From: a virus | Virus record (IMG/VR): IMGVR_UViG_3300045988_058524 | Location: 85,118-149,117 of that record | Length of the DNA: 64,000 bases | Strand: one strand, 5' to 3' | Part shown: piece after piece, positions 1 to 64,000 of the stretch | Layout of the letters: each line of letters begins with the position of its first letter | Position numbering within the stretch: position 1 is the first letter of the stretch | Position numbers and translations under genes: made by a program | Notes under the pieces: model-generated | Told to the model about the DNA's origin: nothing | Seen by the model: only the letters and a program-made list of their open reading frames with translations | Database searches by the model: none

Positions 1-100
1 TGCATCCTTAATGGAACAATATCTCCACAGATTAATACTAGCTCGCATGGTTGAATATCATCAATTAGAAATCCATGCAAGTCACTTAAAATACATATTT

Positions 101-397
101 TCATAATTTGTGCGCTAAACCATAAACATTCTTAGTCCATCCATTCATATGCCCCTTGTTATTACCAATAAGGCATCCTTTGTTAGAATCCACTGCGTAT
201 ACTTTGTGAGTGACACAGGAACCTCTAACCTTACAGAATACAACATCTCCAATATTACATTCTTGCCAAGTTATAGGCGTGACAAGATGTTTCTCATTAC
301 TCTTATACAGAGGTAGCATTGAATTTCCTGGTTCGCTTGTAACAAAAGACTCACCATTCTTCAACCTCTGTATTTTCTTCAGCGTGTTTGGGTTCAT
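101..397 (-). CDS. S24/S26-family peptidase-like small protein
   Basis: 98 aa. GNSMLP resembles the GDSMxP serine-nucleophile motif of LexA/UmuD/signal-peptidase folds. Motif-level inference only. Confidence 0.35.
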   Translation of the reverse strand: MNPNTLKKIQRLKNGESFVTSEPGNSMLPLYKSNEKHLVTPITWQECNIGDVVFCKVRGSCVTHKVYAVDSNKGCLIGNNKGHMNGWTKNVYGLAHKL

Positions 398-944
398 ATT
401 CTTTTAATCCTTTTTTAGTCATATTAGAAATAATAGTTATATATTTCTTTTCACCATCCTCTTCATAACTCCAAACATGGTTGTCGATAGCTTGGTTTAT
501 AGTCTTGTTATAATAGGAATAATCTAAGATAGCTTCCCAAGTAGCCATGCTCTTTGTAATACTATTCTTTTCTTCTTTAACTGCCCAGTTAAATATCCAT
601 AACAAATGCCAAGTTCTGAAAAACGTTATACAAATCATAGGGTCCCACTCGTGCCTAGGACTATCCCACTTATCTTTCCATCCAAGTGCGTGAAATCCTA
701 TATCAATTACTGGATTGTAGTAGTCTCTTCGAGCTGGAAGCCCAAACGTCCAAAACTTCTTTCTAAAGAGAAAGTGAGCCTTTGGACGTTTGAAATATTC
801 TCGAACTTCCCACCAGTGATACCAGGGATTCTTATACTCATTCCACCCTGGAGAGATAAATGGAATTTTACTATGAAAGAAATAGGAAACCCGATATCTC
901 AGGCTTCCATATTTTCTGCCAAATAAATATTCCTTAAAGTACAT
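351..944 (-). CDS. hypothetical protein (Trp/aromatic-rich)
   Basis: ORF track. Overlaps the downstream gene by 47 nt, so the true start may be an internal Met. Confidence 0.3.
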   Translation of the reverse strand: MYFKEYLFGRKYGSLRYRVSYFFHSKIPFISPGWNEYKNPWYHWWEVREYFKRPKAHFLFRKKFWTFGLPARRDYYNPVIDIGFHALGWKDKWDSPRHEWDPMICITFFRTWHLLWIFNWAVKEEKNSITKSMATWEAILDYSYYNKTINQAIDNHVWSYEEDGEKKYITIISNMTKKGLKEYEPKHAEENTEVEEW

Positions 945-1221
945 CTAATTCTGGATATCTTTCTATTATTCTACTAGTAAATTCTTCAAATATCTCATCT
1001 TCTGCATAGTCTGACAGCTCCTCTGAGTCTTTTATCAAACCTAACTTCTCAAGATAATAATTCATGTTATCTCCAAAGACACATTGCAGATCGAATAAGC
1101 TCATTTCCTCTCCATCAGCATCCTTCTTAGTATCTTCGACCACTAAATCAATAACCTGATCAATATCAAGAGATAACTTCTTTGTTACTACTGTTTCATA
1201 AGTTACTGTTATATTATGCAT
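934..1221 (-). CDS. hypothetical acidic protein
   Basis: ORF track; stop TAA; ATG at 1219-1221. Confidence 0.4.
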   Translation of the reverse strand: MHNITVTYETVVTKKLSLDIDQVIDLVVEDTKKDADGEEMSLFDLQCVFGDNMNYYLEKLGLIKDSEELSDYAEDEIFEEFTSRIIERYPELDVL

Positions 1222-1224
1222 AAT

Positions 1225-2592
1225 TTAATTTTCATCCTCAATATTAGACTCTCCCTTATCTAACTCCTTTCCTTCTTTATCCAGGAATTTAAAGCATTTC
1301 AATTTGAAAGCCTCTGATTTCATATTCTCTATTTTGATAACAATACCCTCATGAGGTACTTTATTATCGCAAGACGGAGAAGTACATTCCATATAGAACT
1401 GAGTATCATTTGCTAACTTCTCCATAAAGTTTTCGTTCCAATGTTCAGACTCATTAAGTTCTGGATATAGAGCTTTTGCAGTTCCATAATACCATTCTTC
1501 CACTGGGGTAAGCCCAACCTTGGCACACCATTGTTGAACTTCACGAGCAGAAAACTCGTGAACAACTCCATCAACATTAGTTATAGTTACTCGATAGATA
1601 CGAACCTTAAAGTGTTTCTCTGGAGTATATGCTTCTCCTTCTTTAGGAGGCATACATCCATAATCATAGTTCTTTTGGATATAACCACCATTCGGTAAGA
1701 ATCCTACTATCTCATAATATGCTGTCATGCCTTTAGACAAACAAGGCTTTACTATTTTATCAGCCTCTGCCCAAACATCACATCCGTAGAATCCTGGAGT
1801 AACATTTTTGTTATAGAACTGATTCTTAATTACAGTTCTAGAGGCATAGAGATAGTCATACTTATTAAACTCTTCTCCTGTCAACCATTTAGCAATCTTC
1901 TGTTTCCAATCTAGGTCTTGCTTACACAAAACATATGCTGAAATACCAGAAGTACCATGTATTTTCTCAGTAATACTAATTAAGTCATTAGGATGAATTA
2001 CATTAGGACATTTCTTAATAAGAGTTGTGTCGTAGTGAAATCTAAACTGTTCATCAATAACCTTGCTGATTCCTTTGACTTTCTTCGTTTGGTTGTTACG
2101 TGGAGTTCCTCCCTGCCCTTGTTGTCTCTTGGGAATGTACTTTTTGTTAATCCAAAATTCTTTGCCTTCATGTTCTACAATATCAAATTCAATACCTTCT
2201 TCAACTTCAATCTCCTTATTAGTCACAGACATTATATAGTTCTGAAACTGGACTACTGGAAGAATAAAACCTTCAGACAGCTCATTCTTTAATCTGATAG
2301 CTTTTACTCTACCATTATCCTCAAACATACCAGTTTGTTCTGGGTCATTGTTTAATTCTTTATGACGATAAAGATTACAATATCTCAGAAAATCTGGATT
2401 TATACAACAAGCTGTTGGAAAATATACATATAGTCCTGGCTGAGAATCAATCCCAGTAATGATATTGAAACCATCAATGGTACAACACTTAAGTCTAGTA
2501 ACTTCTGGATTACTATGCGCTCTGAAATTTTTAATGTCTACAATCTTCGCCAAATAATTTACATTGGCTCTTTTACTCTTAGATAACTTCAT
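1225..2592 (-). CDS. RNA ligase, Rnl2 family, with ~190-aa N-terminal extension
   Basis: KIHGTS matches the T4 Rnl2 motif I (KIHGTN). Downstream EGIVIK (motif IV) and KLKCFKF (motif V) complete the nucleotidyltransferase motif set. Confidence 0.55.
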   Translation of the reverse strand: MKLSKSKRANVNYLAKIVDIKNFRAHSNPEVTRLKCCTIDGFNIITGIDSQPGLYVYFPTACCINPDFLRYCNLYRHKELNNDPEQTGMFEDNGRVKAIRLKNELSEGFILPVVQFQNYIMSVTNKEIEVEEGIEFDIVEHEGKEFWINKKYIPKRQQGQGGTPRNNQTKKVKGISKVIDEQFRFHYDTTLIKKCPNVIHPNDLISITEKIHGTSGISAYVLCKQDLDWKQKIAKWLTGEEFNKYDYLYASRTVIKNQFYNKNVTPGFYGCDVWAEADKIVKPCLSKGMTAYYEIVGFLPNGGYIQKNYDYGCMPPKEGEAYTPEKHFKVRIYRVTITNVDGVVHEFSAREVQQWCAKVGLTPVEEWYYGTAKALYPELNESEHWNENFMEKLANDTQFYMECTSPSCDNKVPHEGIVIKIENMKSEAFKLKCFKFLDKEGKELDKGESNIEDEN

Positions 2593-2603
2593 TTATTCTC
2601 TAT

Positions 2604-2930
2604 TTAAAATGGTTCTTCTGTAGTTTCTATAAATTCACACATAAAGTTAGCATATACCTGAGCCTGTGTTTCGTTAAACTCATTATTAAAGTAAAATTGA
2701 AACACATGGAATAATTCGTGATAGAAGGTATTTCTTATCTGTTCGTCACTAAGAGAAACCGTTCCATCATATTCAGAATTAATAGTTCTAGCTAACTTAA
2801 TGGTATTAGTAGCATCACAGAAATAACCATAGTTATTGTTTGGAAGAGAATCTTCTATGACTACAGTTATTTCTTGATTAGCTACTTTAAATTTATCTGG
2901 AAGCTTTCCTCCCTTATTCAATTTCGTCAT
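2604..2930 (-). CDS. hypothetical small protein with HExxH motif
   Basis: YHELFH motif (HExxH); 108 aa. Confidence 0.3.
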   Translation of the reverse strand: MTKLNKGGKLPDKFKVANQEITVVIEDSLPNNNYGYFCDATNTIKLARTINSEYDGTVSLSDEQIRNTFYHELFHVFQFYFNNEFNETQAQVYANFMCEFIETTEEPF

Positions 2931-3408
2931 AGTAAGCTGAATATAGCTTATTTAAATAATTTACAAACTCCTCTTTGCTCTCAAATAAGTTATCTACGTC
3001 TGGAAGCTTTACCTTGTTGGCTATTCCATCATTATCATAGTACACAATGTCTATACCACTCACACTATGACACATCGTATCGCACATTCCAGCAAAGATT
3101 AGAATGTCATTTTCTGATAAGTAGTTACTCAACCAGGGAAAATCTTTATTATCGTCTACATGATGTCCATAATACCCACAATTCCAACTTTTTCCCTCTG
3201 AGAACTTACCAGAGTATTTGCTAACATAGGATAATACTAGTAAGAGAAGTTCATCTTCTTCAAAAGAACTCTTGTCAAATTCAATAGTATCTCTCATATA
3301 ATCCCCATCGTTTGCATCGCACTCCACATATACTATATACAATTCCCTATTATTCGGAATAATGGAGTATTTAGCTTTCTTCAAAATATCAAACTTTTCG
3401 TATTTCAT
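2914..3408 (-). CDS. hypothetical protein
   Basis: ORF track. Confidence 0.35.
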   Translation of the reverse strand: MKYEKFDILKKAKYSIIPNNRELYIVYVECDANDGDYMRDTIEFDKSSFEEDELLLLVLSYVSKYSGKFSEGKSWNCGYYGHHVDDNKDFPWLSNYLSENDILIFAGMCDTMCHSVSGIDIVYYDNDGIANKVKLPDVDNLFESKEEFVNYLNKLYSAYYDEIE

Positions 3409-3623
3409 CGCGTATCAAGTACAATAAAATTATCACACATTTTTATAACATTCACTCTTATTCCTCCCTTTAAAGCTCGCGTATCACACACTTCATACTT
3501 TTCTTCTAGGAGAGAGGCATCTTCTTTAGTAATCTTTACCCAATAGACACCATTTTTCTGTTTAGAACCATTCCATATCAGATGCTTTACTAGCCAGATA
3601 TAGCGCTTCTCTACATCATTCAT
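3405..3623 (-). CDS. hypothetical protein
   Basis: ORF track; stop TGA. Confidence 0.3.
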   Translation of the reverse strand: MNDVEKRYIWLVKHLIWNGSKQKNGVYWVKITKEDASLLEEKYEVCDTRALKGGIRVNVIKMCDNFIVLDTR

Positions 3624-4269
3624 TGTTAATAATAGATTTATAGATTTTCTCAGACTCCTTTAGGAACAACTCTGATATGTTTTCGTCAGTAGTAAATTCC
3701 TCCATAAAGATTCTTCCGAATTTTATATTGATAATATTCATAGAAGCCATAGCTTCTCCATAAACCCAATCCTTGAAACATACATTACTAGCTTCTATTC
3801 CAGTATATGTAAGTTTCCTGAGCATACATATAGAGCATATTTTCTTACACTCTTTTCCTATCTCTACTAATTCGGTTAATTCATCCGGACTGGCCTCTCC
3901 TATATCTCCAATCTTACTTAAATAGGCTGAGAATTTGGATTCTGACTCTTTGTCCTTGTAATACACAACAGAGTATACCCCACTAAATCGTGGGGCAGAT
4001 TCTATGTCTAGAACAGCTATTTCAGAATCAGTAATAAATACATCGTCTATGTAATTAAAATAGACATTTCCTAGAAGGGTAGAATCTTCAAACTCAGTTG
4101 GGCATAACATTGCATATGCCTTTGTCCAGGTTTCCTCTTCTATATCCTGAACCTTGTGAGACGTATTAATCATTCCTATTTCGTATAAACTACACTCATC
4201 TGGAACTTGTAATTCCATATCGGCATAGTTACCTCCATAGTAGTACTGTCTGTAGTTAATCTTTTTCAT
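3616..4269 (-). CDS. hypothetical protein
   Basis: ORF track. Confidence 0.35.
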   Translation of the reverse strand: MKKINYRQYYYGGNYADMELQVPDECSLYEIGMINTSHKVQDIEEETWTKAYAMLCPTEFEDSTLLGNVYFNYIDDVFITDSEIAVLDIESAPRFSGVYSVVYYKDKESESKFSAYLSKIGDIGEASPDELTELVEIGKECKKICSICMLRKLTYTGIEASNVCFKDWVYGEAMASMNIINIKFGRIFMEEFTTDENISELFLKESEKIYKSIINNE

Positions 4270-4358
4270 TTTTATGCCATAATATAATTATACTTCCTAT
4301 TAAAAACAATATAAGGTATATAGCGAAGGGAACCAATGAAGGATGTATCGCAAGTAGA

Positions 4359-5558
4359 TTATTCATAATCCCTTATACATTTTAACACTGGTTGTAGGGG
4401 AGTCCCTTCATCAGATAGATAGAAATACTTAACAGTAGCCATCTTTCCAATAAGCTCTTTAAGCCTTTCTCTATACTGCTGCTTAAGCTCTCTGGAACCC
4501 ATCGGCTTAGCCTTAAATTCTATACCATCTTCAGTTATTAACGTAAAACACATATCCTCTTCTCGAAGACCTTCTGATAAGCCAGTAATTTCAAACTCTG
4601 CATCTTTATAGAATTTAAATTTAAGCATATCATTAGTACGTTTCCCGAAGCCATACTCCTTATCAGGATTTCTACATACTACTCCTTCCCAACCTTCTGA
4701 TACATACTGGTCGTGGAGTTTCATTATGTTCTCATATTCAGAAACCTTTTCCTGTGGAACTAATTGCATTTGAAGTTCTCCTTCTTCCCATTCTCTATTT
4801 GGGTCAAATCCAAGATTAAGTTCCTTTTGCAACTGCTTAAGAATCTCTAATCTATCTGAGAACTTCATTCCAGGAATCATGATGTCGTAAACATAATATT
4901 CAAGCCAGTCACAGTCAACTGCGTTCTTCTCAAGACGAGCTGCTCCACTGATTTGTTGGAGGCTTTTACCATGTTTATACAACTCTCCATCAAGTATATA
5001 AGCGGGATGAGATTCGAAGAACTTAAGCAATTTCTCATTTCTTCTGATATGACCTGTTGAATAGTCATAATTTCCCCCTCCCCTAGAAGCAGATAAAATC
5101 TCACCATCCTTGTAGTAGAAGGAACACCTAACTCCATCAATTTTTCGGCTAGCGTACCAATACTTGACCTTATTGATTGAGGATTCTTTAACCTTATCTG
5201 CAGATTTTGCAAGCATATGCTTTGCAAATCCATTCTGGTCCGTCTTGATGTCTCCATAAAATTCCTCCAATTGCGTTTCACTGTAGGTTTCCGGATCATT
5301 TTCCATTTCCTTGTAACCTTTATCTAAATATTTCTTAAGCTCAGACTTAAACTGTAACTCAAGCTGCTCTCTATGCGTTCTACCAGCCTTACCCTTAGTA
5401 ATAACGATTTCTGGCTGTTCTGTCATCTTTCCATGTAGCTGTCCAGTAACTCTATTTATTACAAATCCAGCTTTTTCTTCATCCCACTCTTCAGTAGTAG
5501 ATAGGTATACAACTCTAAATTTACCAGTAGAGGCTTTGCTTAACAAATATTTAATCAT
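4359..5558 (-). CDS. ATP-dependent DNA ligase
   Basis: KIDGVRC (motif I KxDG), ILDGELY (motif III), EGVVCR (motif IV), KFKF (motif V). Confidence 0.6.
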   Translation of the reverse strand: MIKYLLSKASTGKFRVVYLSTTEEWDEEKAGFVINRVTGQLHGKMTEQPEIVITKGKAGRTHREQLELQFKSELKKYLDKGYKEMENDPETYSETQLEEFYGDIKTDQNGFAKHMLAKSADKVKESSINKVKYWYASRKIDGVRCSFYYKDGEILSASRGGGNYDYSTGHIRRNEKLLKFFESHPAYILDGELYKHGKSLQQISGAARLEKNAVDCDWLEYYVYDIMIPGMKFSDRLEILKQLQKELNLGFDPNREWEEGELQMQLVPQEKVSEYENIMKLHDQYVSEGWEGVVCRNPDKEYGFGKRTNDMLKFKFYKDAEFEITGLSEGLREEDMCFTLITEDGIEFKAKPMGSRELKQQYRERLKELIGKMATVKYFYLSDEGTPLQPVLKCIRDYE

Positions 5559-5998
5559 TCTTCACAAAATTTGATTGGATAGTATTTATTCAGGTCAGAA
5601 ATTATATCTCTAAAGTCTACATTCTCATTTATAGAATATTCTTCATCTACCTCACTAAGTAAATCTTTGCAAATGTCAATGACAGTTTCCCTAGATATTG
5701 AGTATGATTTATTTTCGTAGTTATATCCTAGAAATACAGTATCATAACAATAGTCCATGACTAGACCTTCATTATCTGAGATAAAGTCATCCCAATTACT
5801 TATAAGTTGTCCGAACAATGTGTCAACTATACTCCATTGAACTTCTTTAGTAATCGAGTCTTCGAGGTCCTCTGGGCATTCTGGAATGTTGTCCATAATT
5901 AAGCCTAACTCCCAATCAGAGTATGATTCCAAAGCTCTCTTAGTGTCCCCATAGCCGGGAAACAATCTCTCCATTATGTCTTCTCTTGTTTCTGTCAT
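5555..5998 (-). CDS. hypothetical acidic protein
   Basis: ORF track. Confidence 0.35.
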   Translation of the reverse strand: MTETREDIMERLFPGYGDTKRALESYSDWELGLIMDNIPECPEDLEDSITKEVQWSIVDTLFGQLISNWDDFISDNEGLVMDYCYDTVFLGYNYENKSYSISRETVIDICKDLLSEVDEEYSINENVDFRDIISDLNKYYPIKFCEE

Positions 5999-6300
5999 TT
6001 CTGATAGTCTTTAACAATATTCCATAAATCATCTATGGTATCTGTAGGAATTACATTCCCATTCTCATCATATGTTTGATTTGGATCTCCTCCGAATCCG
6101 GGTTTCTCAAACAACCACCAATTAATCCAGTCTACGCCCTCATCAGAGAAAAGTTCTGGGAGAACAACATCAAGGAAGTTCCAACCTAGTTCTGAAATAG
6201 GCAATTCAAACAAATCAATACCAAAGTCACTCCATCTATCCAGTTCCTTACTATAATTCAGAGCATTCTCAATCAGTTTAATAAATCCTTCTTTAGTCAT
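5995..6300 (-). CDS. hypothetical protein
   Basis: ORF track. Confidence 0.35.
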   Translation of the reverse strand: MTKEGFIKLIENALNYSKELDRWSDFGIDLFELPISELGWNFLDVVLPELFSDEGVDWINWWLFEKPGFGGDPNQTYDENGNVIPTDTIDDLWNIVKDYQK

Positions 6301-6305
6301 AACAA

Positions 6306-6629
6306 TTACCTTTTTATAATTTCCTTTTTAATATCTTCTTTCCAACCGCAATCACATTCCTCGGCTGCTGCAGTAAACGCTTTTTCTAAATTTCCACTTT
6401 CCATATATTCAGAGACCAATATGTCAGTATCAATATCATACCTTTCGATAATTTTCTCTGTGATTACTTTCAAAGCCATTCCTTCTAGCTCTTCATATAG
6501 AACGTTCTCCAGATTATCTGATAGTTCTTCCCACTCATCATTCATTTCGGAGATAGCTTTTCCACTATCCTCTTTCAACATCCTATCTTCTAGTTCTAGA
6601 ATACGTTCTCTTAATTCTTCTTTTGTCAT
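6306..6629 (-). CDS. hypothetical acidic protein
   Basis: ORF track. Confidence 0.35.
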   Translation of the reverse strand: MTKEELRERILELEDRMLKEDSGKAISEMNDEWEELSDNLENVLYEELEGMALKVITEKIIERYDIDTDILVSEYMESGNLEKAFTAAAEECDCGWKEDIKKEIIKR

Positions 6630-6874
6630 GGAACTTTCAATACATTTTTAATAACAATCTCCTTCTTCATCTTACCAAACTGCTTCTCTATTTCATCTGG
6701 AATATTCACTTTTATGTCCATCAACGATGTTAGGTATTTAACTTTATCCCTAACATCATCAATCAGAGCACCATTAGTTTTTATTCTCATTCCAATGTCT
6801 TCGATCCTTCTAGATAAGCATATAATTAGCAAGATATTACATAACCCTATTACTGCCAAAGCGTATACCATCAT
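6626..6874 (-). CDS. small membrane protein
   Basis: N-terminal hydrophobic helix. Confidence 0.3.
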
Positions 6875-7452
6875 ACTCCAGTATGTCCAAATCCACCTTC
6901 TCCTCTCTCAGTAGAGGGTAATTCTTCTACAGCCTCCCATTCTATAGTTTCATGCTTAGCAATAATCATTTGGGCTATCCTCTCTCCGTCCTTTATTCGC
7001 ACAGGATGATTAGAAGTATTAACTAGTACTATCCCTACCTCCCCTCTATAATCAGCGTCAATAGTTCCTGGAGAATTTAAAACTGTAAGCCCATGCTTCA
7101 AAGCAAGTCCGCTTCTAGGACGGATTTGTGCCTCATAACCCTTAGGTAGAGCTATAAATAACCCAGTAGGGATTAAACATCTACCTCCAGGTTTAATCTC
7201 AATAGTGGAGGCCGCTGGGATTGTAGCAACCTTCTTATCAGTTGGATTTCCCTCTTTGTCTAGGACAAATGGAGCATCTGGAGCCTCTATAAGACTTATA
7301 GCTACTACATCTGCATCAAAGAAGTTCTTTTCTGGTTTGCTGTCTACTAGTTTGATTCTACTAAAATCTCCACAGATATCCATACCTGCTGAAAGAGGAG
7401 TTTCATACTTAGGAAGTTGATGTCTGGATTTATTAATTATTGATACTTTCAT
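6871..7452 (-). CDS. dut: dUTP diphosphatase (trimeric dUTPase with insertion)
   Basis: All five dUTPase motifs: [39 protein letters not shown]. Confidence 0.75.
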
Positions 7453-7987
7453 GGAGCAAAATAAATTCTTTTAAATAAAACTTAGCATCTATGATACACT
7501 TGGGAACTAGTCCCTCTAACTCTAAATCGTTTCTTATAGCATCCCTCACAATGGTAGCTGATATTCCTTCTTCTACCTGTTCTCTAGCCATAAGAGTCAT
7601 AGATATGTAATCCTTTAGCATGAACTTTGGAAACCATGTAGTAATGATTTCATATCCATCACTATAGTAGATATTAAAAGAGGATTCTTTTATAATACTA
7701 ACTATATTAGCATATAAATAGAATCCCCAATCCTGAGAGTTGTCTGACTCATCAGTTAAATCCTTAAGAGGATGTATCACACATTTATTAAGCAGACCTT
7801 CCTCTTCTAGTGCTGTCTCTAATAATCTCATTCTAATATTTATCGGAATGGGATTTCTAGCATTTATCTTATCAGCACTTCCAACCAGCAAAAGAACCTT
7901 ATCATTCTCTAAACAGGCTTTTCTAATTAAAGCTAGATGCCCATTATGAATGGGCTGAAATCTAGCTAAAATAACTCCGTATTTCAT
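7433..7987 (-). CDS. nucleotidyltransferase of the HxGH cytidylyltransferase fold, probable NMN adenylyltransferase
   Basis: [16 protein letters not shown] (HxGH). NMNAT assignment is inferred from the co-occurring Nampt gene. Confidence 0.45.
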
Positions 7988-8295
7988 TTGGAATCTTTTT
8001 GTTTATTAGTTATCTCTGTAGTTTTAATTATCTCTCTAAAGTCTAATAACTTCCAGTTTTGTCTCTTATATTTCTTATGGTCTTGTGCAAAATCCTTTAA
8101 ATCAGATTTATTACAAAACAAAGCAAAAGCATAATCAACTATAATTTCAGAAATCTTTTCGTAGTTCTGCTCCTTATTTGTAGTCAAGTTGAGAATTACA
8201 TCATCAATTTCTAAATCTGGACAGTTGTATTTAGCTGGAATGTAGTTTTTGTCATTATAATAAACGCAAACAATATTTGTAAATTTTCTAATCAT
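7984..8295 (-). CDS. hypothetical protein
   Basis: ORF track. Confidence 0.3.
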   Translation of the reverse strand: MIRKFTNIVCVYYNDKNYIPAKYNCPDLEIDDVILNLTTNKEQNYEKISEIIVDYAFALFCNKSDLKDFAQDHKKYKRQNWKLLDFREIIKTTEITNKQKDSK

Positions 8296-8642
8296 ATTAA
8301 GCTAGTTAATTCTCTTAATTTAATAGGAGTAAATTCAAAGTTAAACCAATCTCCATCTGTAGTCTGAAACATATGAGAATCCCAATCTATTGTTGTAATC
8401 TTTGGAACTGTTTTTACAGGATTACAATTAATGATTACAGGAAGCCCCACCTTAAATGCTCCAGTAATACCATCATAGACCTTTCCGACACCAGATTTGT
8501 GCCAAACCTTTATTCTACCATGTTTAGAGTGAAGAAGGTCTTCTTCCTCACTAGTGAAATCTTTGAAGATGTTCTCCTCCAAACCCTTTATCAGAAGACA
8601 CTTTTTACTAAGAATATCAGATACGTCACTCTTTTCTACCAT
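8292..8642 (-). CDS. hypothetical protein
   Basis: ORF track. Confidence 0.3.
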   Translation of the reverse strand: MVEKSDVSDILSKKCLLIKGLEENIFKDFTSEEEDLLHSKHGRIKVWHKSGVGKVYDGITGAFKVGLPVIINCNPVKTVPKITTIDWDSHMFQTTDGDWFNFEFTPIKLRELTSLI

Positions 8643-8928
8643 ATACAGTATAATTATTTAATGTTTTAAGTATCTTATCTATAGTACAAGTATTAGCCTC
8701 ACTATAAAAAGCCATTACTGGTTCTGAATCATTATTGATGAGCACTGCAAAAGGAGTATGTCTAGCACTAAAGCCTCCTTTAATTTTAAAAGCCTTCTTT
8801 CTCTCCTTAAATAAACCTTCATGATAAGATTCTAATTCAATTAATGGATAGTTAGGAAGAATACTTTTCAGCTTGTCAACCAATATTTGACTGTCGTCGT
8901 CATACACTACTTTAAGAATCATTTCCAA
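8626..8928 (-). CDS. hypothetical protein
   Basis: ORF track. Confidence 0.3.
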   Translation of the reverse strand: MEMILKVVYDDDSQILVDKLKSILPNYPLIELESYHEGLFKERKKAFKIKGGFSARHTPFAVLINNDSEPVMAFYSEANTCTIDKILKTLNNYTVYGRKE

Positions 8929-9419
8929 AAACGCGATGTGATGTCTTTAGTTATGGGTTTTCCATAGCTATTATCTATTTGAAGCATTACTTGGTTAGTA
9001 GTTCTACTGCTGAGGGGACCTTTTTCTTCAATATATGGTCCAAGTTTTATATAATCAAAATTATTTAGATTAATACTCTTAGGTAGACTTTCTCTACCAC
9101 TATACCAAGCAACCTTTAAATCTGGATAGAAATCCTTAAGGTAACTAGCTAATACATTAACTAGTGTTGGGTCTGAATCTCCTCCCATCATAGAAACACA
9201 TGAAATACCAGGGGACTTTTCTATTAGTTCATCAATGTGAATTACAAAGTCGTCTGAGTATCCTTTTGGATATTCTATTAGGGGATTGCCAATATCCTCT
9301 GCCAAATATGAAGAATGACACCCCGGACAATGACATGGACAATTAGATATATTTATTGCTAAGGTAATCTCGTCTGGAATCTCCTGAAAAACTACCTTGG
9401 TGTCTACATACTTTAACAT
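8919..9419 (-). CDS. nrdG: anaerobic ribonucleotide reductase activating protein (radical SAM)
   Basis: CPCHCPGC = CxxxCxxC cluster; small size; adjacent to nrdD. Confidence 0.6.
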   Translation of the reverse strand: MLKYVDTKVVFQEIPDEITLAINISNCPCHCPGCHSSYLAEDIGNPLIEYPKGYSDDFVIHIDELIEKSPGISCVSMMGGDSDPTLVNVLASYLKDFYPDLKVAWYSGRESLPKSINLNNFDYIKLGPYIEEKGPLSSRTTNQVMLQIDNSYGKPITKDITSRFWK

Positions 9420-10084
9420 ATCTCTTCTATTTTTCTATTATCAGTGTCTAATAAGAAACACCTTCTTACGTCCAGACAAGCCCATTTATCAGTGATAATA
9501 GGCTCTGACTCTAGTTGAGTATGTCCAAAGATTTGATAGCAGGTATCTTCTCTGTCTCCTTCAGAGACATCACTCCATACCATACTTCCAGTATCTTGGT
9601 TTCCACCTCTTAGAAATGATACCTTCCATAAGAATGGAATTAACTCTCTAGTAGTTAAGGTAGTAAATCTTTCAATATCATATTCTGGAAGATATGTTCT
9701 CAACCAATCTCTGGTAATGCCAGCATGGGTGAATAAATAATTTCCTTCTCTAAAATAGAGTCTAAATAGCCCTATATTTGTACTAAATAAGTTTTTGATT
9801 TCAAACTCATTTTCGTAATCATATCTAGACGCACTTCCAAAATCGAAACAGTAAGCACAATCGTGATTTCCCAACAATAGTACAACCTTGTCAGGATTAT
9901 CGTTTTTGAACTTAATTATTTCCTCAAACTCTTTAATGGTATCGAGTCTAGAGATACATTCCCAAGGGTACGGATCTAGGTAGTCTCCTAAGAAGACTAC
10001 CTTATCCACACTGTTTATCATTTCTTTGGCTTTGTGCCAAAACTTCCTCCCATGAACATCTGGGACAATTAAAATTTTACTCAT
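9413..10084 (-). CDS. calcineurin-like metallophosphoesterase
   Basis: VPDVHG, LGDYLD and GNHD motifs. Confidence 0.6.
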   Translation of the reverse strand: MSKILIVPDVHGRKFWHKAKEMINSVDKVVFLGDYLDPYPWECISRLDTIKEFEEIIKFKNDNPDKVVLLLGNHDCAYCFDFGSASRYDYENEFEIKNLFSTNIGLFRLYFREGNYLFTHAGITRDWLRTYLPEYDIERFTTLTTRELIPFLWKVSFLRGGNQDTGSMVWSDVSEGDREDTCYQIFGHTQLESEPIITDKWACLDVRRCFLLDTDNRKIEEIC

Positions 10085-12226
10085 TTATACACTTTTTGAA
10101 TAAGTTCTCTTTTCAGCCTCTATTCTTCTATCCTTACCAAATGCAGTAATAGGTCTTAGATAGCCAATAATTCTAGTATACTGGGTAATATGCTCACTTC
10201 CACACTTTGGACATACTTTGATTGGAGCTTTTACAATATGTTTACAATCCTCACACTTACTGTTCGGAATATTAAATGTAAAGTAATTAGTTCCCTGTTC
10301 AATAGCAAAATCTATGAGCTTCAAATACTGCTTCTTAGATAGATGTTCTTCTAAATTAATGTGAGCTGCACTTCCGCCATCTGTATACTGATAAGTTTGT
10401 CTTCCGTGAAGTATAAACTTATCTAATACAGATGTGTCATCATGGGCATTATAGAAATAACTATTGTATAGATTCCTATCTTCAGGAACTTTATACCCGT
10501 CCTCCTTATCCCATCTATAATTTTTACCACCAAGTCCCTCTGCTGGAACAACTTCAGAATTAAATAGGAAAGGTCTTTTCTTATCGTGGATGGAATGAAT
10601 CTTATTCTGCTCCTTAATAGTTCCGAGGATTAGTTGCAAGAACTCGAAATACTCTGGATTATTAGATACTTTCAGTCCTAGGAACTCAGCAGCTTCATTC
10701 AAACCATTTAAACCAATAGTACTGTATAGGTCTTTAATATTGATATATCCACCATTAGAAGAAGCAAACATCTTCTTTTCTTCCCATTCATAGAGCATAG
10801 TCTTATAAGTAATGTGATACTTGTAGACTCTATCAAGTATACCTATTAACCACCCTTTAAATTGGTTAGCTACATCCTTAGACCATATTTTATGATTATA
10901 ACATTTATAATAATCTTGTATAATTCTATTGATATTGAGAGTTATCACATTACAGCTACCAGTTTTGACCCCAGTCATACCAGAGGTAGGACTAAATGTA
11001 TTCTCCGCCAATTCATTACGAAGTCTACAACATGAAGCTAGACTATCCGCACTATCAGAAATATAAGTAAAGAAACTATGACCTTGTGCATACATTTCTG
11101 CACACAAATCTTTGTATTCCTTATCTATAATATCTTTTCCATTATGCACCATAGCGAAAGTTTCAACTGGAAAGGTTAGTACCTGTTTCAGACGCAGCTT
11201 GTTGAACCAAGACATAAATAGTCTTTGCAACGTATCAATCGCACTCCACTCCGGTTTCGTTCCGTCTGGATAATAAAATTCTCCAAACAAGGACTCGAAG
11301 TATGTCTTATCATAATACGACACGTTAGTAAAGGGTGATTGATAACTTCTATTTCCTGCGGGCTGATTAATTCCCCAAACAAACTGCTTGAATGCTTTGA
11401 GAATACTATCTTTAATAGTACGCTTAATGAGTGAATGCTCGGAGGTACATATACAGTCAAGCTTTTCATACCACTTTTCTCCATATTCAGCTATGATATA
11501 ATAATTAAGAGCAATGAAGTAACTTCCTACAGCAACTGCTCCTTTACACTGAGAAGATAGTAGAAACACTAGATTAGTAACCTGTCCACTAAACGACTGC
11601 AAATCATTAGGAGGACCAGGAGTAACTCCGTCAATATTACCTACACCTTCCAACATAAGTGGATATAATGAAACTGCCATACAATACTGTTTAAGTACGG
11701 ATGTAGAAGCTTCATCATGAGTATAGATAATATGACTATCTAAGTCTCTAGAATATTGAGAGGCTAGTTCTGGATAAAGAAGCTTCAACTTCTTTTTCAT
11801 ACGATAGCGTTGAATTTCTCTGTTTTCGCGCTTTCTGTCTTCACTTTCTAATGTAGCAACATTCTTAGATACAACATTAGCATTTCCATCTGTTTCAGAT
11901 GAAGTGGCTGCATTTTCAGAACTATTTATATAGTTGTCTTGATAACTAATCTTAGCTATGATTTCTCTAAGCCTAGATTGCTCACTTCTATATTGAGAAT
12001 AAGCCGAGGCTACATCATCATAACCATAGTCTCTCAAGGTCTCAATTACAACATCTTGAATTTCTTCAATAGTAATTCCATCCCATAAATGCATATCTGA
12101 TACCATAGCATTAATAACGTCTCTGTTCTCATCTGGGCAGCAGGCGTTAAATGCCTTAGATATTGCTTCTACTATTTTATTACTATCAAACTCCTGTAAA
12201 CTTCCGTCTCTTTTTACTACCTGCAT
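10085..12226 (-). CDS. nrdD: anaerobic ribonucleoside-triphosphate reductase
   Basis: N-terminal ATP-cone; C-terminal Zn ribbon CEDCKH..CPKCGS; glycyl-radical loop RIIGYLRP. Confidence 0.8.
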   Translation of the reverse strand: MQVVKRDGSLQEFDSNKIVEAISKAFNACCPDENRDVINAMVSDMHLWDGITIEEIQDVVIETLRDYGYDDVASAYSQYRSEQSRLREIIAKISYQDNYINSSENAATSSETDGNANVVSKNVATLESEDRKRENREIQRYRMKKKLKLLYPELASQYSRDLDSHIIYTHDEASTSVLKQYCMAVSLYPLMLEGVGNIDGVTPGPPNDLQSFSGQVTNLVFLLSSQCKGAVAVGSYFIALNYYIIAEYGEKWYEKLDCICTSEHSLIKRTIKDSILKAFKQFVWGINQPAGNRSYQSPFTNVSYYDKTYFESLFGEFYYPDGTKPEWSAIDTLQRLFMSWFNKLRLKQVLTFPVETFAMVHNGKDIIDKEYKDLCAEMYAQGHSFFTYISDSADSLASCCRLRNELAENTFSPTSGMTGVKTGSCNVITLNINRIIQDYYKCYNHKIWSKDVANQFKGWLIGILDRVYKYHITYKTMLYEWEEKKMFASSNGGYINIKDLYSTIGLNGLNEAAEFLGLKVSNNPEYFEFLQLILGTIKEQNKIHSIHDKKRPFLFNSEVVPAEGLGGKNYRWDKEDGYKVPEDRNLYNSYFYNAHDDTSVLDKFILHGRQTYQYTDGGSAAHINLEEHLSKKQYLKLIDFAIEQGTNYFTFNIPNSKCEDCKHIVKAPIKVCPKCGSEHITQYTRIIGYLRPITAFGKDRRIEAEKRTYSKSV

Positions 12227-12227
12227 A

Positions 12228-12995
12228 TTAAATACCCATTACGTCCTTAATTAACAATGTCTTCTCAAATTTATTAACCAAATCTCTCTTATCTTGGGTA
12301 ATCAGGTCAGTAAATGCGTTATACACAGTAAATCCGTCTACAACATTGTCCGTCGTATAATACTTAGATTTTTCATCATAAAATAAATCTTTATAAACGT
12401 CAATCGGAGCAGATTCAGCTAATTTTACAGAACCAAATCCCATATTGATTTTAGAATTGATGCAATTATCAACCCAGTGGCCTAGGTCAGCGTATATATC
12501 ATCTTTCTTATATTCCATCTCTGAAAGCTTCTTAAGCATCAAGTTAGTTTCGTCTGTCATTGACATAGCATTTCTCAAAAAGCTATAGTTAATAGCAGAT
12601 TCAGGCTCTAGCTCAGAAACATTTAACATTTCTGGATTAAATACACACAGATTCAGACAAGCCATATTTAAAGCTCCTACATAGAACTTAACTAATGGTT
12701 TACGAGTATCTAGAGCATAAATCATACTGATTACTCTCTTATGATTATCCCAGGCATATTCGTCTGGTAAAACTCCTTGAATCCAAACTCTATTGTATAT
12801 TACATCATCAAAATTAATCTCCCCGTCTTTAGTAAGTGATATTTGGTCGGCAGGCTTAGCATTAATGATAAAGTTATCAGTCATCTTAGATACTCTGTCT
12901 ATAAACGGAGTCACATAAGCTTCTGTAGTAAAATACTCCTTATCCTTAATTCTAGTTGCCTTTCCCTGCATCAATTGTTCAATCGTCAATTCCAT
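12228..12995 (-). CDS. hypothetical protein
   Basis: ORF track. Confidence 0.35.
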   Translation of the reverse strand: MELTIEQLMQGKATRIKDKEYFTTEAYVTPFIDRVSKMTDNFIINAKPADQISLTKDGEINFDDVIYNRVWIQGVLPDEYAWDNHKRVISMIYALDTRKPLVKFYVGALNMACLNLCVFNPEMLNVSELEPESAINYSFLRNAMSMTDETNLMLKKLSEMEYKKDDIYADLGHWVDNCINSKINMGFGSVKLAESAPIDVYKDLFYDEKSKYYTTDNVVDGFTVYNAFTDLITQDKRDLVNKFEKTLLIKDVMGI

Positions 12996-13665
12996 TTATT
13001 TCTCCTTTTAATATACTATTAAGTATCTCTCCAGTGTCTGCCAAATCTACTCTGTCTGGCATCATCTCAAACGGTAGGTCATCTGCATCAAAATCCAGCA
13101 TAATTTGCTTCATATTAGATGTCTTATCTCCCCAATACTCACTTGGGGAACTTGTAGCTTTAGATATTGAATCTTCTAAGGTATTAATTAATCTTTTAAT
13201 ATCTTCAGTCATAGTTGCATGACATACAAACTTCGGAGTTGTTATCAAAAACATCCCAAAGTGGTCAATAATGAATTTATTGATATCTGTATAACCAAAC
13301 TCCTCCGCCAAATCTTTTAATTTTTTACTAAACTTGGTATATTGGTAGTTCTTTATTTTGAAGTAATAACCTATATCTTGAAGAAGTGCTTTCTTTAGGC
13401 AAGTTTTGTATCCTCTCATAGTCCTACCCACAACAGAATCCCCTACTTTGCATTCGTGCAATATAAAGGTTATTTTTCCATCTTTGAAGTACCATCCAAA
13501 TCCATCTGTCCAATAAAACTTTAGTAGTATACATTCCCCATTAGAGGATGTGCTTATACCTAGTTTTACTGCATCTTCTAACATAGGTTCATTACTGACT
13601 ACCCCATTCTCGTCCAAAGCATTATACAGGATTTCTTCACCTGTGTACCGTTTCCATTTATCCAT
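12979..13665 (-). CDS. hypothetical protein
   Basis: ORF track. Confidence 0.35.
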   Translation of the reverse strand: MDKWKRYTGEEILYNALDENGVVSNEPMLEDAVKLGISTSSNGECILLKFYWTDGFGWYFKDGKITFILHECKVGDSVVGRTMRGYKTCLKKALLQDIGYYFKIKNYQYTKFSKKLKDLAEEFGYTDINKFIIDHFGMFLITTPKFVCHATMTEDIKRLINTLEDSISKATSSPSEYWGDKTSNMKQIMLDFDADDLPFEMMPDRVDLADTGEILNSILKGEINGIDD

Positions 13666-13740
13666 TTAATCGTTAATTAGTTGTTACACTTTCATAATTA
13701 AATTACGTTTTATATCTATCAAACTTAAATTTATCTCAAA

Positions 13741-13774
13741 ATAAAAAAGGAAGACCACCCTAAGGTAATCTTCC
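13741..13774 (-). terminator. rho-independent terminator downstream of 13800..14357
   Basis: GGAAGA/TCTTCC stem with 14-nt loop, followed on the minus strand by UUUUUUAU. Confidence 0.5.
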
Positions 13775-13799
13775 TTTTAAAACTTATATCTTTAAGAAA

Positions 13800-14357
13800 T
13801 TAGGCTTCGATACCGAAAGCAATCCAAGTACCGTTCTTAGTGTTCTTAGAAGGAGTATATTGTGCAGTTGCTACTACAGCTTGTCCCTCAACAACATCCT
13901 TAGTCTTTACTAACTCAGCATTTCCTTTGTACTTACCGCTCTTATACAGCTCCTTAATTGCATTCTTAGCGTCAGCCTTGTTAGTATCAACCTGACAAAC
14001 TACTGTCTGAGTTTCCTTGTCAATCCACTTGTAGAATGTTTTAAACTTACGTTTTCCATCACCCTTAACATCGTCAATCTTATACGGACGCTCACGAGTG
14101 TCAGCAACAGACGATTCAACAGTAATCAAATAACCAGCACCAGGGCAGTTCTTACCTTTCTTTGCAAGATATTCAAGCATGAACTCTTTTACATCACGCT
14201 CTGTGATACCCTTAGTCTGCTTAGCTTTCCAATTTTTGTAAGCCTGTGTTGCATCTCCGTTTACATGGAACAATGTGCTTTCTACTTGTGCGATTGCTGC
14301 TTCTTTGCTTTCTGCTACTACTTCTACTTTCTTAAAATTCAAAATCGTTGTACTCAT
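13800..14357 (-). CDS. hypothetical, probably highly expressed Lys/Ala-rich protein
   Basis: Codon usage is visibly more GC-rich than neighbouring genes; strong terminator follows. Confidence 0.4.
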   Translation of the reverse strand: MSTTILNFKKVEVVAESKEAAIAQVESTLFHVNGDATQAYKNWKAKQTKGITERDVKEFMLEYLAKKGKNCPGAGYLITVESSVADTRERPYKIDDVKGDGKRKFKTFYKWIDKETQTVVCQVDTNKADAKNAIKELYKSGKYKGNAELVKTKDVVEGQAVVATAQYTPSKNTKNGTWIAFGIEA

Positions 14358-14502
14358 AATAAATAAAAATTTTAAACATAAATCATTAACATATAATCTA
14401 GAACTATTTTTCTGTATCTAATCAGTATCGTTTCCCTTACTGATGTAATCAATTATACTTCGTAATTTAGGGAAACCCTAATCTTTAAATGTTAATTTTA
14501 TG

Positions 14503-14979
14503 TTAAAGGGTGTTAAATTGACCCTAGTCACACACCTTATGCTAAATAATAAAATTTCCGACTTTTGTCTTTTTATTAGTTAAAGCATTCTTTATATCCT
14601 ATATCGGAAAACCTAAACTCTATGAACATTCCTATATGGAATCGTAATCCTTATAGAATATGCCCCTTGAGGTCCAGACTCTGATGTATTTTCTCTACTT
14701 GGCAATATTTTGAGACTATTCTACTAGTCTCTCTACACTATCATGAAAGTGTAAGATAATATAGTTGTTATCTTCAAACCATTCCTTAGCTACCTAGTAT
14801 TTTCTAAACATCTTATGGAGTAGCTTTTCTACCTGTTTATCTCCATCCCTTACATCTAACAATTGATATCCAAAGGCGCAGGTATTATAGCACTTCATTC
14901 TCCTCTAGACATCTTTAGCGAAGCCTATCTTCAAAAAGTTGTTGTTTCTTAATAGATATATCATAAAAATTTTTAACAT
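14503..14979 (-). CDS. GIY-YIG homing endonuclease readable only if TAG is decoded as sense (9 in-frame TAG, terminates TAA)
   Basis: Manual translation. MLKIFMIYLLRNNNFLKIGFAKDV*RRMK matches the GIY-YIG core (compare I-TevI GIYQIKNTLNNKVYVGSAKDFEKRWKRH). C-terminus KDYDSI*ECS*SLGFPI*DIKNALTNKK resembles the HTH of homing endonucleases. ATG overlaps the upstream TAA as TAATG. No TAA/TGA in frame. Confidence 0.55.
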
Positions 14980-15329
14980 TAAAATGGTACATAATTGTCT
15001 AGCAAAATTTTGAGTTGTTTGGGCATATCCTTGGGCTTTATTCCAAAGTCAAGGAAAGTATTACACCCATACATTAAATCCTCGCAAATGGCCCCTAGGG
15101 ACTTCAGGAAGGTATTTTTTTCCACCTCCCCAAAGTCGTTACCTACTTTTAGGAGAACATCATAACAAGTTACTTTTTGACCTTTTTTCCTTAACTCATT
15201 AGTTATATAACAAGTGAGAGCAATACAAGCTAGTTTATCTCCCATATTGCTATTTAGGTAATTTAAGGTAAAGTATTTGCTATAAATTGCTGACAATTTT
15301 TCAAAGCTGATATTTTGAAGGTCGTTCAT
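14979..15329 (-). CDS. hypothetical protein
   Basis: ORF track. Confidence 0.35.
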   Translation of the reverse strand: MNDLQNISFEKLSAIYSKYFTLNYLNSNMGDKLACIALTCYITNELRKKGQKVTCYDVLLKVGNDFGEVEKNTFLKSLGAICEDLMYGCNTFLDFGIKPKDMPKQLKILLDNYVPF

Positions 15330-16350
15330 CCAGAGAATAGTCTCTATAACCTATCTGATATGCTACATACTTCAATAGAGTTTTAAACTCATGAAATCCC
15401 TCACGTAATTCTCCATAAGTAACCGGTCTAACCTTACTATAAAAGTTTGGAATAGTAGAAACTACCAAGTAATTAGCTTGGATTTTAGGATTCTTTAGGT
15501 GATAGAACTTCTCAGCACATAGCTTCAGAAGATATAAATACATTGCAAACTCTCTACTGTAATGAAACTTCTTGATATTATTGTCGATTTCACTGACAAT
15601 CTTACCAATAGTTTTTATATCATTCACTACAATAGTGTTAGTCTCCATATCTATGGTATAATTATCTAATTTGGACTTTAAGTGCAAAATGAACTTCTTG
15701 CCGTTGGGACAAGTAGCTTCCACGTCCAATAAAATAGCTTGCTCATTTTCAGAAATAGGTGTTTTAGTTATCCCTTCAGGATGTAAAAGTTTCTGTACTT
15801 GCTTATTGCTATTTAATGCAGCCACACAAGATTTTACGATTTCTAGTGACTTATTATCAAGGTATATAATTTCCTTATCCTGAGCCAAATCAAATTCTTT
15901 AAGCTGTCTATTCTTCCAATAATTGGTAGATGCTTCAATAACAGACTTAGCTAGGTCTTTGGTAAGTTTTCCTTTGTAATATTCAACTTTATCTGAAGCA
16001 GCCTTCACATCATCAAATTTTACATCTCCCTTAAGGAAAACTGGATAAAGCTCATTAGCCATCGCTCCCAACTTAGCAGTCGGTTTACCAATGTCTTCTG
16101 AAAGCTCAAAACTATCTGGCTGTAACACGAGTTCGTGTACGGCACTACCAAGCTCAAGTGCAGAAGAGAAGGTATTTTTAAATCCAGTGAAAAATTTATC
16201 TGGATTTCCATCTTGCCTAGGATTAATTAATCCCAAACGAGAATTACTTACATATCCACTATATTGCTCGGAAAAATACACCTTATCACTTATCTTCTCT
16301 AACCTTAGCGTGTCTAGCAGAGGTCTAAGCTTGATGTCTTTTAATTCCAT
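15301..16350 (-). CDS. hypothetical protein
   Basis: ORF track. Confidence 0.35.
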   Translation of the reverse strand: MELKDIKLRPLLDTLRLEKISDKVYFSEQYSGYVSNSRLGLINPRQDGNPDKFFTGFKNTFSSALELGSAVHELVLQPDSFELSEDIGKPTAKLGAMANELYPVFLKGDVKFDDVKAASDKVEYYKGKLTKDLAKSVIEASTNYWKNRQLKEFDLAQDKEIIYLDNKSLEIVKSCVAALNSNKQVQKLLHPEGITKTPISENEQAILLDVEATCPNGKKFILHLKSKLDNYTIDMETNTIVVNDIKTIGKIVSEIDNNIKKFHYSREFAMYLYLLKLCAEKFYHLKNPKIQANYLVVSTIPNFYSKVRPVTYGELREGFHEFKTLLKYVAYQIGYRDYSLDERPSKYQL

Positions 16351-16859
16351 CCTAAAGTCTCTAATTCTAATTCATATGCAAATCTAATTTCGTTAATATC
16401 TAAACTATAAATGCGAAATAATGGGTCTCCATTCTGATTATGGGGTCTGTCAATTAACAGGGCTGGAAGACCAGAATTGATAGCCATTTGTACATTACTA
16501 ATACTATCATCAATTAATACATCGCATTTGCCTTTTATCAAGTCAGCCTTATTTCCATGCTGATAATACATTTGATAAATAGGTCTTATGGGTAAATTGT
16601 ATTTAGCTAGACAATTCCTAGTATAAACCTTACTGTTTATTCTCTTTGTGGCATAAATATATGGTTCAAAATTTGGTTTCTCTAGCAAGGGTAAATTTTC
16701 CCAAAACTCCTTATTATAGCGAAGACTTACTACGTTCCGTGTAATTACGTGTTCAACTAAATCAGATTCCCTTGGAAATAGAGCCTTGTAAGCTCCCCAA
16801 AAGTCAAAGATAGTATCATCCAAGTCTAGTGCTATTCTCAATGGATTATATAAATTCAT
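16341..16859 (-). CDS. HAD-superfamily 5'-(deoxy)nucleotidase-like hydrolase
   Basis: N-terminal DLDDTIFD (DxDxT) motif. Confidence 0.45.
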   Translation of the reverse strand: MNLYNPLRIALDLDDTIFDFWGAYKALFPRESDLVEHVITRNVVSLRYNKEFWENLPLLEKPNFEPYIYATKRINSKVYTRNCLAKYNLPIRPIYQMYYQHGNKADLIKGKCDVLIDDSISNVQMAINSGLPALLIDRPHNQNGDPLFRIYSLDINEIRFAYELELETLGWN

Positions 16860-17067
16860 TTATCTCAGATACTTCTCCTAAATATATCCCATGTTTATCG
16901 GCAAGTTCTTCGCAGAAATCATCATAATCCAGAAGATCATCTAAATCGTCGTACTTATTTATATACATACTCTTTATTTTTTCTTCACAATCCTCGTAGC
17001 TTCTAGCTACCACTTTACCAATTCTACAGACTTCATCTGTATGCCATGGAAATAAATATGTGTTCAT
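16846..17067 (-). CDS. hypothetical protein
   Basis: ORF track. Confidence 0.3.
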   Translation of the reverse strand: MNTYLFPWHTDEVCRIGKVVARSYEDCEEKIKSMYINKYDDLDDLLDYDDFCEELADKHGIYLGEVSEINEFI

Positions 17068-17312
17068 AACTCGATTACTTCAATAACATTTAATCGCTTC
17101 TTAATTAAAAGTTCAAGGTCTTCTCTATCCACGTAGACAAAGTGACTCTTTTTCAAATCAGATAATGTAGAGTCAAATTCTAGAGAAAATGCTTCCTCAG
17201 TTCTCCAATTCTTCTTAGCTGTCCTCAAATAGAGGGCATACTCGTCATCAAAGTCATTAACTACACAGTTCTTAATCGTAGGAATTGGACCTTTAACTAT
17301 TAACTTTTTCAT
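17064..17312 (-). CDS. hypothetical protein
   Basis: ORF track. Confidence 0.3.
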   Translation of the reverse strand: MKKLIVKGPIPTIKNCVVNDFDDEYALYLRTAKKNWRTEEAFSLEFDSTLSDLKKSHFVYVDREDLELLIKKRLNVIEVIEL

Positions 17313-17593
17313 TTCTTAAGCAATTCATAAAAATATTCTATAGGTATTACAGCTACTTGACCCACGCTAGGTGCTCCGTTCTTTCCTGCCTTCTTCCAAC
17401 ATATACAGAACGGTTTAGATTTATCACTACAAGCGTCCCTAATGTCAAAATAGTTTGGCATATTTTGGGTGAATTTAGCTTGGATATTAACTGGGAGTTC
17501 GTTATTCATATCTACAATGTCTATCTTATCAGCATCAGCCAATTTATTCTGACTTCTACTGGATACACACCCTTCATATCCTATGTCTCTCAA
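17309..17593 (-). CDS. hypothetical protein
   Basis: ORF track. Confidence 0.3.
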   Translation of the reverse strand: MRDIGYEGCVSSRSQNKLADADKIDIVDMNNELPVNIQAKFTQNMPNYFDIRDACSDKSKPFCICWKKAGKNGAPSVGQVAVIPIEYFYELLKK

Positions 17594-17837
17594 TTTGTGA
17601 ATTATTTCTAACTCATACTGAGAACCTTTCTGCTTACTTTTCTTAGCTTGCTTGCTTCTTCTTACTGCTGGGTCAGCCCATTCAAAAGTAATTCCATCTT
17701 TTGACTTCGCTCCAGAGCCAGGTTTATTAGCTCTGGCTTTAATAGAATTTATCTCTAGACCTGTTACTTCTGATGCTTCCTCTATGGTTTCAAAAGTTTT
17801 CTTTTCGCCATTTTTAAATGTGGCTGTAACACTTGTA

Positions 17838-18851
17838 TTAGTCTACTTTTTCATTCTTCTTAAATTTCTTTATGTAGTTAGTAATAAATTCTTGTGTACC
17901 CTTTCTTCCGTACATATGATAGTAATCACTTATATCCTTAGCTCCTGTACTTCTGGGAATCATTGATACAATTAGTTCTGGATGTTGCTTTCTAATCTTA
18001 TTAGTAAAACGTACTCCAGTTAAATCATTATCATATAGCAACACAACATATTTGAATCTCTGCTTTAATTCTTCTAATACTTTATCAGAAACAAACTGAG
18101 TTTCAGAGTTGGGAGCTATAGCTGGTATTCCTAAAGAATATAAACACATAACATCTTTCATAGACTTAGTTATCACAACTAGTTTACCACTCTTAACTAA
18201 TTGTTTATAGCCTTGAATGGTTTTAGTAGGAACATTGCCTATGAATCTAAACTCCTTTCGTTTTGGCATATAAATACGCCATTGCTCAATGTTTTCTTTC
18301 TTTCCAAAATAGTAACCATAGATAGGACTATGTTGGGCAGATTGTGCATATATATTTCCGTTGAGAAATACAGTATTACAACTGTAGACCTTGAATTTAT
18401 ACAGAATATCTTTAGTAATACCAAAACTTCCCCACCACTTCAACTCAGATTCTGAGAAATCCTTGGCTTCTATTTGAATAAAGGTTTGTTTTTCCTCTTC
18501 AAACTTCGGCTGGATTTTCACTGCAACTTTCTTTACAGAAGAGTCCTTAGTATATCCAAAGTCTTTAGCTATAATCTTTAAAGCAGTGTGGTAGTTACAA
18601 TTATACTTTTCCATAACTACTCCTTCAAATGTCAGACACTTTCCAGAAGCAAAGTCTTTAAAATACAAGTTTCCAGATTTTCCTCTAAAGAAACTGCAGG
18701 TGACGTGACTGTCACTACGCAAAGGAGACTTAAACAATCCTTTCTTAACTGGGATGCCCAGATAATAAGTCATGTAAGTCTCCTCATTGTTCTTAGATAG
18801 AAGAAATTCCTTAGTAATTTTTGGTTCAAAAGTATAATTAAACATAGTCAC
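17838..18851 (-). CDS. DNA primase (TOPRIM domain)
   Basis: C-terminal TOPRIM-like segment with LLYDNDLTG acidic motif. Lies next to the DnaB-like helicase gene. Confidence 0.5.
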   Translation of the reverse strand: MTMFNYTFEPKITKEFLLSKNNEETYMTYYLGIPVKKGLFKSPLRSDSHVTCSFFRGKSGNLYFKDFASGKCLTFEGVVMEKYNCNYHTALKIIAKDFGYTKDSSVKKVAVKIQPKFEEEKQTFIQIEAKDFSESELKWWGSFGITKDILYKFKVYSCNTVFLNGNIYAQSAQHSPIYGYYFGKKENIEQWRIYMPKRKEFRFIGNVPTKTIQGYKQLVKSGKLVVITKSMKDVMCLYSLGIPAIAPNSETQFVSDKVLEELKQRFKYVVLLYDNDLTGVRFTNKIRKQHPELIVSMIPRSTGAKDISDYYHMYGRKGTQEFITNYIKKFKKNEKVD

Positions 18852-18885
18852 TAAGGAATTTATGAATTACCCTACTAACAAATCA

Positions 18886-19581
18886 TTATAGCAAGTTGTC
18901 AAGATCGAAGTCATTTCCTGGTGCAGCATCTACACCGGCAACATCTGCAATCGGGTCTTCTGACTTCATTTCAGTAGGCTTAGCTTTCAGATACTTCTGA
19001 CGTTCTCCCTCCTCATAGTCAGAGAAGAACAGCTTGTCACCAATATAGTTATCAGAGATGAACGACTCACCTTGTTTGTTAATACCTACGATACGAGGTA
19101 TATCAGCAACTACTTTACCATCACGGTTTCTACCAATCAACTTCAACTTAGTCTCTGTACCTTTAACTTTTTCAGTTATAGTAATCAGAGCCTTAGCTAC
19201 ATCATCGAAGCTCTTAAATTTAGAGCTAGCTGCTTGCATCTTTTCAAATCCTGCAGGATTGAGAACCTGTGCAGTCTGCTTAACTACAGCCATCAAAGTC
19301 TCGAAGTTGGAAGGCATAATAACCTTTCCACCATTCTTACTATCAAACTCACGTCTCTCATCATCACCAGCTTTAGGGAAGAATTGAGTCACAGAGAAGT
19401 AACCCTCTTCGTTCTCAAAGTTGATTGCTAGAACTTTATAATGAGCCGTTGGATCCTTTTTACCATCAAATTCTTTGATTTCACATCCCATGAATTTTAC
19501 ATCATGGATGTTCCAAGGAGTTAAAGGACGACGTGTGTTTCTTACTGCTGAGTCTGCTGATATACCAAAATTAAATGCCAT
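18886..19581 (-). CDS. putative single-stranded DNA-binding protein
   Basis: Acidic C-terminal tail (GNDFDLDNLL) and position in the replication module. Weak call. Confidence 0.3.
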   Translation of the reverse strand: MAFNFGISADSAVRNTRRPLTPWNIHDVKFMGCEIKEFDGKKDPTAHYKVLAINFENEEGYFSVTQFFPKAGDDERREFDSKNGGKVIMPSNFETLMAVVKQTAQVLNPAGFEKMQAASSKFKSFDDVAKALITITEKVKGTETKLKLIGRNRDGKVVADIPRIVGINKQGESFISDNYIGDKLFFSDYEEGERQKYLKAKPTEMKSEDPIADVAGVDAAPGNDFDLDNLL

Positions 19582-19583
19582 AA

Positions 19584-20165
19584 TTAATTCAAATTAAAAT
19601 CAAATTTTTCTAAGTCTTTGTCATCTTCGTCTATGTTTATATTATCTAATGATTCTATATCGAGTTCATTCTCGATATCAATTATCTCATCAGGTACAGA
19701 GTTTTCTTCTTGTACCTTATCTCCTACTAGATAATAAATTCCTTTATCCTCTGTAGGCTCTAGTTTAAAGGTAGTACCATAAGCTGAGAGCTTTTCATTA
19801 GCTGCACCCCTATAACTTACAGTATTACTCTTTGTTAACTTGTTTCCACTTTTAGTTCCAAAAGCGGCATCAGTTCCAATAATAGGAACTGCTTTCTTAT
19901 CCTTCTTCTTATACTTGATGTCTACTCGACAATCTGCACAAACCTGTAACAGGTCTACAGCTCCCTGAGTTAATATTAACTTGTTGGAATCAAGCGTAAT
20001 AATAGGATCTGGATTAGCATCTACCTTGGCTGTAGAAGCCTTAGTAGATGTCTTGGTAGCACTTTTCGTTGCCTTAGTGTCAACAGAAATTTCTTCTTTC
20101 CCAATATAGGTGATTTCACCAGTTTGTTCATTCACCTCGTAGTGAAACAGTATGTCTAACTTCAT
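19584..20165 (-). CDS. hypothetical protein with acidic C-terminus
   Basis: ORF track. Confidence 0.3.
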   Translation of the reverse strand: MKLDILFHYEVNEQTGEITYIGKEEISVDTKATKSATKTSTKASTAKVDANPDPIITLDSNKLILTQGAVDLLQVCADCRVDIKYKKKDKKAVPIIGTDAAFGTKSGNKLTKSNTVSYRGAANEKLSAYGTTFKLEPTEDKGIYYLVGDKVQEENSVPDEIIDIENELDIESLDNINIDEDDKDLEKFDFNLN

Positions 20166-20860
20166 TACTCTCCTTCATTATAAGCATCAATAACATGGAT
20201 AATCTCATTCAAATCATTATCAATCTCTAGGTCTTCAAACATACCAAAGGATGTCTTAGCCACACAAGTACCATCATTATTAGTGATTAACTTGTACTCC
20301 ATTCTACCAGAATCTCCCTCACTTACCTTAGTGAAGAAAATATAAGTAAACAGACCTTCCAGTGTTACCTTTTCAGACAACAACTTTCCAACAGTTTTAA
20401 TGACAAACTTAGGATTTACATTGTCTCCAACATTCTCCGAGTGTGTCAAGAAAATCATCTTACAATCCTCTCTCATCTTTTCTGAATATCTCAGAATTTC
20501 CATAGCGTGTTGAGCTAGCTCACTAAATTTGGTATAACCAACTTCTGTTGCTCTATCAACGAACTCATAAGAGAGAACATATTGGAAGTCATCGATAATT
20601 ACCTGTTTAATTTGAGGCATCATCTTGTCAATAATTTGAAGAATTTTCAGAATTTGATCCCATTTGGAACTAACGTAATAGTTACCACTTACGTTCTTTC
20701 CCTCTATTTTAATAGGGATATACTTCTTTTTCCATGCTCTAAAGGGGAGCGGTTTACCCGTAGTACTTATAATAAAAGTCTCTTCGGGATTAAGATTTCT
20801 TAAACTTGTACTCTTTCCAGTACCTGATTCACCTACGATAGCAATTGTTTCAGCAGCCAT
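20165..20860 (-). CDS. P-loop NTPase (RecA/AAA-like replication or recombination ATPase)
   Basis: Walker A IVGESGTGKST; Walker B-like IIDDF. Confidence 0.5.
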   Translation of the reverse strand: MAAETIAIVGESGTGKSTSLRNLNPEETFIISTTGKPLPFRAWKKKYIPIKIEGKNVSGNYYVSSKWDQILKILQIIDKMMPQIKQVIIDDFQYVLSYEFVDRATEVGYTKFSELAQHAMEILRYSEKMREDCKMIFLTHSENVGDNVNPKFVIKTVGKLLSEKVTLEGLFTYIFFTKVSEGDSGRMEYKLITNNDGTCVAKTSFGMFEDLEIDNDLNEIIHVIDAYNEGE

Positions 20861-21954
20861 TATTCTAATGCAAAATTAAAGTTTTCATTTGAATCATCTA
20901 ATTCTGTAATATCATCTAGCTCCTGTTCTACTATAGAACTATTATCTTCTAGTATATAATTTGGGTTTGTATACCTTTCATAATCATAAATTTCATCGGG
21001 CTTTGGAAGCTCGTGGAACATATTAATCCAACCAAAGAAGTTTACTCCAACCTCAACATCACAATCACCATATCGGTTCTTAAGTACCATTATACTTCTA
21101 AAATAAGAATTTAGATACTCAATATTATAATGTTTATAAGTTTTCAATCCATCCCTGTGCGGATTATACAATGCAATCATGATATTACAATCCTGCACAG
21201 TATTACCAGAGTCTTTAGCATCATGAATAGTAAACGCACTCTTTCCCTGCTTAAACCTTTCAATATTTCCTTGCTCTCTATTAGCTTGCTGTATTACTAC
21301 AGGACTAACGCCACACTTATCTCTAAAGAAGAGAAGATAGCTAGAAAGTAAGTCTATGTCAGGTTTAGTACCAACTAGACCAATATGGTCTACTACGATA
21401 TTATAGATAAGATTAGGATTATTAGGCTTATATAGAAGTCTTGTCTCACTTTCAGAAAAAGTTCCCATTTCTTCTAACCTAGTTTTCAAGATAGCATACA
21501 CCTTTTTTGGAGATACTTTCTTGTCATAGATTTCCAGCTTTTTACTAATCTTATCTACCCAGGGCATACATTGCTTAACTAGGTCATAATGTTCCTCTGA
21601 CAAAATATATTCCTTTTCTCTTGAAAGAATCTTCTTAAAAGATAATTGTATTCCATACGTTTCGAAGATATATATGGATAATAGCTTGATATATAAGGCT
21701 ACTTCTCCCATCTCTAGACTAAAATACAATACCTTAAAATCATCATCATCAAGATGTTCCATTAGTGGTCTATAAACATAAGCATAAAGGGCAAATGAAG
21801 TTTTACCTGCACCAGAGTTAGATAGAATTAGTGTATAGGTTTCCCTAGTAACTCCATCAATAATACTCTCTAGTTTAGGAAGTTTCATAGATATACCATG
21901 ATTTAACCCCAATCTACCTCTATCAATTTCGTAAAGAAGTTTCTCAGAAATCAT
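20860..21954 (-). CDS. DnaB-family replicative helicase (RecA-fold domain)
   Basis: SNSGAGKT Walker A, SLEM, DHIGL (H4) motifs. Confidence 0.6.
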   Translation of the reverse strand: MISEKLLYEIDRGRLGLNHGISMKLPKLESIIDGVTRETYTLILSNSGAGKTSFALYAYVYRPLMEHLDDDDFKVLYFSLEMGEVALYIKLLSIYIFETYGIQLSFKKILSREKEYILSEEHYDLVKQCMPWVDKISKKLEIYDKKVSPKKVYAILKTRLEEMGTFSESETRLLYKPNNPNLIYNIVVDHIGLVGTKPDIDLLSSYLLFFRDKCGVSPVVIQQANREQGNIERFKQGKSAFTIHDAKDSGNTVQDCNIMIALYNPHRDGLKTYKHYNIEYLNSYFRSIMVLKNRYGDCDVEVGVNFFGWINMFHELPKPDEIYDYERYTNPNYILEDNSSIVEQELDDITELDDSNENFNFALE

Positions 21955-22556
21955 AGCAATCTCATGGAATCATAATTAACTCCGCCTTCATCTTTTAGTG
22001 CTTCAAGTTCTTCCCACTTATGGTCTATTACAAAGTTGGCAATAGTGGTACATAGAATATTGTGCTCTCTAGCCCACTTTACTAGCTCTATAATTTGATT
22101 ATGAATTTCTGGCTTCCATCTGATAGTCCTACCATAAAACCTATAGAAGTCTTCGATGGTGTCAAATTTCTTGGACACGCTTCTAAGACCCACTTGTGAA
22201 TTATTAACTATCCCGAATTGAGGATAGGTATCCCATAATTCCTTACCTAGCTCAAATGAGCATTTGTAGAAATCTTTAACCACATTTTTGTTTAGTGGAA
22301 TATCTAAGGGATTAAATACACTTCCTTTTTCAGGAATTTTATAGGATTTATGAATAATTCCAGCATTGCGAAGCCCAGTTAATAGTTCTATTGTAAAACC
22401 ACGAGCACATACTCTAGAGGAGAAATACTCATGGACAATTTCTGGTTCGTCGCCTTCTTGGGCAATAAGAATAATTTCTAACAACAACAGCTCGCTCGGA
22501 TTTATACTATATTTCTCACAAAACAGAAGCTGTTGTTTCAATTCAAGATTTCTCAC
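21951..22556 (-). CDS. hypothetical protein
   Basis: ORF track. Confidence 0.3.
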   Translation of the reverse strand: MRNLELKQQLLFCEKYSINPSELLLLEIILIAQEGDEPEIVHEYFSSRVCARGFTIELLTGLRNAGIIHKSYKIPEKGSVFNPLDIPLNKNVVKDFYKCSFELGKELWDTYPQFGIVNNSQVGLRSVSKKFDTIEDFYRFYGRTIRWKPEIHNQIIELVKWAREHNILCTTIANFVIDHKWEELEALKDEGGVNYDSMRLL

Positions 22557-22813
22557 GTGTACAAATTAATAGATTTTCTACTAATCTATACACTAAGTCT
22601 AGTTTACCTGTTAAGGTGTTAAAACTTAGTTACGTGATAAACTTTAGTCCTTAACCTTTTCGTTGGCGGTTTCAAGAAGTACTGCGTAATCCTTCTTTAA
22701 TTCCTTCAACTCAGATGTCAGTTTACTAACTTTAGTTTCTAGCGACTTACATTTCTTAGTAAGTGCAGATTTCATCTCATTATACTCTTTCTTAGTGTAA
22801 TAAGTTTCCATAA

Positions 22814-24091
22814 TTAAAAACGATAAGTAAAATTTTGTATTTTCTTCTTATAAGGCTCATAGGGTTCTCCCCTTAGAACTTTCATAAGATTCTCTTCATC
22901 AATAGTTATATAATTCACTCCTTCGTGTGATTTCTTGTACCATTCACACTCTACAGTGTTTTCAATAACGATTGTGAACATTTCGGCATACTTAGTAGGT
23001 TCTTCCTTTCGTATTACCCTACCAGTTCTCTGCTTACTCTTTATAGGACTGGAATCTAAACCAAGAACAATACCAACAGATAAACCCTTACAGTCTAAAC
23101 CCTCATTAGCTAGCTGGACGCTATTAAGCACTCCAGAACTAAGTGTGGAAAATTCTTCTATGGTTATTCTGTTTTTCTTTTTACTCTCTCTTCCAGTATA
23201 AACGTATCCTATACCTATGCTTTCAGCCATTTTCACATTAGCTGAAAAGGTAATGATTTTCTTATCGGACCTATACTTGATTATCTCCTTGGCTATTTCT
23301 AGCTTCTTAGCATGATTGTATATGAACTTTTTCCTACTCTGCAAAGCTCTCATAAATGCCGTAGCATGAAAAGTAATTTCTTTGAAAACTTCTTTCCTAT
23401 CCAGCTTGCTGTTTCGGTTACATAGTTCGTCCCTATACTTAGCCCTATTGACAAATCCGTTTTGACCTAACATACTCATAACTAAGTCAAAATCAAAGTT
23501 AAAATATTCAAAATGTTGAACAAACTCCTTGTTATATTTTCTATACAAGTCTATGTCGTCCACCGTTATTATAACTTGATATTCTGAAAAGTTTGATACC
23601 CAACCATTGGCTTTGGCTACTTCTATAGAAATGTTATCAATCTCTGGACAGTATTTTTCTATGATACTGTGCTTTCCATCGAGTCTCTCTATAGTAGCAG
23701 TTAAGCCAAGAATAAGTTTATATTTTACCTTAGTAAATACTGAAGAGAAAGTATCAGCAGGACATCTGTGAATTTCATCCAGAATTAGAAGGTCACAATC
23801 ATACCCGTTCTTTGCCATGGAATTAATAATTCCAACTTCGACATTCAATCCATATCCCAAACTGTCTAGGATTCCAGACCATTGTTCTTGCAAAGTAGAA
23901 TTTGGAACGACTACTAATACCTTGATAGAAGGATACTTAGAAATAAGTTTTCCTATAATAATAGTAGCAACCCTAGTCTTTCCATACCCAGTACAAGCAA
24001 CTATTGTACCTCTTCCTTTGGACTTAATCCACTTTTTGACGGACTCCTCCTGCCGCTCATCACGAGTGACAGGAGTAAAAAGGTCCTTCAT
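22814..24091 (-). CDS. superfamily-2 DNA/RNA helicase (UvsW-like)
   Basis: ACTGYGKT (motif I), LILDEIH (motif II), GLTAT (motif III). Confidence 0.6.
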   Translation of the reverse strand: MKDLFTPVTRDERQEESVKKWIKSKGRGTIVACTGYGKTRVATIIIGKLISKYPSIKVLVVVPNSTLQEQWSGILDSLGYGLNVEVGIINSMAKNGYDCDLLILDEIHRCPADTFSSVFTKVKYKLILGLTATIERLDGKHSIIEKYCPEIDNISIEVAKANGWVSNFSEYQVIITVDDIDLYRKYNKEFVQHFEYFNFDFDLVMSMLGQNGFVNRAKYRDELCNRNSKLDRKEVFKEITFHATAFMRALQSRKKFIYNHAKKLEIAKEIIKYRSDKKIITFSANVKMAESIGIGYVYTGRESKKKNRITIEEFSTLSSGVLNSVQLANEGLDCKGLSVGIVLGLDSSPIKSKQRTGRVIRKEEPTKYAEMFTIVIENTVECEWYKKSHEGVNYITIDEENLMKVLRGEPYEPYKKKIQNFTYRF

Positions 24092-24954
24092 TAGTCTATA
24101 TTTCTAGTGATGTCCCAACCTTTAAGTTCGGCAACTTTCTTAATTTCTTCCATTTTGTCCTTCCACTGTTTGGCTTGACTTTCACATTGATTTTGGAAGC
24201 GATAAAGAACCTTGCTCGACAACAGTCTCAACTGATCACTAGTTAAGTTTGCATATTTATCTCGTTTCAGTCTACACATCGATCTAAACTCAGCATAACT
24301 TAATCCAGTATCACAGATTTTAAGAGAAATAGAAGGATTCAAACGAAGTTCCTTACTTACCACCAAAAGTCTATCGACAGCTTTACCTGTTACAGGGTCT
24401 TTACGATACAAGTCCTTTTGCATTTCTTGTTGTGTAAACCAAAGTCCCATCTTGACAATGAAATTCAACGTCAAATGAGAGTTATCAAACAATCCCAAAG
24501 AATCCAGACAAGCATCCATAACTAAACTTACAGGTACTTCTCTAAACTCTACAGGGATACCATTAAGAATATTTCCAATAGGATAAACTTTAATAGTCTC
24601 ATTGGTCAAAATCTCTTTATTATTCTTGATGGTAATTCTCAGGTCTTCCAAACAGCGGGTGTTTGTGTATTGTTTCTCAGCTCTAAGCCATCTAATAAGA
24701 AGCTCTGCTCGACATCTCTGTATTTGATCGGACACTATATCTAGTAATGTTAAACGACCCGGATTCTTGGTATCCGAGTTGTACAACATTTGTTCACAGT
24801 GGTTATAGAAGCGTTTCAGCTGATCATAATCAGCATCCACTAACTTTATTTCCTCCTGGACTCCATTTACTTTAGGTCCTTTCCATACATAGCTATTAAC
24901 ATCGTTTGCTTTATCATTCAAAGCCTCTCTCAGCTTATCTCCTAATACAGTCAT
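24091..24954 (-). CDS. hypothetical protein
   Basis: ORF track. Confidence 0.35.
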   Translation of the reverse strand: MTVLGDKLREALNDKANDVNSYVWKGPKVNGVQEEIKLVDADYDQLKRFYNHCEQMLYNSDTKNPGRLTLLDIVSDQIQRCRAELLIRWLRAEKQYTNTRCLEDLRITIKNNKEILTNETIKVYPIGNILNGIPVEFREVPVSLVMDACLDSLGLFDNSHLTLNFIVKMGLWFTQQEMQKDLYRKDPVTGKAVDRLLVVSKELRLNPSISLKICDTGLSYAEFRSMCRLKRDKYANLTSDQLRLLSSKVLYRFQNQCESQAKQWKDKMEEIKKVAELKGWDITRNID

Positions 24955-24998
24955 AAATTATTCTTTAAAAATACTTCATAGTTCATCTAATTTTAATG

Positions 24999-25322
24999 TT
25001 AATCTAATAATATTTGTCCACATTCTAGAGACGGTTTTTCATGAATAAATTTCAGGAAAATTATATTCGTCTCCTTATATGGAACGAAATCTGTACCATC
25101 GTACCATTTATCGATGCCTTCTTCTACATATCTTAGAGATACATATCCGACATCACCTAATTTCATAGAACACTGGTTCCAATTCGGAAATCGAACACAC
25201 ATTATGTCTTTGTAATCTAGATTATCATATTCTAGACGTTCAAAGACATAATTTGCATAACCCATTCCGTCCTCACATTCAGCTACAAACTTAACATGGT
25301 AAGTTACTTCTTTGGTTTCCAC
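24999..25322 (-). CDS. hypothetical protein
   Basis: ORF track. Confidence 0.3.
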   Translation of the reverse strand: METKEVTYHVKFVAECEDGMGYANYVFERLEYDNLDYKDIMCVRFPNWNQCSMKLGDVGYVSLRYVEEGIDKWYDGTDFVPYKETNIIFLKFIHEKPSLECGQILLD

Positions 25323-25513
25323 ACCTCAAAGGTATTAATATCCTCGAACTTCCTGCAACCATAAGAGGCAAAGTCCCCTTGTAGTTTGTCCATATTTGGC
25401 AAACAGGGATAGTTCTTACACCTAGTACAGCTACGTTCAGGATGTTTATAGTGAAAACCATCTTTGTCCTTAAACATTACTTCAGTAATAGGCATAATAA
25501 TATTAATACACAT
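25304..25513 (-). CDS. hypothetical Cys-rich small protein
   Basis: ORF track. Confidence 0.3.
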   Translation of the reverse strand: MCINIIMPITEVMFKDKDGFHYKHPERSCTRCKNYPCLPNMDKLQGDFASYGCRKFEDINTFEVWKPKK

Positions 25514-25851
25514 GAGCCAGCAGCTCCATATTTGATTACGTTCTGCTTCTTCTTTAAAGACTTATTAAGACCTTCAATTGATCTATTTTTATCTTCAATT
25601 ATGTTTCCATAATACAGTAACTGGACTCTGCGAACAGAATCCGTTTTCTCCCAACTTTTGTTTATAAGTTCTAAATTAGTTATTTGACTCTTCAATAAAG
25701 GAACAGTTTCGGACAATTTCTGATGTTCAGCAAATATCAGATTAGTTGTCTTTAACTGTTCGCCGGTTATTGTAACGGTCGATGTATTCTGAGAAAAAGC
25801 ACAAATTGATGCTATCAGAACTAGACATAATAGTAGACACTTTCTCATCAT
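25477..25851 (-). CDS. secreted/membrane protein
   Basis: N-terminal signal peptide and C-terminal hydrophobic helix. Confidence 0.3.
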   Translation of the reverse strand: MMRKCLLLCLVLIASICAFSQNTSTVTITGEQLKTTNLIFAEHQKLSETVPLLKSQITNLELINKSWEKTDSVRRVQLLYYGNIIEDKNRSIEGLNKSLKKKQNVIKYGAAGSCVLILLCLLLK

Positions 25852-26047
25852 ACTCCTTGTCTATATATTTAATTTTCTCAACAATGGAATCATTAACTAT
25901 ATAAATGCTATCTCTAATGATAGAATCCCTCACAATCTCTTGCACATTAGGAGTGCTAGGATTACTATCTCTCTTAGGGATAGACAAATATATAATTATT
26001 AATCCCATTATGACAATTAAAATATAGCAAAACTTAGTCTTGTTCAT
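25742..26047 (-). CDS. membrane protein
   Basis: N-terminal TM helix. Confidence 0.3.
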   Translation of the reverse strand: MNKTKFCYILIVIMGLIIIYLSIPKRDSNPSTPNVQEIVRDSIIRDSIYIVNDSIVEKIKYIDKEYDEKVSTIMSSSDSINLCFFSEYIDRYNNRRTVKDN

Positions 26048-26624
26048 TTATCTCAATACCTGCAGCCTTAGCCTCCTCTACGAGCTTAACGCATCCGACT
26101 ACATCTACACCTTCCTTCATTGCCAGTTTCACAACAAGTTTCTCATTGTCAGAGAGACCTTCCACTTTAGCTTTTAGAGCTTGCTTTTTGTCAAAACGAG
26201 CTTTCATCTGATTGTAACCCTTGATAATTCTCTCTGGATTCTCTTTAAGGAAATTAACCTCCTGCTTCAAGAAAGCCTTTACCAAGGTCTTACTAGCTAC
26301 TCCTCTATCTCTAGTATAGATAGTAGGACATTTAGGGTCGTGCAAAGCTTTATTGTAGGCATTGGCTTTACCTCTCTCCTTGTCAAACGTATCAGTCGGG
26401 TGACATACACTGATACCAACAGATACGACTCTGCAAACCTCTGCGTAATCTGGATCGTCCACACAGACAAATTCGTCCATTTCGTTTACCCAACCTACCG
26501 CAAGTTTGCAACCATCCTCACTCTCTTCTGGAGATTGGCTTAAAGCACACGCTACAATCTTGTGTTCCTCACCCTTAAAGTCTACAAACGAGTCAATCAA
26601 ATACTCAGTTACATCCTGTTTCAT
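26034..26624 (-). CDS. hypothetical protein
   Basis: ORF track. Confidence 0.35.
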   Translation of the reverse strand: MKQDVTEYLIDSFVDFKGEEHKIVACALSQSPEESEDGCKLAVGWVNEMDEFVCVDDPDYAEVCRVVSVGISVCHPTDTFDKERGKANAYNKALHDPKCPTIYTRDRGVASKTLVKAFLKQEVNFLKENPERIIKGYNQMKARFDKKQALKAKVEGLSDNEKLVVKLAMKEGVDVVGCVKLVEEAKAAGIEINEQD

Positions 26625-26892
26625 TTTCTACAATTTTAAAACCGTTATTAATTAAATATTCTTCTGGAGCAAACTGTAATTCGAAAAACCTATGCAGTGA
26701 ATAGTTCTTTCTCTTTACAGAAATTAAATTTTTCTTTTTAAGTGTGATAGGTTTATCAGAAGAATAATACTTCTCTTCCATGAGGGCTGCTCCCCATCCC
26801 CACATTTGATAAACCGAACTACAGTAGATAAACTTATCATGTGTATATACAATCTGTTTATCCTTCTCGTAAGTCTTCCGTAAGGTCGTCAT
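26605..26892 (-). CDS. hypothetical protein
   Basis: ORF track. Confidence 0.3.
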   Translation of the reverse strand: MTTLRKTYEKDKQIVYTHDKFIYCSSVYQMWGWGAALMEEKYYSSDKPITLKKKNLISVKRKNYSLHRFFELQFAPEEYLINNGFKIVENETGCN

Positions 26893-27331
26893 AAAATACT
26901 TGAATAGTTCTAAAGATAAACTTATTCTTTGCTGAATTATAACATTCGTTCCAGCTACGATTTTTGTAGTGGTCTAGAATTTCGGAAGCTCTTACATTAT
27001 AATATATATTTCTGCAAAAGCTTTCGTCCTCATCACATTCAGCAGAATTTATTGTATAATTTCCGATGCCAATAGCGTAATGATAATGGCTTCCAGAAAT
27101 TTCACTAAATCTATCTTCTAACTCATAATCTTCGTATATTATTACTCTAAACTTGAATTTGTCCTTACTAAGAAGTTTTGCCAGGCAATATGCTACATAG
27201 CAGCACCCTCCGGCATTAATATCGTACTCTTCATCTAGAAACCTACAAAGTTTATTCAGCCTCTCCGCTAGAATTTCTTGTACTTCCGTAGATTTGGAGT
27301 TCAATCTCCTCCTTTGCTTTTTTAAACTCAT
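26858..27331 (-). CDS. hypothetical protein
   Basis: ORF track. Confidence 0.3.
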   Translation of the reverse strand: MSLKKQRRRLNSKSTEVQEILAERLNKLCRFLDEEYDINAGGCCYVAYCLAKLLSKDKFKFRVIIYEDYELEDRFSEISGSHYHYAIGIGNYTINSAECDEDESFCRNIYYNVRASEILDHYKNRSWNECYNSAKNKFIFRTIQVFYDDLTEDLREG

Positions 27332-27554
27332 CCAAGTACTTACCTAAAGTTACAACTTCATCTTTTCCGAATTTTCTTCTAACTGCATAGTGGATACATC
27401 TCTCCACTGCAGACTCTAGCAGGAATCCATATCCTACTACCTTGAACTCTTTTCTCGGATTTTTACCACCAATATCGCATAACAACTCCAAGTCGAAACG
27501 AGGAGATGAATCGTTAATTGGAGTTAACCTGTAAAATGGACCTTCAATTACCAT
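27252..27554 (-). CDS. hypothetical protein
   Basis: ORF track. Confidence 0.3.
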   Translation of the reverse strand: MVIEGPFYRLTPINDSSPRFDLELLCDIGGKNPRKEFKVVGYGFLLESAVERCIHYAVRRKFGKDEVVTLGKYLDEFKKAKEEIELQIYGSTRNSSGEAE

Positions 27555-27568
27555 CTCTTTTTAAATTA

Positions 27569-28381
27569 CTATCCGCATACATCTATCACTGTTAAATTAT
27601 TATTACTAGGCTTATATCCGTAATCACAATATGAATTAGTTATTATAACACGATCAAAATTGTTACACAGCTTTACCAAGCCTTTGATATTTACAGCATG
27701 ACAAACTATAATCTCGAATTTAGAGTCTGGATATCTCTCTTTAAGAACTTTGAGCTCCCCAAGGAATGTTCCTCCAGCGTCACACAAATCATCAATAAAA
27801 GTAAAGGTCGGACAATAACAATTAACCTCTCTTCCAATGGAAAACTCCTTAATCTTACCAGTTTCCAAATCTCTCACCTTATTGAACACAATATGTCCCC
27901 AATTATTAGAGAGAATTTTGTACCTCTGGTAAGCTCCAGCGTCTGGGAACACAATATTAGATTGAACATCCAGATGCGATTCAAAGTTAAACTTTTGAGG
28001 ATAACATCTAGTTCCTAACAATCCCTTAGTTCTTTCCGAATGGGGTTCCAAAATCATAACATAACGATAGTTCATAGTATTCAAGATACTACAAACCACC
28101 TTTAGAGAAAATGGGCGGTTAAAGTCCATTACTCTATCCATACGCATGGACATTAGATAGGTAATAAACAAATCCCACTCAATCTCTTGTCTATCAAGAA
28201 TGTCTCCGACTTGAGTTAGAATAAATAATTCTTCAGCAGAAGTAATTCTACATATAACCTTTACTGAATCTTTCCTATCAAATTCGTCAGGAAAACTTAT
28301 CTGAGGTTCTCCGTCAGGAAATCTAGTGAGATTATACTTAATCTCACTCTTGTCCAAGTTAATTAAGTTTAATAATTTCAT
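27569..28381 (-). CDS. ribose-phosphate pyrophosphokinase-like (PRPP synthetase family)
   Basis: PRPP-binding motif FIDDLCDAGGT. N-terminal FPDGEPQISF resembles Prs FxDGE. Ends with TAG immediately followed by in-frame TAA. Confidence 0.5.
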   Translation of the reverse strand: MKLLNLINLDKSEIKYNLTRFPDGEPQISFPDEFDRKDSVKVICRITSAEELFILTQVGDILDRQEIEWDLFITYLMSMRMDRVMDFNRPFSLKVVCSILNTMNYRYVMILEPHSERTKGLLGTRCYPQKFNFESHLDVQSNIVFPDAGAYQRYKILSNNWGHIVFNKVRDLETGKIKEFSIGREVNCYCPTFTFIDDLCDAGGTFLGELKVLKERYPDSKFEIIVCHAVNIKGLVKLCNNFDRVIITNSYCDYGYKPSNNNLTVIDVCG

Positions 28382-28841
28382 CTACAACATATTTTAAAAT
28401 TTCGTAACTTTCTTCCAAGCCCGCTCTATCATCCAATAGGATATTATAATAAGGCTTATAAGATTTAGGTAATACAGAGCTTTGATTTATCTGTAGCTCT
28501 CCATCTGGAGCTAATCCAAGCATATCATAGACTATGGTAGACTTTCTATGTGATTCACTAATATCTTCATCACAAGTAAATAATACCAGTTCAAATCCTA
28601 GTCTAGCACATCTTTTTAGCAGCTCAATAACACAACTATAGTCTCCTCCATTATTATGGTAGTCAAAAATAGTGTTATCATAATCGAAAGCGACTATTAG
28701 CTTTCCATATTTCTTGTACTCTTCTAATAGTCGCTTCTTGCAAGCCTCTTTTCCAAATGGATGGTTAAAACTTTCCATAAAGCCCTTCATTAATCCGCTG
28801 TCTAATTTCTTTAAGAGTGTACTCCTTTTTAAGGACGCCAT
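28359..28841 (-). CDS. HAD-superfamily phosphatase
   Basis: VAFDYDNTIFD (DxDxT). Confidence 0.4.
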   Translation of the reverse strand: MASLKRSTLLKKLDSGLMKGFMESFNHPFGKEACKKRLLEEYKKYGKLIVAFDYDNTIFDYHNNGGDYSCVIELLKRCARLGFELVLFTCDEDISESHRKSTIVYDMLGLAPDGELQINQSSVLPKSYKPYYNILLDDRAGLEESYEILKYVVDEIIKLN

Positions 28842-30327
28842 CTTCGAACACAGTCTCTAAGCAGCCTCCGCTTTCTACCTCAGGAGTTACCTGGTCTTCA
28901 GCATAGTAAACGCCATTAACGTCCTGATAGACAGCAATTAGACCTTTAAGAGAATTTTTAGTTCCATCATCTGTTTTAGGATGTTTGAATATTTCTTTCA
29001 ATTCTCCATTAACTACACAAGCAGTAGCTTTGATTGCAAAGCCTAAGCTATCTCTACTTGCATACTGATATGAAAATGAACCTACTCCTAGAACAAGATT
29101 GCAAGCTGCCATATGAGCATTCTCAAGTCGCATATAGATTTGTTTCTGACGTTCTAGTGTAATAGAATCGCCATATAACAAGCCTATTTTTGTACTAGGA
29201 TAACGATAATCCCTAGAAGTAGTATTCCAGCCGAATATTTTACCAAGCATATAATAAGCGCCATAGTATTGACCTTCTGAAACTTCTACATACTCAGCAT
29301 CATCGTTAAATGGGGCATAGCAACAATAATACTTACCCTCTTTCATCCTGGTATGGAAGTGGGGATTAGTTCTCAGCCCACAAATAATATCAACAGGGTC
29401 TCCGCTATCTGGACGAATAACTACACGTCCATCACGAGCCATAATATCCTTCTTTAATTTGGGAAGGAAGTTTTCAATAACATTCCAGAAGTCCCAAGTA
29501 TCAGAAACTATAGAAACGAACCCAGATGGATACAATTCGTTAATTAATCGCTTAAAGGTTTGAAGTTCATCCTCTTCTCCGCCAGCACACATTACAGAAT
29601 GTTCTGTAGCTGGAACAGTGGCAGCAATTAATTCATTGTCAGAATTTGCACCATAATATTCTTCTAGAGCAGCAATAGCTGGAATGGTCTCACTTCCAAC
29701 AAACGAAATCATATGTGCCATACCAGAAATGATAGCGGCCTCTAAACCAGCCATTCCTCTCATGGAGAAGTCGTGACACAAGAAATCCAGATTTACATCT
29801 TCTGGAAATCCAGTATGTACTGCGTGTCTTTTAAGTTCCTTCTTATAGAGTCTTGCTCTAGTAGCAGAGGTACAAGGCATCCACAGAGTACAACTAATCA
29901 AAGTCTCTAGATAATTAGTTAACCAGAAGAACTCTGACTTTGTATTAGTAATAGTCATCATGGGAACTCTAATAGGACACACTGAACCTTCTGGCAACGC
30001 TTTAATGCGAATGGGAAGATAACCCAAATCATATAGAGCTTCAATATGTCTGTATCCTACAGACTCAATTCCCACGAAATTATGGACTCTCCGATAAAAC
30101 ATTTCTATAGCCTTTTCTTTAGGTAATCCAAAGAAATTCTGATTAAATTCATCAATCAGATACTTCTTAATTAAATATTGGATTCCGAATACTACAGAAC
30201 CTTCAGTGGCTTCTGGAAAGTATTTGTTGCTTCTGGGAGTCCAATTACTGTAAACTTGTTCAGTACCTTCTGGGTACATTCTGTGGTGGCCCAATTTATA
30301 GCCATCTGTTGCATTAATTATTTCCAT
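28765..30327 (-). CDS. nicotinamide phosphoribosyltransferase (Nampt/NadV-like)
   Basis: 520 aa. N-terminal DGYKLGHHRMYP region and overall length typical of the Nampt family. Family-level recognition without alignment. Confidence 0.6.
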   Translation of the reverse strand: MEIINATDGYKLGHHRMYPEGTEQVYSNWTPRSNKYFPEATEGSVVFGIQYLIKKYLIDEFNQNFFGLPKEKAIEMFYRRVHNFVGIESVGYRHIEALYDLGYLPIRIKALPEGSVCPIRVPMMTITNTKSEFFWLTNYLETLISCTLWMPCTSATRARLYKKELKRHAVHTGFPEDVNLDFLCHDFSMRGMAGLEAAIISGMAHMISFVGSETIPAIAALEEYYGANSDNELIAATVPATEHSVMCAGGEEDELQTFKRLINELYPSGFVSIVSDTWDFWNVIENFLPKLKKDIMARDGRVVIRPDSGDPVDIICGLRTNPHFHTRMKEGKYYCCYAPFNDDAEYVEVSEGQYYGAYYMLGKIFGWNTTSRDYRYPSTKIGLLYGDSITLERQKQIYMRLENAHMAACNLVLGVGSFSYQYASRDSLGFAIKATACVVNGELKEIFKHPKTDDGTKNSLKGLIAVYQDVNGVYYAEDQVTPEVESGGCLETVFEDGVLKKEYTLKEIRQRINEGLYGKF

Positions 30328-30340
30328 TCTAAAAATTATT

Positions 30341-30865
30341 TTAATAACTAATTGTTAATAAACTTTTCATGCCTTTACCACTAGCTAAATTCTTAAAACA
30401 CTGAGTGATAAATTCCTTCGTTTCTGGATGGATAGCCCTAGGAGAATTTATATACTTAATCCACCAGTTATATTCTCCTTGAAAACTATTACCGTTGTAT
30501 ACTTTACCAGCAGCCAGATAATCGCATACCAATTCTAGAGCATACTCTTTAGGCATCTTCACTGGAACACCGCCAATGTCTAGCTTAGTTACCCAGTATT
30601 CATAATGGTGTGGATTTCTTCCTCTGTGATGTAAATAAGACCTAGAATATCCTAGAATTTCTTTTTCCTTGTTTAAGGGAGATGTGTTATCATCGTAAAA
30701 TTTTACAGAACGAGAGAACTCATACCATCCGAATTTAGATAAGTCGTGCAAGACACCCTGTTTGTATAGACCTAACTGAAAACAGTAATAAGCTACCCAA
30801 AACTTATGTCTAAGTATTCGCCTAAGGTGTTTCAGTGTTATACACATACATTTAAGAATTTCCAT
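30341..30865 (-). CDS. hypothetical protein (His-rich, possible HD-like)
   Basis: HDLSK and HHRGRNPHH segments; weak. Confidence 0.25.
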   Translation of the reverse strand: MEILKCMCITLKHLRRILRHKFWVAYYCFQLGLYKQGVLHDLSKFGWYEFSRSVKFYDDNTSPLNKEKEILGYSRSYLHHRGRNPHHYEYWVTKLDIGGVPVKMPKEYALELVCDYLAAGKVYNGNSFQGEYNWWIKYINSPRAIHPETKEFITQCFKNLASGKGMKSLLTISY

Positions 30866-31185
30866 ATCTTCTTCACTATTCTAGTTAGAAAATTATTTCC
30901 TCTTAGATTGAACTTATGTGTATATCCAGACAACTTATCTGGATTCCACACAGCGTGAACTATATAGAATAAATATCCTACCGTGTATAACATAATGTTC
31001 AGTACTGGGATAAATCCTAGAATTAGTATTACTAAAACTAGCCACACTGGAACTTTAAGGTCATAGTCTTCTTCTATAAGTGCCACACTTCTGCTATACC
31101 CATTGTAGTAAACGGTTACATGGGTATCTTTCCAGATAAGCACCGTGATGATTACCATCACAGTGCATATTACTAGATACATCAT
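30838..31185 (-). CDS. integral membrane protein
   Basis: Three predicted TM helices. Confidence 0.35.
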   Translation of the reverse strand: MMYLVICTVMVIITVLIWKDTHVTVYYNGYSRSVALIEEDYDLKVPVWLVLVILILGFIPVLNIMLYTVGYLFYIVHAVWNPDKLSGYTHKFNLRGNNFLTRIVKKIWKFLNVCV

Positions 31186-32009
31186 TTGTTATTAGCTACG
31201 TCTTTAAATAAGGTGGGAACCTGACCATAAGTAGGAAGTTTTCCGTCCCACTTCTTAATCATATCCTGTTGAACTATGAGAACTGACAAAGATGCTGAAA
31301 TTTTTCTATTATATTCAGCTTCTGCATCACCCTTAATCTTAAGAGCTTCTGCTTCTCCTTGTGCAGCCGCCACTTTCTTTTTAGCTTCGGCCTCAATAGT
31401 CTTAACTTCATTCTCTGCCTTCAAAGCCTGTTGAATTGCAGCATTCTTAGCATCAATAGAATTGACTAGCGTCTGTGGATATTGAAGACCAGAAGTCATT
31501 TGTTCAAGCTGAAAATTCTCAGCCAAGAGTTCCTTTGACAGTCTATCTTCTATAGACTTCTCAAACTCCTCACGTTTACTTACTAGTTCATCAGTAGTAT
31601 AGTTATTTAGCTGAATACGAAAAGCATTCTTTACGTAATTGTACAAAGTAGTGTTAATTACCTCTACAATATCTTCCTTTCTATACTTCTTAAATACTTC
31701 TGGTGATTTCCCGTCAACAATCTTCAAAGAAATTGTAGGGTCTACAGTAAATGATGACCCATCTTTAGCATTAATACTGAAAGGAGGATAGTCCACAGTC
31801 TGTACGAATGTAGGATATTCATATACAGCCGTAGTAACAGGATTGTACCATACCGCACCAGTAACAAGAGACACATCGTCTACTCCTTTACCATCTCCGT
31901 ATAGATTTACCTTGATGCCTTCATAACCAGCATCAATTCTCTCATAGCCACAACTAGATAAGCCAAACACTAAAGTTAATACACACAAAATCTTAATAAT
32001 TGTCTTCAT
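31182..32009 (-). CDS. SPFH/Band-7 (prohibitin/HflC-like) lipoprotein
   Basis: Signal peptide plus lipobox-like LSSCG. Band-7 core with C-terminal Ala/Glu/Lys coiled coil. Confidence 0.5.
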   Translation of the reverse strand: MKTIIKILCVLTLVFGLSSCGYERIDAGYEGIKVNLYGDGKGVDDVSLVTGAVWYNPVTTAVYEYPTFVQTVDYPPFSINAKDGSSFTVDPTISLKIVDGKSPEVFKKYRKEDIVEVINTTLYNYVKNAFRIQLNNYTTDELVSKREEFEKSIEDRLSKELLAENFQLEQMTSGLQYPQTLVNSIDAKNAAIQQALKAENEVKTIEAEAKKKVAAAQGEAEALKIKGDAEAEYNRKISASLSVLIVQQDMIKKWDGKLPTYGQVPTLFKDVANNK

Positions 32010-32205
32010 TTTCCTTATTTAAATAATGTTTCTTAATATATTTGAATATCCTATAAACTAAACTTGGGATTGCCACTAGTAATAGTAACAACCCCAAGAT
32101 ATTTGCAGCATACAATGATTCGGATAATAACCATAAGCTGATGTTGTAAATTACAACGATTAATAGAACGGCAACAAATGCCTTAATTAAGTTTTTCTCG
32201 ACCAT
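31993..32205 (-). CDS. small membrane protein
   Basis: Two hydrophobic helices. Confidence 0.3.
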   Translation of the reverse strand: MVEKNLIKAFVAVLLIVVIYNISLWLLSESLYAANILGLLLLLVAIPSLVYRIFKYIKKHYLNKENEDNY

Positions 32206-32446
32206 AGAATAATATATTCTCTATTGCCGCTTTTATTATACCATAGTAGTACATTATCCTCTGTAATATCTACATACGGGTCATAATAAATATACGCGGC
32301 AAACATTATGCACACAATTATAAACGCAATCATGATTTATCGAGTTTTAATAGACCCAGGTCTGGTAGTTGCAGCCTGAAAGTCTTTTCCTTGTTTATCC
32401 CACCATGCTTGCTTTGCTTTTAACCAAGCTACTTTTTTCTTATACT

Positions 32447-33463
32447 TCATTGTTCGGAAATTATTACGATACGATTAAATTCATTATCTCCAAATTCAGT
32501 GGTAATTCCGCATCCCTTAACAACCAATTTATCCTCTGGAGCACCATAGCTAATCAGAGCCTTCTTCATAGATTCTGCCCTAGCTACAGCAAGGTTATTA
32601 TTAAACTCTTCTGGACCTTCTTCCGAAGCATATCCCTCAATTACATAAGTTTTTCCACTATTAGAAATATAGGAAGCTAGTTCTGAGACAGCCACATTGG
32701 AAGTTTTAGAAATCTCTGAAGAATTTTGAAGGAATTGAATTTTTGGAGTCAAAAGCTCTACTTTAGTAATTTCGATTGTGTCTGTCTTAACAATTTCTAC
32801 TGGTTTACGAGCCATAAGTTCCTCATTCTTGGCTCTCAACTCATTAATAGAAGCGTTTAGGCTTTCAACCTCGGCATCACTATACAACTTCATAATTGGA
32901 AAGTCCCCTTTGCTAGACTTAAAGCGATAGGTAGCACCAATATAGACGTTAAACTCATGATTCAGAGGAGAAGTCTTGGGAAGTAACATATACTCAGGAG
33001 TAACATTTAATGCCCATCTATTAGAGATATTAAAGTTACATCTAACGGCTCCACGGGCGGATACATTATTATAGACATCTCCATAAGTATGATACCAACC
33101 AGCACCAACGATTAGTATAGGCTCAAACAGACGCCTATCTCCGTTATATCCACATATCAGGTTAGTAAGATTGGTAGTAACGTTAGCTGTCAAATTATGT
33201 GAATCAAAGAATGTTTTATTTCCTTGGTTCATTCCAGCCATCATGTCTAACTCCAAGCCAAAGATAGGAGTAATCTCCTTACCAATAGCAATGTTTACTA
33301 GTACATCATTTGGTTCTGCCCAACTTCTATGGTTATCCCAAATAGTAGTTCCAACATTACCAGAAATATACCAGTTATCCTTCATACTTCCAGTCTCAAC
33401 AACTTGTGCGCTAGCAAATGCACACATTAAACACAAACAAATAATACTAAAAATTCTCTTCAT
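32447..33463 (-). CDS. OmpA-family outer-membrane protein
   Basis: Signal peptide ending AFASAQ; beta-rich N-domain; C-terminal OmpA-like segment (NNLAVARAESMKKAL). Confidence 0.55.
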   Translation of the reverse strand: MKRIFSIICLCLMCAFASAQVVETGSMKDNWYISGNVGTTIWDNHRSWAEPNDVLVNIAIGKEITPIFGLELDMMAGMNQGNKTFFDSHNLTANVTTNLTNLICGYNGDRRLFEPILIVGAGWYHTYGDVYNNVSARGAVRCNFNISNRWALNVTPEYMLLPKTSPLNHEFNVYIGATYRFKSSKGDFPIMKLYSDAEVESLNASINELRAKNEELMARKPVEIVKTDTIEITKVELLTPKIQFLQNSSEISKTSNVAVSELASYISNSGKTYVIEGYASEEGPEEFNNNLAVARAESMKKALISYGAPEDKLVVKGCGITTEFGDNEFNRIVIISEQ

Positions 33464-33479
33464 AATTAAATTAATTAAA

Positions 33480-33914
33480 TTAATCCCACCAAGTTCTCAT
33501 ACGTTCAAACTTAAGTTTATTGTACAAGTACCAGGCTTTTTCTCTTCTTAAATGGTCTTGAAGAATAGGTTTACTCAAATCAAGATCAGCAGCTTGAGGC
33601 CAGAATCGTTTCCAGTTCTTAATGTTTATGTGCCTATCCACGAATCCTTCAGACCCAGGTCTGAAATCGCAATGATAGGCAGAATCTATCTCTAGAACAA
33701 TATCTAAAAGTCCTAGTGCGAGTTTTAGATTCTTTTCAACAACTTCATTACCTTTAGCAATTCTAGATACCTTGAAGTATTCATACATTCTAATTAAAGC
33801 TTGTTTCTCTAGGGAGAGAACAAAACCATAATCAAACGGATAGAACTTCATAGCCTCTTTAATGAGTCTCTTGTTTTTGTTCTTTCTTAGTTTCATATTC
33901 TTGACTTGCTTCAA
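33480..33914 (-). CDS. hypothetical protein
   Basis: ORF track. Confidence 0.3.
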   Translation of the reverse strand: MKQVKNMKLRKNKNKRLIKEAMKFYPFDYGFVLSLEKQALIRMYEYFKVSRIAKGNEVVEKNLKLALGLLDIVLEIDSAYHCDFRPGSEGFVDRHINIKNWKRFWPQAADLDLSKPILQDHLRREKAWYLYNKLKFERMRTWWD

Positions 33915-34320
33915 CTGCTAATTTATCTGCTAAATTGTTCATTTCAGAAAAGAAATCGGAATTTGAAGTGTGTCCCTTAACCCAACAAAATTTTATGTCA
34001 GGACAAAACTGGCTTGCCTTAGCAAAAACTTTGTCATATAAGTTCCACAACTCTACATTCTTTTTTCTTTTCCATCCTTTTGTAGCACATCCTATTACAT
34101 ACTGAGAATCTGAATAGATGGTAAGAGATTCTATCTTACGACTTACTGCATTAAGAGCATATATTACAGCTAACAACTCACATTTGTTGTTAGTAGTATT
34201 TGGAATCATCTTGCTAAATTCATAGGATTTTTTCCCATCAATTACGAATACAGCTCCTACTCCTCCTGTATTTCTAGATGAACTAAAAGCTCCGTCAGTA
34301 AAGACCTCTAAATTACTCAT
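33859..34320 (-). CDS. ribonuclease H
   Basis: DEDD-type signature: FTDGA, ELLAV, SDSQYV, NNLADKLA. Confidence 0.6.
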   Translation of the reverse strand: MSNLEVFTDGAFSSSRNTGGVGAVFVIDGKKSYEFSKMIPNTTNNKCELLAVIYALNAVSRKIESLTIYSDSQYVIGCATKGWKRKKNVELWNLYDKVFAKASQFCPDIKFCWVKGHTSNSDFFSEMNNLADKLAVEASQEYETKKEQKQETH

Positions 34321-34708
34321 TCTGAGTATTAGTCCTGAGATTAGTTCCTAGTAGTATTGCTATCTTTAGCAGGTCGTCTTGGTTATCACAAAATATATTA
34401 TCTAAAATATAGTTTGCGTAATCACTTATTCTAACTCTCTTTCCTATAGCTCCATACTTCTCATTAAGCCACTTAATTTGTGGAATAAAGTCTTCCAAAT
34501 TATCTCCAAGATGCCTCAAGGCTTTTCTAATAGAGACTGGAAACCACATTTTTTCTTTTATCCAATCTAAGTGACAATAACCAAAAGCAAAAGCTCTACT
34601 CAAATCCTTCTGAATGAATTCATCTAGCTCGAAATTTCTCTCATGCCTTCCTAATTCCTCAAAATCATCTTTTAAATCTAAACAGAACACTTCATTGAAC
34701 TCAATCAT
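34313..34708 (-). CDS. hypothetical protein
   Basis: ORF track. Confidence 0.3.
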   Translation of the reverse strand: MIEFNEVFCLDLKDDFEELGRHERNFELDEFIQKDLSRAFAFGYCHLDWIKEKMWFPVSIRKALRHLGDNLEDFIPQIKWLNEKYGAIGKRVRISDYANYILDNIFCDNQDDLLKIAILLGTNLRTNTQNE

Positions 34709-35090
34709 CGCTCCAAGATTCTATAACACCAATCAACTCTAGCATACCATATCTACACATAGCCTTAAATGGCCCAGTAGATATAGAAACAAATGTTGAT
34801 TTACTGTTTCTATAATTTCTTATTACTTGCGTAAGTAAGTCTCTAGCTAGTGCTCTTAGGTCAGAAATAGATGGAACTCTGTACTCTCCAGGACTTATAT
34901 ACATCCTCCAAGGAGACTTTCCTACACATTTCCCATCATCGTCATATGTTCTATGACTCTTGTCCCAACTCATATATTCTAGAACCTTATCAAAGTCAAA
35001 GTTCTTCATGATGTAGTCACACTGAACATCAAGAGGTGGGGCATCACTAAAATTTCTTGTCTTCTTTACTTTCATTTTTATAACATTCAA
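34701..35090 (-). CDS. hypothetical protein
   Basis: ORF track. Confidence 0.3.
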   Translation of the reverse strand: MNVIKMKVKKTRNFSDAPPLDVQCDYIMKNFDFDKVLEYMSWDKSHRTYDDDGKCVGKSPWRMYISPGEYRVPSISDLRALARDLLTQVIRNYRNSKSTFVSISTGPFKAMCRYGMLELIGVIESWSDD

Positions 35091-35361
35091 CGAGGCGTTG
35101 CAGATTGGGAAGTTTGTCAGATCTCACACTGACAATTAAACCTCCTCTCCGCAGATTGTAACTCAATTTGATTCCGCAATGATTAAGAATTTCGATAAAC
35201 TCTTTCAATGCGTTACCTTTCAATACATTTCTATAGACTAGCTTCTGACCATCTTGATAACCTTCACGGTAGTATTCATTCGCAACATCGGAAATAAGCC
35301 ATCGTCTAATGGGTGAAACCTTTTCTAGGAGTTCACTAACTCTAGTTGCGATGAAATCCAT
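35047..35361 (-). CDS. hypothetical protein
   Basis: ORF track. Confidence 0.3.
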   Translation of the reverse strand: MDFIATRVSELLEKVSPIRRWLISDVANEYYREGYQDGQKLVYRNVLKGNALKEFIEILNHCGIKLSYNLRRGGLIVSVRSDKLPNLQRLVECYKNESKEDKKF

Positions 35362-35363
35362 AC

Positions 35364-35522
35364 TTACTGAATACTATCGTTAGATACTATAGAATCGACA
35401 GCAGTTGTGTCTACAACATTCTCAACGACTACAACAGAGTCCTCTGCAGTTGCTGGTTGAGTCTTGTGTGTGCAAGCCGACATAGCGGCAACTAACACAA
35501 AAAGCAATAGTAACTTCTTCAT
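35364..35522 (-). CDS. small putative lipoprotein (52 aa)
   Basis: Manual translation: MKKLLLLFVLVAAMSACTHKTQPATAEDSVVVVENVVDTTAVDSIVSNDSIQ. Signal peptide plus Cys. Below the track length cutoff. Confidence 0.35.
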   Translation of the reverse strand: MKKLLLLFVLVAAMSACTHKTQPATAEDSVVVVENVVDTTAVDSIVSNDSIQ

Positions 35523-35557
35523 TTTAATAATTTTTAATTAGTTAAACATTTTATCTA

Positions 35558-35610
35558 TCAAAAAAAGAGTGGTTCCAGTATCTGTGCTTCTCAGATACTT
35601 TCCCCACTCC
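35558..35610 (-). terminator. rho-independent terminator (minus strand)
   Basis: GAGTGG/CCACTC and AGTATCTG/CAGATACT stems, followed on the minus strand by UUUUUUUGAU. Confidence 0.45.
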
Positions 35611-36001
35611 TATCACTCCGAAGAGCTTGTACCGTTATTAGGTCGGCCAACCTCCCTCTTCATCTTGTTGAGAATTTGGGATAATAGTCACCAAGTTTAA
35701 AGATTACTTGTAACTGAAGCAAATGCTGAAACCCTTAACAGGGCCTCGTAACTCCTCCAACAACTTGGTTGGTGAGCTATAGTAGGAAGCTAACACGCAG
35801 GCAAAGATGAAATCAAAGTCAAAGACCTGGTCACACTAGCGAAGACTAAGACAAAGACTCTCAATAAGAGAGTAATTTCAAGATTTTTGTGAGACCAGTG
35901 AATGTGTAAGTCAGAAATCCTTAGATTTCCAAATAAAGATTCATATATTATTCCTAACGTATATATATAAATTGTTAGCTTCCTACAGAAAATTCCTCTA
36001 A

Positions 36002-36916
36002 TTACTTAGAGGAAGGATCGCCTTGTTTCCTAATCTCTTCGAAAATTCCTAGGAGATTCGTTGGCAAGGTAATCTTTAGTTGAGAAATGCGCTCCTGTTC
36101 AGATGTCCTCCAGTTATTGAACTGACTTCTAAACTCTTGCATTTTAGAATTATATCTCTCATAGTCAGCCTTAAATTCTGCCACTCTGTCTTGATATTCC
36201 CTTTCTCTAGTCATATCAAGTTTATTTACAGTCTCTTTAAGTTCTGCCTTCATAGCGTTTAGTTCTTTTTCATAAGAACGATACGTATCTTGAAGAGACA
36301 TAAACATCGTATCAACGTCCTCTACCTTAATAGTAGGGTCTTGGTAATAGAGAATTAAGTCTCTACCAGTTCCTTCCCTGTAGATTGGGCAGTTTTCAGC
36401 AGCATGAACATCTTTTCTAGCTTTGCTAAAAGCTCCTTTTGGGTGAATATATTTCCCATAAGTAGAAGCAAACGCTTCAAGTCTTAGGTACTTGTTTCTC
36501 TTATTGGCATCCCATGAATCCATTACCTCTTTCTCATCCGCCTTAATAGGTGAATCAGGATATTGAGGTTGTTCTGGAATCTCGACATTGTTTTCTCTAG
36601 CCCATTTTTCAATAGAGTAAGCAGTAGTACAGGAAATCAATTCCTCCTTTTTCTTAATAGCCTCTCGCACCCAAGCACAGAAGCTATTCATTTCCGCAGA
36701 CTTTTCTAAGTCATCCTTAATAAAGTCTAAGGAAGTTTGACCTACTGTCATTAGTTGCTTCTCTCCACCTCCTATGGAGGCTACAGATATTTGATAGAAC
36801 TTCACACTATTCAGACGCTCAGTAGCAGCCTGAATCATTTCCTGCGCAACATTAGCATAATAGTTAGCAGATGTAGAAGTCAATCCTTCGCTTCCAAAAA
36901 ATACACTTTCTTTCAT
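36002..36916 (-). CDS. hypothetical coiled-coil protein
   Basis: ORF track. Confidence 0.35.
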   Translation of the reverse strand: MKESVFFGSEGLTSTSANYYANVAQEMIQAATERLNSVKFYQISVASIGGGEKQLMTVGQTSLDFIKDDLEKSAEMNSFCAWVREAIKKKEELISCTTAYSIEKWARENNVEIPEQPQYPDSPIKADEKEVMDSWDANKRNKYLRLEAFASTYGKYIHPKGAFSKARKDVHAAENCPIYREGTGRDLILYYQDPTIKVEDVDTMFMSLQDTYRSYEKELNAMKAELKETVNKLDMTREREYQDRVAEFKADYERYNSKMQEFRSQFNNWRTSEQERISQLKITLPTNLLGIFEEIRKQGDPSSK

Positions 36917-37119
36917 TTTGTTAACTTATCAATTACATTTACTATAGATTCTTCTCCAGCTATGAAACCAGCTCTATGAGCGTTCATAATAAGTTTCTTC
37001 AAACTTTCTAGCTCCTCTTTTGACTTAAGAGTATTGCTAGTATAAATCTCTACTAGTTCTTTTATGTATCTTTCCATATCAAAACATTTTATAGTACCCG
37101 AAGTGGGACTCGAACCCAC
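36913..37119 (-). CDS. hypothetical protein
   Basis: ORF track; 3' end abuts tRNA-Leu. Confidence 0.3.
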   Translation of the reverse strand: MGSSPTSGTIKCFDMERYIKELVEIYTSNTLKSKEELESLKKLIMNAHRAGFIAGEESIVNVIDKLTK

Positions 37120-37179
37120 ACGCCCTCAATGGGCATCAGAGCTTAAATCTGACGTGTCTACCAATTCCACCATCCGGGC
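37095..37179 (-). tRNA. tRNA-Leu(TAA), type II
   Basis: Hand-folded. Acceptor GCCCGGA; D-arm GTGGAATTGGTAGAC; anticodon loop TTTAAGC; variable hairpin GCCCATTGAGGGC; T-arm GTGGGTTCGAGTCCCAC. Confidence 0.75.
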
Positions 37180-37295
37180 ATATGGTAGCTATTCTCACGA
37201 ACCGCTACCGAGAGATAATCCTAAAGTATCATTTTTCTAATCTTCTTACTAGATTAGTCTCCGAATTGTTAAATTCAAAGTTAAAAACTGTTAAC

Positions 37296-37607
37296 TTACT
37301 TAAACTGTAGACAGGTGTTAATAAACTTATCAACATCAGTTCCACAATCAATATAGTTAGGGGTAACTTTTTCAAAGTATCTTAGATTAGCTTCTGTGCC
37401 TATTAACCCAAGCTCTTCAAAATCGTAACCCTCTCCATGAATATCAAAGGGTAGTCCAGGACTGAATGTCAACCAGGCTACTCCTTCAAATTCGCAACAA
37501 ATACAAACTGTCAACCCACTTTCTCTTAGTCTGTCTAAGATTTGTGGACTGACAGTCTTTAATACCACATGCTTACCCAAGTTCGGCAAGTCTCCGTTTG
37601 ATTTCAT
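37296..37607 (-). CDS. hypothetical protein
   Basis: ORF track. Confidence 0.3.
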   Translation of the reverse strand: MKSNGDLPNLGKHVVLKTVSPQILDRLRESGLTVCICCEFEGVAWLTFSPGLPFDIHGEGYDFEELGLIGTEANLRYFEKVTPNYIDCGTDVDKFINTCLQFK

Positions 37608-37947
37608 CTTCAGATAAGCTTTCCAATTTCTCAGATTGTTTCTTAGCTAACAGTTCCGTTAGGCGGGCCTTCTCAACAGCCTTATTCTTAGCCGCTTCTC
37701 TGTCAGCTTTCTCCTTCAGCTTATCGGTTATAATCTCCTTCACAATATTGAACTTTAACTCAAGTTCAGTATTGCTGGGAGCATCATTAGTTATAAATGA
37801 TTTTCTTGGACTTTTAGCTAGTTCCTCATCGTAAGAAACAGCTAATTTATCCAATACTGGCAGGCTCAAGTCCCACAAATCTTCTACACTCAGATTACCT
37901 TTACTAGTTGCAAAGCGCAACTTCATTTTTGATGCTTGTTTAAACAT
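37573..37947 (-). CDS. hypothetical protein
   Basis: ORF track. Confidence 0.3.
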   Translation of the reverse strand: MFKQASKMKLRFATSKGNLSVEDLWDLSLPVLDKLAVSYDEELAKSPRKSFITNDAPSNTELELKFNIVKEIITDKLKEKADREAAKNKAVEKARLTELLAKKQSEKLESLSEDEIKRRLAELG

Positions 37948-37949
37948 AA

Positions 37950-39965
37950 TTAGAAAACGATTTTAAATGATTTATTATCAACTTTTACAACAACATCATT
38001 GTGTGATGTGCTAGAAAATCCCAATCCACTTAATTGGTCGTCACTGTACTCAGCTTTCGCTCTAGAACCTAGTGCTTCAAACACTCTTTTGTGTTCTTTT
38101 TCGAGGTCAGCTCTCAAATATTCATTAAAGAAACCTCTAACAGGGTCTGGATTCTTACATCCGTCTATCATAAAGAACAGATGTTTGTTTCCTATTGCGT
38201 TACCTCCCCAGTGGTTAGGAGAGAACATAATGCAAGAAACCTTCTGAAATTTCATCGTATCAATTCCCCACTCGTTTGTGGATTTGAAAGATGTAGAACC
38301 TTCTTTAATAGTAGGAACTAGAGAGATATTTCCTTGTCTATCTACGCTAATACGGGCAACCTCAACAAATTCCCGATCTGGAACTCTACTTTCGTAGTTA
38401 AACTTGTGAAGCTCTCCATTAATTTCGATTTCCATCTCAAAGCCAAAGTCTATATTCTCTCTCTTACAGAAGTTATGCACTCTTACTACATAATCTCCAG
38501 GTCTGAGTCTACTAGGATTCGTCCAGATAATATTCTCAACAGCATCCCTAGTTCTTCCGAAACCTGCGTTCATATCAACATCAAGAGTTCCTCCAGTAGT
38601 ACCAGTTTCGCTTCCATAATAGATTTCTCTTCCACCAGGTTCGGTTACATGAAGGTCAAGGTCATCATAGTTAAACCAGTGAAGAGAGCATCTCATGAAA
38701 CCGTCTACATTTCCACCAGCAGCCTTTACCTTCTCCTTGAAGGAATCGGCTACAGAACCATTATAAACCCAAGCAAAGTTGTTATTCCACTTAAACAACT
38801 GTCCAGCATCCGGATTTTCAGGAGCAGTCAGAGTAACAAAGTTGGGAATATGTCTGTTCTCTACCAAGATAGAAACCTCCTTAGCTCCTGGAAGTACATT
38901 CTTGACAAAGGCATCAGCAGAAACTTCTTGGGCTTTGGTAAACTCTTTTGGATTTACTGTAGAAGTCTCAGAGAGCATATCAAACATTCCTCCCTTCATC
39001 TTTGCTCTAGTATCTCTATTTACGAATAGAACATCATTCACAGAAATATCTTCTACGTGAGCGTGACGACGAGGAAGTGCATCAGTAAGACCCAGCTCTT
39101 CTACCTTCTTCTGAGCAGCTTCAATTTGCTTCTTAGTAATAAGAGCAGTAGGTCTCTTATAGTTAGCAGGAGCCATGATGTTTTCATATGCTCTTACGGC
39201 TCTCTCCAAATCTACACCATTACTTAGGTCAATAAGTAAAGTTCCCATAGCCGTATTTCTAATCTTAGCTATAGGAGACTTAAAGTTTAACCAGCAATAG
39301 TTAGTTCTTACTTCTGGACTCAGAGTTTGAGCAGTAACTAGTGTTCTTCTAAATTCCTCCAAACTCTTCAAGAACTCTGCACCTCTATAGAGATTATTTC
39401 CTTCTATAAGCTCAATAACAGTTTCAACTGCCTCTAGCTTAAGCTCGCTGATGGAGCGTTCAAATACCCCGGCTCTTGCTCTAACATCTCCTCTGTAACC
39501 AGCAGCAGAGTCAAAACCATGAACTCGTTTGTTGAACTTGAAGTTATTCGGAATAGTTACATACAGATGCGTCCAAGTCCTAGTTGTTCCATCAGGAAGT
39601 AGTTGAACATTATGGTCACAACCATGAAATTCGTTCACATCTTGAATAAAGACGTCTCCTATTCCAGCTGCCTTAACTAATTTAGCTAAAGCCTGTGCTG
39701 TTTTCTCATATCCAGGAGTGTGCACATCATCCCAGAATGTTTTAACCTTATACGTTTGAGGGTCAATCGCTACAACTTTACCATAATGCCGGATAAAAGA
39801 TTTACAGGCATTGCAGTTATGGTCTTGTCTAATAGTTTCGTCCTCAAACGACAGAAGATAGCCCATCCAAAGGAGGTCTTTATCAACATTAGCAACAAAC
39901 AGATTTTCTGCAATCATATTATTGAAAGCAGCTTCTACATCTTTCTTAAAATTCTTAAATTCCAC
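37950..39965 (-). CDS. large hypothetical protein (671 aa)
   Basis: ORF track. No motif I can name. Codon usage somewhat more GC-rich than neighbours. Confidence 0.4.
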   Translation of the reverse strand: MEFKNFKKDVEAAFNNMIAENLFVANVDKDLLWMGYLLSFEDETIRQDHNCNACKSFIRHYGKVVAIDPQTYKVKTFWDDVHTPGYEKTAQALAKLVKAAGIGDVFIQDVNEFHGCDHNVQLLPDGTTRTWTHLYVTIPNNFKFNKRVHGFDSAAGYRGDVRARAGVFERSISELKLEAVETVIELIEGNNLYRGAEFLKSLEEFRRTLVTAQTLSPEVRTNYCWLNFKSPIAKIRNTAMGTLLIDLSNGVDLERAVRAYENIMAPANYKRPTALITKKQIEAAQKKVEELGLTDALPRRHAHVEDISVNDVLFVNRDTRAKMKGGMFDMLSETSTVNPKEFTKAQEVSADAFVKNVLPGAKEVSILVENRHIPNFVTLTAPENPDAGQLFKWNNNFAWVYNGSVADSFKEKVKAAGGNVDGFMRCSLHWFNYDDLDLHVTEPGGREIYYGSETGTTGGTLDVDMNAGFGRTRDAVENIIWTNPSRLRPGDYVVRVHNFCKRENIDFGFEMEIEINGELHKFNYESRVPDREFVEVARISVDRQGNISLVPTIKEGSTSFKSTNEWGIDTMKFQKVSCIMFSPNHWGGNAIGNKHLFFMIDGCKNPDPVRGFFNEYLRADLEKEHKRVFEALGSRAKAEYSDDQLSGLGFSSTSHNDVVVKVDNKSFKIVF

Positions 39966-39975
39966 TTTAAATCTA

Positions 39976-40197
39976 TTAAGTGTTCAACTTTTTGTTCATT
40001 TCTCCTTCTAAATTCCTAAGAGTTTCTATACTCTCTTCATAGAACTTATCCTTACCTAATTCACAGACTTTGTAATTGGATAATATTTGCTGGAATCGCA
40101 AATGCGGACTGCATTCTATGATTTGAGCTAGTCTAGTTAAAATCTTAAAGTTAGCTTGTTTTCTAAGCTTAATAGCCTTTTCAATCTGGGCTTCCAT
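39976..40197 (-). CDS. hypothetical protein
   Basis: ORF track. Confidence 0.3.
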   Translation of the reverse strand: MEAQIEKAIKLRKQANFKILTRLAQIIECSPHLRFQQILSNYKVCELGKDKFYEESIETLRNLEGEMNKKLNT

Positions 40198-40678
40198 ACT
40201 TGTTAATAATATCTAACTCTAATTCTTTAACTTTACTCTCATATAGAGAATCTTCAGCATATCCAATCCTATCTAGGAACCTATAATAGTCCTCTTCTGG
40301 ATCGTACCTACTTAGAATAAATTGCTTATAAGCAAATACACAGCTTATCCAACTGTCAAACTTGAAATAGGACATCGTTCTTGAATTATACAATCCGAAC
40401 AAATTATTGTTGTCCTTACAAAGTTTAGACTTGAAGTTACCAGATTCTAGAATAGCCTGAGCTGTTATGATAGCAGGACTTGGGAAATCATAGTGTTTAA
40501 GAGTATTATACAATACTTCCTCATTCACCTCCTCCATCAAATAGAATGGATGTTCCGGCATCAGCATAATTTTCTCCTCTGGAAACCTCGCAGAATGTAT
40601 CCAGTGGTGCAAGGAATAACCAGTTGCAAATCCGAATACAATACTAATCATTAAAATAATTAAAACTCTCTTTTTCAT
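40181..40678 (-). CDS. membrane-anchored glucosaminidase-domain peptidoglycan hydrolase
   Basis: N-terminal TM helix. AQAILESGNFKS...NNLFGL resembles the FlgJ/lysozyme-subfamily-2 glucosaminidase motif. Confidence 0.5.
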   Translation of the reverse strand: MKKRVLIILMISIVFGFATGYSLHHWIHSARFPEEKIMLMPEHPFYLMEEVNEEVLYNTLKHYDFPSPAIITAQAILESGNFKSKLCKDNNNLFGLYNSRTMSYFKFDSWISCVFAYKQFILSRYDPEEDYYRFLDRIGYAEDSLYESKVKELELDIINKYGSPD

Positions 40679-40971
40679 ATCTCAATAGAATTAATAAATC
40701 TTGCATCATTACATAGTTGATAAACAACTTTATCAAGTTCTGGGACATAGACTATATAATAGTAATCAAAGAATTGGTTATTATCTTCGAACCCTATAAT
40801 TATCCCTTTATGTCCACTATCTACCACACAGTCTCTAAATAAATATTTTGAAATATCTTGGCGGATGTCATCGTGGCCTGCCTGTAAAGCTGATATACCC
40901 CAGTAGGAAGTATTTGTACCCCTAACTTCCTTTCCTAATAAGTCCTTATCGTATGAAATCTCAGTAATCAT
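40675..40971 (-). CDS. hypothetical protein
   Basis: ORF track. Confidence 0.3.
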   Translation of the reverse strand: MITEISYDKDLLGKEVRGTNTSYWGISALQAGHDDIRQDISKYLFRDCVVDSGHKGIIIGFEDNNQFFDYYYIVYVPELDKVVYQLCNDARFINSIEI

Positions 40972-41128
40972 GATGTTTTCTCAGGCTTATCCTTTTCTAT
41001 GTTAACTACTATCATAAGCTCGGAATTAGGATTCTCACGATTCTTCGCCTTCCTGGCATCTTCTTCGGTATCATACTGACCTATAATGAATGGGATATTA
41101 TTTCTGCACTTAATCAGGTAGTATTCCT

Positions 41129-41458
41129 TCATTTTTCAATTCCAAAATAACTCTTTAATAATTCTATATTCCCTTCCTTAAGATGTCTTATAATAGCTTT
41201 TCTCTCCTTTTCATAGAGAATAATCTTGCTTTCTAAGATATTTATCTTATGGTTGAAATTATTTTCATATTCTTCCAGAGCTTCGGCAATGACTTTAATC
41301 GCAGTACAATCCTTCATCATACTCTTCGTTATAATAGTCCTCGCTTCCACTATCATCTCCGATAGGATTCTCCCAGCCATACTTTTCCGCAGTAGCCTTA
41401 AATAATGGCAAATACATAGCATAGTTATCCTCTGGATAATCCTCCAAGCCTTCCTCAA
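41129..41458 (-). CDS. hypothetical protein (start probably internal)
   Basis: Overlaps 41295..41744 in another frame; likely starts at an internal Met. Confidence 0.25.
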   Translation of the reverse strand: MRKAWRIIQRITMLCICHYLRLLRKSMAGRILSEMIVEARTIITKSMMKDCTAIKVIAEALEEYENNFNHKINILESKIILYEKERKAIIRHLKEGNIELLKSYFGIEK

Positions 41459-41744
41459 GAACTCTATTCCATCTAAGAACTACAGCAAACATCAGACTTG
41501 CAGAAATACCTCTCTTGTCAAGGGCTTTTTCAAATCCGAACTCTACATCTTCTTTAAGTTGGGAAAGAATATTCTCTCTAGTCCACTCTTTGGGTTCAGG
41601 ATAAGGTTCATCACTATTCCACTTAAAACCTATTTTCTCTAACTGTTCCTGTGTCAGAAATTGAGCTAATCTAACTCCAAATCTATCGTCAAGAAATACA
41701 GACCATTCTTCGTAATTGTTTACGATTTCATCTAATGTTTTCAT
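41295..41744 (-). CDS. hypothetical acidic protein
   Basis: ORF track. Confidence 0.35.
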   Translation of the reverse strand: MKTLDEIVNNYEEWSVFLDDRFGVRLAQFLTQEQLEKIGFKWNSDEPYPEPKEWTRENILSQLKEDVEFGFEKALDKRGISASLMFAVVLRWNRVLEEGLEDYPEDNYAMYLPLFKATAEKYGWENPIGDDSGSEDYYNEEYDEGLYCD

Positions 41745-42070
41745 TATAATTCAGACAAATAAATGTTTTGAGGATATTCGTTAAATACTAGTAGAGTTAC
41801 TGGACAAATCCAAACTCTATCGTTATAATTCTTACTTTTACACAAGTAAGTAGCTCCATTCTCATCTTCTTCAATCTTAGATAGAACAATCTTAGCTACA
41901 GAAGGGTCAACCATCTGCAACCTAACAAATCTATCATCAAGAGAATCAAGAAGATTATCAGCCCCGCCAACCATAGCTAGCTCTCCTGGGTCTCCATCGA
42001 AATCTGGCCACCAATAAAACCAGACTCCTCCCACTTTTACAAATTCAAATGTTTTTCGCATTAAACACAA
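41744..42070 (-). CDS. hypothetical protein
   Basis: ORF track. Confidence 0.3.
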   Translation of the reverse strand: MCLMRKTFEFVKVGGVWFYWWPDFDGDPGELAMVGGADNLLDSLDDRFVRLQMVDPSVAKIVLSKIEEDENGATYLCKSKNYNDRVWICPVTLLVFNEYPQNIYLSEL

Positions 42071-42121
42071 ATTAAATTAAACAAAAAATACCCCAACAAC
42101 TTTCGCTGCTGGGGTACATAG

Positions 42122-42193
42122 TAACGCCAACGGGATTCGAACCCGTATGGCAGGCGTGAAAAGCCTAAATCCTAACCATTAGATGATGGCGCT
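42122..42193 (-). tRNA. tRNA-Glu(TTC)
   Basis: Acceptor AGCGCCA/TGGCGTT; anticodon loop TTTTCAC; T-arm ACGGGTTCGAATCCCGT. Confidence 0.8.
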
Positions 42194-42196
42194 ATC

Positions 42197-42871
42197 CTAC
42201 TGCACAATCAAGCTATAAGCTTCTTGCAACAGTTTAATAGTTGGAACCATACGGTTATCAACAACTATTATTTTATAAATGTTCAGAATTTCTTTGTAGG
42301 TTAAAGATGTACAAGTTAGAAATATCTGCACATCTTCGTTTACAGAACCATTTGACGATCCTAAATCTACTTTAATCATACTGGGTAATGTCCCAATCTG
42401 AGAAATATCCCAAGTAGATTTAGTTCTCCTGAAAACTTCCCGCTGTTTGGAAGTAAGTTGCTTTTCTTTCAATCTAGACTCAATAATAGTACCATCAAAC
42501 GTTAACGAACCTCCATCGGTATTACTATTATTTAATGCTAGCTGAATCTTCTGAACTGCAGAGTCTTTAGGTTTTGGCTTAAGTTGCACTCCTTCCTTCA
42601 AGCCCTTAATAATCTGCAATGAAGGAATAAAGTCTTTTATTTGAGTTGCATTCCATACAAGAAATTTTCCAGGACTATCCTTAACAGTAACTATATACTT
42701 AGTCCCTCCGTTCAATGGGATAATTACTTGTAAGTCTGCATCACTCATTTTACTTAAATGGTCTGATACTCTAACTTTGACGTTTCCAATGACAAAGTAG
42801 CGAGAAACAGTGGTTTCAGCTTCGATAATCTCGGAAGCTGTTGCTAATAAATACTTTTCTAATCTAGTCAT
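42197..42871 (-). CDS. hypothetical protein
   Basis: ORF track. Confidence 0.35.
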   Translation of the reverse strand: MTRLEKYLLATASEIIEAETTVSRYFVIGNVKVRVSDHLSKMSDADLQVIIPLNGGTKYIVTVKDSPGKFLVWNATQIKDFIPSLQIIKGLKEGVQLKPKPKDSAVQKIQLALNNSNTDGGSLTFDGTIIESRLKEKQLTSKQREVFRRTKSTWDISQIGTLPSMIKVDLGSSNGSVNEDVQIFLTCTSLTYKEILNIYKIIVVDNRMVPTIKLLQEAYSLIVQ

Positions 42872-42899
42872 AAATAATTAATCTATTAAATTACCAAAG

Positions 42900-42972
42900 A
42901 TCCCCCACTCGGATTCGAACCGAGGTCTCGAGATTACAAATCACGTGTTCTAACCAACTAAACTACAGGGGA
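42900..42972 (-). tRNA. tRNA-Thr(TGT)
   Basis: Acceptor TCCCCTG/TGGGGGA; anticodon loop TTTGTAA; T-arm CTCGGTTCGAATCCGAG. Confidence 0.7.
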
Positions 42973-42980
42973 ATAAATGC

Positions 42981-43016
42981 CGAGACTGGGGGATTCGAAC
43001 CCCAACCTTCACAGTG
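42981..43016 (-). pseudogene. tRNA 3'-half fragment (variable loop + T-arm + acceptor 3' strand)
   Basis: AAGGT-TGGGGTTCGAATCCCCC-AGTCTCGGCA. Same acceptor 3' strand (A/C-TCTCGG-CA) as the adjacent tRNA-Asp. No 5' half present. Confidence 0.4.
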
Positions 43017-43088
43017 CCGAGAGTACCAGACTCGAACTGGTGACCTTCGCATAGACAGTGCACTATTCTACCACTGAACTAACCCTCG
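43017..43088 (-). tRNA. tRNA-Asp(GTC)
   Basis: Acceptor CGAGGGT/ACTCTCG; D-arm GTTCAGTGGTAGAAT; anticodon loop CTGTCTA (unusual T37); T-arm ACCAGTTCGAGTCTGGT. Confidence 0.6.
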
Positions 43089-43099
43089 GTGTAACTGGA

Positions 43100-43651
43100 T
43101 TACTCCAGACTAATTAAACCCTTCTCTAACATAATATGGTGATTCGGACATAACCATACTAAATTATTCTCGTTGTTAATCTCCTTAATAAGAGTGTCTT
43201 CGTCAAATTCTAATATTCCTTTAAGATGATGTACTTCAAGTATTGCATCAAATTCATGATTATGACAATATTGACATACTTTCTCACGTTCGGAACTTTC
43301 TAATACTCTACGAGCATTAGTCCTTATTTCTTGACATTTAGATGATAAGTACTTCTGCCCAGATGTATAATAACCTAATGTTTTGTTACCAATTCCATTA
43401 AGTTCTTCCCAGCAACTACGACACATTTCTGAATCTTTATGCTTAGGTTTACCACATCTAGGACATATCTTGTTTTCATCGTGCTTTATCCTACCTCTAT
43501 TATTGTAAGAAGCAGCACACGAATGACTACAAAACTGTTTCTTCCTCACATCTGCGACCCTCTGATTATCTAGTACTTCGATTACCTTACCACATTCCTT
43601 ACAGTGGTTAGGATTCTCATAATACAATTTAAGAGATTGTTCTCGATTCAC
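43100..43651 (-). CDS. HNH homing endonuclease with N-terminal Zn ribbons
   Basis: HHLKGILEF...NLVWLCPNHH (HNH motif); several CxxC pairs. Confidence 0.65.
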   Translation of the reverse strand: MNREQSLKLYYENPNHCKECGKVIEVLDNQRVADVRKKQFCSHSCAASYNNRGRIKHDENKICPRCGKPKHKDSEMCRSCWEELNGIGNKTLGYYTSGQKYLSSKCQEIRTNARRVLESSEREKVCQYCHNHEFDAILEVHHLKGILEFDEDTLIKEINNENNLVWLCPNHHIMLEKGLISLE

Positions 43652-43788
43652 AGATAAGTTTAATTAATTTTAATGACAGTGTGATATGCAAGCCATTACA
43701 CCACAGCCTCGAAAATGCAGGTATTTATCTCGTTACACCTGCGAGTCCGGCAACCCTTTCTTATATACCGCGTGAGCTGGCGGTTTTG

Positions 43789-43862
43789 TAGGGCTAATCA
43801 GACTTGAACTGATAACCTCCACATTATCAGTGTGGTGCTCTAACCAGTTGAGCTATAGCCCT
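43789..43862 (-). tRNA. tRNA-Ile(GAT)
   Basis: Acceptor AGGGCTA/TAGCCCT; anticodon loop CTGATAA; T-arm ATCAGTTCAAGTCTGAT. Confidence 0.8.
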
Positions 43863-43868
43863 ATTATG

Positions 43869-44429
43869 TGGACCTAACGGGAGTCGAACCCGTGTCCAAA
43901 CAACCCTCGTTACAAGGATAACGTGCGTCTCATTTTTATTACATCAGCTAGGGAGTTCTAGCATTTAGGTAGTTTTATAAGTCTTACAAGAGTCCATACT
44001 AAGTATTTCTCTAGATGCTTATCTACAAGCTACCAAACTATAGGGCTGACCGAAGTCAACGTTCCACCACTCCATTTACGTTGGAGAACGGGATGATACT
44101 TTAGAGATTCGTCACATCTCATGGAACACATCTTCCATCTGTTTTATGACGTAGGAGATTCAGTCTTACTAACTCTTAGAGTGTTCTGATTAAGAGTATA
44201 TTACTAGGATTAGAGCCTAGCTCTCCATTATATCAATATACTCAACCTCTTCTGTTTCTAGGTCTCTCCCGTAACCCGACTTAGTTAATAGTGTCTACCA
44301 ACAAGCCAGCAGCTTAGGCTGCCATTCTTACAGGTGCAATTTCTGCAGTTATTTGTTTTCTTCGTTTAAAGAGATTGCGCTCTACACGTCCTTATAATTC
44401 GTAATCGCCTGTCAAATCCAAGTAGGCCC
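43869..44429 (-). ncRNA. tmRNA-like RNA (tRNA-like acceptor/T-arm ends enclosing ~490 nt)
   Basis: 5' end GGGCCUACUUGGAUUUGACAGGCGAUUACGAA parallels the tmRNA 5' consensus (E. coli GGGGCUGAUUCUGGAUUCGACGGGAUUUGCGAA). 3' end ACGGGTTCGACTCCCGT-TAGGTCC-A forms a T-arm plus acceptor strand pairing with the 5' GGGCCTA. All frames are closed by TAA/TGA. Candidate tag frame ...AEIAPVRMAA-TAA. Confidence 0.45.
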
Positions 44430-44438
44430 ATGTTCCCG

Positions 44439-45014
44439 TCAATTAGACGGGAGTTTACATTGTTTAATTATTTCCTTAGTAATTACGTTATTAGCTTCTC
44501 TAGATAACTTATTCAGTTTCTCTAGGTCAAACTCGCTAGATTGAAACTTGAATTGAATCCAAGTTGGCTCGCTTGGTCTATAATCTAACCAAGATTCACA
44601 GTCATCGGTTCCAAGAACTTCTCGTACCATAGCTAAAATACGTTCACCAGCAGCTTTAGTTTTTACGAATCCAGATAAATCATATCCAACACCTCTAGAA
44701 CTCCAGTATTCTCCTTCCTCTAGACGAATGTCTTTTGGTTTCCAATGCCAAGGAGAAATACCTTTTCTAGGATGGTCTATTCTTATAGCTTCTTCCTTTA
44801 CCCATTCAGAGTTTGGGTCAGACGGATTCTCTGGATAAGCTCCATACAAACACTTCATAGTAGGATTATCGCTCCTTACTTCAAAATGTATACCACAGTG
44901 CCTACAAGTACCAGAAGTTAAACCTCCTCCAGATACACAACTACCTTTAATGGCATCACAACCACAGTTGGGACAACCCCATTTTAGGTATTCGTCATAA
45001 AGTATTGATAACAT
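44439..45014 (-). CDS. hypothetical Cys-rich protein
   Basis: CPNCGC...CRHCG. Confidence 0.35.
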   Translation of the reverse strand: MLSILYDEYLKWGCPNCGCDAIKGSCVSGGGLTSGTCRHCGIHFEVRSDNPTMKCLYGAYPENPSDPNSEWVKEEAIRIDHPRKGISPWHWKPKDIRLEEGEYWSSRGVGYDLSGFVKTKAAGERILAMVREVLGTDDCESWLDYRPSEPTWIQFKFQSSEFDLEKLNKLSREANNVITKEIIKQCKLPSN

Positions 45015-45310
45015 TATTTATTGAGTTTAAATTCCACTTCTTTTAGAACAACATACATTTTACCATCCTCTTTCTGTTCAACAGAATTATTAGCTTGTAA
45101 AAAACTAATTATAAACTCCATAGGAATATGGTAACTATCAGTAACGAGCATACCACCATCAATATGATAGCGTTCTTTTCTTTCTAATCTAGTGGGATTA
45201 CCGTTTATAGTAATCTCACCAGAATATTCATTATCCTTATCTGGTTTTATTCCTTTTATATAAATAGAACATCCAGAATCAGCTAGATAAACTTGTTGTA
45301 TTACACTCAT
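45014..45310 (-). CDS. hypothetical protein
   Basis: ORF track. Confidence 0.3.
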   Translation of the reverse strand: MSVIQQVYLADSGCSIYIKGIKPDKDNEYSGEITINGNPTRLERKERYHIDGGMLVTDSYHIPMEFIISFLQANNSVEQKEDGKMYVVLKEVEFKLNK

Positions 45311-45726
45311 AACTTAGGAACATCAGAACGATTATCATGATAACCTTCGTCTCCAACAAGTTGAGCCAGACAACCATGCATATAAGGAACAAGCTCAGGT
45401 TTCTCCTTATAACACCTGTATAGCATCCAACTCATGGAATTTCCACTATGTCCTTTGTCGTAGTACGGAAGTTTGTCTTTGATAGCCTCAATCAGCTCAA
45501 ATAAGCTAGGATATTTCTCATAGAAGGCTTTACATTCCTCCAGACTCATTTCTTTGAAAAACTCAGAAAATGATAGAGCTTGCTTTATACAAGCCATTTC
45601 ATAATCGAATAGGTCATTTTCTTCAAATGTACCATTACCAGCTTCAATGAATAAACGATTGAAACGTTCAATTCTCTCCTGAAATTCTTTCGGAAGAGAT
45701 TCCTTCGTAAGATTCTTGAAATCCAT
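45307..45726 (-). CDS. hypothetical protein
   Basis: ORF track. Confidence 0.3.
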   Translation of the reverse strand: MDFKNLTKESLPKEFQERIERFNRLFIEAGNGTFEENDLFDYEMACIKQALSFSEFFKEMSLEECKAFYEKYPSLFELIEAIKDKLPYYDKGHSGNSMSWMLYRCYKEKPELVPYMHGCLAQLVGDEGYHDNRSDVPKL

Positions 45727-45757
45727 AATCTAATTTTAATTGTTAAAAATAACTTAG

Positions 45758-45824
45758 TAGCGGGATTCGAACCGACGACCTTCAGGTTATGAGCCTGACT
45801 AGCTACCTCTGCTATCATCCCGCG
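45758..45824 (-). pseudogene. tRNA-fMet(CAT)-like gene with ~7-nt deletion in the T-stem/acceptor 3' region
   Basis: Aligns with E. coli initiator tRNA (CGCGGG.TG...GGCTCATAACC.GAAGGTCGTCGGTTC.AATCC) then ends CCCGCTA. The 3' T-stem strand and part of the acceptor are missing. C1 is unpaired as in initiators. Confidence 0.4.
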
Positions 45825-46027
45825 ATATTACAAATGCTTTTTAATTAGTTTACAATGATTATACTCTCCTCCCCATCTAATAGGAAACTCTTTTTCCTTA
45901 GCCTCTTTATACTTCTCTGCCTGTTTCTTGTCTAAGAAGATTTGGCAATCAGTTTCATAATTTTGAGGAGCATTAGCTGGGTGATAATTTACTACATATA
46001 CTTTCATAATTTTTTAAATAAAGTTTG

Positions 46028-46100
46028 TGGACACGCAGGGACTCGAACCCTATCTTCCGGTGTGCAAAACCAGCGCTCTAGCCATTTGAGCTAACGGCCC
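46028..46100 (-). tRNA. tRNA-Ala(TGC)-like with mispaired acceptor stem (possibly degenerate)
   Basis: D-arm GCTCAAATGGCTAGAGC; anticodon loop TTTGCAC. Acceptor 5' GGGCCGT versus 3' CGTGTCC pairs only at 1-4, including G3-U70; positions 5-7 are mismatched. Confidence 0.4.
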
Positions 46101-46231
46101 ATTTTTGGGATTTTCTTTTTAATTGGTGACATACCCATAAATTTCCACTGTTAAGATTCCACAACTTAACAACACCAGATAAGTTTTTTTTTGTTTGAAT
46201 CATGTTCTAGTAGCATAAGTCCGCAACCATG

Positions 46232-46492
46232 CTACTCTCTCAGTTCATCGACTATCGTGTCAGAAAAGGTCTCTATGATTCCGCAGGGACTGGCTTTAAC
46301 CCCGAATGGATTTTTACCTTGCCAGGATATTATTACGTTTCTAGCACTCTGAATTGATTTAGCCTGTTTAATCTTATAATCACGAACTACTTCTTTCATA
46401 TAAGAGTTAAATTCCTTCATGTCTTTCCATGAAATCTCATTAGCTAGTTTTGGAGTTTGAAACATTTTGTACTTTTCTAATAGGTCTTTCAT
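46232..46492 (-). CDS. hypothetical protein
   Basis: ORF track. Confidence 0.3.
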   Translation of the reverse strand: MKDLLEKYKMFQTPKLANEISWKDMKEFNSYMKEVVRDYKIKQAKSIQSARNVIISWQGKNPFGVKASPCGIIETFSDTIVDELRE

Positions 46493-46619
46493 TTCTCTCT
46501 TTAGTTTTCAAAGCATTTTCACACGCTTGTTTCTTCATTACATATGGACAATCACAATTTCCACTGTAGTACCAACAACAATAATCACACTGATGCATAA
46601 TCTAATATAAGGTCAATAG

Positions 46620-46691
46620 CTGGGGCACATGGACTCGAACCATGATTCTTTGATTAACAGTCAAAAGTTCTGACCTTTGAACTATACCCCA
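46620..46691 (-). tRNA. tRNA-Asn(GTT)
   Basis: Acceptor TGGGGTA/TGCCCCA; anticodon loop CTGTTAA; T-arm CATGGTTCGAGTCCATG. Confidence 0.75.
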
Positions 46692-47008
46692 ATAGTTAAT
46701 TTTCTCCACGGGTGTAGATAAGTACCCTTTGGTACTTACCTTTTAGTAGTATCTTTACTCTAGACCTCTATAAGGAGGCGGAATAGTTCCAGAAACTAAC
46801 CATGTATAGCTCTTAGAACTCTGTTCAAAATACCACTTAGCAGCTTTCTTCACAACATTAATTACTTTCTTCATAACATCAAAGTTTAAAATTGTTAATA
46901 ATTAATCTAATTCAGAGCCACAAAAGGAGTTTAGTTGCGGAGGTAGGATTATTTCCAAATAAATTTATATGCAGTTTTCAATTTCCCTTTTACACATAAA
47001 CTAATCTT

Positions 47009-47584
47009 CTAGCGAACACCTCCATTATAAGTTTTAGCATAACCATTGTCTACTAACCAGTGTGCAGCATCGGCTATACTGTTCCAAGTCCTGATAAAAT
47101 TATTATTTAAATCATACTGAGATATTGATACAGGTTGCTTGCAACTTCCCAAATAAAATTTGTTCTTTGGTATATTGTTTATATTTATTACTTTAGAAAC
47201 TGTATCAACAGAACATTGCATTTTGGCGGAAACTTCAATCATTGTCATTCCGCTAGTATATAAAGATATTATTTCTTTATAATCGAATAAGATAGCTCCA
47301 TCGCCTCCCATAGTAGCATTATAGCCATTTGAGTATGTGTCTAGCTTATCTATAAATTGAATTTCATAAGAAGCTAATTCCTCATCATCACATTCATACA
47401 GCTACTCAACTATAAAGTTCTCAACACCATACTTATTCATGGCATCATATAAAGGTCTTTTGTTGCATCTTTCTTTCTAAAAGTCATAACAATGTTCCTT
47501 CCAGCGCTCTTCTATAGAAGTAGTAGTTTTTCCTACGTATCGCTTGCTATTAATTAAATTTGTAATGCAATAAATATATGCCAT
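47009..47584 (-). CDS. GIY-YIG homing endonuclease interrupted by two in-frame TAG codons (and TAG-terminated)
   Basis: Single frame reads MAYIYCITNLINSKRYVGKTTTSIEERWKEHCYDF-TAG-KERCNKRPLYDAMNKYGVENFIVE-TAG-LYECDDEELASYEIQ...MGGDGAILFDYKEI...GGVR-TAG. In-frame TAGs are at 47477-79 and 47402-04. Track pieces 47477..47740 and 47009..47311 lie in the same frame. Confidence 0.5.
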
Positions 47585-47604
47585 ATTTTTAAATTTAAAA
47601 TTAG

Positions 47605-47689
47605 AATCCGTGGAGGGATTCGAACCCTCATTAAAGATTTCTCTTTTCAGTTTTGCAGACTGATGGCTAAACCATTCACCCACACGGAT
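47605..47689 (-). tRNA. type II (Ser-like architecture) tRNA with GCA (Cys) anticodon and U73
   Basis: Acceptor ATCCGTG/CACGGAT. D-arm TGGGTGAATGGTTTAGCC resembles the tRNA-Ser(GCT) at 53358. Anticodon stem TCAGT/ACTGA with loop CTGCAAA. 17-nt variable hairpin AAAGA-GAAA-TCTTT. T-arm GAGGGTTCGAATCCCTC. Confidence 0.55.
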
Positions 47690-47690
47690 A

Positions 47691-47993
47691 TTAAGATTTA
47701 AAGTACTTCTCTCTAAATGGGATATTAAATAATGAATCATTAATATCCTTATCAGTTATTTCCCTATCTAGAGCCTTCTCCGCACATTCGCTACAGATAA
47801 ACACATGGTGGTCTGGATAATAATCTTTACCTCCCCCTTTGTAATAAGAGGAGAATTTCTTTGCAGCTTCTTTTTCAAAATTGGTTAGCTTAAAGTAATT
47901 TATTATCTTGTTCCAAACCTCATCAATAAACATTGGAGAGTTATGGTCTCCATAATAAAATTCTTTATTACATACTGTACACTTTATTTTCAT
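47691..47993 (-). CDS. hypothetical Zn-ribbon protein
   Basis: CTVCNKEF...CSECAEKA. Confidence 0.3.
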   Translation of the reverse strand: MKIKCTVCNKEFYYGDHNSPMFIDEVWNKIINYFKLTNFEKEAAKKFSSYYKGGGKDYYPDHHVFICSECAEKALDREITDKDINDSLFNIPFREKYFKS

Positions 47994-48008
47994 AAAACTT
48001 AAATTTTG

Positions 48009-48080
48009 AGTAGGTAATGAGAATCGAACTCACATCCTCGGCATGGCAAGCCGATGCACTAACCGTTGTGCTATACCTAC
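48009..48080 (-). tRNA. tRNA-Gly(GCC)
   Basis: Acceptor GTAGGTA/TACCTAC; anticodon loop TTGCCAT; T-arm GTGAGTTCGATTCTCAT. Confidence 0.8.
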
Positions 48081-48085
48081 AAATG

Positions 48086-48160
48086 TGCAGATAGAGAGAC
48101 TCGAACTCTCCCCTTCAGATTGGAAGTCTGACGTGCTCAAACCATTAACACCACATCTGC
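48086..48160 (-). tRNA. tRNA-Gly(TCC)
   Basis: Acceptor GCAGATG/TATCTGC; anticodon loop CTTCCAA; T-arm GAGAGTTCGAGTCTCTC. Confidence 0.7.
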
Positions 48161-48197
48161 ATAAGGAGAGTTATACGATACTCTCCTAAACGCTATC

Positions 48198-57678: not shown

Positions 57679-58143
57679 TTATTTAAACAACGGCAATAAC
57701 TTTTTACCAAGAATCTTTACCGCTTTCTGTGCATCAGCTACAGTTCTAAAATAAACAATACCTGGATATTTTACGTTTTGATGCATAACGACGTACACTC
57801 CTTTTATATCAGTTTCCGTCCTTCCAGATAGAGAAGAACCTTTTCCAAGAAAATAGCCAGTATTACCTTCTGTTTTGATCCATCCTTTATTTAGATAGTT
57901 AGCAACTATTTGTAAACTAGCTAGAGAACTGAGTTGTTCTGTCATGCTTGGAGGACATACTAATGTATTCCAAAAACCATAATCTTCTTCAGACTCTACT
58001 ATCTCCTTAAAGGAAGGAATTAGCATTTCCTCACTAAATGCAGTAAGAGCTAATTTCTTCAAGTCTTCATTACCACTTTCATACCATTCGCGTGCCTGCT
58101 CTAAAGTTACTTCAAGATAGGCTTTTGTCTTAATTCTATTCAT
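57679..58143 (-). CDS. hypothetical protein
   Basis: ORF track. Confidence 0.3.
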   Translation of the reverse strand: MNRIKTKAYLEVTLEQAREWYESGNEDLKKLALTAFSEEMLIPSFKEIVESEEDYGFWNTLVCPPSMTEQLSSLASLQIVANYLNKGWIKTEGNTGYFLGKGSSLSGRTETDIKGVYVVMHQNVKYPGIVYFRTVADAQKAVKILGKKLLPLFK

Positions 58144-58144
58144 T

Positions 58145-58390
58145 TTATTTATTAGTTTTTAATGGACACCAATCTGGAATTAATACCCTTTCGTAAGGTC
58201 TTAACATTCCTTCAATTAGTTTATTCTCAGACTCCTTACAGAGCGCTTTCTCGTCGTCATCATTGAACCAGTCATTAGGATCTGGGTCAGGAACAATTAA
58301 GCAGTGCGGACATTCTCTACACTGCTTAATTTCTTTTTGAAATACTACACTAGTACCAGATTTCTGGTAAGTATCCTTCTCCGTACTCAT
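58145..58390 (-). CDS. hypothetical Cys-containing small protein
   Basis: ORF track. Confidence 0.3.
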   Translation of the reverse strand: MSTEKDTYQKSGTSVVFQKEIKQCRECPHCLIVPDPDPNDWFNDDDEKALCKESENKLIEGMLRPYERVLIPDWCPLKTNK

Positions 58391-58396
58391 AATTTG

Positions 58397-58612
58397 TCAT
58401 TTTGTAATTTCTTTAAATTCGTTTATAACTGTTTTTATAAATGGTTTAATATCAAATAATAGTATTACAATAACAAATATAGTATTTATTACTGGTAATG
58501 CCATTATTACGAGTCTTCTAACTGTAACAAATCGTTCATTTACTGCCATATAAAGGCCAACTATGTACGTGCTTATTACGTATATAAATGCTGAATATAC
58601 AAATATCATCAT
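58397..58612 (-). CDS. small membrane protein
   Basis: Two TM helices. Confidence 0.3.
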   Translation of the reverse strand: MMIFVYSAFIYVISTYIVGLYMAVNERFVTVRRLVIMALPVINTIFVIVILLFDIKPFIKTVINEFKEITK

Positions 58613-58630
58613 AATATATTGAAACTAGTG

Positions 58631-58714
58631 TGGGATTGGGAGGACTCGAACCTCCAGTCTCAAAAGAGAGCAGATTTACAGTCTGCGCGGCTACCAATTA
58701 CCGGTTACAATCCC
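58631..58714 (-). tRNA. tRNA-Tyr(GTA), type II
   Basis: Acceptor GGGATTG/CAATCCC; A73; anticodon loop CTGTAAA; variable hairpin TCTC-TTTT-GAGA; T-arm GGAGGTTCGAGTCCTCC. Confidence 0.75.
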
Positions 58715-58927
58715 GAATCGACCTAGTAGAGAACCCTGGTTTCCTCATTTAAATATGACTAACCTATATGCAGTGGGTATACATATTTCTAAAATCCATA
58801 TCCTAGGTCTCGCTAATAGGGTTTTATTCATAGATAGATTGATAATAATCTATCCAATAGTCTGCCTGCATATCTTCGAAGATTTCTTTGAGTTCTTCAT
58901 CAGATAGCCCTTCATATTTGTCTTCCA

Positions 58928-59290
58928 TTATATCTTTCTCCTATTAAATAGTCTAAAATATTCGTCAGAATATACGCTGCATAAGTCCTTATACTTTTTT
59001 GGCATAGGATAATCAAAGTCATCAAATGCAGACTCTTTAATAAATCCATCATGTAGAGCCATATTTGCTGTGGTAACAGCAATATTACAATTACGCTCCT
59101 TTCCCCAGTCAACAATGTTACTCATAACACTATTAAAGTATTCTGTATCATTATCTACTTGGAGATAGATTTCCACTCTGCAAATTGCAGGATTTTTGAA
59201 TCCTTGTCTAAGAGTTATCTTAGATACGAAATTCAAGTCTAGCAAATCTGCTATTCTATCCTTAGCTACAATTCTAGAAATTCTTATCAT
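58928..59290 (-). CDS. hypothetical protein
   Basis: ORF track. Confidence 0.3.
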   Translation of the reverse strand: MIRISRIVAKDRIADLLDLNFVSKITLRQGFKNPAICRVEIYLQVDNDTEYFNSVMSNIVDWGKERNCNIAVTTANMALHDGFIKESAFDDFDYPMPKKYKDLCSVYSDEYFRLFNRRKI

Positions 59291-59317
59291 CTTTTGGTAA
59301 GTTATTTTACATAATTG

Positions 59318-59401
59318 TGGGATAGGTAGGATTCGAACCTACTAAGCCTAAAGGCAACGGATTTACAGTCCGTCCCAACTCTCCATCGTTGGCGCTATCC
59401 C
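59318..59401 (-). tRNA. tRNA-Tyr(GTA), second copy (divergent; C8)
   Basis: Acceptor GGGATAG/CTATCCC; anticodon stem ACGGA/TCCGT with loop CTGTAAA; variable hairpin GCCT-TTA-GGC; T-arm GTAGGTTCGAATCCTAC. Confidence 0.65.
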
Positions 59402-59611
59402 ATAAAGCAATTAACAGATTTGTTCTAATTAACATAGCTACTACAATTCTTCCTCTTGGCACCCCCAAGTCCTCTAGTAGCTAATAGCCGCACTAGTGCG
59501 TGGTAACAATTTTAAGGGAACTCACCTCTGTTAATTGGAGTAATCAGGGATTCATCTACGTAGGCACCCAATAGACATTATCTATTCTACTAGTGAATGG
59601 TGATTACTTCG

Positions 59612-59684
59612 TCTGGATAGTGTGGCTCGAACACACGACCTCTGCATCCCAAATGCAGCGTTCTACCTACTGAACTATATCCAG
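59612..59684 (-). tRNA. tRNA-Pro(TGG)
   Basis: C1-G72 acceptor CTGGATA/TATCCAG; anticodon loop TTTGGGA; T-arm GTGTGTTCGAGCCACAC. Confidence 0.75.
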
Positions 59685-59752
59685 GTGTAAGTATGTGTTT
59701 CACAACAAATACTCACTGCGTAAGAAAAAGAAAAATTCAAGAAAATTGCCTG

Positions 59753-59826
59753 TGACTCCGCTGGGATTCGAACCCAGGACCCCCAAATTAAAAGTTTGGT
59801 GCTCTAACCAACTGAGCTACGGAGTC
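59753..59826 (-). tRNA. tRNA-Lys(TTT)
   Basis: Acceptor GACTCCG/CGGAGTC; anticodon loop CTTTTAA; T-arm CTGGGTTCGAATCCCAG. Confidence 0.8.
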
Positions 59827-59841
59827 ATTTTAATGATAAAG

Positions 59842-59915
59842 TATCCCGTGAAGGATTCGAACCTTCGACCCACAGCTTAGAAGGCTGTTGCTCTATCCAA
59901 CTGAGCTAACGGGAC
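59842..59915 (-). tRNA. tRNA-Arg(TCT)
   Basis: Acceptor GTCCCGT/ACGGGAT; anticodon loop CTTCTAA; T-arm GAAGGTTCGAATCCTTC. Confidence 0.8.
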
Positions 59916-59967
59916 ATCGTGTTCGCTATTATATACAGCGAACTACGTTCTTCTTAGTTAATAATTG

Positions 59968-60927
59968 TTAAATCTTCTCTTCGGAAATAAGCGCATTACC
60001 GCACGTTATTCTGTCAGCATCTTCTTCTTTAGAAGGAACAAATACGATAACATCCCAACCTTCTTCAAGTAAAGGCTGTTCGAATTGACGATAAACATTA
60101 TAATCAGAGTAGCCAGTTACTTCAAAACCATTCTCAACTGCGGATGCAGTTTCATGAATAGGGGTTATTTTCACAATAAACTTCTCTTTATCGAAAAGTC
60201 TAGATAACTCCTTTGCATCCAGAATAGTCTGTGCAGTAACTGGGAAATTCAACGTATACTTTCTACCTTTCGGCATAGGTAAACGACTAGCCATTTCAGA
60301 AATAGTAGCTAATGAATGACTTTTGTTGTCAAATAACTCTCTTCTCTGTTCGTCATTAGTAGAATTTATTGAGAATTGAAGACCTGCCTCACCTCCATAG
60401 AAATCATTCTTGATTCCACACCAAGTTTGTATGAAGCTCTCTAGTTTTCTATTAGCTCTAGGAAGCATAGTAGAAACTACTGGATGGACAGTCTTAGCTA
60501 TCAATCCACAACTCTTTACTACTTCTTTTAGAACAATCCCAAATACTAGCACATTATCGTTCCAAGTTGGCTCTCCCATTCTTGCGAAATGCACATTGAA
60601 TCTGTCAGTATTCCTAACAGTCTCATTCTTGATAATGTTTCTTATTTGCCATTCCATCTCTTCAATAGAAACGTTTCCATGGAATCCAAATTTCGGAACA
60701 TCACAGAATTTGCATTCCATTGGACATCCTTTCTGAGTGGAAATAGTTGCAACCCACTTCTTACTAAGGTCAACTTCAGTATTAGCTACTCCGTTAATCT
60801 CCTTAGTTAATCCTAGGAAATTAGCTTTGATATTGTTCTCTTTTCCATAGTCTCCTACGGTTAGAAATTCAAGTTTATGTTCTGTATCAACATAAATCTT
60901 TCCTGTGTGAGTAAGTATTGTCTTCAT
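59968..60927 (-). CDS. radical SAM domain protein
   Basis: CPMECKFC = CxxxCxxC cluster about 60 aa from the N-terminus; 319 aa. Confidence 0.5.
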   Translation of the reverse strand: MKTILTHTGKIYVDTEHKLEFLTVGDYGKENNIKANFLGLTKEINGVANTEVDLSKKWVATISTQKGCPMECKFCDVPKFGFHGNVSIEEMEWQIRNIIKNETVRNTDRFNVHFARMGEPTWNDNVLVFGIVLKEVVKSCGLIAKTVHPVVSTMLPRANRKLESFIQTWCGIKNDFYGGEAGLQFSINSTNDEQRRELFDNKSHSLATISEMASRLPMPKGRKYTLNFPVTAQTILDAKELSRLFDKEKFIVKITPIHETASAVENGFEVTGYSDYNVYRQFEQPLLEEGWDVIVFVPSKEEDADRITCGNALISEEKI

Positions 60928-61207
60928 TGTTCTTCAATTGCCTTCCAAATGATAATTAATATTATGAATACTACTATATAGGTCATGGTACAATCCTCCA
61001 ATCCAATCTATTCATCACTATTCTGAATTTGTTAGCTTCTGACCAGCTACGGAAAGACCTAACGATCTTCCCATAACTGTCCAACAGATAATATTTCATA
61101 CTTAACTAGCTCTCCATTAATATGAATTGTACAAAGGATTATATTGCCTACAATAATCATAGTTTCCACCATAATTATCTCACCGTTTATTTCGGTGATT
61201 CTTCTCA

Positions 61208-61459
61208 TTATTGCCATAAACTAAATACTTTTTTTGTTAGTGGATAGTTTCCTCTCCACTTTGTTGCATACTTAAATACACGAGAATCGCCTGTACGACG
61301 CCAAGTAGATCGAAATAGCGGGAATAAAATCGCCATAACGACAAGTCCAAATACTAGAACAATGAAAGTTAAACCTTTCAGTATATGTTCTAATAACCAA
61401 ACGGGTAAAGTAATGCCCCATCTAACAATTGCTAATAAATCTTCCATATTAGTTCTCAA
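61208..61459 (-). CDS. small membrane protein (TTG start)
   Basis: ORF track; hydrophobic core. Confidence 0.3.
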   Translation of the reverse strand: MRTNMEDLLAIVRWGITLPVWLLEHILKGLTFIVLVFGLVVMAILFPLFRSTWRRTGDSRVFKYATKWRGNYPLTKKVFSLWQ

Positions 61460-61682
61460 CTATCAGAGTGTTATGGATTCTCAATTTCTCTTCCGAAATC
61501 GGAATTAATTCTCCAAATACTCTTATGTATTTTTGTTCTTTGATTACTAATGATGTGGTAATTTCAGTGATTACCTCGATGTTAGCATTGTGCCATCTCT
61601 TTAAATACTGAGAATGTATTCTTCTAGACAATTCGTAGTTGTCTGAAGATGCTATTCTCGCAGCTTTGAATCTTTTTCTCAT
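61449..61682 (-). CDS. hypothetical protein
   Basis: ORF track. Confidence 0.3.
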   Translation of the reverse strand: MRKRFKAARIASSDNYELSRRIHSQYLKRWHNANIEVITEITTSLVIKEQKYIRVFGELIPISEEKLRIHNTLIVEN

Positions 61683-61879
61683 GGTTTTCTTTTTAATTCG
61701 TTAAATCTTTTTCTTGCTAATTTTCCATTCACAAATGTTTCTGTAACTGTTCTGATGCCTTCTATGTGAATGGTATACTCGAAGGCGTGGGTTCCAGTGA
61801 GAGTTATCACTCTTCCCCATGAATCTGTAAATCTTGCGCGAACAGTTGAATCGCAGTGTAATCTGTTGAATTTTCTCAT
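61679..61879 (-). CDS. hypothetical protein
   Basis: ORF track. Confidence 0.3.
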   Translation of the reverse strand: MRKFNRLHCDSTVRARFTDSWGRVITLTGTHAFEYTIHIEGIRTVTETFVNGKLARKRFNELKRKP

Positions 61880-61933
61880 TTTCTTTTTCTTTTAATCCTG
61901 ACTACCTATTTCTAGGTAGTTTCGTCTTAATTT

Positions 61934-62551
61934 TCAAAGACTCATCAGAGGATCTTCATATAAACCCAATTTATACAATTGCATTATTTCTTCATCTTTA
62001 CTTTTAGGGTCTAATATAGAAAGACCTTTTCTTATTTTTTCTAATCTTTCTAAATTGTTTTTCCTCGATAAATCGTTCATGCATGTAACTGCACTGAATC
62101 CGTAGTCTGTTTCAGTCATTATAAATAGTCCTGTATCTGTGACAACTGTAGAATCAAATATTTTTCCTAAGCAAAAATCTTTGCAGATATTCCTTAGTAT
62201 ATTATCTAGTCCTACAATTTTAAACCTCTCGTTATACCTATCTAAAAAATGACGTGTAAACTCCAGTACTGTAGTATCAGTAGAATAAGCATATATTCTT
62301 TTGCCACATTTAGTAAATACCGTATAATTTAAACTATTTCTACTTAGACATTTCCATACTAAATAATATCTGTTATTTCCAACTTTCATCTGAGTTATTT
62401 CTCCAAAGTGTGGAAAAGTCATTTGATTTTTCATTTTCAACAGTATTCGCCTTTTCTTTACGGCCATTCTTTCTGCAATTTTATCTATTGAGTCTATATC
62501 GCGGTTAAATTCCCTGACAATATCTTTACCTGTCATCGTATCTACAATCAT
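61934..62551 (-). CDS. hypothetical protein
   Basis: ORF track. Confidence 0.35.
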   Translation of the reverse strand: MIVDTMTGKDIVREFNRDIDSIDKIAERMAVKKRRILLKMKNQMTFPHFGEITQMKVGNNRYYLVWKCLSRNSLNYTVFTKCGKRIYAYSTDTTVLEFTRHFLDRYNERFKIVGLDNILRNICKDFCLGKIFDSTVVTDTGLFIMTETDYGFSAVTCMNDLSRKNNLERLEKIRKGLSILDPKSKDEEIMQLYKLGLYEDPLMSL

Positions 62552-62618
62552 AAATTACTATCTATTAAATTATTAAAAGTGCTGTTTTACTTCTAAGCCA
62601 GCAAAGGACTTCCAATTC

Positions 62619-62954
62619 TCAGTTTAATTCGTATCCAAATTTTCTAAAAGCTTCTACTACTAGAGTCAATGTATGCTTTCCTACATTTCTAACTCTTAGT
62701 ATATCTCTCTTTGAATACTGTTTAACGAAAGTACTTAGAGTTATGGTTACGTCATTAGTAACAGACCTTAAAGCATTATTTGCCCTAACATCTAGCTCTT
62801 CAAATAGAACGTAGATAGGAACATCTATTTGCTCCTTCTTAATTTTCTCTGTCTCGTAGATTACTCCTAGAGAATCTAACATTTTCTTATAGAGCTTAGA
62901 TTCTTCTGCATTGATAGACTGTTCTTTAATCTTGATAATTTCCATGATAAACAT
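62619..62954 (-). CDS. hypothetical protein
   Basis: ORF track. Confidence 0.35.
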   Translation of the reverse strand: MFIMEIIKIKEQSINAEESKLYKKMLDSLGVIYETEKIKKEQIDVPIYVLFEELDVRANNALRSVTNDVTITLSTFVKQYSKRDILRVRNVGKHTLTLVVEAFRKFGYELN

Positions 62955-64000
62955 TTTTATTAATTATTACTAGAACTATTAGTTTCAGCTTGAATAGCTT
63001 ACTTATCTCCTAAACCACGTAAAGGTTGTTCTTATCTTAGGAGTAGAGGCACCGCTGTGCCTCACAATTGTCTCAGAACTTTCCTGTGCCTATAGCCAAA
63101 TGGCTATTTTCGATTATATAGTGTATAATCTCACAATACTTTGCCTTATCTCTCGATAAGACATCTCTCCAGTATCAAGGAGCATACTGTTTGGTATAAG
63201 AGATGCTCTGCATTAGTCTCTGGGCGTACCCATTATAGTCCTTAACAGCAAATAGAGCCTACAAGTAGCTGTAGTCCTCAAATACTAAGTTCCCCACTCC
63301 GGGTTTGAACCAGAATCTCCTTCTTTAGAGGAAGGCGCAATGCATTATACTAATGGGGAAAACTCTATCTTGGCAACTAGTATAAGATAGAGAGTTATTC
63401 AACTACTTAATTCTCAGTTTCCTATACTGAAAATCAAATAGCTACGTTACTAACGTTCACTAAGAATATAGGTAGCTAATCCATATTCTTGCGACTGAGT
63501 TCGAGGTAGGAAATATACCCTTATGAGGTATCCTCTTATCAGCTAGCCTTATTAATCTAGCGGCTTATACCAGGCAACTTCTAATACAATTGTATAACAT
63601 ATAAAAATATGACATACATGGTCTACTGGTATGTCAGCAGTACTTTCATATATTGCTATAAGTGACCAATCTTATAGCTCAATCCTCCTTACTCATGAGA
63701 TAAGTTTGCGAACTCTCATTTTCATTAATAGCAGTTATTTTCGGATATTGGGCTATCTGCGTAACCCCGCTTTTTGTTGCCTTTTTATAGGCTAATGTTA
63801 GAGTAAATAATCATTGTAGTATGAGTTATAAAACTCGTCCTACTGACGATTTTTTGAAAACTGGAAAAAGTAGGAAAATCTGCCTTTGAGTTTGTGGAAC
63901 ATTCTTCTCCTTACTCTCCATATTTTCACGTGAAACATACACGATTTTACTAGAAATGATAGTCTTTCCTATCAGCCAGACATAAAAACTAAAACTACTA

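Follow-up and report, generated by a model that had tools for sequence, protein, structure and literature searches.

A predicted mobile homing endonuclease with nine in-frame TAG codons in the early gene block of a human-gut phage with late-gene UAG recoding

Endonucleases and recoding in related phages

Free-standing homing endonucleases of the GIY-YIG superfamily are carried by T4-like and T5-like phages (the seg and mob genes, and the T5orf172 family, PF10544). The gene described here, located at 14503-14964 of a 64-kb stretch of phage DNA (the window, that is, the whole stretch that was analysed), resembles them in being a small intergenic ORF with an N-terminal nuclease of the GIY-YIG clan and a possible C-terminal NUMOD/HTH part, and also in its presence/absence polymorphism at a fixed site between close relatives. 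However, it differs from the T4 and T5 genes in having nine sense TAG codons, and its cleavage activity and target site are putative.

A close precedent for such a gene is already published. In the TGA-recoded Agate phages, recoding preferentially affects a group I intron endonuclease of an early gene, and the enzyme is thereby expected by the authors to be withheld until late infection (Borges et al., bioRxiv 10.1101/2021.08.26.457843). The two cases have in common a homing endonuclease that is itself written with recoded stops and is located among the early genes, where the code is standard. Nonetheless, the Agate endonuclease is intron-encoded and its phages reassign TGA to Trp, whereas the present one is a free-standing intergenic cassette of T5orf172 type in a phage that would reassign TAG to Gln. 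Moreover, recoding is preferential in Agate, whereas here it does not rise above the level of the late genes. The present locus is the TAG, free-standing counterpart of the TGA intron case and reveals no new coding mechanism.

Recoding of TAG to Gln in late genes, together with phage suppressor tRNAs, has been described for crAss-like and other gut phages (Yutin et al. 2021, PMC7886860; bioRxiv 10.1101/2021.08.26.457843; PMC9523058), and there is proteomic proof that TAG is read as Q in crAss-like phages (Peters et al. 2022, PMC9523058). Among these, the Zeta group has genomes of 145-192 kb with a complex module for replication and nucleotide metabolism, numerous tRNAs (suppressors among them), a variable reassignment of TAG or TGA, and an unusually high load of mobile endonucleases (PMC7886860, PMC12386605). 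The present phage is similar to the Zeta-group code-15 phages in its human-gut genome of ~185-192 kb, in its standard-code block with PolA, a DnaG-type primase, DnaB, Thy1, UDG, dUTPase and NrdD, in its many tRNAs including tRNA(CUA), in the location of TAG largely in late structural genes, and in its many mobile endonuclease genes. The difference is that the present lineage has two tRNA(CUA), one per strand.

Judging from its sequence, the source is a human-gut phage of ~185-192 kb (about 188 kb) with a terminase that is distantly crAss-like. Contigs holding exact copies of window proteins measure 183-192 kb and are very common in human gut assemblies. GenBank searches for related phages, by megablast with three segments and by tblastn with two proteins, returned only unannotated faecal fragments and distant terminases of Crassvirales, which are the only annotated terminase relatives (24-26% identity). 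Also, a 671-aa protein belongs to phrog_1735, a widespread family without taxonomic signal. Based on the genome size of 185-192 kb, the gene content and the terminase identity, the phage is probably a relative of the Zeta group of crAss-like phages.

The endonuclease gene and its insertion site

Under the standard code, a gap of 621 bp separates two minus-strand genes (14358-14978), with no ORF of at least 45 codons in it. The first-pass annotation had placed a coding frame in this gap of ~620 bp, with nine TAG codons, no TAA or TGA, and a TAA at its end. Retranslation of 14979..14503 on the minus strand agrees with this in every respect, giving 159 codons, nine TAG, no in-frame TAA or TGA and a terminal TAA at 14503-14505; upstream of it, the extension to 15048 is free of TAA and TGA as well. 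In-frame TAA and TGA are absent from just 7 of 100,000 shuffles of the endonuclease sequence, and the open frame is not explained by chance or base composition. Since off-frame or antisense stretches of genuine genes in the window are sometimes also free of TAA and TGA while containing 6-12 TAG (examples in Table 1), the stop pattern alone is insufficient as proof; a Pfam match and a signature of purifying selection, both described below, further support that the gap is coding.

The same annotation took as start the ATG that overlaps the TAA of the upstream gene (TAATG; ATG-1, 14979), and here a correction is needed. TAATG is present in empty-site alleles too, one of which carries …CCATTTTAATGTTAAAAATTTTAACATCCTTTAAGATC…, and filled alleles differ in the length of the A/T run that separates ATG-1 from ATG-2 (14964), so that several of them have ATG-1 out of frame. 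The empty-allele junction reads TAATGTTAAAAATTTT followed by AACATCC, and TAATGTTAAAAATTTT is therefore flank. Given the variable A/T run and the presence of TAATGTTAAAAATTTT in empty-site alleles, the CDS starts at ATG-2, and the TAATG at the stop of the upstream gene is flanking sequence. The 159-codon frame is open throughout, but the CDS comprises 153 of its codons. Counted from ATG-2, the protein begins with MIYLLRNNNF and the first TAG is codon 20. Public gene calls (P0001-P0005) give the endonuclease protein with Q at the TAG positions, evidently under code 15.

Table 1. Features of the window and of related genomes (window coordinates unless a relative or contig is named)
Feature	Position or source	Strand	Remarks
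Predicted endonuclease CDS	14503..14964	minus	153 codons + TAA, nine sense TAG; start at second ATG
TAG codons of the 159-codon frame	codons 25, 62, 88, 95, 116, 120, 127, 146, 152	minus	
TAG positions, codons 25/62/88/95	14905-07, 14794-96, 14716-18, 14695-97	minus	
TAG positions, codons 116/120/127/146/152	14632-34, 14620-22, 14599-01, 14542-44, 14524-26	minus	
T5orf172/MUG113 nuclease domain (GIY-YIG clan)	14767..14961	minus	spans TAG codons 20 and 57 (ATG-2 numbering)
C-terminal NUMOD-like/HTH DNA-binding module, weak match	14578..14655	minus	spans three TAG codons
Mobile cassette, ~451 bp	14515..14965	.	missing from empty-site alleles
Upstream flanking early gene, 116 aa	14979..15329	minus	standard code intact; TAA abuts insertion site
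Downstream flanking early gene, 185 aa	13800..14357	minus	standard code intact
TAA/TGA-free off-frame/antisense example	54350-54664	plus	
TAA/TGA-free off-frame/antisense example	28998-29342	minus	
Second homing endonuclease, canonical GIY-YIG + NUMOD1	46949..47584	minus	between tRNA genes; three TAG
TAG codons of the second endonuclease	47477-79, 47402-04, 47009-11	minus	
Amber-suppressor tRNA, anticodon CUA	63289..63359	minus	ARAGORN ('Pyl' label); Rfam tRNA; cloverleaf fold
HNH/endonuclease VII-like gene	relative L087		9 TAG
PDDEXK_5 nucleases	relatives L002 and L004, among tRNA genes		3 TAG each
LAGLIDADG ORF splitting terminase	relative L087		1 TAG
LAGLIDADG gene, early block	relative L009		0 TAG
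Large terminase	contig 3300045988_065177		6+9 TAG; phrog_6681, E=5.6e-17 and 4.6e-31
Portal	contig 3300045988_065177		32 TAG; phrog_6547, E=1.2e-47
Three further large late ORFs	contig 3300045988_065177		8, 19, 20 TAG

In a Pfam search, the gene matched T5orf172 (PF10544; 36.9 bits against a cutoff of 20, E=5.5e-9) and MUG113 (PF13455; 34.8 bits against a cutoff of 22.3, E=2.5e-8). Both alignments cover residues 7-71 and continue over the first two TAG positions, as had been anticipated for a frame in which TAG is sense, and the precomputed Pfam hits of P0001-P0005 agree with them. PHROG matches fall in several families, including phrog_681 'endonuclease'. The N-terminal part had been taken for a GIY-YIG core comparable to that of I-TevI; membership in the GIY-YIG clan stands, through T5orf172 and MUG113, but the canonical, I-TevI-type identity is rejected because PF01541 gave no match to the gene at E<=1 and T5orf172 matches instead.

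No variation is seen in the segments MIYLL, LKIGFA, RRMK, LLHKMF and KEWFED when the window copy is compared with P0002 and with P0005 (50% diverged), and we assume for their residues the catalytic roles that they have in the GIY-YIG clan. Moreover, the motif residues of the T5orf172/GIY-YIG clan are all present, none of them being replaced by TAG: the I-Y-L strand, K-I-G, the Arg after the second strand, the His helix and E-W-F. For the C-terminal third, the helix-turn-helix proposed earlier finds weak backing: I-HmuI_NUMOD-like (PF22083) matches with E=0.0037 and 17.3 bits, below its cutoff of 27, and the best PDB match of the predicted structure in Foldseek is I-HmuI (1u3e, E=0.026, probability 0.99). 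In this AlphaFold model, built from a three-sequence alignment, the C-terminal part has pLDDT values of 81-89 and residues 1-90 of 34-60, and no PDB match in Foldseek covers this N-terminal, low-pLDDT half. The product is thus a predicted protein of homing-endonuclease type, with a T5orf172 nuclease and, by a weak match, a NUMOD-like DNA-binding tail.

A comparison with related genomes shows that the gene lies within a cassette that can be missing. In the faecal phage fragment MT836281, which is 88-91% identical, both sides align without the endonuclease gene, 22 nt standing in place of the ~460 of the window. Fifty-nine related loci were obtained from IMG/VR, fetched with the upstream 116-aa gene and nearly all from genomes assembled at 95-193 kb; 13 of them have the cassette at exactly the same junction and 46 are without it. 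The empty alleles nearest to the window read …CCATTTTAATGTTAAAAATTTT/AACATCCTTTAAG…, where the slash marks the junction, and the last three sense codons of the gene with its stop (AAC ACC CTT TAA, 14503-14514) are derived from the flank. In one relative (L068) the cassette is 98-100% identical to that of the window, with sharp edges, and the flanks are 60-85% identical; in another (L028) the flanks are 97-100% identical and the cassette 77-93%. These opposite patterns indicate that cassette identity is uncoupled from flank divergence. A scan for sigma-70 promoters and terminators around the cassette gave nothing above shuffle expectation, promoters of Bacteroidota type being outside its scope. 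The selfish, mobile character proposed for the gene is supported by the occupancy of this one junction, the sharp identity edges and the empty alleles themselves, and the gene is best described as a free-standing, mobile element at a fixed intergenic site.

TAG in the early and late genes of the phage

The window is one long minus-strand block that encodes RNA ligase, DNA ligase, NrdD, primase, DnaB-like and SF1 helicases and nicotinamide phosphoribosyltransferase, with 24 tRNA genes, and the adjoining DNA of near-identical contigs also encodes PolA, a sigma-like factor, Thy1, UDG and PNKP. Past the right end of the window the strand switches, and the late block, on the opposite strand, starts ~2.5 kb past this end. 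In-frame TAG is abundant in the genes of this opposite strand both in L002 (97-99% identity to the window) and in L087. L087 and L022 belong to the same 188,828-bp contig (3300045988_065177), with identities to the window of 98.3% and 99.1%, and the endonuclease gene of L022 is 100% identical to the window copy.

The recoded late genes include terminase, portal and tail-like genes, and the matches to phrog_6681 and phrog_6547 continue across in-frame TAG. Pooled, the late genes have 104 TAG in 3,249 codons (3.2%), TAG making up 56% of the Gln-type codons, whereas the 32 early genes checked in the window have none in 10,112 codons (0/287 Gln-type codons). For the endonuclease the share is 9/13 (0.69), which differs from that of the early genes (Fisher, p=1.5e-14) but not from that of the late genes (p=0.40); a recoding beyond the late-gene level is rejected accordingly. 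Also, relatives down to 45% terminase identity are recoded. On this pattern of codons, the whole phage is a code-15 phage in which UAG is predicted to be read as Gln in late genes by a phage tRNA(CUA).

The minus-strand ORFs of the window end with TAA (63), TGA (29) or TAG (8), and the TAG stops are backed by TAA or TGA 0-22 codons downstream, a usage that fits a genome adapted to amber read-through. One of these stops, at 27569, had been taken as a real terminator. It is the nominal stop of its gene, although a TAA follows it directly (GGA TAG TAA).

The search for a suppressor tRNA that the first-pass annotation had recommended found a tRNA(CUA) among the 24 tRNA genes of the window and a second one beyond the window end. 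The former scores 43.9 bits against an Rfam tRNA cutoff of 29 and is an early-strand gene close to the head of the block. It is atypical, with no GG in the D-loop and a match to tRNA-Gln at just 38 of 71 positions, and its similarity to the other tRNAs of the phage gave no amino-acid identity. The second tRNA(CUA), located ~1.8 kb past the window end on the late strand and kept in more distant relatives, shares 52 of 73 positions with the tRNA-Gln(UUG) of the phage, among them those of the acceptor and D arms. Moreover, when 22 terminase N-termini, all of them recoded and 45-98% identical, are aligned, the columns heavily populated by TAG pair mainly with Gln, whereas those where TAG is rare pair mostly with its single-step neighbours Glu or Lys, and close relatives differ by one change between CAG and TAG in a late gene. 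Gln is the best-supported reading of TAG for this phage, in line with the proteomics of other crAss-like phages (PMC9523058), and probably also the one that would apply within the endonuclease gene itself.

Many, though not all, of the nuclease cassettes in this lineage are recoded. A second endonuclease gene in the window (46949-47584) matches the canonical GIY-YIG family (PF01541, E=2.6e-10) and phrog_314, homing endonuclease (E=1.3e-27), and nuclease genes of relatives are given with their TAG counts in Table 1. A frame at 48198-48989 with 8 TAG was discarded as noise, since it matches no family and shares its TAG-rich part with a TAG-free ORF of a different frame. Further frames with TAG, located in gaps between ORFs of the standard code, were also set aside, being unlike proteins or on the wrong strand, with the possible exception of 17309-17854. 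A literature search for RAGATH-14 returned no match.

Alternative readings and the timing of expression

In three alleles that are 6-12% diverged (L028, L029 and L030) the frame stays open, and their dN/dS against the window copy, with TAG treated as sense, is 0.155, 0.149 and 0.092, respectively. At two codons of the endonuclease, alleles have either TAG or CAG, single codons show exchanges of TAG with AAG, with GAG and with TAT, and no TAA or TGA occurs among the natural alleles compared. L029 has a 1-nt insertion eight codons ahead of the stop. Moreover, an ortholog with 50% aa identity (P0005, in L135) occupies the same site in a 183-kb phage with its frame open; it has five TAG at positions other than those of the window copy, with two pairings of Q and TAG between both. 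This pattern of TAG turnover, open diverged copies and low dN/dS leads us to reject the view that the frame is a decaying pseudogene or a chance frame, the insertion being dead and its TAG codons having arisen as nonsense mutations. The off-frame stretches of the window that are equally free of TAA and TGA could be cited for it, as could the insertion in L029. However, the endonuclease region is intergenic and not off-frame of another gene, the domain match runs across TAG positions, and the cassette shows recent horizontal spread at 98-100% identity. The 57 differences between L028 and the window copy, which include no TAA, no TGA and no frameshift, point in the same direction but are weak alone, since 13% of the copies mutated in a random simulation also remain free of TAA and TGA. 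We consider decay or chance very improbable. The gene is, by this comparative evidence, intact and under purifying selection with TAG read as sense, and the original proposal that it belongs to a context in which UAG is sense is supported.

What did not survive is the proposal that recoding is gene-specific, the phage being otherwise of standard code and sense UAG being confined to selfish endonuclease genes. Within the 64-kb window, clear in-frame TAG is indeed found only in the two endonuclease genes, a third case being the doubtful N-terminal extension at 17309-17854, and the early genes checked are free of TAG. Nonetheless, the 104 TAG counted above lie in late genes (terminase, portal and others) of genomes with 98-99% identity to the window, and recoding extends to the relatives of 45% terminase identity. 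The impression of specificity arose because the window covers only the early, replication block, and this proposal now seems scarcely credible. Also, the import of the gene from a TAG-recoded phage becomes unnecessary, the resident phage being itself TAG-recoded. The large replication and nucleotide-metabolism block does use the standard code, and so do the two flanking genes.

The reading that we favour, with a probability of roughly 0.85, is that the early block of a code-15 phage carries a mobile endonuclease cassette in the dialect of the late genes, which would need efficient suppression for its full-length protein. Since nine UAG have to be read through, the first of them at codon 20, full-length endonuclease would be made only where amber suppression by the phage is efficient, and its yield would vary approximately with the ninth power of the read-through per codon. 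The early genes checked avoid TAG entirely, which suggests that suppression would not yet be reliable when they are translated; the endonuclease would then probably be made with the late proteins. In co-infections, the protein would probably cut the empty-site allele, and this would account for the spread seen for the cassette. However, suppression may start early, given the early-strand location of the in-window tRNA(CUA), and this would weaken the argument on timing.

This last point leads to the possibility of TAG codons without regulatory meaning, in a cassette that merely drifts to the codon usage that a code-15 phage tolerates, being under no need to be translated until suppression is in place, with suppression perhaps established early and no timing gate. 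Besides the position of the tRNA(CUA) at 63289-63359, the TAG share of 0.69 against 0.56 in late genes (no excess recoding), the free turnover of TAG between alleles and the LAGLIDADG gene without TAG in the early block of L009 would be in line with such neutral drift. Nonetheless, the absence of TAG among the 287 Gln-type codons of early genes indicates that TAG would be costly at that time and a nine-TAG gene inefficient, and TAG is present in further nuclease insertions of the lineage as well (nine in the HNH-like gene, three in each PDDEXK_5 gene). We regard neutral drift as a possible but rather doubtful account, and the cassette dependent on efficient suppression as the preferred one.

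This locus provides a population-level example, with dozens of filled, empty and allelic variants, of a standard-code early block that hosts a mobile endonuclease using the code of the late genes. The case speaks for a published idea, namely that translation is divided in time by stop-codon recoding, and extends it from a TGA-recoded intron endonuclease to free-standing endonucleases with TAG. Also, annotation under the standard code misses such genes and leaves a false intergenic gap, here of 620 bp. Finally, we tentatively raise the idea that the code switch doubles as a control on selfish DNA, holding endonuclease cassettes of the early block in the late-gene code. If this were true, cutting and homing would fall in the multi-copy phase late in infection, once suppression is near-complete; the cassettes would be silent in standard-code phages and hosts, the code acting as a containment barrier; and suppressor tRNAs in seemingly unrecoded lineages might serve such cassettes.

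Amber-suppressor tRNAs and an adjoining RNA motif

Besides the amber-suppressor tRNA(CUA) of the window, a second tRNA(CUA) is found in the near-identical loci L002 and L087, at a site about 1.8 kb past the right end of the window and on the opposite strand; the genome hence carries two amber suppressors, one per strand. This second tRNA and the phage tRNA-Gln(UUG) are identical at 52 of 73 positions, and its origin is clearly a tRNA-Gln. Also, the second tRNA(CUA) is kept in the relatives L111, L113, and L117.

The in-window suppressor tRNA is preceded on the same strand by a RAGATH-14 RNA, with 30 nt separating them. L087 has the pair as well, whereas the regions retrieved from more distant relatives did not show it, and a literature search on the motif returned no mention of it.

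Coordinates of the features described in this part
Feature	Locus	Position	Strand	Detail
Second tRNA(CUA)	L002	6712-6784	-	Rfam, 69.5 bits
Second tRNA(CUA)	L087	3182-3254	+	Rfam, 69.5 bits
RAGATH-14 RNA, full-length	window	63389-63582	-	RF03145, 183 bits (gathering score 149)
tRNA-Cys(GCA), long variable arm	window	47604-47689	-	86 nt
tRNA-Cys(GCA), normal	window	49471-49545		75 nt
Canonical GIY-YIG/NUMOD1 homing endonuclease gene	window	46949-47584	-	three in-frame TAG
Small PDDEXK_5 nuclease gene	L002	12817-13278		three in-frame TAG
Small PDDEXK_5 nuclease gene	L004 (related locus)	16194-16586		three in-frame TAG
RusA-like resolvase gene	window	17309-17854	-	phrog_244, residues 67-180
LAGLIDADG endonuclease ORF	L087	inside terminase insert		PF14528, E=3.6e-8

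In-frame TAG codons in nuclease genes

The GIY-YIG/NUMOD1 gene is placed between the genes for tRNA-Asn and tRNA-Cys, and the standard code breaks it into fragments (for example, 47009-47311). One of the two tRNA-Cys(GCA) genes of the window has an architecture unusual for tRNA-Cys and is found besides a normal copy. The PDDEXK_5 genes are inserted among tRNA genes in some relatives and absent from others, including the window, where the matching site is at about 59736-59947.

The RusA-like gene may be extended at its N-terminus by 66 residues, which give a weak NUMOD-like match. This extension would start MKK-TAG, with TAG as codon 4. When read with the standard code, the window shows a gap of 226 bp at this position, where the faecal phage fragment MT836281 has an additional 225 bp.

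Replaced and interrupted genes

Nearly all of the 228-aa gene at 12979-13665 (12996-13660) has no counterpart at the DNA level in MT836281; there, the conserved flanks enclose an unrelated stretch of about 590 bp instead. This is another replaced cassette, two genes from the endonuclease. Moreover, the large terminase gene of L087 (9983-13532, + strand) is interrupted by about 1.1 kb, with no group I intron detected at the split at the Rfam gathering threshold, and that of L002 is called as a single 786-aa product. L113 does have a detected group I intron, at 13662-13954 in its late region.

TAG codons at gene ends

Few genes have a TAG terminator, with a TAA or TGA back-up 0-22 codons downstream (for example, 27566-27571 and 35044-35049). 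In two TAG-ending genes the second stop follows directly, as in GGA TAG TAA at 27569. Such back-up stops are what one would expect where a phage's own amber suppression acts on its genome.

Follow-up and report, generated by a model that had tools for sequence, protein, structure and literature searches.

A predicted amber suppressor tRNA beside a RAGATH-14 RNA in the early block of a probable crAss-like gut phage

Genes interrupted by in-frame TAG codons raise the question of what decodes them when the tRNA island of the same DNA carries no CTA anticodon. In the 64,000-nt stretch of viral DNA analysed here (the window), the earlier note had concluded that nothing reads UAG and that the factor must lie outside, elsewhere in the genome or on a co-infecting element, unless near-cognate readthrough by tRNA-Gln(UUG) or tRNA-Tyr(GUA) takes its place. 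The anticodons listed in that note are real in 25 of 25 cases, all on the minus strand, with ARAGORN calling most of them and Rfam the UGC gene and a degenerate CAU gene. The range 42100-59920 holds 22 of the listed genes by ARAGORN and two by Rfam; tRNA-Leu(UAA) had been counted within it and lies outside. The absence of a CTA anticodon inside this range is borne out by ARAGORN.

42121..59915, minus strand: tRNA island, 22 tRNA genes by ARAGORN, interleaved with small ORFs
37094..37179, minus strand: tRNA-Leu(UAA), ARAGORN and Rfam
52890..52962, minus strand: tRNA-Gln(UUG), ARAGORN
47604..47689, minus strand: tRNA-Cys(GCA), 86 nt, with U73 and a long variable arm, ARAGORN and Rfam
46028..46100, minus strand: tRNA-like element with anticodon UGC and three acceptor-stem mismatches, Rfam only, 39.5 bits
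45760..45815, minus strand: degenerate tRNA(CAU) without an acceptor stem, Rfam, 31.8 bits

The 22 island genes comprise Glu, Thr, Asp, Ile, Asn, Cys (two), Gly (two), Leu(UAG), Met, Gln(UUG), Phe, Ser (two), Trp, His, Tyr (two), Pro, Lys and Arg(UCU). Codon supplementation for an AT-rich phage is a plausible role; with wobble rules applied strictly, however, the tRNAs serve 19 of the 20 amino acids and read 77% of the codons in the window, the gaps being Val, Ile-AUA and Arg-CGN, and so come closer to a near-complete set for decoding.

A tRNA with a CTA anticodon, the very observation that the earlier note had named against its own claim, is returned by the ARAGORN run and by Rfam within the window. 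It lies about 3.4 kb past the right boundary drawn in that note and is an extra gene rather than a Gln or Tyr gene that had been folded wrongly. This gene, here termed Sup1, directly follows a RAGATH-14 RNA.

63289..63359, minus strand: Sup1, tRNA(CUA), predicted amber suppressor, ARAGORN and Rfam
63363..63392, minus strand: conserved 9-bp hairpin (CTCTATCTT / AAGATAGAG) between RAGATH-14 and Sup1, with CUAG in its loop
63389..63582, minus strand: RAGATH-14 RNA (RF03145), directly 5' of Sup1, 183.3 bits against a gathering score of 149.1, model positions 1-190 of 190
63583..63800, minus strand: conserved stretch upstream of RAGATH-14, apparently structured, with hairpins showing compensatory changes and no match to an Rfam family
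63200..63241, minus strand: conserved block 3' of Sup1 (GGACTATAATGGGTACGCCCAGAGACTAATGCAGAGCATCTC)

Sup1 scores 43.9 bits with RF00005 (gathering score 29; whole-window E = 4.6e-6), and no other full-length tRNA that ARAGORN also calls scores lower with Rfam. Its minimum free energy fold is a cloverleaf with a 7-bp acceptor, D, anticodon and T arms and a 7-nt anticodon loop containing U33. This loop, CUCUAAA (C32-U33-C34-U35-A36-A37-A38), presents CUA at positions 34-36, and the acceptor end carries U1-A72 and A73. Across five variants, pairing holds in 97% of the cloverleaf cells (42-57% when the controls are slid), and four pairs are changed on both sides in a compensatory manner; a 38-nt core is identical in seven viral contigs of 186-192 kb. 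The tRNA is non-canonical because G18 and G19 are absent from its D-loop (AAUGCA, AAGUCA in variants), and the D-stem holds one mismatch. Promoter-like sites around the gene occur at chance level (7 against 5.1 expected) in a scan that does not model Bacteroidota or phage promoters. Activity as an amber suppressor is predicted on the basis of TAG-rich genes in the same genome lineage.

A second tRNA(CUA), Sup2, is found in relatives, where it lies on the opposite strand and precedes the recoded late genes; its projected site is 1.7-2.8 kb past position 64000. That the present genome has Sup2 and these late genes is projected from species-level relatives that are 96-98.5% identical at the window's right edge; in an exact-protein look-up, five of five contigs break at about 62556 (window numbering) and supply no upstream sequence. 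The anticodon is CUA in all 11 sequence variants, in every relative where ARAGORN finds the gene, and Sup2 is more conserved than Sup1 across relatives. Judged by its D-arm, U1-A72 and A73, all shared with the phage tRNA-Gln(UUG), Sup2 is a paralogue derived from tRNA-Gln. The main suppressor is thereby probably placed just outside the window in the same genome. The proposal of a suppressor elsewhere in the genome is thus partly right, on grounds other than those given in the earlier note, as relatives do carry a second one outside the window; a co-infecting element is not needed, both being phage-encoded.

The supE-type amber suppressors of E. coli are tRNA-Gln(CUA) species arising as a rare mutant allele. 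Sup2 resembles them as a tRNA-Gln with its anticodon changed to CUA, and both phage tRNAs have the U1-A72 pair and the A36-A37-A38 context. Sup1 matches tRNA-Gln in just part of its identity elements. Unlike supE, Sup1 and Sup2 are phage-encoded and tied to genome-wide sense decoding.

The Sup1 slot is labile. Among 26 related genomes, the exact loop CUCUAAA occurs in 15, and the other 11 carry UUA (6), a 6-nt loop (2), a collapsed anticodon arm (1), CUG (1) or another form (1). These 11 genomes still have 15-20 TAGs in the terminase gene TerL and an intact Sup2, so Sup1 may be dispensable for decoding. The same slot is filled differently in other crAss-like phages, where RAGATH-14 adjoins self-cleaving ribozymes, as the RAGATH name implies. 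In Suoliviridae-type contigs of about 100 kb (L015, L017, L018 and others; cr53_1, NC_055889.1) and in L077, whose TerL is 74% identical, a type III hammerhead core comes after RAGATH-14 and the hairpin at the same offset; in the present locus a tRNA(CUA) stands where these phages have the hammerhead. Predicted cleavage falls about 6-9 nt after the hairpin for the hammerhead, and the tRNA 5' end about 3 nt after it. In the phages of about 100 kb with RAGATH-14 and a hammerhead, these loci contain too few long ORFs for recoding to be read from ORF-length gain.

These arrangements bring forward the alternative that Sup1 is mainly an RNA-processing module, in which an RNase P cut at its 5' end would set the 3' end of RAGATH-14, the CUA anticodon would be auxiliary and Sup2 would be the actual amber decoder. 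Taken as a whole, this alternative is possible and somewhat unlikely. The hammerhead would do the end-defining job at the same offset in the phages named above, close relatives differ in their slot tRNA and yet remain fully recoded, and one relative (L043) has lost the D-loop and anticodon arm of this tRNA but retains intact acceptor and T arms. A processing role could also explain a published puzzle, namely that some Zeta phages, a crAss-like group, retain a CTA tRNA without amber recoding (PMC12386605). However, 15 of 26 slot tRNAs have exactly the same loop although their stems covary, a pattern suggestive of selection for decoding; variants with UUA or CUG remain plausible decoders, and L043 is a single genome, possibly with a recent pseudogene. 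A tentative extension, put forward with similar reserve, treats tRNA and hammerhead as interchangeable end-defining modules after RAGATH-14 and the hairpin, in a processing slot conserved within an ncRNA operon of crAss-like phages, the slot tRNA having been recruited as an accessory suppressor of amber or ochre codons. If true, suppressor release would be linked to RAGATH-14 processing, and this might account for Zeta phages keeping a 'useless' CTA tRNA without recoding. The relationship between RAGATH-14, tRNA and ribozyme is a new side observation. About 33 RAGATH motifs are uncharacterised (PMC11061315), a full-text literature search for RAGATH-14 returns no paper mentioning the motif, and PMC5737381 does not use the term 'RAGATH'. 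The physical coupling of a labile tRNA(CUA) to this orphan RNA offers a handle on RAGATH function and on the organisation of suppressor expression.

The distribution of TAG bears on the reading of Sup1 as an amber suppressor. Read with the standard code, the 64 kb window already contains minus-strand ORFs of 100 aa or longer that total 53 kb, and these 86 ORFs end in TAA (53), TGA (29) or TAG (4), two of the four TAGs being directly backed by TAA or TGA. Only two genes require TAG as sense, both with Pfam endonuclease domains, and these are probably the two that the earlier note had reported as needing UAG readthrough.

46949..47584, minus strand: GIY-YIG/NUMOD1 homing endonuclease, 211 codons, 3 in-frame TAGs (first bases 47479, 47404 and 47011), Pfam
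14503..14979, minus strand: T5orf172/MUG113 homing-endonuclease-like gene, 158 codons, 9 in-frame TAGs, its ATG overlapping the stop codon of the upstream ORF, Pfam

Five further readthrough candidates (57278-56526, 48989-48198, 54943-54299, 29342-28998 and 11784-11188) were rejected, as each either shares its DNA with a longer ORF of the standard code read in a different frame or is not protein-like. Among about 45 scanned window ORFs, no release factor, aminoacyl-tRNA synthetase or amidotransferase is found.

Just past the window end, the relatives encode TerL (phrog_6681) with 15-24 in-frame TAGs and the portal protein (phrog_6547) with 33-38, and none of the 53 called late-region genes in two of them (L035 and L036) ends in TAG. 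The model of the earlier note, with its external factor, co-infecting element or near-cognate tRNA, draws on the lack of a CTA anticodon inside 42100-59920 and is matched in part by the second suppressor outside the window. It is nevertheless highly improbable, since the window itself contains a tRNA(CUA) and both suppressors are phage-encoded. With Sup1 in place, there is no need to invoke a co-infecting element or near-cognate reading by tRNA-Gln(UUG) or tRNA-Tyr, and 15-38 UAGs per gene would make the latter implausible.

The amino acid inserted at UAG can be read, at the level of sequence comparison, from the relatives rather than from the window. In 68 orthologue pairs compared as DNA, the codons opposite TAG are chiefly CAA (81), CAG (34), GAA (28) and AAA (20), and the share of aligned positions facing TAG is 16.4% for Gln against at most 1.6% for K, E, W, Y, L and S, which identifies UAG as a Gln codon. 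Database homologues of TerL have Q at all 16 TAG positions; this was discarded as independent evidence because those gene calls took TAG as sense, and the codon comparison replaces it. Pyrrolysine or another non-Gln amino acid, a reading prompted by ARAGORN labelling every CTA anticodon 'tRNA-Pyl', is likewise highly improbable, as the substitution spectrum points to Gln, Pyl biosynthesis and PylRS domains are absent from the roughly 45 scanned window ORFs, Sup2 appears to be a tRNA-Gln paralogue and one Sup1-slot variant is a tRNA-Gln(CUG).

The tRNA genes, the TAG distribution, the assignment of TAG to Gln and the conservation of both suppressors are direct observations, and around them a decoding scheme can be proposed. 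The phage has a near-complete tRNA set together with amber suppressors of its own. Sup1, directly after RAGATH-14 and the hairpin, heads the minus-strand tRNA and replication block, and Sup2, on the opposite strand, would head the packaging and structural genes. The early genes lack in-frame TAG and could therefore be translated by unmodified host machinery. As the suppressors accumulate, with a timing that we infer, UAG would come to be read as Gln, presumably with charging of Sup1 by GlnRS and with the suppressors competing against RF1 at up to 38 UAGs per gene. TerL, the portal and the two window endonucleases would be made at full length only after this build-up. Since the endonucleases are TAG-recoded within a standard-code early block, their expression would be confined to the period after the code switch.

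As the best overall explanation, the source is very probably a human gut crAss-like phage, with the window covering its early/replication block and with late genes in code 15. The relatives' contigs span 186-192 kb, and the window represents about one third of a crAss-like phage of about 188 kb. The best annotated TerL matches are Crassvirales TerL proteins at 26-28% identity, with phrog_6681 as the PHROG match. The lineage fits the published 'Zeta' amber-suppressing group, described with genomes of 145-192 kb, TAG->Gln in late genes and suppressor tRNAs (PMC7886860; Yutin et al. 2021), on shared features and literature tables rather than phylogeny. Traits expected of Zeta genomes include a size of 145-192 kb, a tRNA block heading the replication genes, structural genes in divergent orientation and abundant homing endonucleases, introns or inteins; the present lineage shows this layout, with relatives' contigs in that size range, two endonuclease genes in the window and an intein-bearing TerL homologue (P0003). 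The Zeta phage cthgQ11 has 188,977 bp, 27 tRNAs, 34.65% GC and a CTA tRNA and is classed as amber (PMC12386605 Table 1; Babkin et al. 2025); ctoVY1 and 3717_85572 are further members (PMC7886860; PMC12386605). Zeta phages and the present lineage share the genome size (186-192 kb for the relatives' contigs here), about 35% GC, about 26 tRNAs heading the replication block, the divergent structural block, a CTA suppressor tRNA, TAG as Gln mostly in late genes, rare TAG terminators backed by a second stop, homing endonucleases and inteins. The cited descriptions give one 'CTA' suppressor per genome, whereas the relatives here have two distinct tRNA(CUA) genes. The Zeta papers contain zero occurrences of RAGATH-14, ribozymes or tmRNA.

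A matching arrangement is described by Borges et al. (bioRxiv 10.1101/2021.08.26.457843). Code 15 gut phages, including Lak, crAss-like, Sapphire, Agate and others (bioRxiv 10.1101/2021.08.26.457843; Peters et al. 2022, PMC9523058), likewise combine standard-code early genes with TAG-recoded late structural and packaging genes and their own suppressor tRNA, whose proposed role, as here, is the timing of late-gene expression. The present phage differs from them in that no RF2 or other code-change protein is found in the window and in that two homing endonucleases of the early block are also TAG-recoded. The genetic-code biology is already known, and this is an ordinary case of a large amber-suppressing crAss-like gut phage. 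The main consequence is corrective: a suppressor is phage-encoded inside the window, no external amber-decoding factor need be proposed, and code 15 is the appropriate choice when the late genes are annotated. Beyond the cited descriptions are the two tRNA(CUA) genes, one tRNA-Gln-derived and always present in the sampled relatives and one labile and coupled to RAGATH-14, and the TAG-recoded homing endonucleases embedded in a standard-code early block.

The island also contains a further RNA.

43866..44429, minus strand: phage tmRNA (RF00023) with G3:U70 and tag AEIAPVRMAA*, Rfam 66.2 bits against a gathering score of 47

The tmRNA has a tRNA-Ala-like domain and a tag frame ending in a stop; ARAGORN makes no call at this position, probably because of a 273-nt insertion relative to the Rfam model. 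No sub-threshold ribozymes are found in the island, and the 'Plastid-ycf2' matches there are antisense matches to tRNAs. A 91%-identical relative has an intact tRNA(CAT) (L037 2172-2245; ARAGORN) that, by its order among neighbouring tRNAs, appears to be the counterpart of the degenerate tRNA(CAU), and the 86-nt tRNA-Cys(GCA) is kept in a 91%-identical relative as well.

Sup1, a tRNA with the anticodon CUA, lies about 3.4 kb beyond the right boundary of the tRNA island delimited in the earlier note (42100-59920), yet within the window. That note had held that nothing in the window reads UAG, and had named a CTA-anticodon tRNA inside it as the finding that would speak against this. Sup1 is such a tRNA, and the claim is refuted by ARAGORN, Rfam, the cloverleaf fold and the paired changes. 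In Rfam, Sup1 reaches 43.9 bits where the gathering score is 29, and its E-value over the whole window is 4.6e-6; the minimum-free-energy fold is a cloverleaf, and the anticodon loop, C-U-CUA-A-A, is preserved as an intact CUCUAAA. A 38-nt core is identical across seven IMG/VR contigs of 186-192 kb each. Among five Sup1 sequence variants, 97% of the cloverleaf cells are paired, versus 42-57% in slid controls, and four acceptor-stem or anticodon-stem pairs are changed on both sides. The 'Pyl' label on the CTA tRNA is rejected, being merely ARAGORN's name for this anticodon.

63289-63359, minus strand: Sup1, tRNA with anticodon CUA (ARAGORN and Rfam)
37094-37179, minus strand: tRNA-Leu(UAA) (ARAGORN)
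46028-46100: weak tRNA match added by Rfam, three acceptor-stem mismatches, read as TGC in the earlier note
45760-45815: weak tRNA match added by Rfam, without acceptor stem, read there as a degenerate CAT

Across the whole window, ARAGORN predicts 24 tRNA genes, every one on the minus strand and 22 of them within 42100-59920; Rfam agrees on all 24. With the two weak Rfam matches included, the 25 anticodons read by hand are right, and the absence of a CTA anticodon from 42100-59920 holds by both programs. The window set serves 19 of the 20 amino acids, has U or G as the wobble base of every tRNA but those for Met and Trp, and can decode 77% of window codons under strict wobble rules; tRNAs for Val, Ile-AUA and Arg-CGN are absent from it. 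It looks more like a near-complete decoding set than a few rare-codon supplements.

An 86-nt tRNA-Cys(GCA) of the island (47604-47689, minus strand) has U73 and a variable arm of about 17 nt forming a class II-like hairpin, and a normal 75-nt tRNA-Cys(GCA) is also present (49471-49545). The long form is kept in MT837398, a 91%-identical relative (locus L037, 4987-5072), and a TAG-containing GIY-YIG gene lies directly downstream of it in the window. The island also holds a tmRNA (43866-44429, minus strand; Rfam 66.2 bits; G3:U70; tag AEIAPVRMAA*), missed by ARAGORN, with an insertion of 273 nt versus 18 nt at that place in the Rfam model. No tmRNA is mentioned in the paper on the Zeta crAss-like phages (PMC12386605). 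Speculatively, the tmRNA could help to rescue ribosomes stalled at UAG.

The region past 64000 was read from relatives that share 96-98.5% identity with the right edge of the window. Here, a divergent block on the opposite strand opens with TAG-free genes (an exonuclease and a GroES-like protein), followed by a 404-aa protein with 16 TAGs, a 188-aa protein with 3-5, TerL (phrog_6681) with 15-16, and the portal (phrog_6547). In window coordinates TerL would be placed about 8 to 10.5 kb beyond 64000. In two relatives whose TerL is 72-78% identical, most called genes near TerL hold in-frame TAGs (up to 38 in the portal), TAG is about as frequent in late genes as CAA and CAG together, and no late gene uses TAG as terminator. 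Among 80 TerL-anchored viral loci, TerL contains 7-24 in-frame TAGs in every lineage with at least 55% TerL identity, and no more than one in-frame TAA or TGA occurs save in loci L080 and L099, where the longer match suggests an inserted element. These longer matches, with both in-frame TAA and TGA (L080 10001-12681; L099 10001-13522), fit an intein or intron; one TerL homologue, P0003 (1131 aa), has intein/LAGLIDADG Pfam domains.

The meaning of TAG was addressed by codon comparison at the DNA level in 68 orthologue pairs from four lineages. Opposite TAG stand TAG (190), CAA (81), CAG (34), GAA (28), AAA (20) and then a long tail. TAG faces 16.4% of aligned Gln positions, versus at most 1.6% for Lys, Glu, Trp, Tyr, Leu and Ser, and its commonest partner is CAA, though two mutations apart. 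This Gln bias, with CAA first despite its distance, indicates that TAG is a Gln codon (code 15).

A second tRNA(CUA), Sup2, is found in every relative whose locus extends far enough upstream, 2.4-3.4 kb from Sup1 and on the strand of the late genes. With same-species loci as a ruler, its expected place in window coordinates is about 65.7-66.8 kb, just past the window end, where it would be a 73-nt tRNA-Gln(CUA), TGCCCTATGGTGTAATGGTCAGCACAGATGACTCTAAATCATTTAGTCTGGGTTCGAATCCTAGTAGGGCAAC, on the plus strand about 1.7 to 2.8 kb beyond 64000. Sup2 has its D-arm, U1-A72 and A73 in common with the window tRNA-Gln(UUG), which by sequence marks it as a tRNA-Gln paralogue. The CUA anticodon is constant in 11 of 11 Sup2 variants, and the acceptor and anticodon stems show compensatory changes. 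The earlier note had placed the suppressor outside the window; of its overall reading only this survives: just outside, in the same genome, there very probably is a second and better conserved suppressor. The window itself has Sup1.

Sup1 has U1-A72 and A73, as does Sup2; its D-arm is unlike that of Sup2 and lacks G18G19. The common acceptor features, together with a CUG variant in the position of Sup1, suggest that Sup1 may also accept Gln. In our reading, the main suppressor is the conserved Sup2, with Sup1 in an auxiliary role. A lineage with TerL 75-76% identical has Gln-like tRNA(CUA) genes of 89-90 nt (L063 103-192; L066 2218-2307; L071 303-391), the extra length being an insertion of about 17 nt in the variable region.

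Within the window, every coding gene is on the minus strand, and ORFs of at least 100 aa fill 53 kb of 64 kb under the standard code. Pfam assigns replication and nucleotide metabolism (NrdD, a DnaB-like helicase, Toprim primase, a superfamily-2 helicase, ATP-dependent DNA ligase, RNase H), NAD salvage (NAPRTase/NAMPT, a cytidylyltransferase-like protein), SPFH proteins and an OmpA-like protein; the window is an early/replication block. Among the approximately 45 window ORFs scanned there is no release factor, aminoacyl-tRNA synthetase or amidotransferase. The ORFs of at least 100 aa end in TAA (53), TGA (29) or TAG (4), with TAA or TGA directly after TAG in two of the four. Only two window genes require TAG as sense, both homing endonucleases in the standard-code early block, and these are presumably the two genes said in the earlier note to need UAG readthrough.

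47584-46949, minus strand: GIY-YIG/NUMOD1 homing endonuclease, 3 in-frame TAGs, Pfam 40.4 bits
14979-14503, minus strand: T5orf172/MUG113 endonuclease, 9 in-frame TAGs, Pfam 40.4 bits

Two long stop-to-stop ORFs on the minus strand lack an early ATG. One (21951-22565; 205 codons) has no start that could be used and directly precedes the DnaB-like gene, in a different frame; in the other (17309-17842; 178 codons) the first ATG is codon 111. Both may be exons of genes split by introns, which have been reported for Zeta phages. Five independent metagenome contigs (L001-L005) that carry a 206-aa gene at 61934-62554 begin at most 2 nt from its start, near window position 62556. This recurrent assembly break suggests that the sequence separating this gene from the Sup1 locus is variable or repeated.

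Early genes without in-frame TAG would be translatable by the unmodified host machinery. The phage would transcribe its own tRNA set, suppressors included, and abundant tRNA(CUA) would cause UAG to be read as Gln, allowing the TAG-rich late genes to be made. The early-block homing endonucleases with TAGs would, in the same way, not be expressed before the switch. The gene layout behind this model is observed; the timing of the switch, suppressor charging and competition with RF1 are what we infer. A code-switch model of this kind has been published before for recoded gut phages (bioRxiv 10.1101/2021.08.26.457843; PMC7886860).

The nearest annotated TerL relatives are Crassvirales, at 26-28% identity. 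The Zeta crAss-like group, and within it the amber-suppressing genomes of PMC12386605 Table 1, resembles this phage in genome size, in GC (about 35%), in having some 26 tRNAs where the replication block begins, in the divergent structural block and the CTA suppressor, and in amber recoding, homing endonucleases and inteins; cthgQ11, for instance, has 188,977 bp, 27 tRNAs, 34.65% GC, CTA and amber (PMC12386605 Table 1). Some Zeta genomes without recoding, such as ct3H02, ctT3W1, ctE7s22 and Lera, also have a CTA tRNA, seemingly unused. By the common features, the phage matches the Zeta group, and as a genetic-code phenomenon it is already known.

The sole part of these findings that may be new is the relationship between the RNA RAGATH-14, the tRNA and the hammerhead. 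In the window, a full-length RAGATH-14 (RF03145; 63389-63582, minus strand; 183 bits in Rfam) ends 29 nt upstream of Sup1, with a conserved 9-bp hairpin between them (RAGATH-14 plus hairpin, 63363-63582, minus strand). All large-genome relatives keep this order, among them L036 with a diverged copy. A type III hammerhead core follows RAGATH-14 and the hairpin at the same offset in L077 and in Suoliviridae-type contigs of about 100 kb (L015 683-951, hammerhead at 905-951; L077; L038, NC_055889.1 99065-99342; e.g. cr53_1, Blohavirus americanus). Its score on RF00008, 26.5 bits (E = 7.6e-4), is under the gathering score, but it has the CUGAUGAG...CGAAAC core and all of stems I-III. The tRNA and the ribozyme appear interchangeable in one slot, directly 3' of RAGATH-14. 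A tRNA is an RNase P substrate and a hammerhead is a self-cleaving ribozyme; their occurrence in one position suggests that both may set the RAGATH-14 3' end.

Element in the slot at 27 loci with RAGATH-14 (26 with a tRNA, 1 with a hammerhead)
CUA: 15/27
UUA (ochre type): 6/27
6-nt anticodon loop: 2/27
collapsed anticodon arm, acceptor and T arms intact: 1/27 (L043)
CUG, tRNA-Gln per ARAGORN: 1/27 (L099)
other degenerate form: 1/27
hammerhead ribozyme: 1/27

Sup1 is evolutionarily labile among close relatives, and all 26 loci having a slot tRNA remain fully TAG-recoded, with 15-20 TAGs in TerL, and have an intact Sup2. Downstream of Sup1, some same-species relatives carry a pistol ribozyme or RAGATH-1 hammerhead (L008 4269-4337; L010 589-657; L011 1116-1185); the window has neither.

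Upstream of RAGATH-14, about 220 nt (63583-63800, minus strand) are highly conserved in five lineage variants, with several hairpins showing compensatory changes, and no Rfam family matches this stretch; it may be an undescribed structured RNA or leader. Its TCGCAAACT motif recurs upstream of RAGATH-14 in Suoliviridae-type loci. Related phages hold dense ncRNA islands, one of which, of about 6 kb (L015 683-6346), contains RAGATH-14, a hammerhead, RAGATH-6, RAGATH-7, three hatchet ribozymes, tRNA-Leu and RAGATH-9.

Follow-up and report, generated by a model that had tools for sequence, protein, structure and literature searches.

Does the stretch between positions 43869 and 44429 of the window (the 64,000-nt piece of viral DNA analysed here) encode a tmRNA and, if so, what kind of tmRNA is it? 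The original prediction read it as an ORF-free, phage-encoded tmRNA-like RNA, and this reading is borne out. The longest ORF that overlaps the stretch has 33 aa and its longest stop-free runs are of 37 and 44 codons (standard code), and the Rfam covariance-model scan proposed as a check returned a match to RF00023 of 66.2 bits, above the gathering score of 47 and over the full length of the model (positions 1-374). This match, whose E value of 1.3e-23 refers to the whole window searched against all 4227 Rfam families, is far beyond chance, and an nhmmer profile of the family described below also covers the stretch from end to end. The tmRNA gene is one-piece, has 561 nt and is located at 44429..43869 on the minus strand; the predicted coordinates were exact and all the sequence features listed with them were found. 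The prediction had not stated a strand, and its features are read on the minus strand. ARAGORN, the other program suggested, makes no call on this tmRNA, but this is a failure of detection by the tool (a false negative) and no evidence against a tmRNA. The permuted, two-piece form of the molecule (RF04321) was also considered and rejected, with only a partial match (20 bits against 47) and with the 5' and 3' ends in the standard order.

The genome carrying this gene is that of a large human-gut phage related to the crAss-like phages, and the gene lies within a same-strand (minus) array of ~26 tRNAs in the phage replication module. Six nt downstream is a tRNA-Ile(GAU) (43788..43862, minus strand; called by ARAGORN and, with 74.3 bits, by Rfam), an arrangement common to most relatives, and the two genes are probably co-transcribed. 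Upstream, a 191-aa ORF with Cys-rich, zinc-ribbon-like motifs (44439..45014, minus strand) has its stop codon 9 nt ahead of the 5' end of the tmRNA; it has no Pfam match and occurs in ~42 loci, not always beside the tmRNA. In fact, none of the neighbouring small ORFs (191, 98 and 139 aa) has a Pfam match or a consistent linkage to the tmRNA. Sigma-70 promoters and terminators were not more numerous than in shuffled sequence, and the 'terminators' of that scan were the tmRNA's own H5 and UUCG hairpin. About 95 related viral contigs, mostly of 95-192 kb, carry a tmRNA at the syntenic position; the family comprises 71 unique sequences of 513-601 nt, with RF00023 scores of 47.8-85.8 bits. Complete contigs of the group measure about 185-192 kb, and two of them, IMGVR_UViG_3300045988_056936 and _060496, encode the same tmRNA as the window, letter for letter. 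A scan of bacterial genomes for its host or ancestry returned only a phage contig mis-binned into a 'Clostridium sp.' MAG and a normal tRNA-Ala of a Saccharibacteria MAG.

The anatomy of the window gene, its conservation and its covariation were observed along the whole molecule, beginning with the tRNA-like domain. The predicted 7-bp acceptor helix joins GGGCCUA (nt 1-7; 44423..44429, minus strand), with its G3·U70 pair, to UAGGUCC at 43870-43876, which with the discriminator A makes up nt 554-561 (43869..43876, minus strand). All 7 pairs form in 70/71 unique relatives, across six compensated sequence variants, and the alanine identity elements G3·U70 and A73 are present in the window and, again, in 70/71. 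The predicted T-arm ACGGG-UUCGACU-CCCGU was located at 43893-43877 (nt 537-553, minus strand); it is 100% paired, with 4/5 pairs compensated, and in its loop UUCGACU (nt 542-548) the family keeps an invariant GUUC-A-U. The tmRNA consensus claimed for the 5' end was likewise found (GGGCCUAC-UU-GGAUUUGACAGG-CGAUUACGAA); the D-loop analogue GGAUUUGAC (nt 11-19; 44411..44419, minus strand) aligns to the GGAUUCGAC consensus of RF00023, and its UUGA (nt 15-18) shows no variation in 70 sequences. The 5' strand of helix H2 (H2a, nt 19-24; H2b, 33-40; H2c, 41-46; 44384..44411, minus strand) pairs with the 3' strand at nt 504-533 (43897..43926, minus strand), and in the helix-model test H2a, H2b and H2c are 99.5-100% paired, with both-sided changes at 10 pairs. 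The discriminator A at 43869 is followed by CAU, CCA is encoded in none of the relatives, and the discriminator of the tRNA-Ile neighbour is not followed by CCA either. The CCA of the mature tmRNA must therefore be added enzymatically, after transcription.

The candidate tag frame, expected to end in MAA-UAA, is complete on the minus strand (44314..44346). It opens on a GCA resume codon at 44346-44344 and reads GCA GAA AUU GCA CCU GUA AGA AUG GCA GCC UAA, that is, AEIAPVRMAA-stop, ten codons with the UAA at 44316-44314. The frame is intact in 71/71 unique sequences, always with 9-10 codons and a GCN or GGN resume codon, and upstream of this codon there is an A at -4 in 71/71 and a U at -5 in 68/71. 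The tag ends in [R/K]MAA throughout the family, with two exceptions (RLAA and RMVA). Over at least 12 tag alleles the [V/Y/N/F]-[R/K]-M-A-A end is fixed, while the N-terminal half varies freely. Neither RMAA nor GENNYALAA turned up in a search of the literature and its supplements. The stop codon is in the loop of hairpin H5 (nt 106-112/117-123; 44307..44324, minus strand), which is 100% paired and shows the compensatory swaps GCAGC/GCUGC, GCUGC/GCAGC and GUAGC/GCUAC. The prediction had suggested that the RNA might rescue ribosomes stalled under manipulation of host translation or at slowly decoded amber codons. For these possible roles there is one related fact, a weak one: the phage encodes a CUA suppressor tRNA and UAG is used by none of the 71 family tags, but UAA is the usual stop of tmRNAs in any case. 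Between H2 and the tag, the PK1 region (44363..44383, minus strand) is in a short form, with an invariant 4-bp stem 1 (AGAG/CUCU, nt 47-50/57-60), a CGCAAU loop and at most 2 possible pairs for stem 2 (nt 51-52/66-67). In long-form relatives stem 2 is GUA/UAC (28), GCA/UGC (8) or GUA/UGC (1) and covaries in 36/37. Of the pseudoknots that the prediction wanted checked, PK1 has both stems in the long-form relatives and is minimal in the window copy.

Compared with the standard one-piece bacterial tmRNA (ssrA; RF00023), this RNA has the same tRNA-Ala-like domain with G3·U70 and A73, T-arm, D-loop analogue, long H2, 10-codon tag with its stop in H5, and structured domain before H2 closes, together with a putative PK1. 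However, in spite of these similarities, there are important differences: (i) it is encoded by a phage, and its 561 nt (513-601 in the family) exceed the 374 positions of the model; (ii) no CCA is encoded, the tag ends in [R/K]MAA and PK1 is minimal in the window copy; and (iii) the helical elements of the post-tag domain outnumber the usual three pseudoknots, and between relatives this domain is a mosaic.

This last difference accounts for the length. In the alignment to RF00023 a 273-nt insertion falls in the post-tag domain, and the extra ~190 nt over the 374-position model are an expanded, partly mosaic helical domain and not an intron. It spans nt 124-503 (43927..44306, minus strand) in place of PK2-PK4, as invariant anchors alternating with swapped hairpins, and the helices with support in it are e1, e3, e7, e9, e10, the S4 closing stem and e13. 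One anchor is a 20-nt hairpin, GACCU-AGAAACAGAAG-AGGU (nt 166-185; 44245..44264, minus strand), which is exact in 92 viral contig stretches and occurs once in the window; beyond chance, no complementary partner for its 11-nt loop was found in the window. The long hairpin e3 (nt 187-236; 44194..44243, minus strand) is variable instead: in relatives its site is occupied by stem sequences of at least 6 kinds, which are unrelated but can all fold as a long hairpin. The helix e10, GGUAG/CUACC (nt 396-400/458-462; 43968..44034, minus strand), is 98% paired and surrounds the variable module S4, whose closing stem (nt 408-412/449-453) has both-sided changes at 5/5 pairs; in relatives of the L015/L049 type, S4 contains an H-type pseudoknot, the two stems of which are both swapped. 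CUACC (nt 458-462) has two candidate partners, GGUAG (396-400) and GGUGG (362-366). A long-range pairing of GGGUU (153-157) with AGCCC (383-387) was dropped as incompatible with the UUCG hairpin at nt 370-385, which is well supported.

Support for this structure does not come from a blind search. An all-against-all covariation scan that tolerated G·U pairs, run on a global MAFFT alignment, was too noisy, and a strict one recovered only helices of the tRNA-like domain, with both-sided covariation in H1, H2a, H2b and the T-arm; this restriction is explained by the interior blocks, of which some are invariant and the rest mosaic and misaligned. The final support was obtained by folding the variable segments between anchors and by testing an explicit helix model. 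With 21 helices, the model is 88.5% paired, against 36-47% in slid controls, and has 49 pairs with both-sided change, against 20-25 in these controls; 0/500 shuffles reached the level of the model.

Taken together, we consider it likely that the gene encodes a functional one-piece tmRNA of the phage, with a role in ribosome rescue. What we infer beyond the anatomy is that the RNA is expressed, processed and charged, uses the SmpB of the host and benefits the phage. It would probably be transcribed with the surrounding minus-strand array of tRNAs and ORFs; its 5' end would be cut by RNase P and its 3' end freed by cleavage before the tRNA-Ile and trimming, after which CCA would be added post-transcriptionally. 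The host alanyl-tRNA synthetase could then charge it through G3·U70 and A73, and with EF-Tu and SmpB (most likely that of the host) it would enter ribosomes that have stalled on reaching the 3' end of a broken or stop-less mRNA. On the GCA at 44346 translation would resume, appending Ala plus AEIAPVRMAA to the nascent chain, and termination at the UAA of the loop of H5 would release the ribosome and leave the peptide marked. The likely benefit for the phage would be to keep ribosomes free during the destruction of host mRNA and under a high demand for translation, which fits its large tRNA set. SmpB is absent from the Pfam matches of the 87 window ORFs, and tblastn with the E. coli protein as query gave no match in the window or in ~100 loci (the genome is of roughly 190 kb); the function of the tmRNA would thus depend on a compatible host SmpB. 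The minimal PK1 of the window copy also weighs against this explanation, and whether AEIAPVRMAA acts as a degron is uncertain, since a basic residue at position -4 is not known to be typical of the tags of Bacteroidales hosts.

The marking step also admits a different reading, which we regard as unlikely: that of a genuine tmRNA that redirects or blunts host trans-translation, out-competing the host tmRNA and altering the fate of proteins through a different tag. It might spare phage nascent chains or feed them to another protease or adaptor, and the expanded domain, with its 20-nt hairpin, might serve to recruit a factor of the phage. The fixed [V/Y/N/F]-[R/K]-M-A-A end would suit this idea, as would the persistence of an invariant hairpin in a mosaic domain, a hairpin whose 20-mer is also the P2 loop of group I introns in related phages. 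Against it, the conservation of AGAAUGGCAGCC could stem from its role in the 5' strand of H5 and not from selection on the peptide, no phage partner protein was identified, and a hydrophobic-Ala-Ala C-terminus is the classic degron signature by which ClpXP recognises ssrA tags. There is a precedent for interference in the CDS-less tmRNA of mycobacteriophage DS6A, which can inhibit the host system according to the mention of that work in PMC11915505. Both RNAs are phage-borne, but every relative in the window family has kept an intact tag frame. Along the same lines, one can speculate, with equally little confidence, that these RNAs form a distinct architectural class of tmRNA in crAss-related gut phages, in which the domain of the 20-nt hairpin docks a phage factor and [R/K]MAA alters the fate of the tagged proteins. 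If that were true, ribosome rescue would not simply be topped up but re-programmed by the phage, possibly together with its amber-suppressor tRNA.

Returning to the functional rescue tmRNA that we favour, it has also to be set against a decaying or non-functional passenger, that is, a copy of ssrA captured from a host, for instance by integration at ssrA, and with no current role. ssrA is a frequent integration site whose fragments are found in prophages (PMC9004378). Moreover, the tmRNA is deleted in one relative (L022) and has a broken 3' acceptor strand in another (L041), so that it is dispensable at least sometimes, and such loss and damage are tolerated. However, the window gene is full length and not the 3' fragment of a host ssrA that a prophage attP would retain, it is placed in the tRNA array of the replication module, and no integrase adjoins it or appears among the Pfam and PHROG matches listed for the window. 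The compensatory changes in the acceptor stem, H2, T-arm, H5 and PK1, together with the tag frame intact in all 71 sequences, indicate purifying selection; this covariation largely refutes the passenger, which we hold to be highly improbable.

Introns do occur in this family, and they raise the question of whether the extra length could be an intervening sequence, the removal of which would leave a mature RNA of ordinary size. The relative L099 has a group I intron in the T-loop of its tmRNA, between nucleotides 2 and 3, with a U at -1 and a G as the last intron position; this site corresponds to 'position 3' in PMC11915505, where the reported cases are all from the class Bacteroidia. The intron has 864 nt and an antisense HNH ORF and the gene 1448 bp, both beyond the maxima quoted in that study, in which introns stay under 700 bp and the longest gene has 1152 bp. 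By contrast with such genes, in which a group I intron sits in the TΨC loop, the T-loop of the window copy is intact and without an intron. An interior group I intron was suspected from the 20-mer that the window copy shares with L077, L080 and L090 and rejected, as only the P2 loop matches and the core strings are absent. The same 20-mer does occur in genuine group I introns of related phages, and the authors of the tmRNA database concede that they may have overlooked introns located elsewhere than in the T-loop (PMC11915505). Nevertheless, a group I intron at another site, or any other self-removing element, is the least credible of all the explanations: a sensitive scan of 43700-44600 gave no RF00028 match at E<=1, where true group I introns of the family score 76-94 bits, the resemblance is confined to the P2 loop, a peripheral element, and what differs between relatives in the interior is single hairpins, swapped, inserted or deleted, and not one block present or absent. 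The same low standing applies to the whole stretch as an intron-containing tRNA-Ala, an option that the prediction had rightly set aside: there is no D-arm or anticodon arm after the acceptor strand, and the stretch yields no tRNA call with ARAGORN or Rfam.

The gene had been expected to be a rare and striking find. Rare is fair; striking is not, as surveys already report phage tmRNAs: genes in 402/18,146 isolate phage genomes (PMC9004378), others in huge phages (PMC7162821) and 79 unique phage sequences in the tmRNA database (PMC11915505). Phage tmRNAs are therefore already known, and the window gene adds to them an unusually long member missed by standard phage annotation. Like the tmRNAs of mycobacteriophages, of Melnitz and the pelagiphages (two-piece) and of huge phages, it belongs to a lytic-type phage and lies beside tRNA genes; the role proposed for these RNAs is to keep the hijacked translation apparatus going (PMC9004378, PMC7162821, PMC11915505). 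It differs in being one-piece and in coming from a human-gut, crAss-related lineage, one for which our literature search found no tmRNA report; no riboswitch is attached to it, and the sequence analysed showed no phage SmpB. The crAss-like phages and their relatives count among the commonest viruses in the human gut, and a conserved rescue RNA in a large-genome lineage widens the phage translation kit to ~26 tRNAs, a suppressor tRNA and a tmRNA. The family is also a natural experiment on tmRNA architecture, with lengths of 513-601 nt, swapped hairpin modules, one T-loop intron and one deletion, and its short tag sequences, which as C-terminal peptides would read AAEIAPVRMAA, AATYSEVRMAA or AGNTEVRMAA, for example, could be searched directly in gut metaproteomes.

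As regards detection, the window gene is not an isolated miss. Length is not the cause: with interior hairpins deleted down to 469 nt there was still no call, and relatives of 513-514 nt are missed too. Published surveys of phage tmRNAs relied on ARAGORN, which is also used by Pharokka. As the program misses 68/71 family sequences and calls only relatives of 515 nt, published phage tmRNA counts may overlook families such as this one.

The original prediction of a phage-encoded tmRNA at window positions 43869-44429 proved correct in both location and interpretation: all the features on which it was based are present, on the minus strand. The RNA opens at 44429 with the expected 5' consensus (GGGCCUAC-UU-GGAUUUGACAGG), closes with ...GGACACGGGUUCGACUCCCGUUAGGUCC-A at 43869, and is, as had been claimed, free of ORFs, the longest being of 33 aa and the stop-free runs reaching 37 and 44 codons at most. 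When the whole window was compared with all 4227 Rfam families, RF00023 matched end to end (model positions 1-374), scoring 66.2 bits against a gathering threshold of 47 (E = 1.3e-23). ARAGORN, the other check proposed, made no call, a false negative typical of nearly all members of the family described here.

In what follows, tmRNA nucleotide n corresponds to window position 44430 - n, and all features are on the minus strand. The acceptor stem GGGCCUA/UAGGUCC (nt 1-7/554-560) includes the G3·U70 wobble; discriminator A comes next and then CAU, CCA being unencoded here and in every copy found among the relatives. The T-arm (nt 537-541/549-553) has the loop UUCGACU, and the D-loop analogue GGAUUUGAC occupies nt 11-19. 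Helix H2 is built from three segments (nt 19-24/528-533, 33-40/513-520 and 41-46/504-509) and is followed by a small putative pseudoknot, PK1 (AGAG/CUCU, loop CGCAAU). The resume codon GCA (nt 84-86), with AAUAACU directly 5' of it, opens the suspected tag frame, which indeed reads GCA GAA AUU GCA CCU GUA AGA AUG GCA GCC (AEIAPVRMAA) and ends at a UAA (nt 114-116) in the loop of hairpin H5 (nt 106-112/117-123). Relative to RF00023, the window copy carries a 273-nt insertion at the usual PK2-PK4 region. Just 5' of the gene is a short hairpin, CCGUC-UAAUU-GACGG (window 44436-44450, minus strand); several lineages have one 5-9 nt upstream of the tmRNA, differing in sequence in L046, L064 and L091 (loci of related viral contigs), and it may serve as a signal for processing or termination.

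This anatomy is demonstrably conserved. Only two GenBank phage records, both unannotated human-faecal fragments, carry the RNA; in IMG/VR its 3' 23-mer matched 34 contig stretches, its 5' 20-mer 36 and an internal 20-mer 92. When all retrieved loci were searched with a profile, 86 full-length copies came up, representing 71 unique sequences of 513-601 nt, so that the large size is a trait of the family and not an assembly artefact. The 7-bp acceptor stem is perfect in 70 of the 71, with six compensated variants (GGGCCUA, GGGCCUG, GGGCUUG, GGGGAUG, GGGCCUU and GGGCCAU, each with its matching 3' strand), throughout which G3·U70 and A73 are retained (70/71). Strict both-sided covariation backs H1, H2a, H2b and the T-arm; compensatory exchanges are seen in H5 (GCAGC/GCUGC, GCUGC/GCAGC, GUAGC/GCUAC), and in relatives with a long PK1 the second stem covaries (GUA/UAC, n = 28; GCA/UGC, n = 8; a G·U intermediate, n = 1). 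All 71 sequences preserve the tag frame, with 9 or 10 codons, a GCN or GGN resume codon and a UAA or UGA stop; upstream of the resume codon, A is at -4 in 71/71 and U at -5 in 68/71. The N-terminal half of the tag varies freely, as in AEIAPVRMAA, ATYSEVRMAA, GNTEVRMAA, GNTTYRMAA, AERSDYRMAA, AEIDYNRMAA and GETEGFRMAA, and its C-terminal end is [R/K]-M-A-A in all but two cases (RLAA and RMVA). The family appears to possess the tmRNA-defining features that can be checked by sequence, and the conservation of acceptor, helices and tag frame is evidence that the RNA has been selected as a tmRNA. One copy (L041, 7390-7955) has UGGCGUU in place of the 3' acceptor strand UAGGUCC, and has for this reason probably been inactivated.

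The post-tag domain (nt 124-503) consists of invariant anchors alternating with modules exchanged wholesale among relatives. When the variable segments between anchors were folded, structure was seen to be kept while sequence was replaced: a long hairpin at nt 187-236 is represented by at least 6 unrelated stems, a short one at nt 370-385 covaries (UGAC/GUCA, GACC/GGUC, GACU/AGUC), and the closing stem of module S4 (nt 401-454) has all five of its pairs changed on both sides, the module holding in several relatives a clean H-type pseudoknot whose two stems have both been replaced. An explicit 21-helix model was projected on a MAFFT alignment (n = 70), with the 3' partners slid by 1-3 columns as controls. 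Standard pairs made up 88.5% in the model vs 36-47% in the controls, 49 pairs vs 20-25 changed on both sides, and the covariation score was 0.219 vs 0.05-0.08; none of 500 shuffles equalled the observed values. Among the post-tag helices, e1 (nt 128-135/139-146), e7 (nt 344-348/356-360), e10 (nt 396-400/458-462) and e13 (nt 468-472/479-483) are supported.

Could the extra length be an intervening sequence? The domain contains an invariant 20-mer, GACCUAGAAACAGAAGAGGU (that is, GACCTAGAAACAGAAGAGGT; window 44245-44264, minus strand), which folds into a 4-5-bp stem capped by a purine-rich loop of 11 nt, and three of the 92 stretches that carry it exactly (L077, L080 and L090) have no surrounding tmRNA. 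In L080 (2405-2424) it lies inside a group I intron (RF00028, 76 bits) of a protein-coding gene, as the loop of peripheral hairpin P2; L077 and L090 match L080 upstream of the 20-mer and have an HNH-type ORF downstream, from which we infer the same kind of intron, RF00028 being a listed match for neither. We rejected the intron explanation because the similarity of the tmRNA to these three loci ends at ~23 nt, the tmRNA contains none of the intron core strings, and a sensitive scan of 43700-44600 gave no intron match at E≤1, true introns of the family scoring 76-94 bits. On these sequence grounds, the extra length is an expansion of the structured domain. A search of the window for a complementary partner of the 11-nt loop yielded none beyond chance. 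A genuine intron does interrupt one relative: in L099 a group I intron (RF00028, 94 bits; U at -1, G as its last position) separates nucleotides 2 and 3 of the T-loop, the 'position 3' site reported only from the class Bacteroidia (PMC11915505). The intron is 864 nt long and carries an antisense 194-aa HNH-type ORF, which brings the L099 gene (7186-8633) to 1448 bp; that study gives 1152 bp for the longest tmRNA gene and no intron above 700 bp.

Phage tmRNAs as such are already established, with genes in 402 of 18,146 isolate phage genomes (PMC9004378), alongside SmpB in huge phages (PMC7162821) and as 79 unique phage sequences in the tmRNA database (PMC11915505), and the window tmRNA is not categorically new. 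What sets the family apart from known tmRNAs is its size, how many post-tag helices there are and how modular they are, and the C-terminal motif of its tag. For crAss-like phages we found no tmRNA report in the literature; within the hits consulted, the term turned up solely where ARAGORN was cited or among the generic counts of Pharokka annotation. Both phage surveys and Pharokka-based annotation use ARAGORN, as does, together with BLAST, the main search of the database; ARAGORN picks up 3 of the 71 family sequences, with the wrong tag in all three. Length is not the sole cause, since constructs shortened to 469 nt and natural relatives of 513-514 nt are missed too. What emerges is an undescribed, abundant and oversized family of gut-phage tmRNAs, overlooked by standard tools, with two loose ends that could prove more interesting still: the hairpin common to intron and tmRNA, and the constancy of the [R/K]MAA end of the tag.

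By homology with trans-translation, from which its expression, processing, charging and benefit to the phage are extrapolated, the tmRNA would be excised from the tRNA-array transcript, receive its CCA end, be alanylated by AlaRS by way of G3·U70 and be brought by SmpB and EF-Tu to ribosomes stalled on truncated mRNAs, there serving as template for the tag and source of the stop codon. As SmpB was found neither by a Pfam scan of the 87 window ORFs nor by tblastn of the window and ~100 loci (about one third of the genome covered), our working assumption is that host SmpB is used.

All window genes are on the minus strand, and the part from 37 to 63 kb contains ~26 tRNA genes (ARAGORN and Rfam). 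A 191-aa ORF ends, stop codon included, 9 nt before the tmRNA, and tRNA-Ile(GAU) begins 6 nt past it; relatives keep the order tRNA-Ala(UGC), 0.8-2 kb of small ORFs, tmRNA and, usually, tRNA-Ile. L022 (IMGVR_UViG_3300045988_065177, 188.8 kb) lacks the tmRNA and has at 6680-6752 a chimera of the tRNA-Ala 5' part and the tmRNA 3' end, joined inside the shared GGGTTCGA T-loop and directly followed by tRNA-Ile; this corresponds to deletion of window-equivalent 46037-43892 (three ORFs and the tmRNA body) by recombination between the two alanine-type T-arms. The window tRNA-Ala(UGC) itself (46028-46100, minus strand), which only Rfam (39.5 bits) or relaxed-threshold ARAGORN detects, has G3·U70 with acceptor pairs 5-7 mismatched (5' GGGCCGU vs 3' CGUGUCC), no one-off error since the diverged L047 retains the same 3' end. 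Between it and the small ORFs sits a partial tRNA-like element (45760-45815, minus strand; CAU anticodon loop; Rfam tRNA 31.8 bits, model 9-63 only) that may be a degraded tRNA. Just downstream of tRNA-Ile, a 183-aa HNH-endonuclease ORF (43103-43651, minus strand; Pfam HNH_2) is 100% identical in protein sequence across many relatives whose tmRNAs diverge by >10%, a pattern suggestive of a mobile gene that has been spreading recently.

The window encodes a phage module for replication and nucleotide metabolism (NrdD, dUTPase, DNA ligase, primase/helicase, Sak4, RNase H, NAMPT, PRPP synthase and RNA ligase), together with OmpA and outer-membrane beta-barrel proteins. NrdD and NAMPT are 63-71% identical to crAss-like phage homologues, including those of DAC15 and DAC17, cultured phages of Bacteroides thetaiotaomicron, while for another large protein the nearest match is in Ackermannviridae (43%), making the genome a mosaic. 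In genome size (relatives cluster at ~185-192 kb), tRNA number, GC (35.8%), suppressor tRNA and homing endonucleases it matches the 'zeta crAss-like' group of PMC12386605, a study that relied on tRNAscan-SE alone and does not mention tmRNA. Membership is probable rather than proven, because the window holds no structural hallmark gene. The protein similarities, the OmpA-type genes and the L099 intron site point to a Bacteroidales host. A 29.8-kb contig assigned to an 'uncultured Clostridium sp.' MAG (L037, CALEBD010000016.1), 87-96% identical to the window, tmRNA included, is most likely a mis-binned phage contig.

TAG serves as stop in just 4 of 85 long window ORFs, and the tRNAs include a CUA-anticodon suppressor, labelled 'Pyl' by ARAGORN (63289-63359, minus strand). 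Immediately 5' of it is a full-length RAGATH-14 RNA (63389-63582, minus strand, 183 bits). The lineage is rich in structured RNAs: a Hatchet ribozyme (81.8 bits) and RAGATH-34 RNAs (74-121 bits) lie no more than a few kb from the tmRNA in the related loci L045 (13016-13099), L064, L091, L099 and L100.

Follow-up and report, generated by a model that had tools for sequence, protein, structure and literature searches.

A UAG-recoded GIY-YIG homing endonuclease gene among the tRNA genes of a crAss-like gut phage

Results

The endonuclease gene and its surroundings

The window (the whole 64,000-nucleotide stretch of viral DNA analysed here) carries on its minus strand a gene of 211 sense codons, HEG1, whose ATG lies 19 nt downstream of the 3′ end of a tRNA-Cys gene (Table 1). 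Two open reading frames found here, 47477..47740 and 47009..47311, had been placed in a single frame by a first-pass annotation made from the letters alone, and the sequence bears this out. The upstream part of the first ORF is, as had also been proposed, the translated tRNA gene.

Read from its ATG, the HEG1 product matches the GIY-YIG family over residues 1–89 (PF01541; Pfam, E 3.6e-10) and a PHROG annotated as homing endonuclease (E 1.3e-27). The catalytic domain of I-TevI (structure 1MK0/1LN0) aligns to it (1MK0, E 2.7e-6). Residues Y5, Y16, R27, H31, E74, and N89 of HEG1 correspond to Y6, Y17, R27, H31, E75, and N90 of I-TevI, and all six are invariant in 29 sequences. The catalytic domain that had been read from this start stands on this Pfam match, and the DNA-binding tail claimed along with it is indicated by weaker ones, both below threshold (NUMOD1, E 5e-4, 20.6 bits against a cut-off of 22.8; HTH_28, E 0.0056, 17.2 bits against a cut-off of 25). 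The tail region is conserved, and helix-turn-helix domains (PF13384, PF13936, PF13518, and PF02796) are precomputed for several homologues. A protein database search returned 1840 homologues of HEG1, many of them exactly 211 amino acids in length. A megablast search of positions 46000–49000 against annotated phages yielded one relative, MT837398, an unannotated 7-kb record.

Judged by its sequence, the HEG1 locus is an intact, free-standing homing endonuclease gene with a catalytic domain of the I-TevI/Seg type and a predicted activity. Phage T4 has Seg endonucleases, of which SegB is located in the T4 tRNA gene cluster. HEG1 has the same six catalytic residues as the I-TevI/Seg enzymes, at almost the same numbering, along with a putative modular DNA-binding tail. 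Like Seg/SegB, it is free-standing between tRNA genes and is polymorphic for presence or absence in related phages. Unlike the T4 enzymes, which are written in the standard code, HEG1 is recoded; identity is ~30% and restricted to the catalytic domain, and the cleavage and target of HEG1 are predicted.

Table 1. Features of the HEG1 locus and related genes in the window.
Feature	Position	Strand	Details
HEG1, GIY-YIG homing endonuclease gene	46949..47584	-	211 sense codons including 3 TAG, then TAA
HEG1 start and stop	ATG 47584; TAA 46949-46951	-	starts MAYIYCITNL
GIY-YIG catalytic domain, HEG1 residues 1-89	47318..47584	-	Pfam, invariant columns, 1MK0 alignment
HEG1 DNA-binding tail (predicted)	46952..47275	-	weak Pfam matches, family conservation
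Tail segments			HTH-like, residues 104-135; NUMOD1-like, 153-174; conserved C-terminal motif, 193-211
In-frame TAG, HEG1 codon 36	47477..47479	-	between R27/H31 and catalytic Glu74
In-frame TAG, HEG1 codon 61	47402..47404	-	
In-frame TAG, HEG1 codon 192	47009..47011	-	internal; terminator in the first-pass annotation
A/B crossover zone	47414..47455	-	shared PLYDAMNKYG.ENF stretch; comparison with tandem A and B of L001, L002, L010
Orphan 16-nt repeat	46935..46950	-	AATCCTACCTCCGCAA; overlaps TAA stop; downstream repeat of the B cassette
tRNA-Cys(GCA)	47604..47689	-	86 nt, long variable arm; ARAGORN; Rfam tRNA 56.3 bits
HEG2	14503..14964	-	T5orf172/MUG113 domain and DNA-binding tail; 153 codons, 9 in-frame TAG, stop TAA
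HEG3	17309..17854	-	N-terminal DNA-binding segment and RusA-like nuclease domain; TAG at codon 4
Amber suppressor tRNA, anticodon CUA	63290..63359	-	ARAGORN; Rfam tRNA 43.9 bits

The in-frame UAGs are sense codons

Three internal TAGs occur in HEG1, at codons 36, 61, and 192. The first-pass annotation had located the first two correctly, had counted exactly two, and had taken the third for the end of the gene, with a TAA twenty codons farther on. It is this TAA that terminates HEG1. The TAG at codon 192 is internal and the true end is at 46949, because the 19 codons that follow the TAG (KISLCVKGKLKTAYKFIWK) are nearly invariant and among the best conserved of the family, and because TAG-free homologues have CAA at this position. 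At the DNA level, four closer homologues have a sense codon here, CAA in each (L003, L012, L013, and L014), and across the wider family the column is occupied by S, Q, or R. The column of codon 36 holds K, Q, or R in homologues and is likewise CAA in the TAG-free L003 (P0030). Codon 61 is TAG in all copies of one paralogue type (B, see below) and E or Q in other homologues. The TAGs fall at ordinary alignment columns, mostly Gln, Lys, Glu, or Arg, where homologues have sense codons; both checks proposed with the first-pass annotation thus support its reading.

From the ATG to the final TAA, the frame contains no TAA, no TGA, and no frameshift; the re-inspection thus turned up no other type of stop. 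At the composition of the window, a 211-codon frame without TAA or TGA has P ~8e-6. The probability that all 13 in-frame stops of HEG1 and the two other nuclease genes described below would be TAG is ~4e-8.

Under the standard code, the HEG1 frame splits into segments of 35, 24, and 130 codons. Cycles of decay are a known feature of homing endonuclease genes, and this family includes decayed copies: L056 is frameshifted and has all three kinds of stop, and L067 has an internal TAA. HEG1 might, on these grounds, be a pseudogene inactivated by nonsense mutations and still decaying, its downstream frame remaining open only since the inactivation is recent. We consider this extremely improbable. 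Past the first TAG (codons 37–211), comparison with an 89%-identical copy (L011) gives a dN of 0.026 and a dS of 0.409 (dN/dS 0.06). The 13 in-frame stops of the three nuclease genes are all of one kind, the same architecture is seen in dozens of diverged homologues in which the TAG positions differ, a suppressor tRNA is encoded in the window, and the terminase gene has TAGs as well. Relatives whose HEG1 copies are 89–98% identical in protein keep the same TAGs, with the whole frame under purifying selection. When TAG is read as sense, 73 of 78 homologue loci from IMG/VR are intact; under the standard code, 14 of the 62 automatically scored loci are, a count that leaves out 11 further loci inspected by eye.

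A different possibility is that UAG termination is normal and that truncated products are functional. ORF 47009..47311 begins with ATG and spans the HTH/NUMOD part, and an internally initiated DNA-binding fragment of 100 residues could act alone, as a repressor or site-protection factor, for example. The catalytic residues, however, are still invariant in HEG1 and across the family, the most conserved part of the gene is formed by the last 19 codons, which lie past the TAG of this ORF, and the internal methionine, M92, is replaced by K in most homologues. These observations make functional truncation very unlikely.

The three in-frame UAGs of HEG1 are sense codons. Programmed UAG decoding, which the first-pass annotation had favoured over pseudogenisation, is borne out by the presence of a tRNA-CUA, the kept TAGs, the purifying selection, the TAG/CAA/CAG exchanges, and the TAGs of the terminase.

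Amino acid and decoder at UAG

The database proteins of the HEG1 family have been translated with TAG as Q (P0002 and P0004; a translation mismatch was seen for L002). We therefore recomputed the column statistics from DNA. TAG occurs 126 times across 49 distinct homologues, and at these columns Gln accounts for 16.6% of residues as compared to 2.6% in the background, an enrichment of 6.4-fold. Arg (2.5-fold), Glu (1.7-fold), and Lys (1.5-fold) are enriched to lesser extents, and Trp, Tyr, and Leu are depleted. For 35 of the 126 instances, CAA or CAG is the codon in the closest relative that has sense there. In orthologues of HEG2 that are 90% identical, TAG and Gln codons have been exchanged in both directions. 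Glutamine, though making up only 17% of the aligned residues, is the best-supported residue, and UAG in the source phage most probably specifies it.

The likely decoder of these UAGs is the tRNA-CUA near the end of the window. It has a U1:A72 pair and A73 and lacks G18G19. An identical copy occurs in two relatives (L087 and L088), which also have a second tRNA-CUA, just outside the span of the window, with a D arm equal to that of the phage tRNA-Gln. The best match of the window tRNA-CUA among the other 23 tRNAs is tRNA-Thr at 64%, and neither its sequence nor this similarity points to an amino acid.

This leaves some room for UAG being read as another residue, such as Lys, Glu, Trp, Tyr, Leu, or pyrrolysine. 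ARAGORN labels the tRNA-CUA ‘Pyl’ from the anticodon alone, the tRNA has no recognisable derivation from tRNA-Gln, and K, E, and R are likewise common at TAG columns. We nevertheless find such a reading improbable, as the enrichment of Gln is by far the largest and W, Y, and L are depleted, TAG is swapped directly for CAA or CAG between 90%-identical orthologues, and the second tRNA-CUA of the relatives resembles tRNA-Gln. In addition, Ser, Leu, and bacterial Tyr types are excluded by the lack of a long variable arm, the window showed no pyl genes, and metaproteomics of other crAss-like phages has detected Gln at UAG (PMC9523058).

The same endonuclease family occurs in phages recoded at TGA (L051 and L053), in which TGA is found at Trp-conserved columns, and at least 14 family homologues have no in-frame stop. 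By these alignments, the endonuclease family adopts the code of its resident phage.

Recoding in the window is restricted to nuclease genes

Of 91 non-overlapping minus-strand ORFs in the window, only three need read-through, and all three are nuclease-type genes. HEG2, in which the first-pass annotation had recognised the same pattern as in HEG1, does show it, encoding a nuclease-family domain (T5orf172/MUG113; Pfam, E 4.5e-10) in a frame with nine TAGs. HEG3 matches a RusA-like nuclease in PHROG (PHROG 244, E 3.3e-10) and has no match in Pfam; without read-through, only a 94-amino acid fragment started by TTG is open. The TAG/CAA/CAG counts are 3/3/1 in HEG1, 9/3/1 in HEG2, and 1/4/3 in HEG3, such that TAG makes up 43%, 69%, and 13% of their Gln codons, respectively. 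Together the three genes have 13 TAGs against 15 CAA/CAG codons, as compared to 0 against ~442 in all other genes of the window (Fisher p = 5e-18). The neighbours of the nuclease genes, about 90 in number, thus have no TAG as Gln.

TAG is used in a similar way outside the window. In relatives 96–98% identical to the window, the large terminase gene, TerL (phrog_6681, E 8.9e-36), contains at least 8 in-frame TAGs. It lies on the opposite strand, ~10 kb past the right end of the window, and small neighbouring genes on the same strand have three to six TAGs each. In the TerL fragment, the TAG/CAA/CAG counts are 8/3/5, with TAG accounting for 50% of Gln codons. The TAG use of the nuclease genes, set against that of TerL, shows that these selfish genes have the coding type of a packaging gene inside a block of standard-code genes. 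Six ordinary genes of this block end in TAG, three of them followed by another stop, either immediately or after one codon. Termination at UAG must therefore also work at some stage.

Matches to PolA and TerL are only or mainly to crAss-like phages, at 28–47% identity. Window proteins recur as exact copies on contigs of 182–193 kb; tRNAs number 24–26, and two gene blocks are divergent. These properties indicate that the source is a crAss-like human-gut phage of ~186–192 kb, probably of Zeta type. Zeta crAss-like phages have genomes of 145–192 kb and many tRNAs, suppressor tRNAs among them, and recode TAG to Gln or TGA to Trp chiefly in their late genes (PMC7886860, PMC12386605).

HEG1 is a recombinant of two tandem cassettes

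In three relatives (L001, L002, and L010), two paralogous endonuclease genes are arranged in tandem, in the order tRNA-Cys (86 nt), HEG_A (6 TAGs), a tRNA-Met-like gene (81 nt), HEG_B (3 TAGs), and tRNA-Asn. Other relatives have B only (L008, L009, L011, and L081) or A only (L021–L030). The window and L007 contain a hybrid, which switches from A to B after residue 57, and the tRNA-Met-like gene is missing from them. The TAGs of the hybrid are parental, codon 36 being from A and codons 61 and 192 from B. A 16-nt sequence at the end of HEG1, AATCCTACCTCCGCAA, is a copy of the 3′-terminal part of the tRNA-Met-like gene that is lost from this genome; L001 and L008 retain the whole tRNA along with a theta ribozyme, HEG_B, and the repeat. 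The comparison identifies HEG1 as a recombinant of the tandem paralogous cassettes A and B, and the recombination as having deleted the intervening tRNA-Met-like gene along with its theta ribozyme. The specificity of the recombinant protein could be altered or lost.

Mobility is apparent from the four arrangements at the HEG1 locus (A only, B only, A and B, and the A/B hybrid), as well as from HEG-plus and HEG-minus alleles located after tRNA-Leu(taa), tRNA-Pro, tRNA-Leu(tag), and the tRNA-Met-like gene. Empty sites are found in the window for the first three of these tRNAs and in L025 for the tRNA-Met-like gene.

Endonuclease cassettes of relatives carry a theta ribozyme

In relatives, an element of ~55 nt is present between the end of the tRNA and the endonuclease ATG. 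It has two covarying, interleaved helices and an invariant sequence, ACC-T-CC-ACGT-GGT ... GG-GTAACG-CTAA. Its helices, and the exact agreement of its segments with those given in the PMC10879173 supplement, identify it as a theta ribozyme, a minimal HDV-like ribozyme. In Rfam, no model detects the element, either at gathering thresholds or in E-value mode on four loci. The element between the tRNA and endonuclease B in relatives has the theta layout P1|J|P2|ACC T CC ACGT GGT|P1'|GG|GTAACG|CTAA|P2', and this layout is fully present in paralogue B and other cassettes. Unlike published theta loci, the HEG1 of the window has lost its ribozyme through the A x B recombination, and only the 19-nt spacer lies between tRNA-Cys and its ATG. 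The single match to the theta core in the window, at 63014–63026 with two mismatches, was set aside as unproven; it has a good P1 and no P1.1 or P2, and 30% of shuffled sequences match as well.

Ribozyme and endonuclease are present or absent together in four of four allele comparisons. In 13 of 24 distinct cassettes, the last 12–16 nt of the tRNA are repeated (0 of 200 shuffles in each case), with the repeat beginning in or just past the endonuclease stop codon. In a sample of IMG/VR drawn blind to endonucleases, 17 of 80 theta ribozymes are followed by this endonuclease family. Of 85 theta ribozymes, only 9 have the tRNA end repeated downstream; most of these are accompanied by an endonuclease, and solo ribozymes rarely have the repeat. 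That a solo theta ribozyme marks the place of a lost cassette was therefore rejected as a general rule.

Discussion

Timing of endonuclease synthesis

The explanation that best joins these findings is that HEG1 is an intact gene in the tRNA array of a crAss-like phage that reads UAG as Gln, and that its synthesis is tied to the code switch; we place the probability of this at roughly 85%. The phage tRNA-CUA would read the UAGs of HEG1, competing for them with host release factor 1. If the suppressor were missing, translation would end after 35 residues, ahead of the catalytic Glu74 and Asn89, so that no active enzyme would be made. Since TAG serves as Gln in the selfish nuclease genes and the terminase and in none of the ~90 genes neighbouring the former, synthesis of the nuclease would be tied to the same code switch that gates packaging and structural genes. 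We infer the timing from this arrangement: the nuclease would be made only after the suppressor tRNA has accumulated. The tRNA-CUA lies at the upstream end (head) of the replication/tRNA block on the same strand, where it could be transcribed early, and this would weaken the idea of late gating.

The UAGs may instead be decoded as Gln with their concentration in nuclease genes having no regulatory meaning. Genes that have to be expressed ahead of the suppressor would be purged of TAG by selection, a pressure that selfish genes could escape; alternatively, the nuclease genes could have arrived recently from recoded regions or phages. This explanation differs from the preferred one solely in whether the delay has been selected; the need for the suppressor is undisputed in both. 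The family follows the code of the phage (TAG in code 15, TGA at Trp, or neither), the positions of TAGs vary widely between paralogues as drift predicts, and HEG3 has a single TAG, all of which would suit neutral carry-over. On the other hand, every B-type gene, as far out as L011 with 89% identity, has kept the TAGs at codons 61 and 192, and TAG makes up as high a share of Gln codons in HEG1 and HEG2 as in TerL. The recoded codon is also statistically over-used in a family of intron endonucleases (Borges et al., bioRxiv 10.1101/2021.08.26.457843). On balance, we regard the absence of selection on the delay as a possible explanation and the less probable of the two.

Relation to other recoded phages

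Stop-codon recoding in phages was reportedly described by Ivanova in 2014. Code 15, in which UAG specifies Gln, is established in crAss-like and gut phages (PMC7886860; bioRxiv 10.1101/2021.08.26.457843; PMC9523058), and has been validated by metaproteomics in crAss-like phages (PMC9523058). The source phage resembles these in having a tRNA-CUA, TAGs in the terminase and none in replication genes, TAG columns that correspond to Gln, a genome in the 145–192 kb class, many tRNAs, and mobile endonucleases. It differs from them in nothing essential. Particular to it is that three free-standing nuclease genes alone are recoded within the replication/tRNA block, and that some TAG-terminated neighbours have an immediate back-up stop.

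A closer parallel comes from Agate phages, in which a group I intron endonuclease recoded at TGA is located in an early gene, and for which in-frame stops have been proposed to postpone the endonuclease until late infection (Borges et al., bioRxiv 10.1101/2021.08.26.457843). As in that case, HEG1 is a selfish gene among early genes that prefers the reassigned stop and is proposed to be blocked until the code switch. The Agate endonuclease is intron-encoded and uses TGA for Trp, whereas HEG1 is free-standing beside tRNA genes, uses TAG for Gln, and belongs to the GIY-YIG class. The genome-wide recoding of this phage group is thus already described, and the idea that recoding delays the synthesis of a homing endonuclease has been published. 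The new details are the A/B cassette recombinant and, in relatives, the cassettes of theta ribozyme, endonuclease, and tRNA repeat that occur right after tRNA genes.

The HEG1 locus offers a clean natural example of a selfish nuclease that depends on a phage code switch, in keeping with the proposal that potentially harmful proteins have their production timed by recoding. As its genes use TAG, TGA at Trp, or neither according to the code of the phage, the endonuclease family lends itself as a marker for the code that a phage uses and as a tractable model of how mobile genes adapt to the code of the resident genome. Gene callers that use the standard code split or miss such genes, and recoded genes missed in this way may explain why surveys have placed theta ribozymes far from any ORF.

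A possible composite mobile element

Theta ribozymes, which are minimal HDV-like ribozymes located at the 3′ ends of tRNAs in gut phages (Kienbeck et al. 2024, PMC10879173), have been treated as devices for tRNA maturation or recoding, with no mention of endonucleases or mobility (PMC10879173). Our literature search found no paper combining an HDV-like ribozyme, a homing endonuclease, a tRNA, and a phage. We regard the association between theta ribozyme and endonuclease as real, and a composite mobile element as a plausible, unproven reading of it. In its full form, the proposal is of a selfish element that invades tRNA genes and is composed of a copy that replaces the tRNA 3′ end, a theta ribozyme, and an amber-gated GIY-YIG endonuclease. 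We advance it tentatively, at slightly less than even odds. The theta ribozyme would cut the tRNA free of the insert, translation of the endonuclease would depend on the phage's own suppressor tRNA, and HEG1 would be a derivative whose ribozyme was lost by recombination between two cassettes. If this is so, many theta ribozymes would act within a mobile endonuclease cassette as its self-healing component and not primarily as devices for tRNA maturation or code switching, and their role would parallel that of the self-splicing introns of intron-encoded endonucleases. Confirmation would change the interpretation of theta ribozymes, and the ribozyme-endonuclease cassette merits separate follow-up.

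An analogy exists in the R2 retrotransposon, which resides in a stable-RNA gene (rDNA), is co-transcribed with it, and is cut away from the host RNA by a 5′ HDV-like ribozyme. The likeness to the phage cassette, a mobile element in a stable-RNA gene with an HDV-like ribozyme at its 5′ end, is one of analogy only. R2 is a eukaryotic retroelement of rDNA, whereas the cassette described here is a DNA element in phage tRNA genes that encodes a homing endonuclease and no reverse transcriptase.

Theta ribozyme–endonuclease cassettes

Endonuclease genes of the GIY-YIG family considered here form cassettes with theta (HDV-like) ribozymes that are inserted directly behind tRNA genes, in the order tRNA 3′ end, theta ribozyme, TAG-containing GIY-YIG gene, and repeat of the tRNA 3′ end (see table). 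The downstream repeat begins at the endonuclease stop codon and is an exact copy of 12–16 nt of the tRNA 3′ end. Ribozyme and endonuclease gene were either both present or both absent in four of four allele comparisons, and the endonuclease family was located downstream of 17 of 80 theta ribozymes in a random sample. We found no mention of this association in the literature searched. A different family of Cys-rich ORFs (MEVKIKYHRPQSEVKCYCCGNIFKKDGSEIRR...) is also found downstream of theta ribozymes, in loci L197 and L142. In L197, 14 nt of the tRNA end recur after the ORF, suggesting that the same cassette design is used by other gene families.

Two members of the endonuclease family from other phages, in L051 and L053, have in-frame TGA codons at columns where Trp is conserved (ER#KEH, AAE#L, and KYT#KY, with # denoting TGA). 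The two genes are adapted to recoding of UGA to Trp rather than of UAG to Gln.

Features of the window and of IMG/VR loci from relatives and other phages (L-numbers)
Feature	Sequence	Position	Strand	Remark
Endonuclease cassette	L001	3387-4186	(-)	
Endonuclease cassette	L031	4829-5650		
Endonuclease cassette	L080	4856-5640		
Endonuclease cassette	L039	4840-5670		
tRNA 3′ end repeat, cassette-type	window	46935-46950	(-)	
TGA-containing endonuclease	L051	5001-5624		
TGA-containing endonuclease	L053	5001-5591		
Second tRNA-CUA	L087	6712-6784	(-)	~2.4 kb past window's right end
Second tRNA-CUA	L088	6719-6791	(-)	~2.4 kb past window's right end
RAGATH-14 RNA	window	63389-63582	(-)	RF03145, 183 bits (gathering score 149)
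Degenerate theta-like element	window	62990-63075	(-)	~260 nt downstream of suppressor tRNA
tRNA-Cys(GCA), long variable arm	window	47604-47689	(-)	86 nt; adjoins endonuclease gene
Second, normal tRNA-Cys	window	49471-49545		
tmRNA-like gene	window	43866-44429	(-)	RF00023, 66 bits (gathering score 47)
tmRNA-like gene	L001	1-564	(-)	
tRNA-like match	window	46028-46100	(-)	Rfam tRNA, 39.5 bits
tRNA-like match, partial	window	45760-45815	(-)	Rfam tRNA, 31.8 bits
Pistol ribozyme	L080	973-1041	(+)	RF02679, 63 bits (gathering score 34.5)
Third nuclease gene	window	17309-17854	(-)	
TAG gene end	window	27566-27571	(-)	
TAG gene end	window	35044-35049	(-)	
TAG gene end	window	53117-53125	(-)	
TAG gene end	window	42179-42199	(-)	
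TAG gene end	window	46166-46234	(-)	
TAG gene end	window	52034-52105	(-)	

Suppressor tRNAs and other RNAs

Relatives carry a second tRNA with a CUA anticodon on the opposite strand, that of the packaging genes, so that the phage has two different amber suppressors, one for each gene block. The closest match to this second tRNA is the phage's tRNA-Gln(UUG), and the D arms of the two are identical.

The window's own suppressor tRNA has a RAGATH-14 RNA 30 nt upstream on the same strand, an adjacency that may be meaningful. The theta-like element on its other side has a 7-bp P1 without mismatch (CTCCTAA/TTAGGAG) flanking ACCTTTACGTGGT, and lacks P1.1 and the P2 partner; either ribozyme decay or chance may account for it.

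A long variable arm, as in the tRNA-Cys beside the endonuclease gene, is unusual for tRNA-Cys. In relatives lacking endonuclease paralogue A, the tRNA-Cys found here is an ordinary one of 75 nt, which indicates that the odd tRNA moves together with endonuclease A. Within the tRNA array is a tmRNA-like gene of 564 nt (versus 374 nt for the Rfam model), which was not called by ARAGORN; nor were the two tRNA-like matches reported by this program. The pistol ribozyme of L080, a close relative, is in the region equivalent to the window's tRNA block.

TAG codons in other genes

In the third nuclease gene, whose product combines a DNA-binding N-terminus with a RusA-like nuclease domain, codon 4 is TAG. 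If this TAG were read as a stop, as in the standard code, the predicted product would be limited to a fragment of 94 residues that starts at a TTG and lacks the DNA-binding part.

TAG also terminates six ordinary genes in the standard-code block. Three of these have a TAA or TGA zero or one codon further on, as if to back up a leaky terminator. TAG terminators with back-up stops have also been described in some Zeta crAss-like genomes (PMC12386605).
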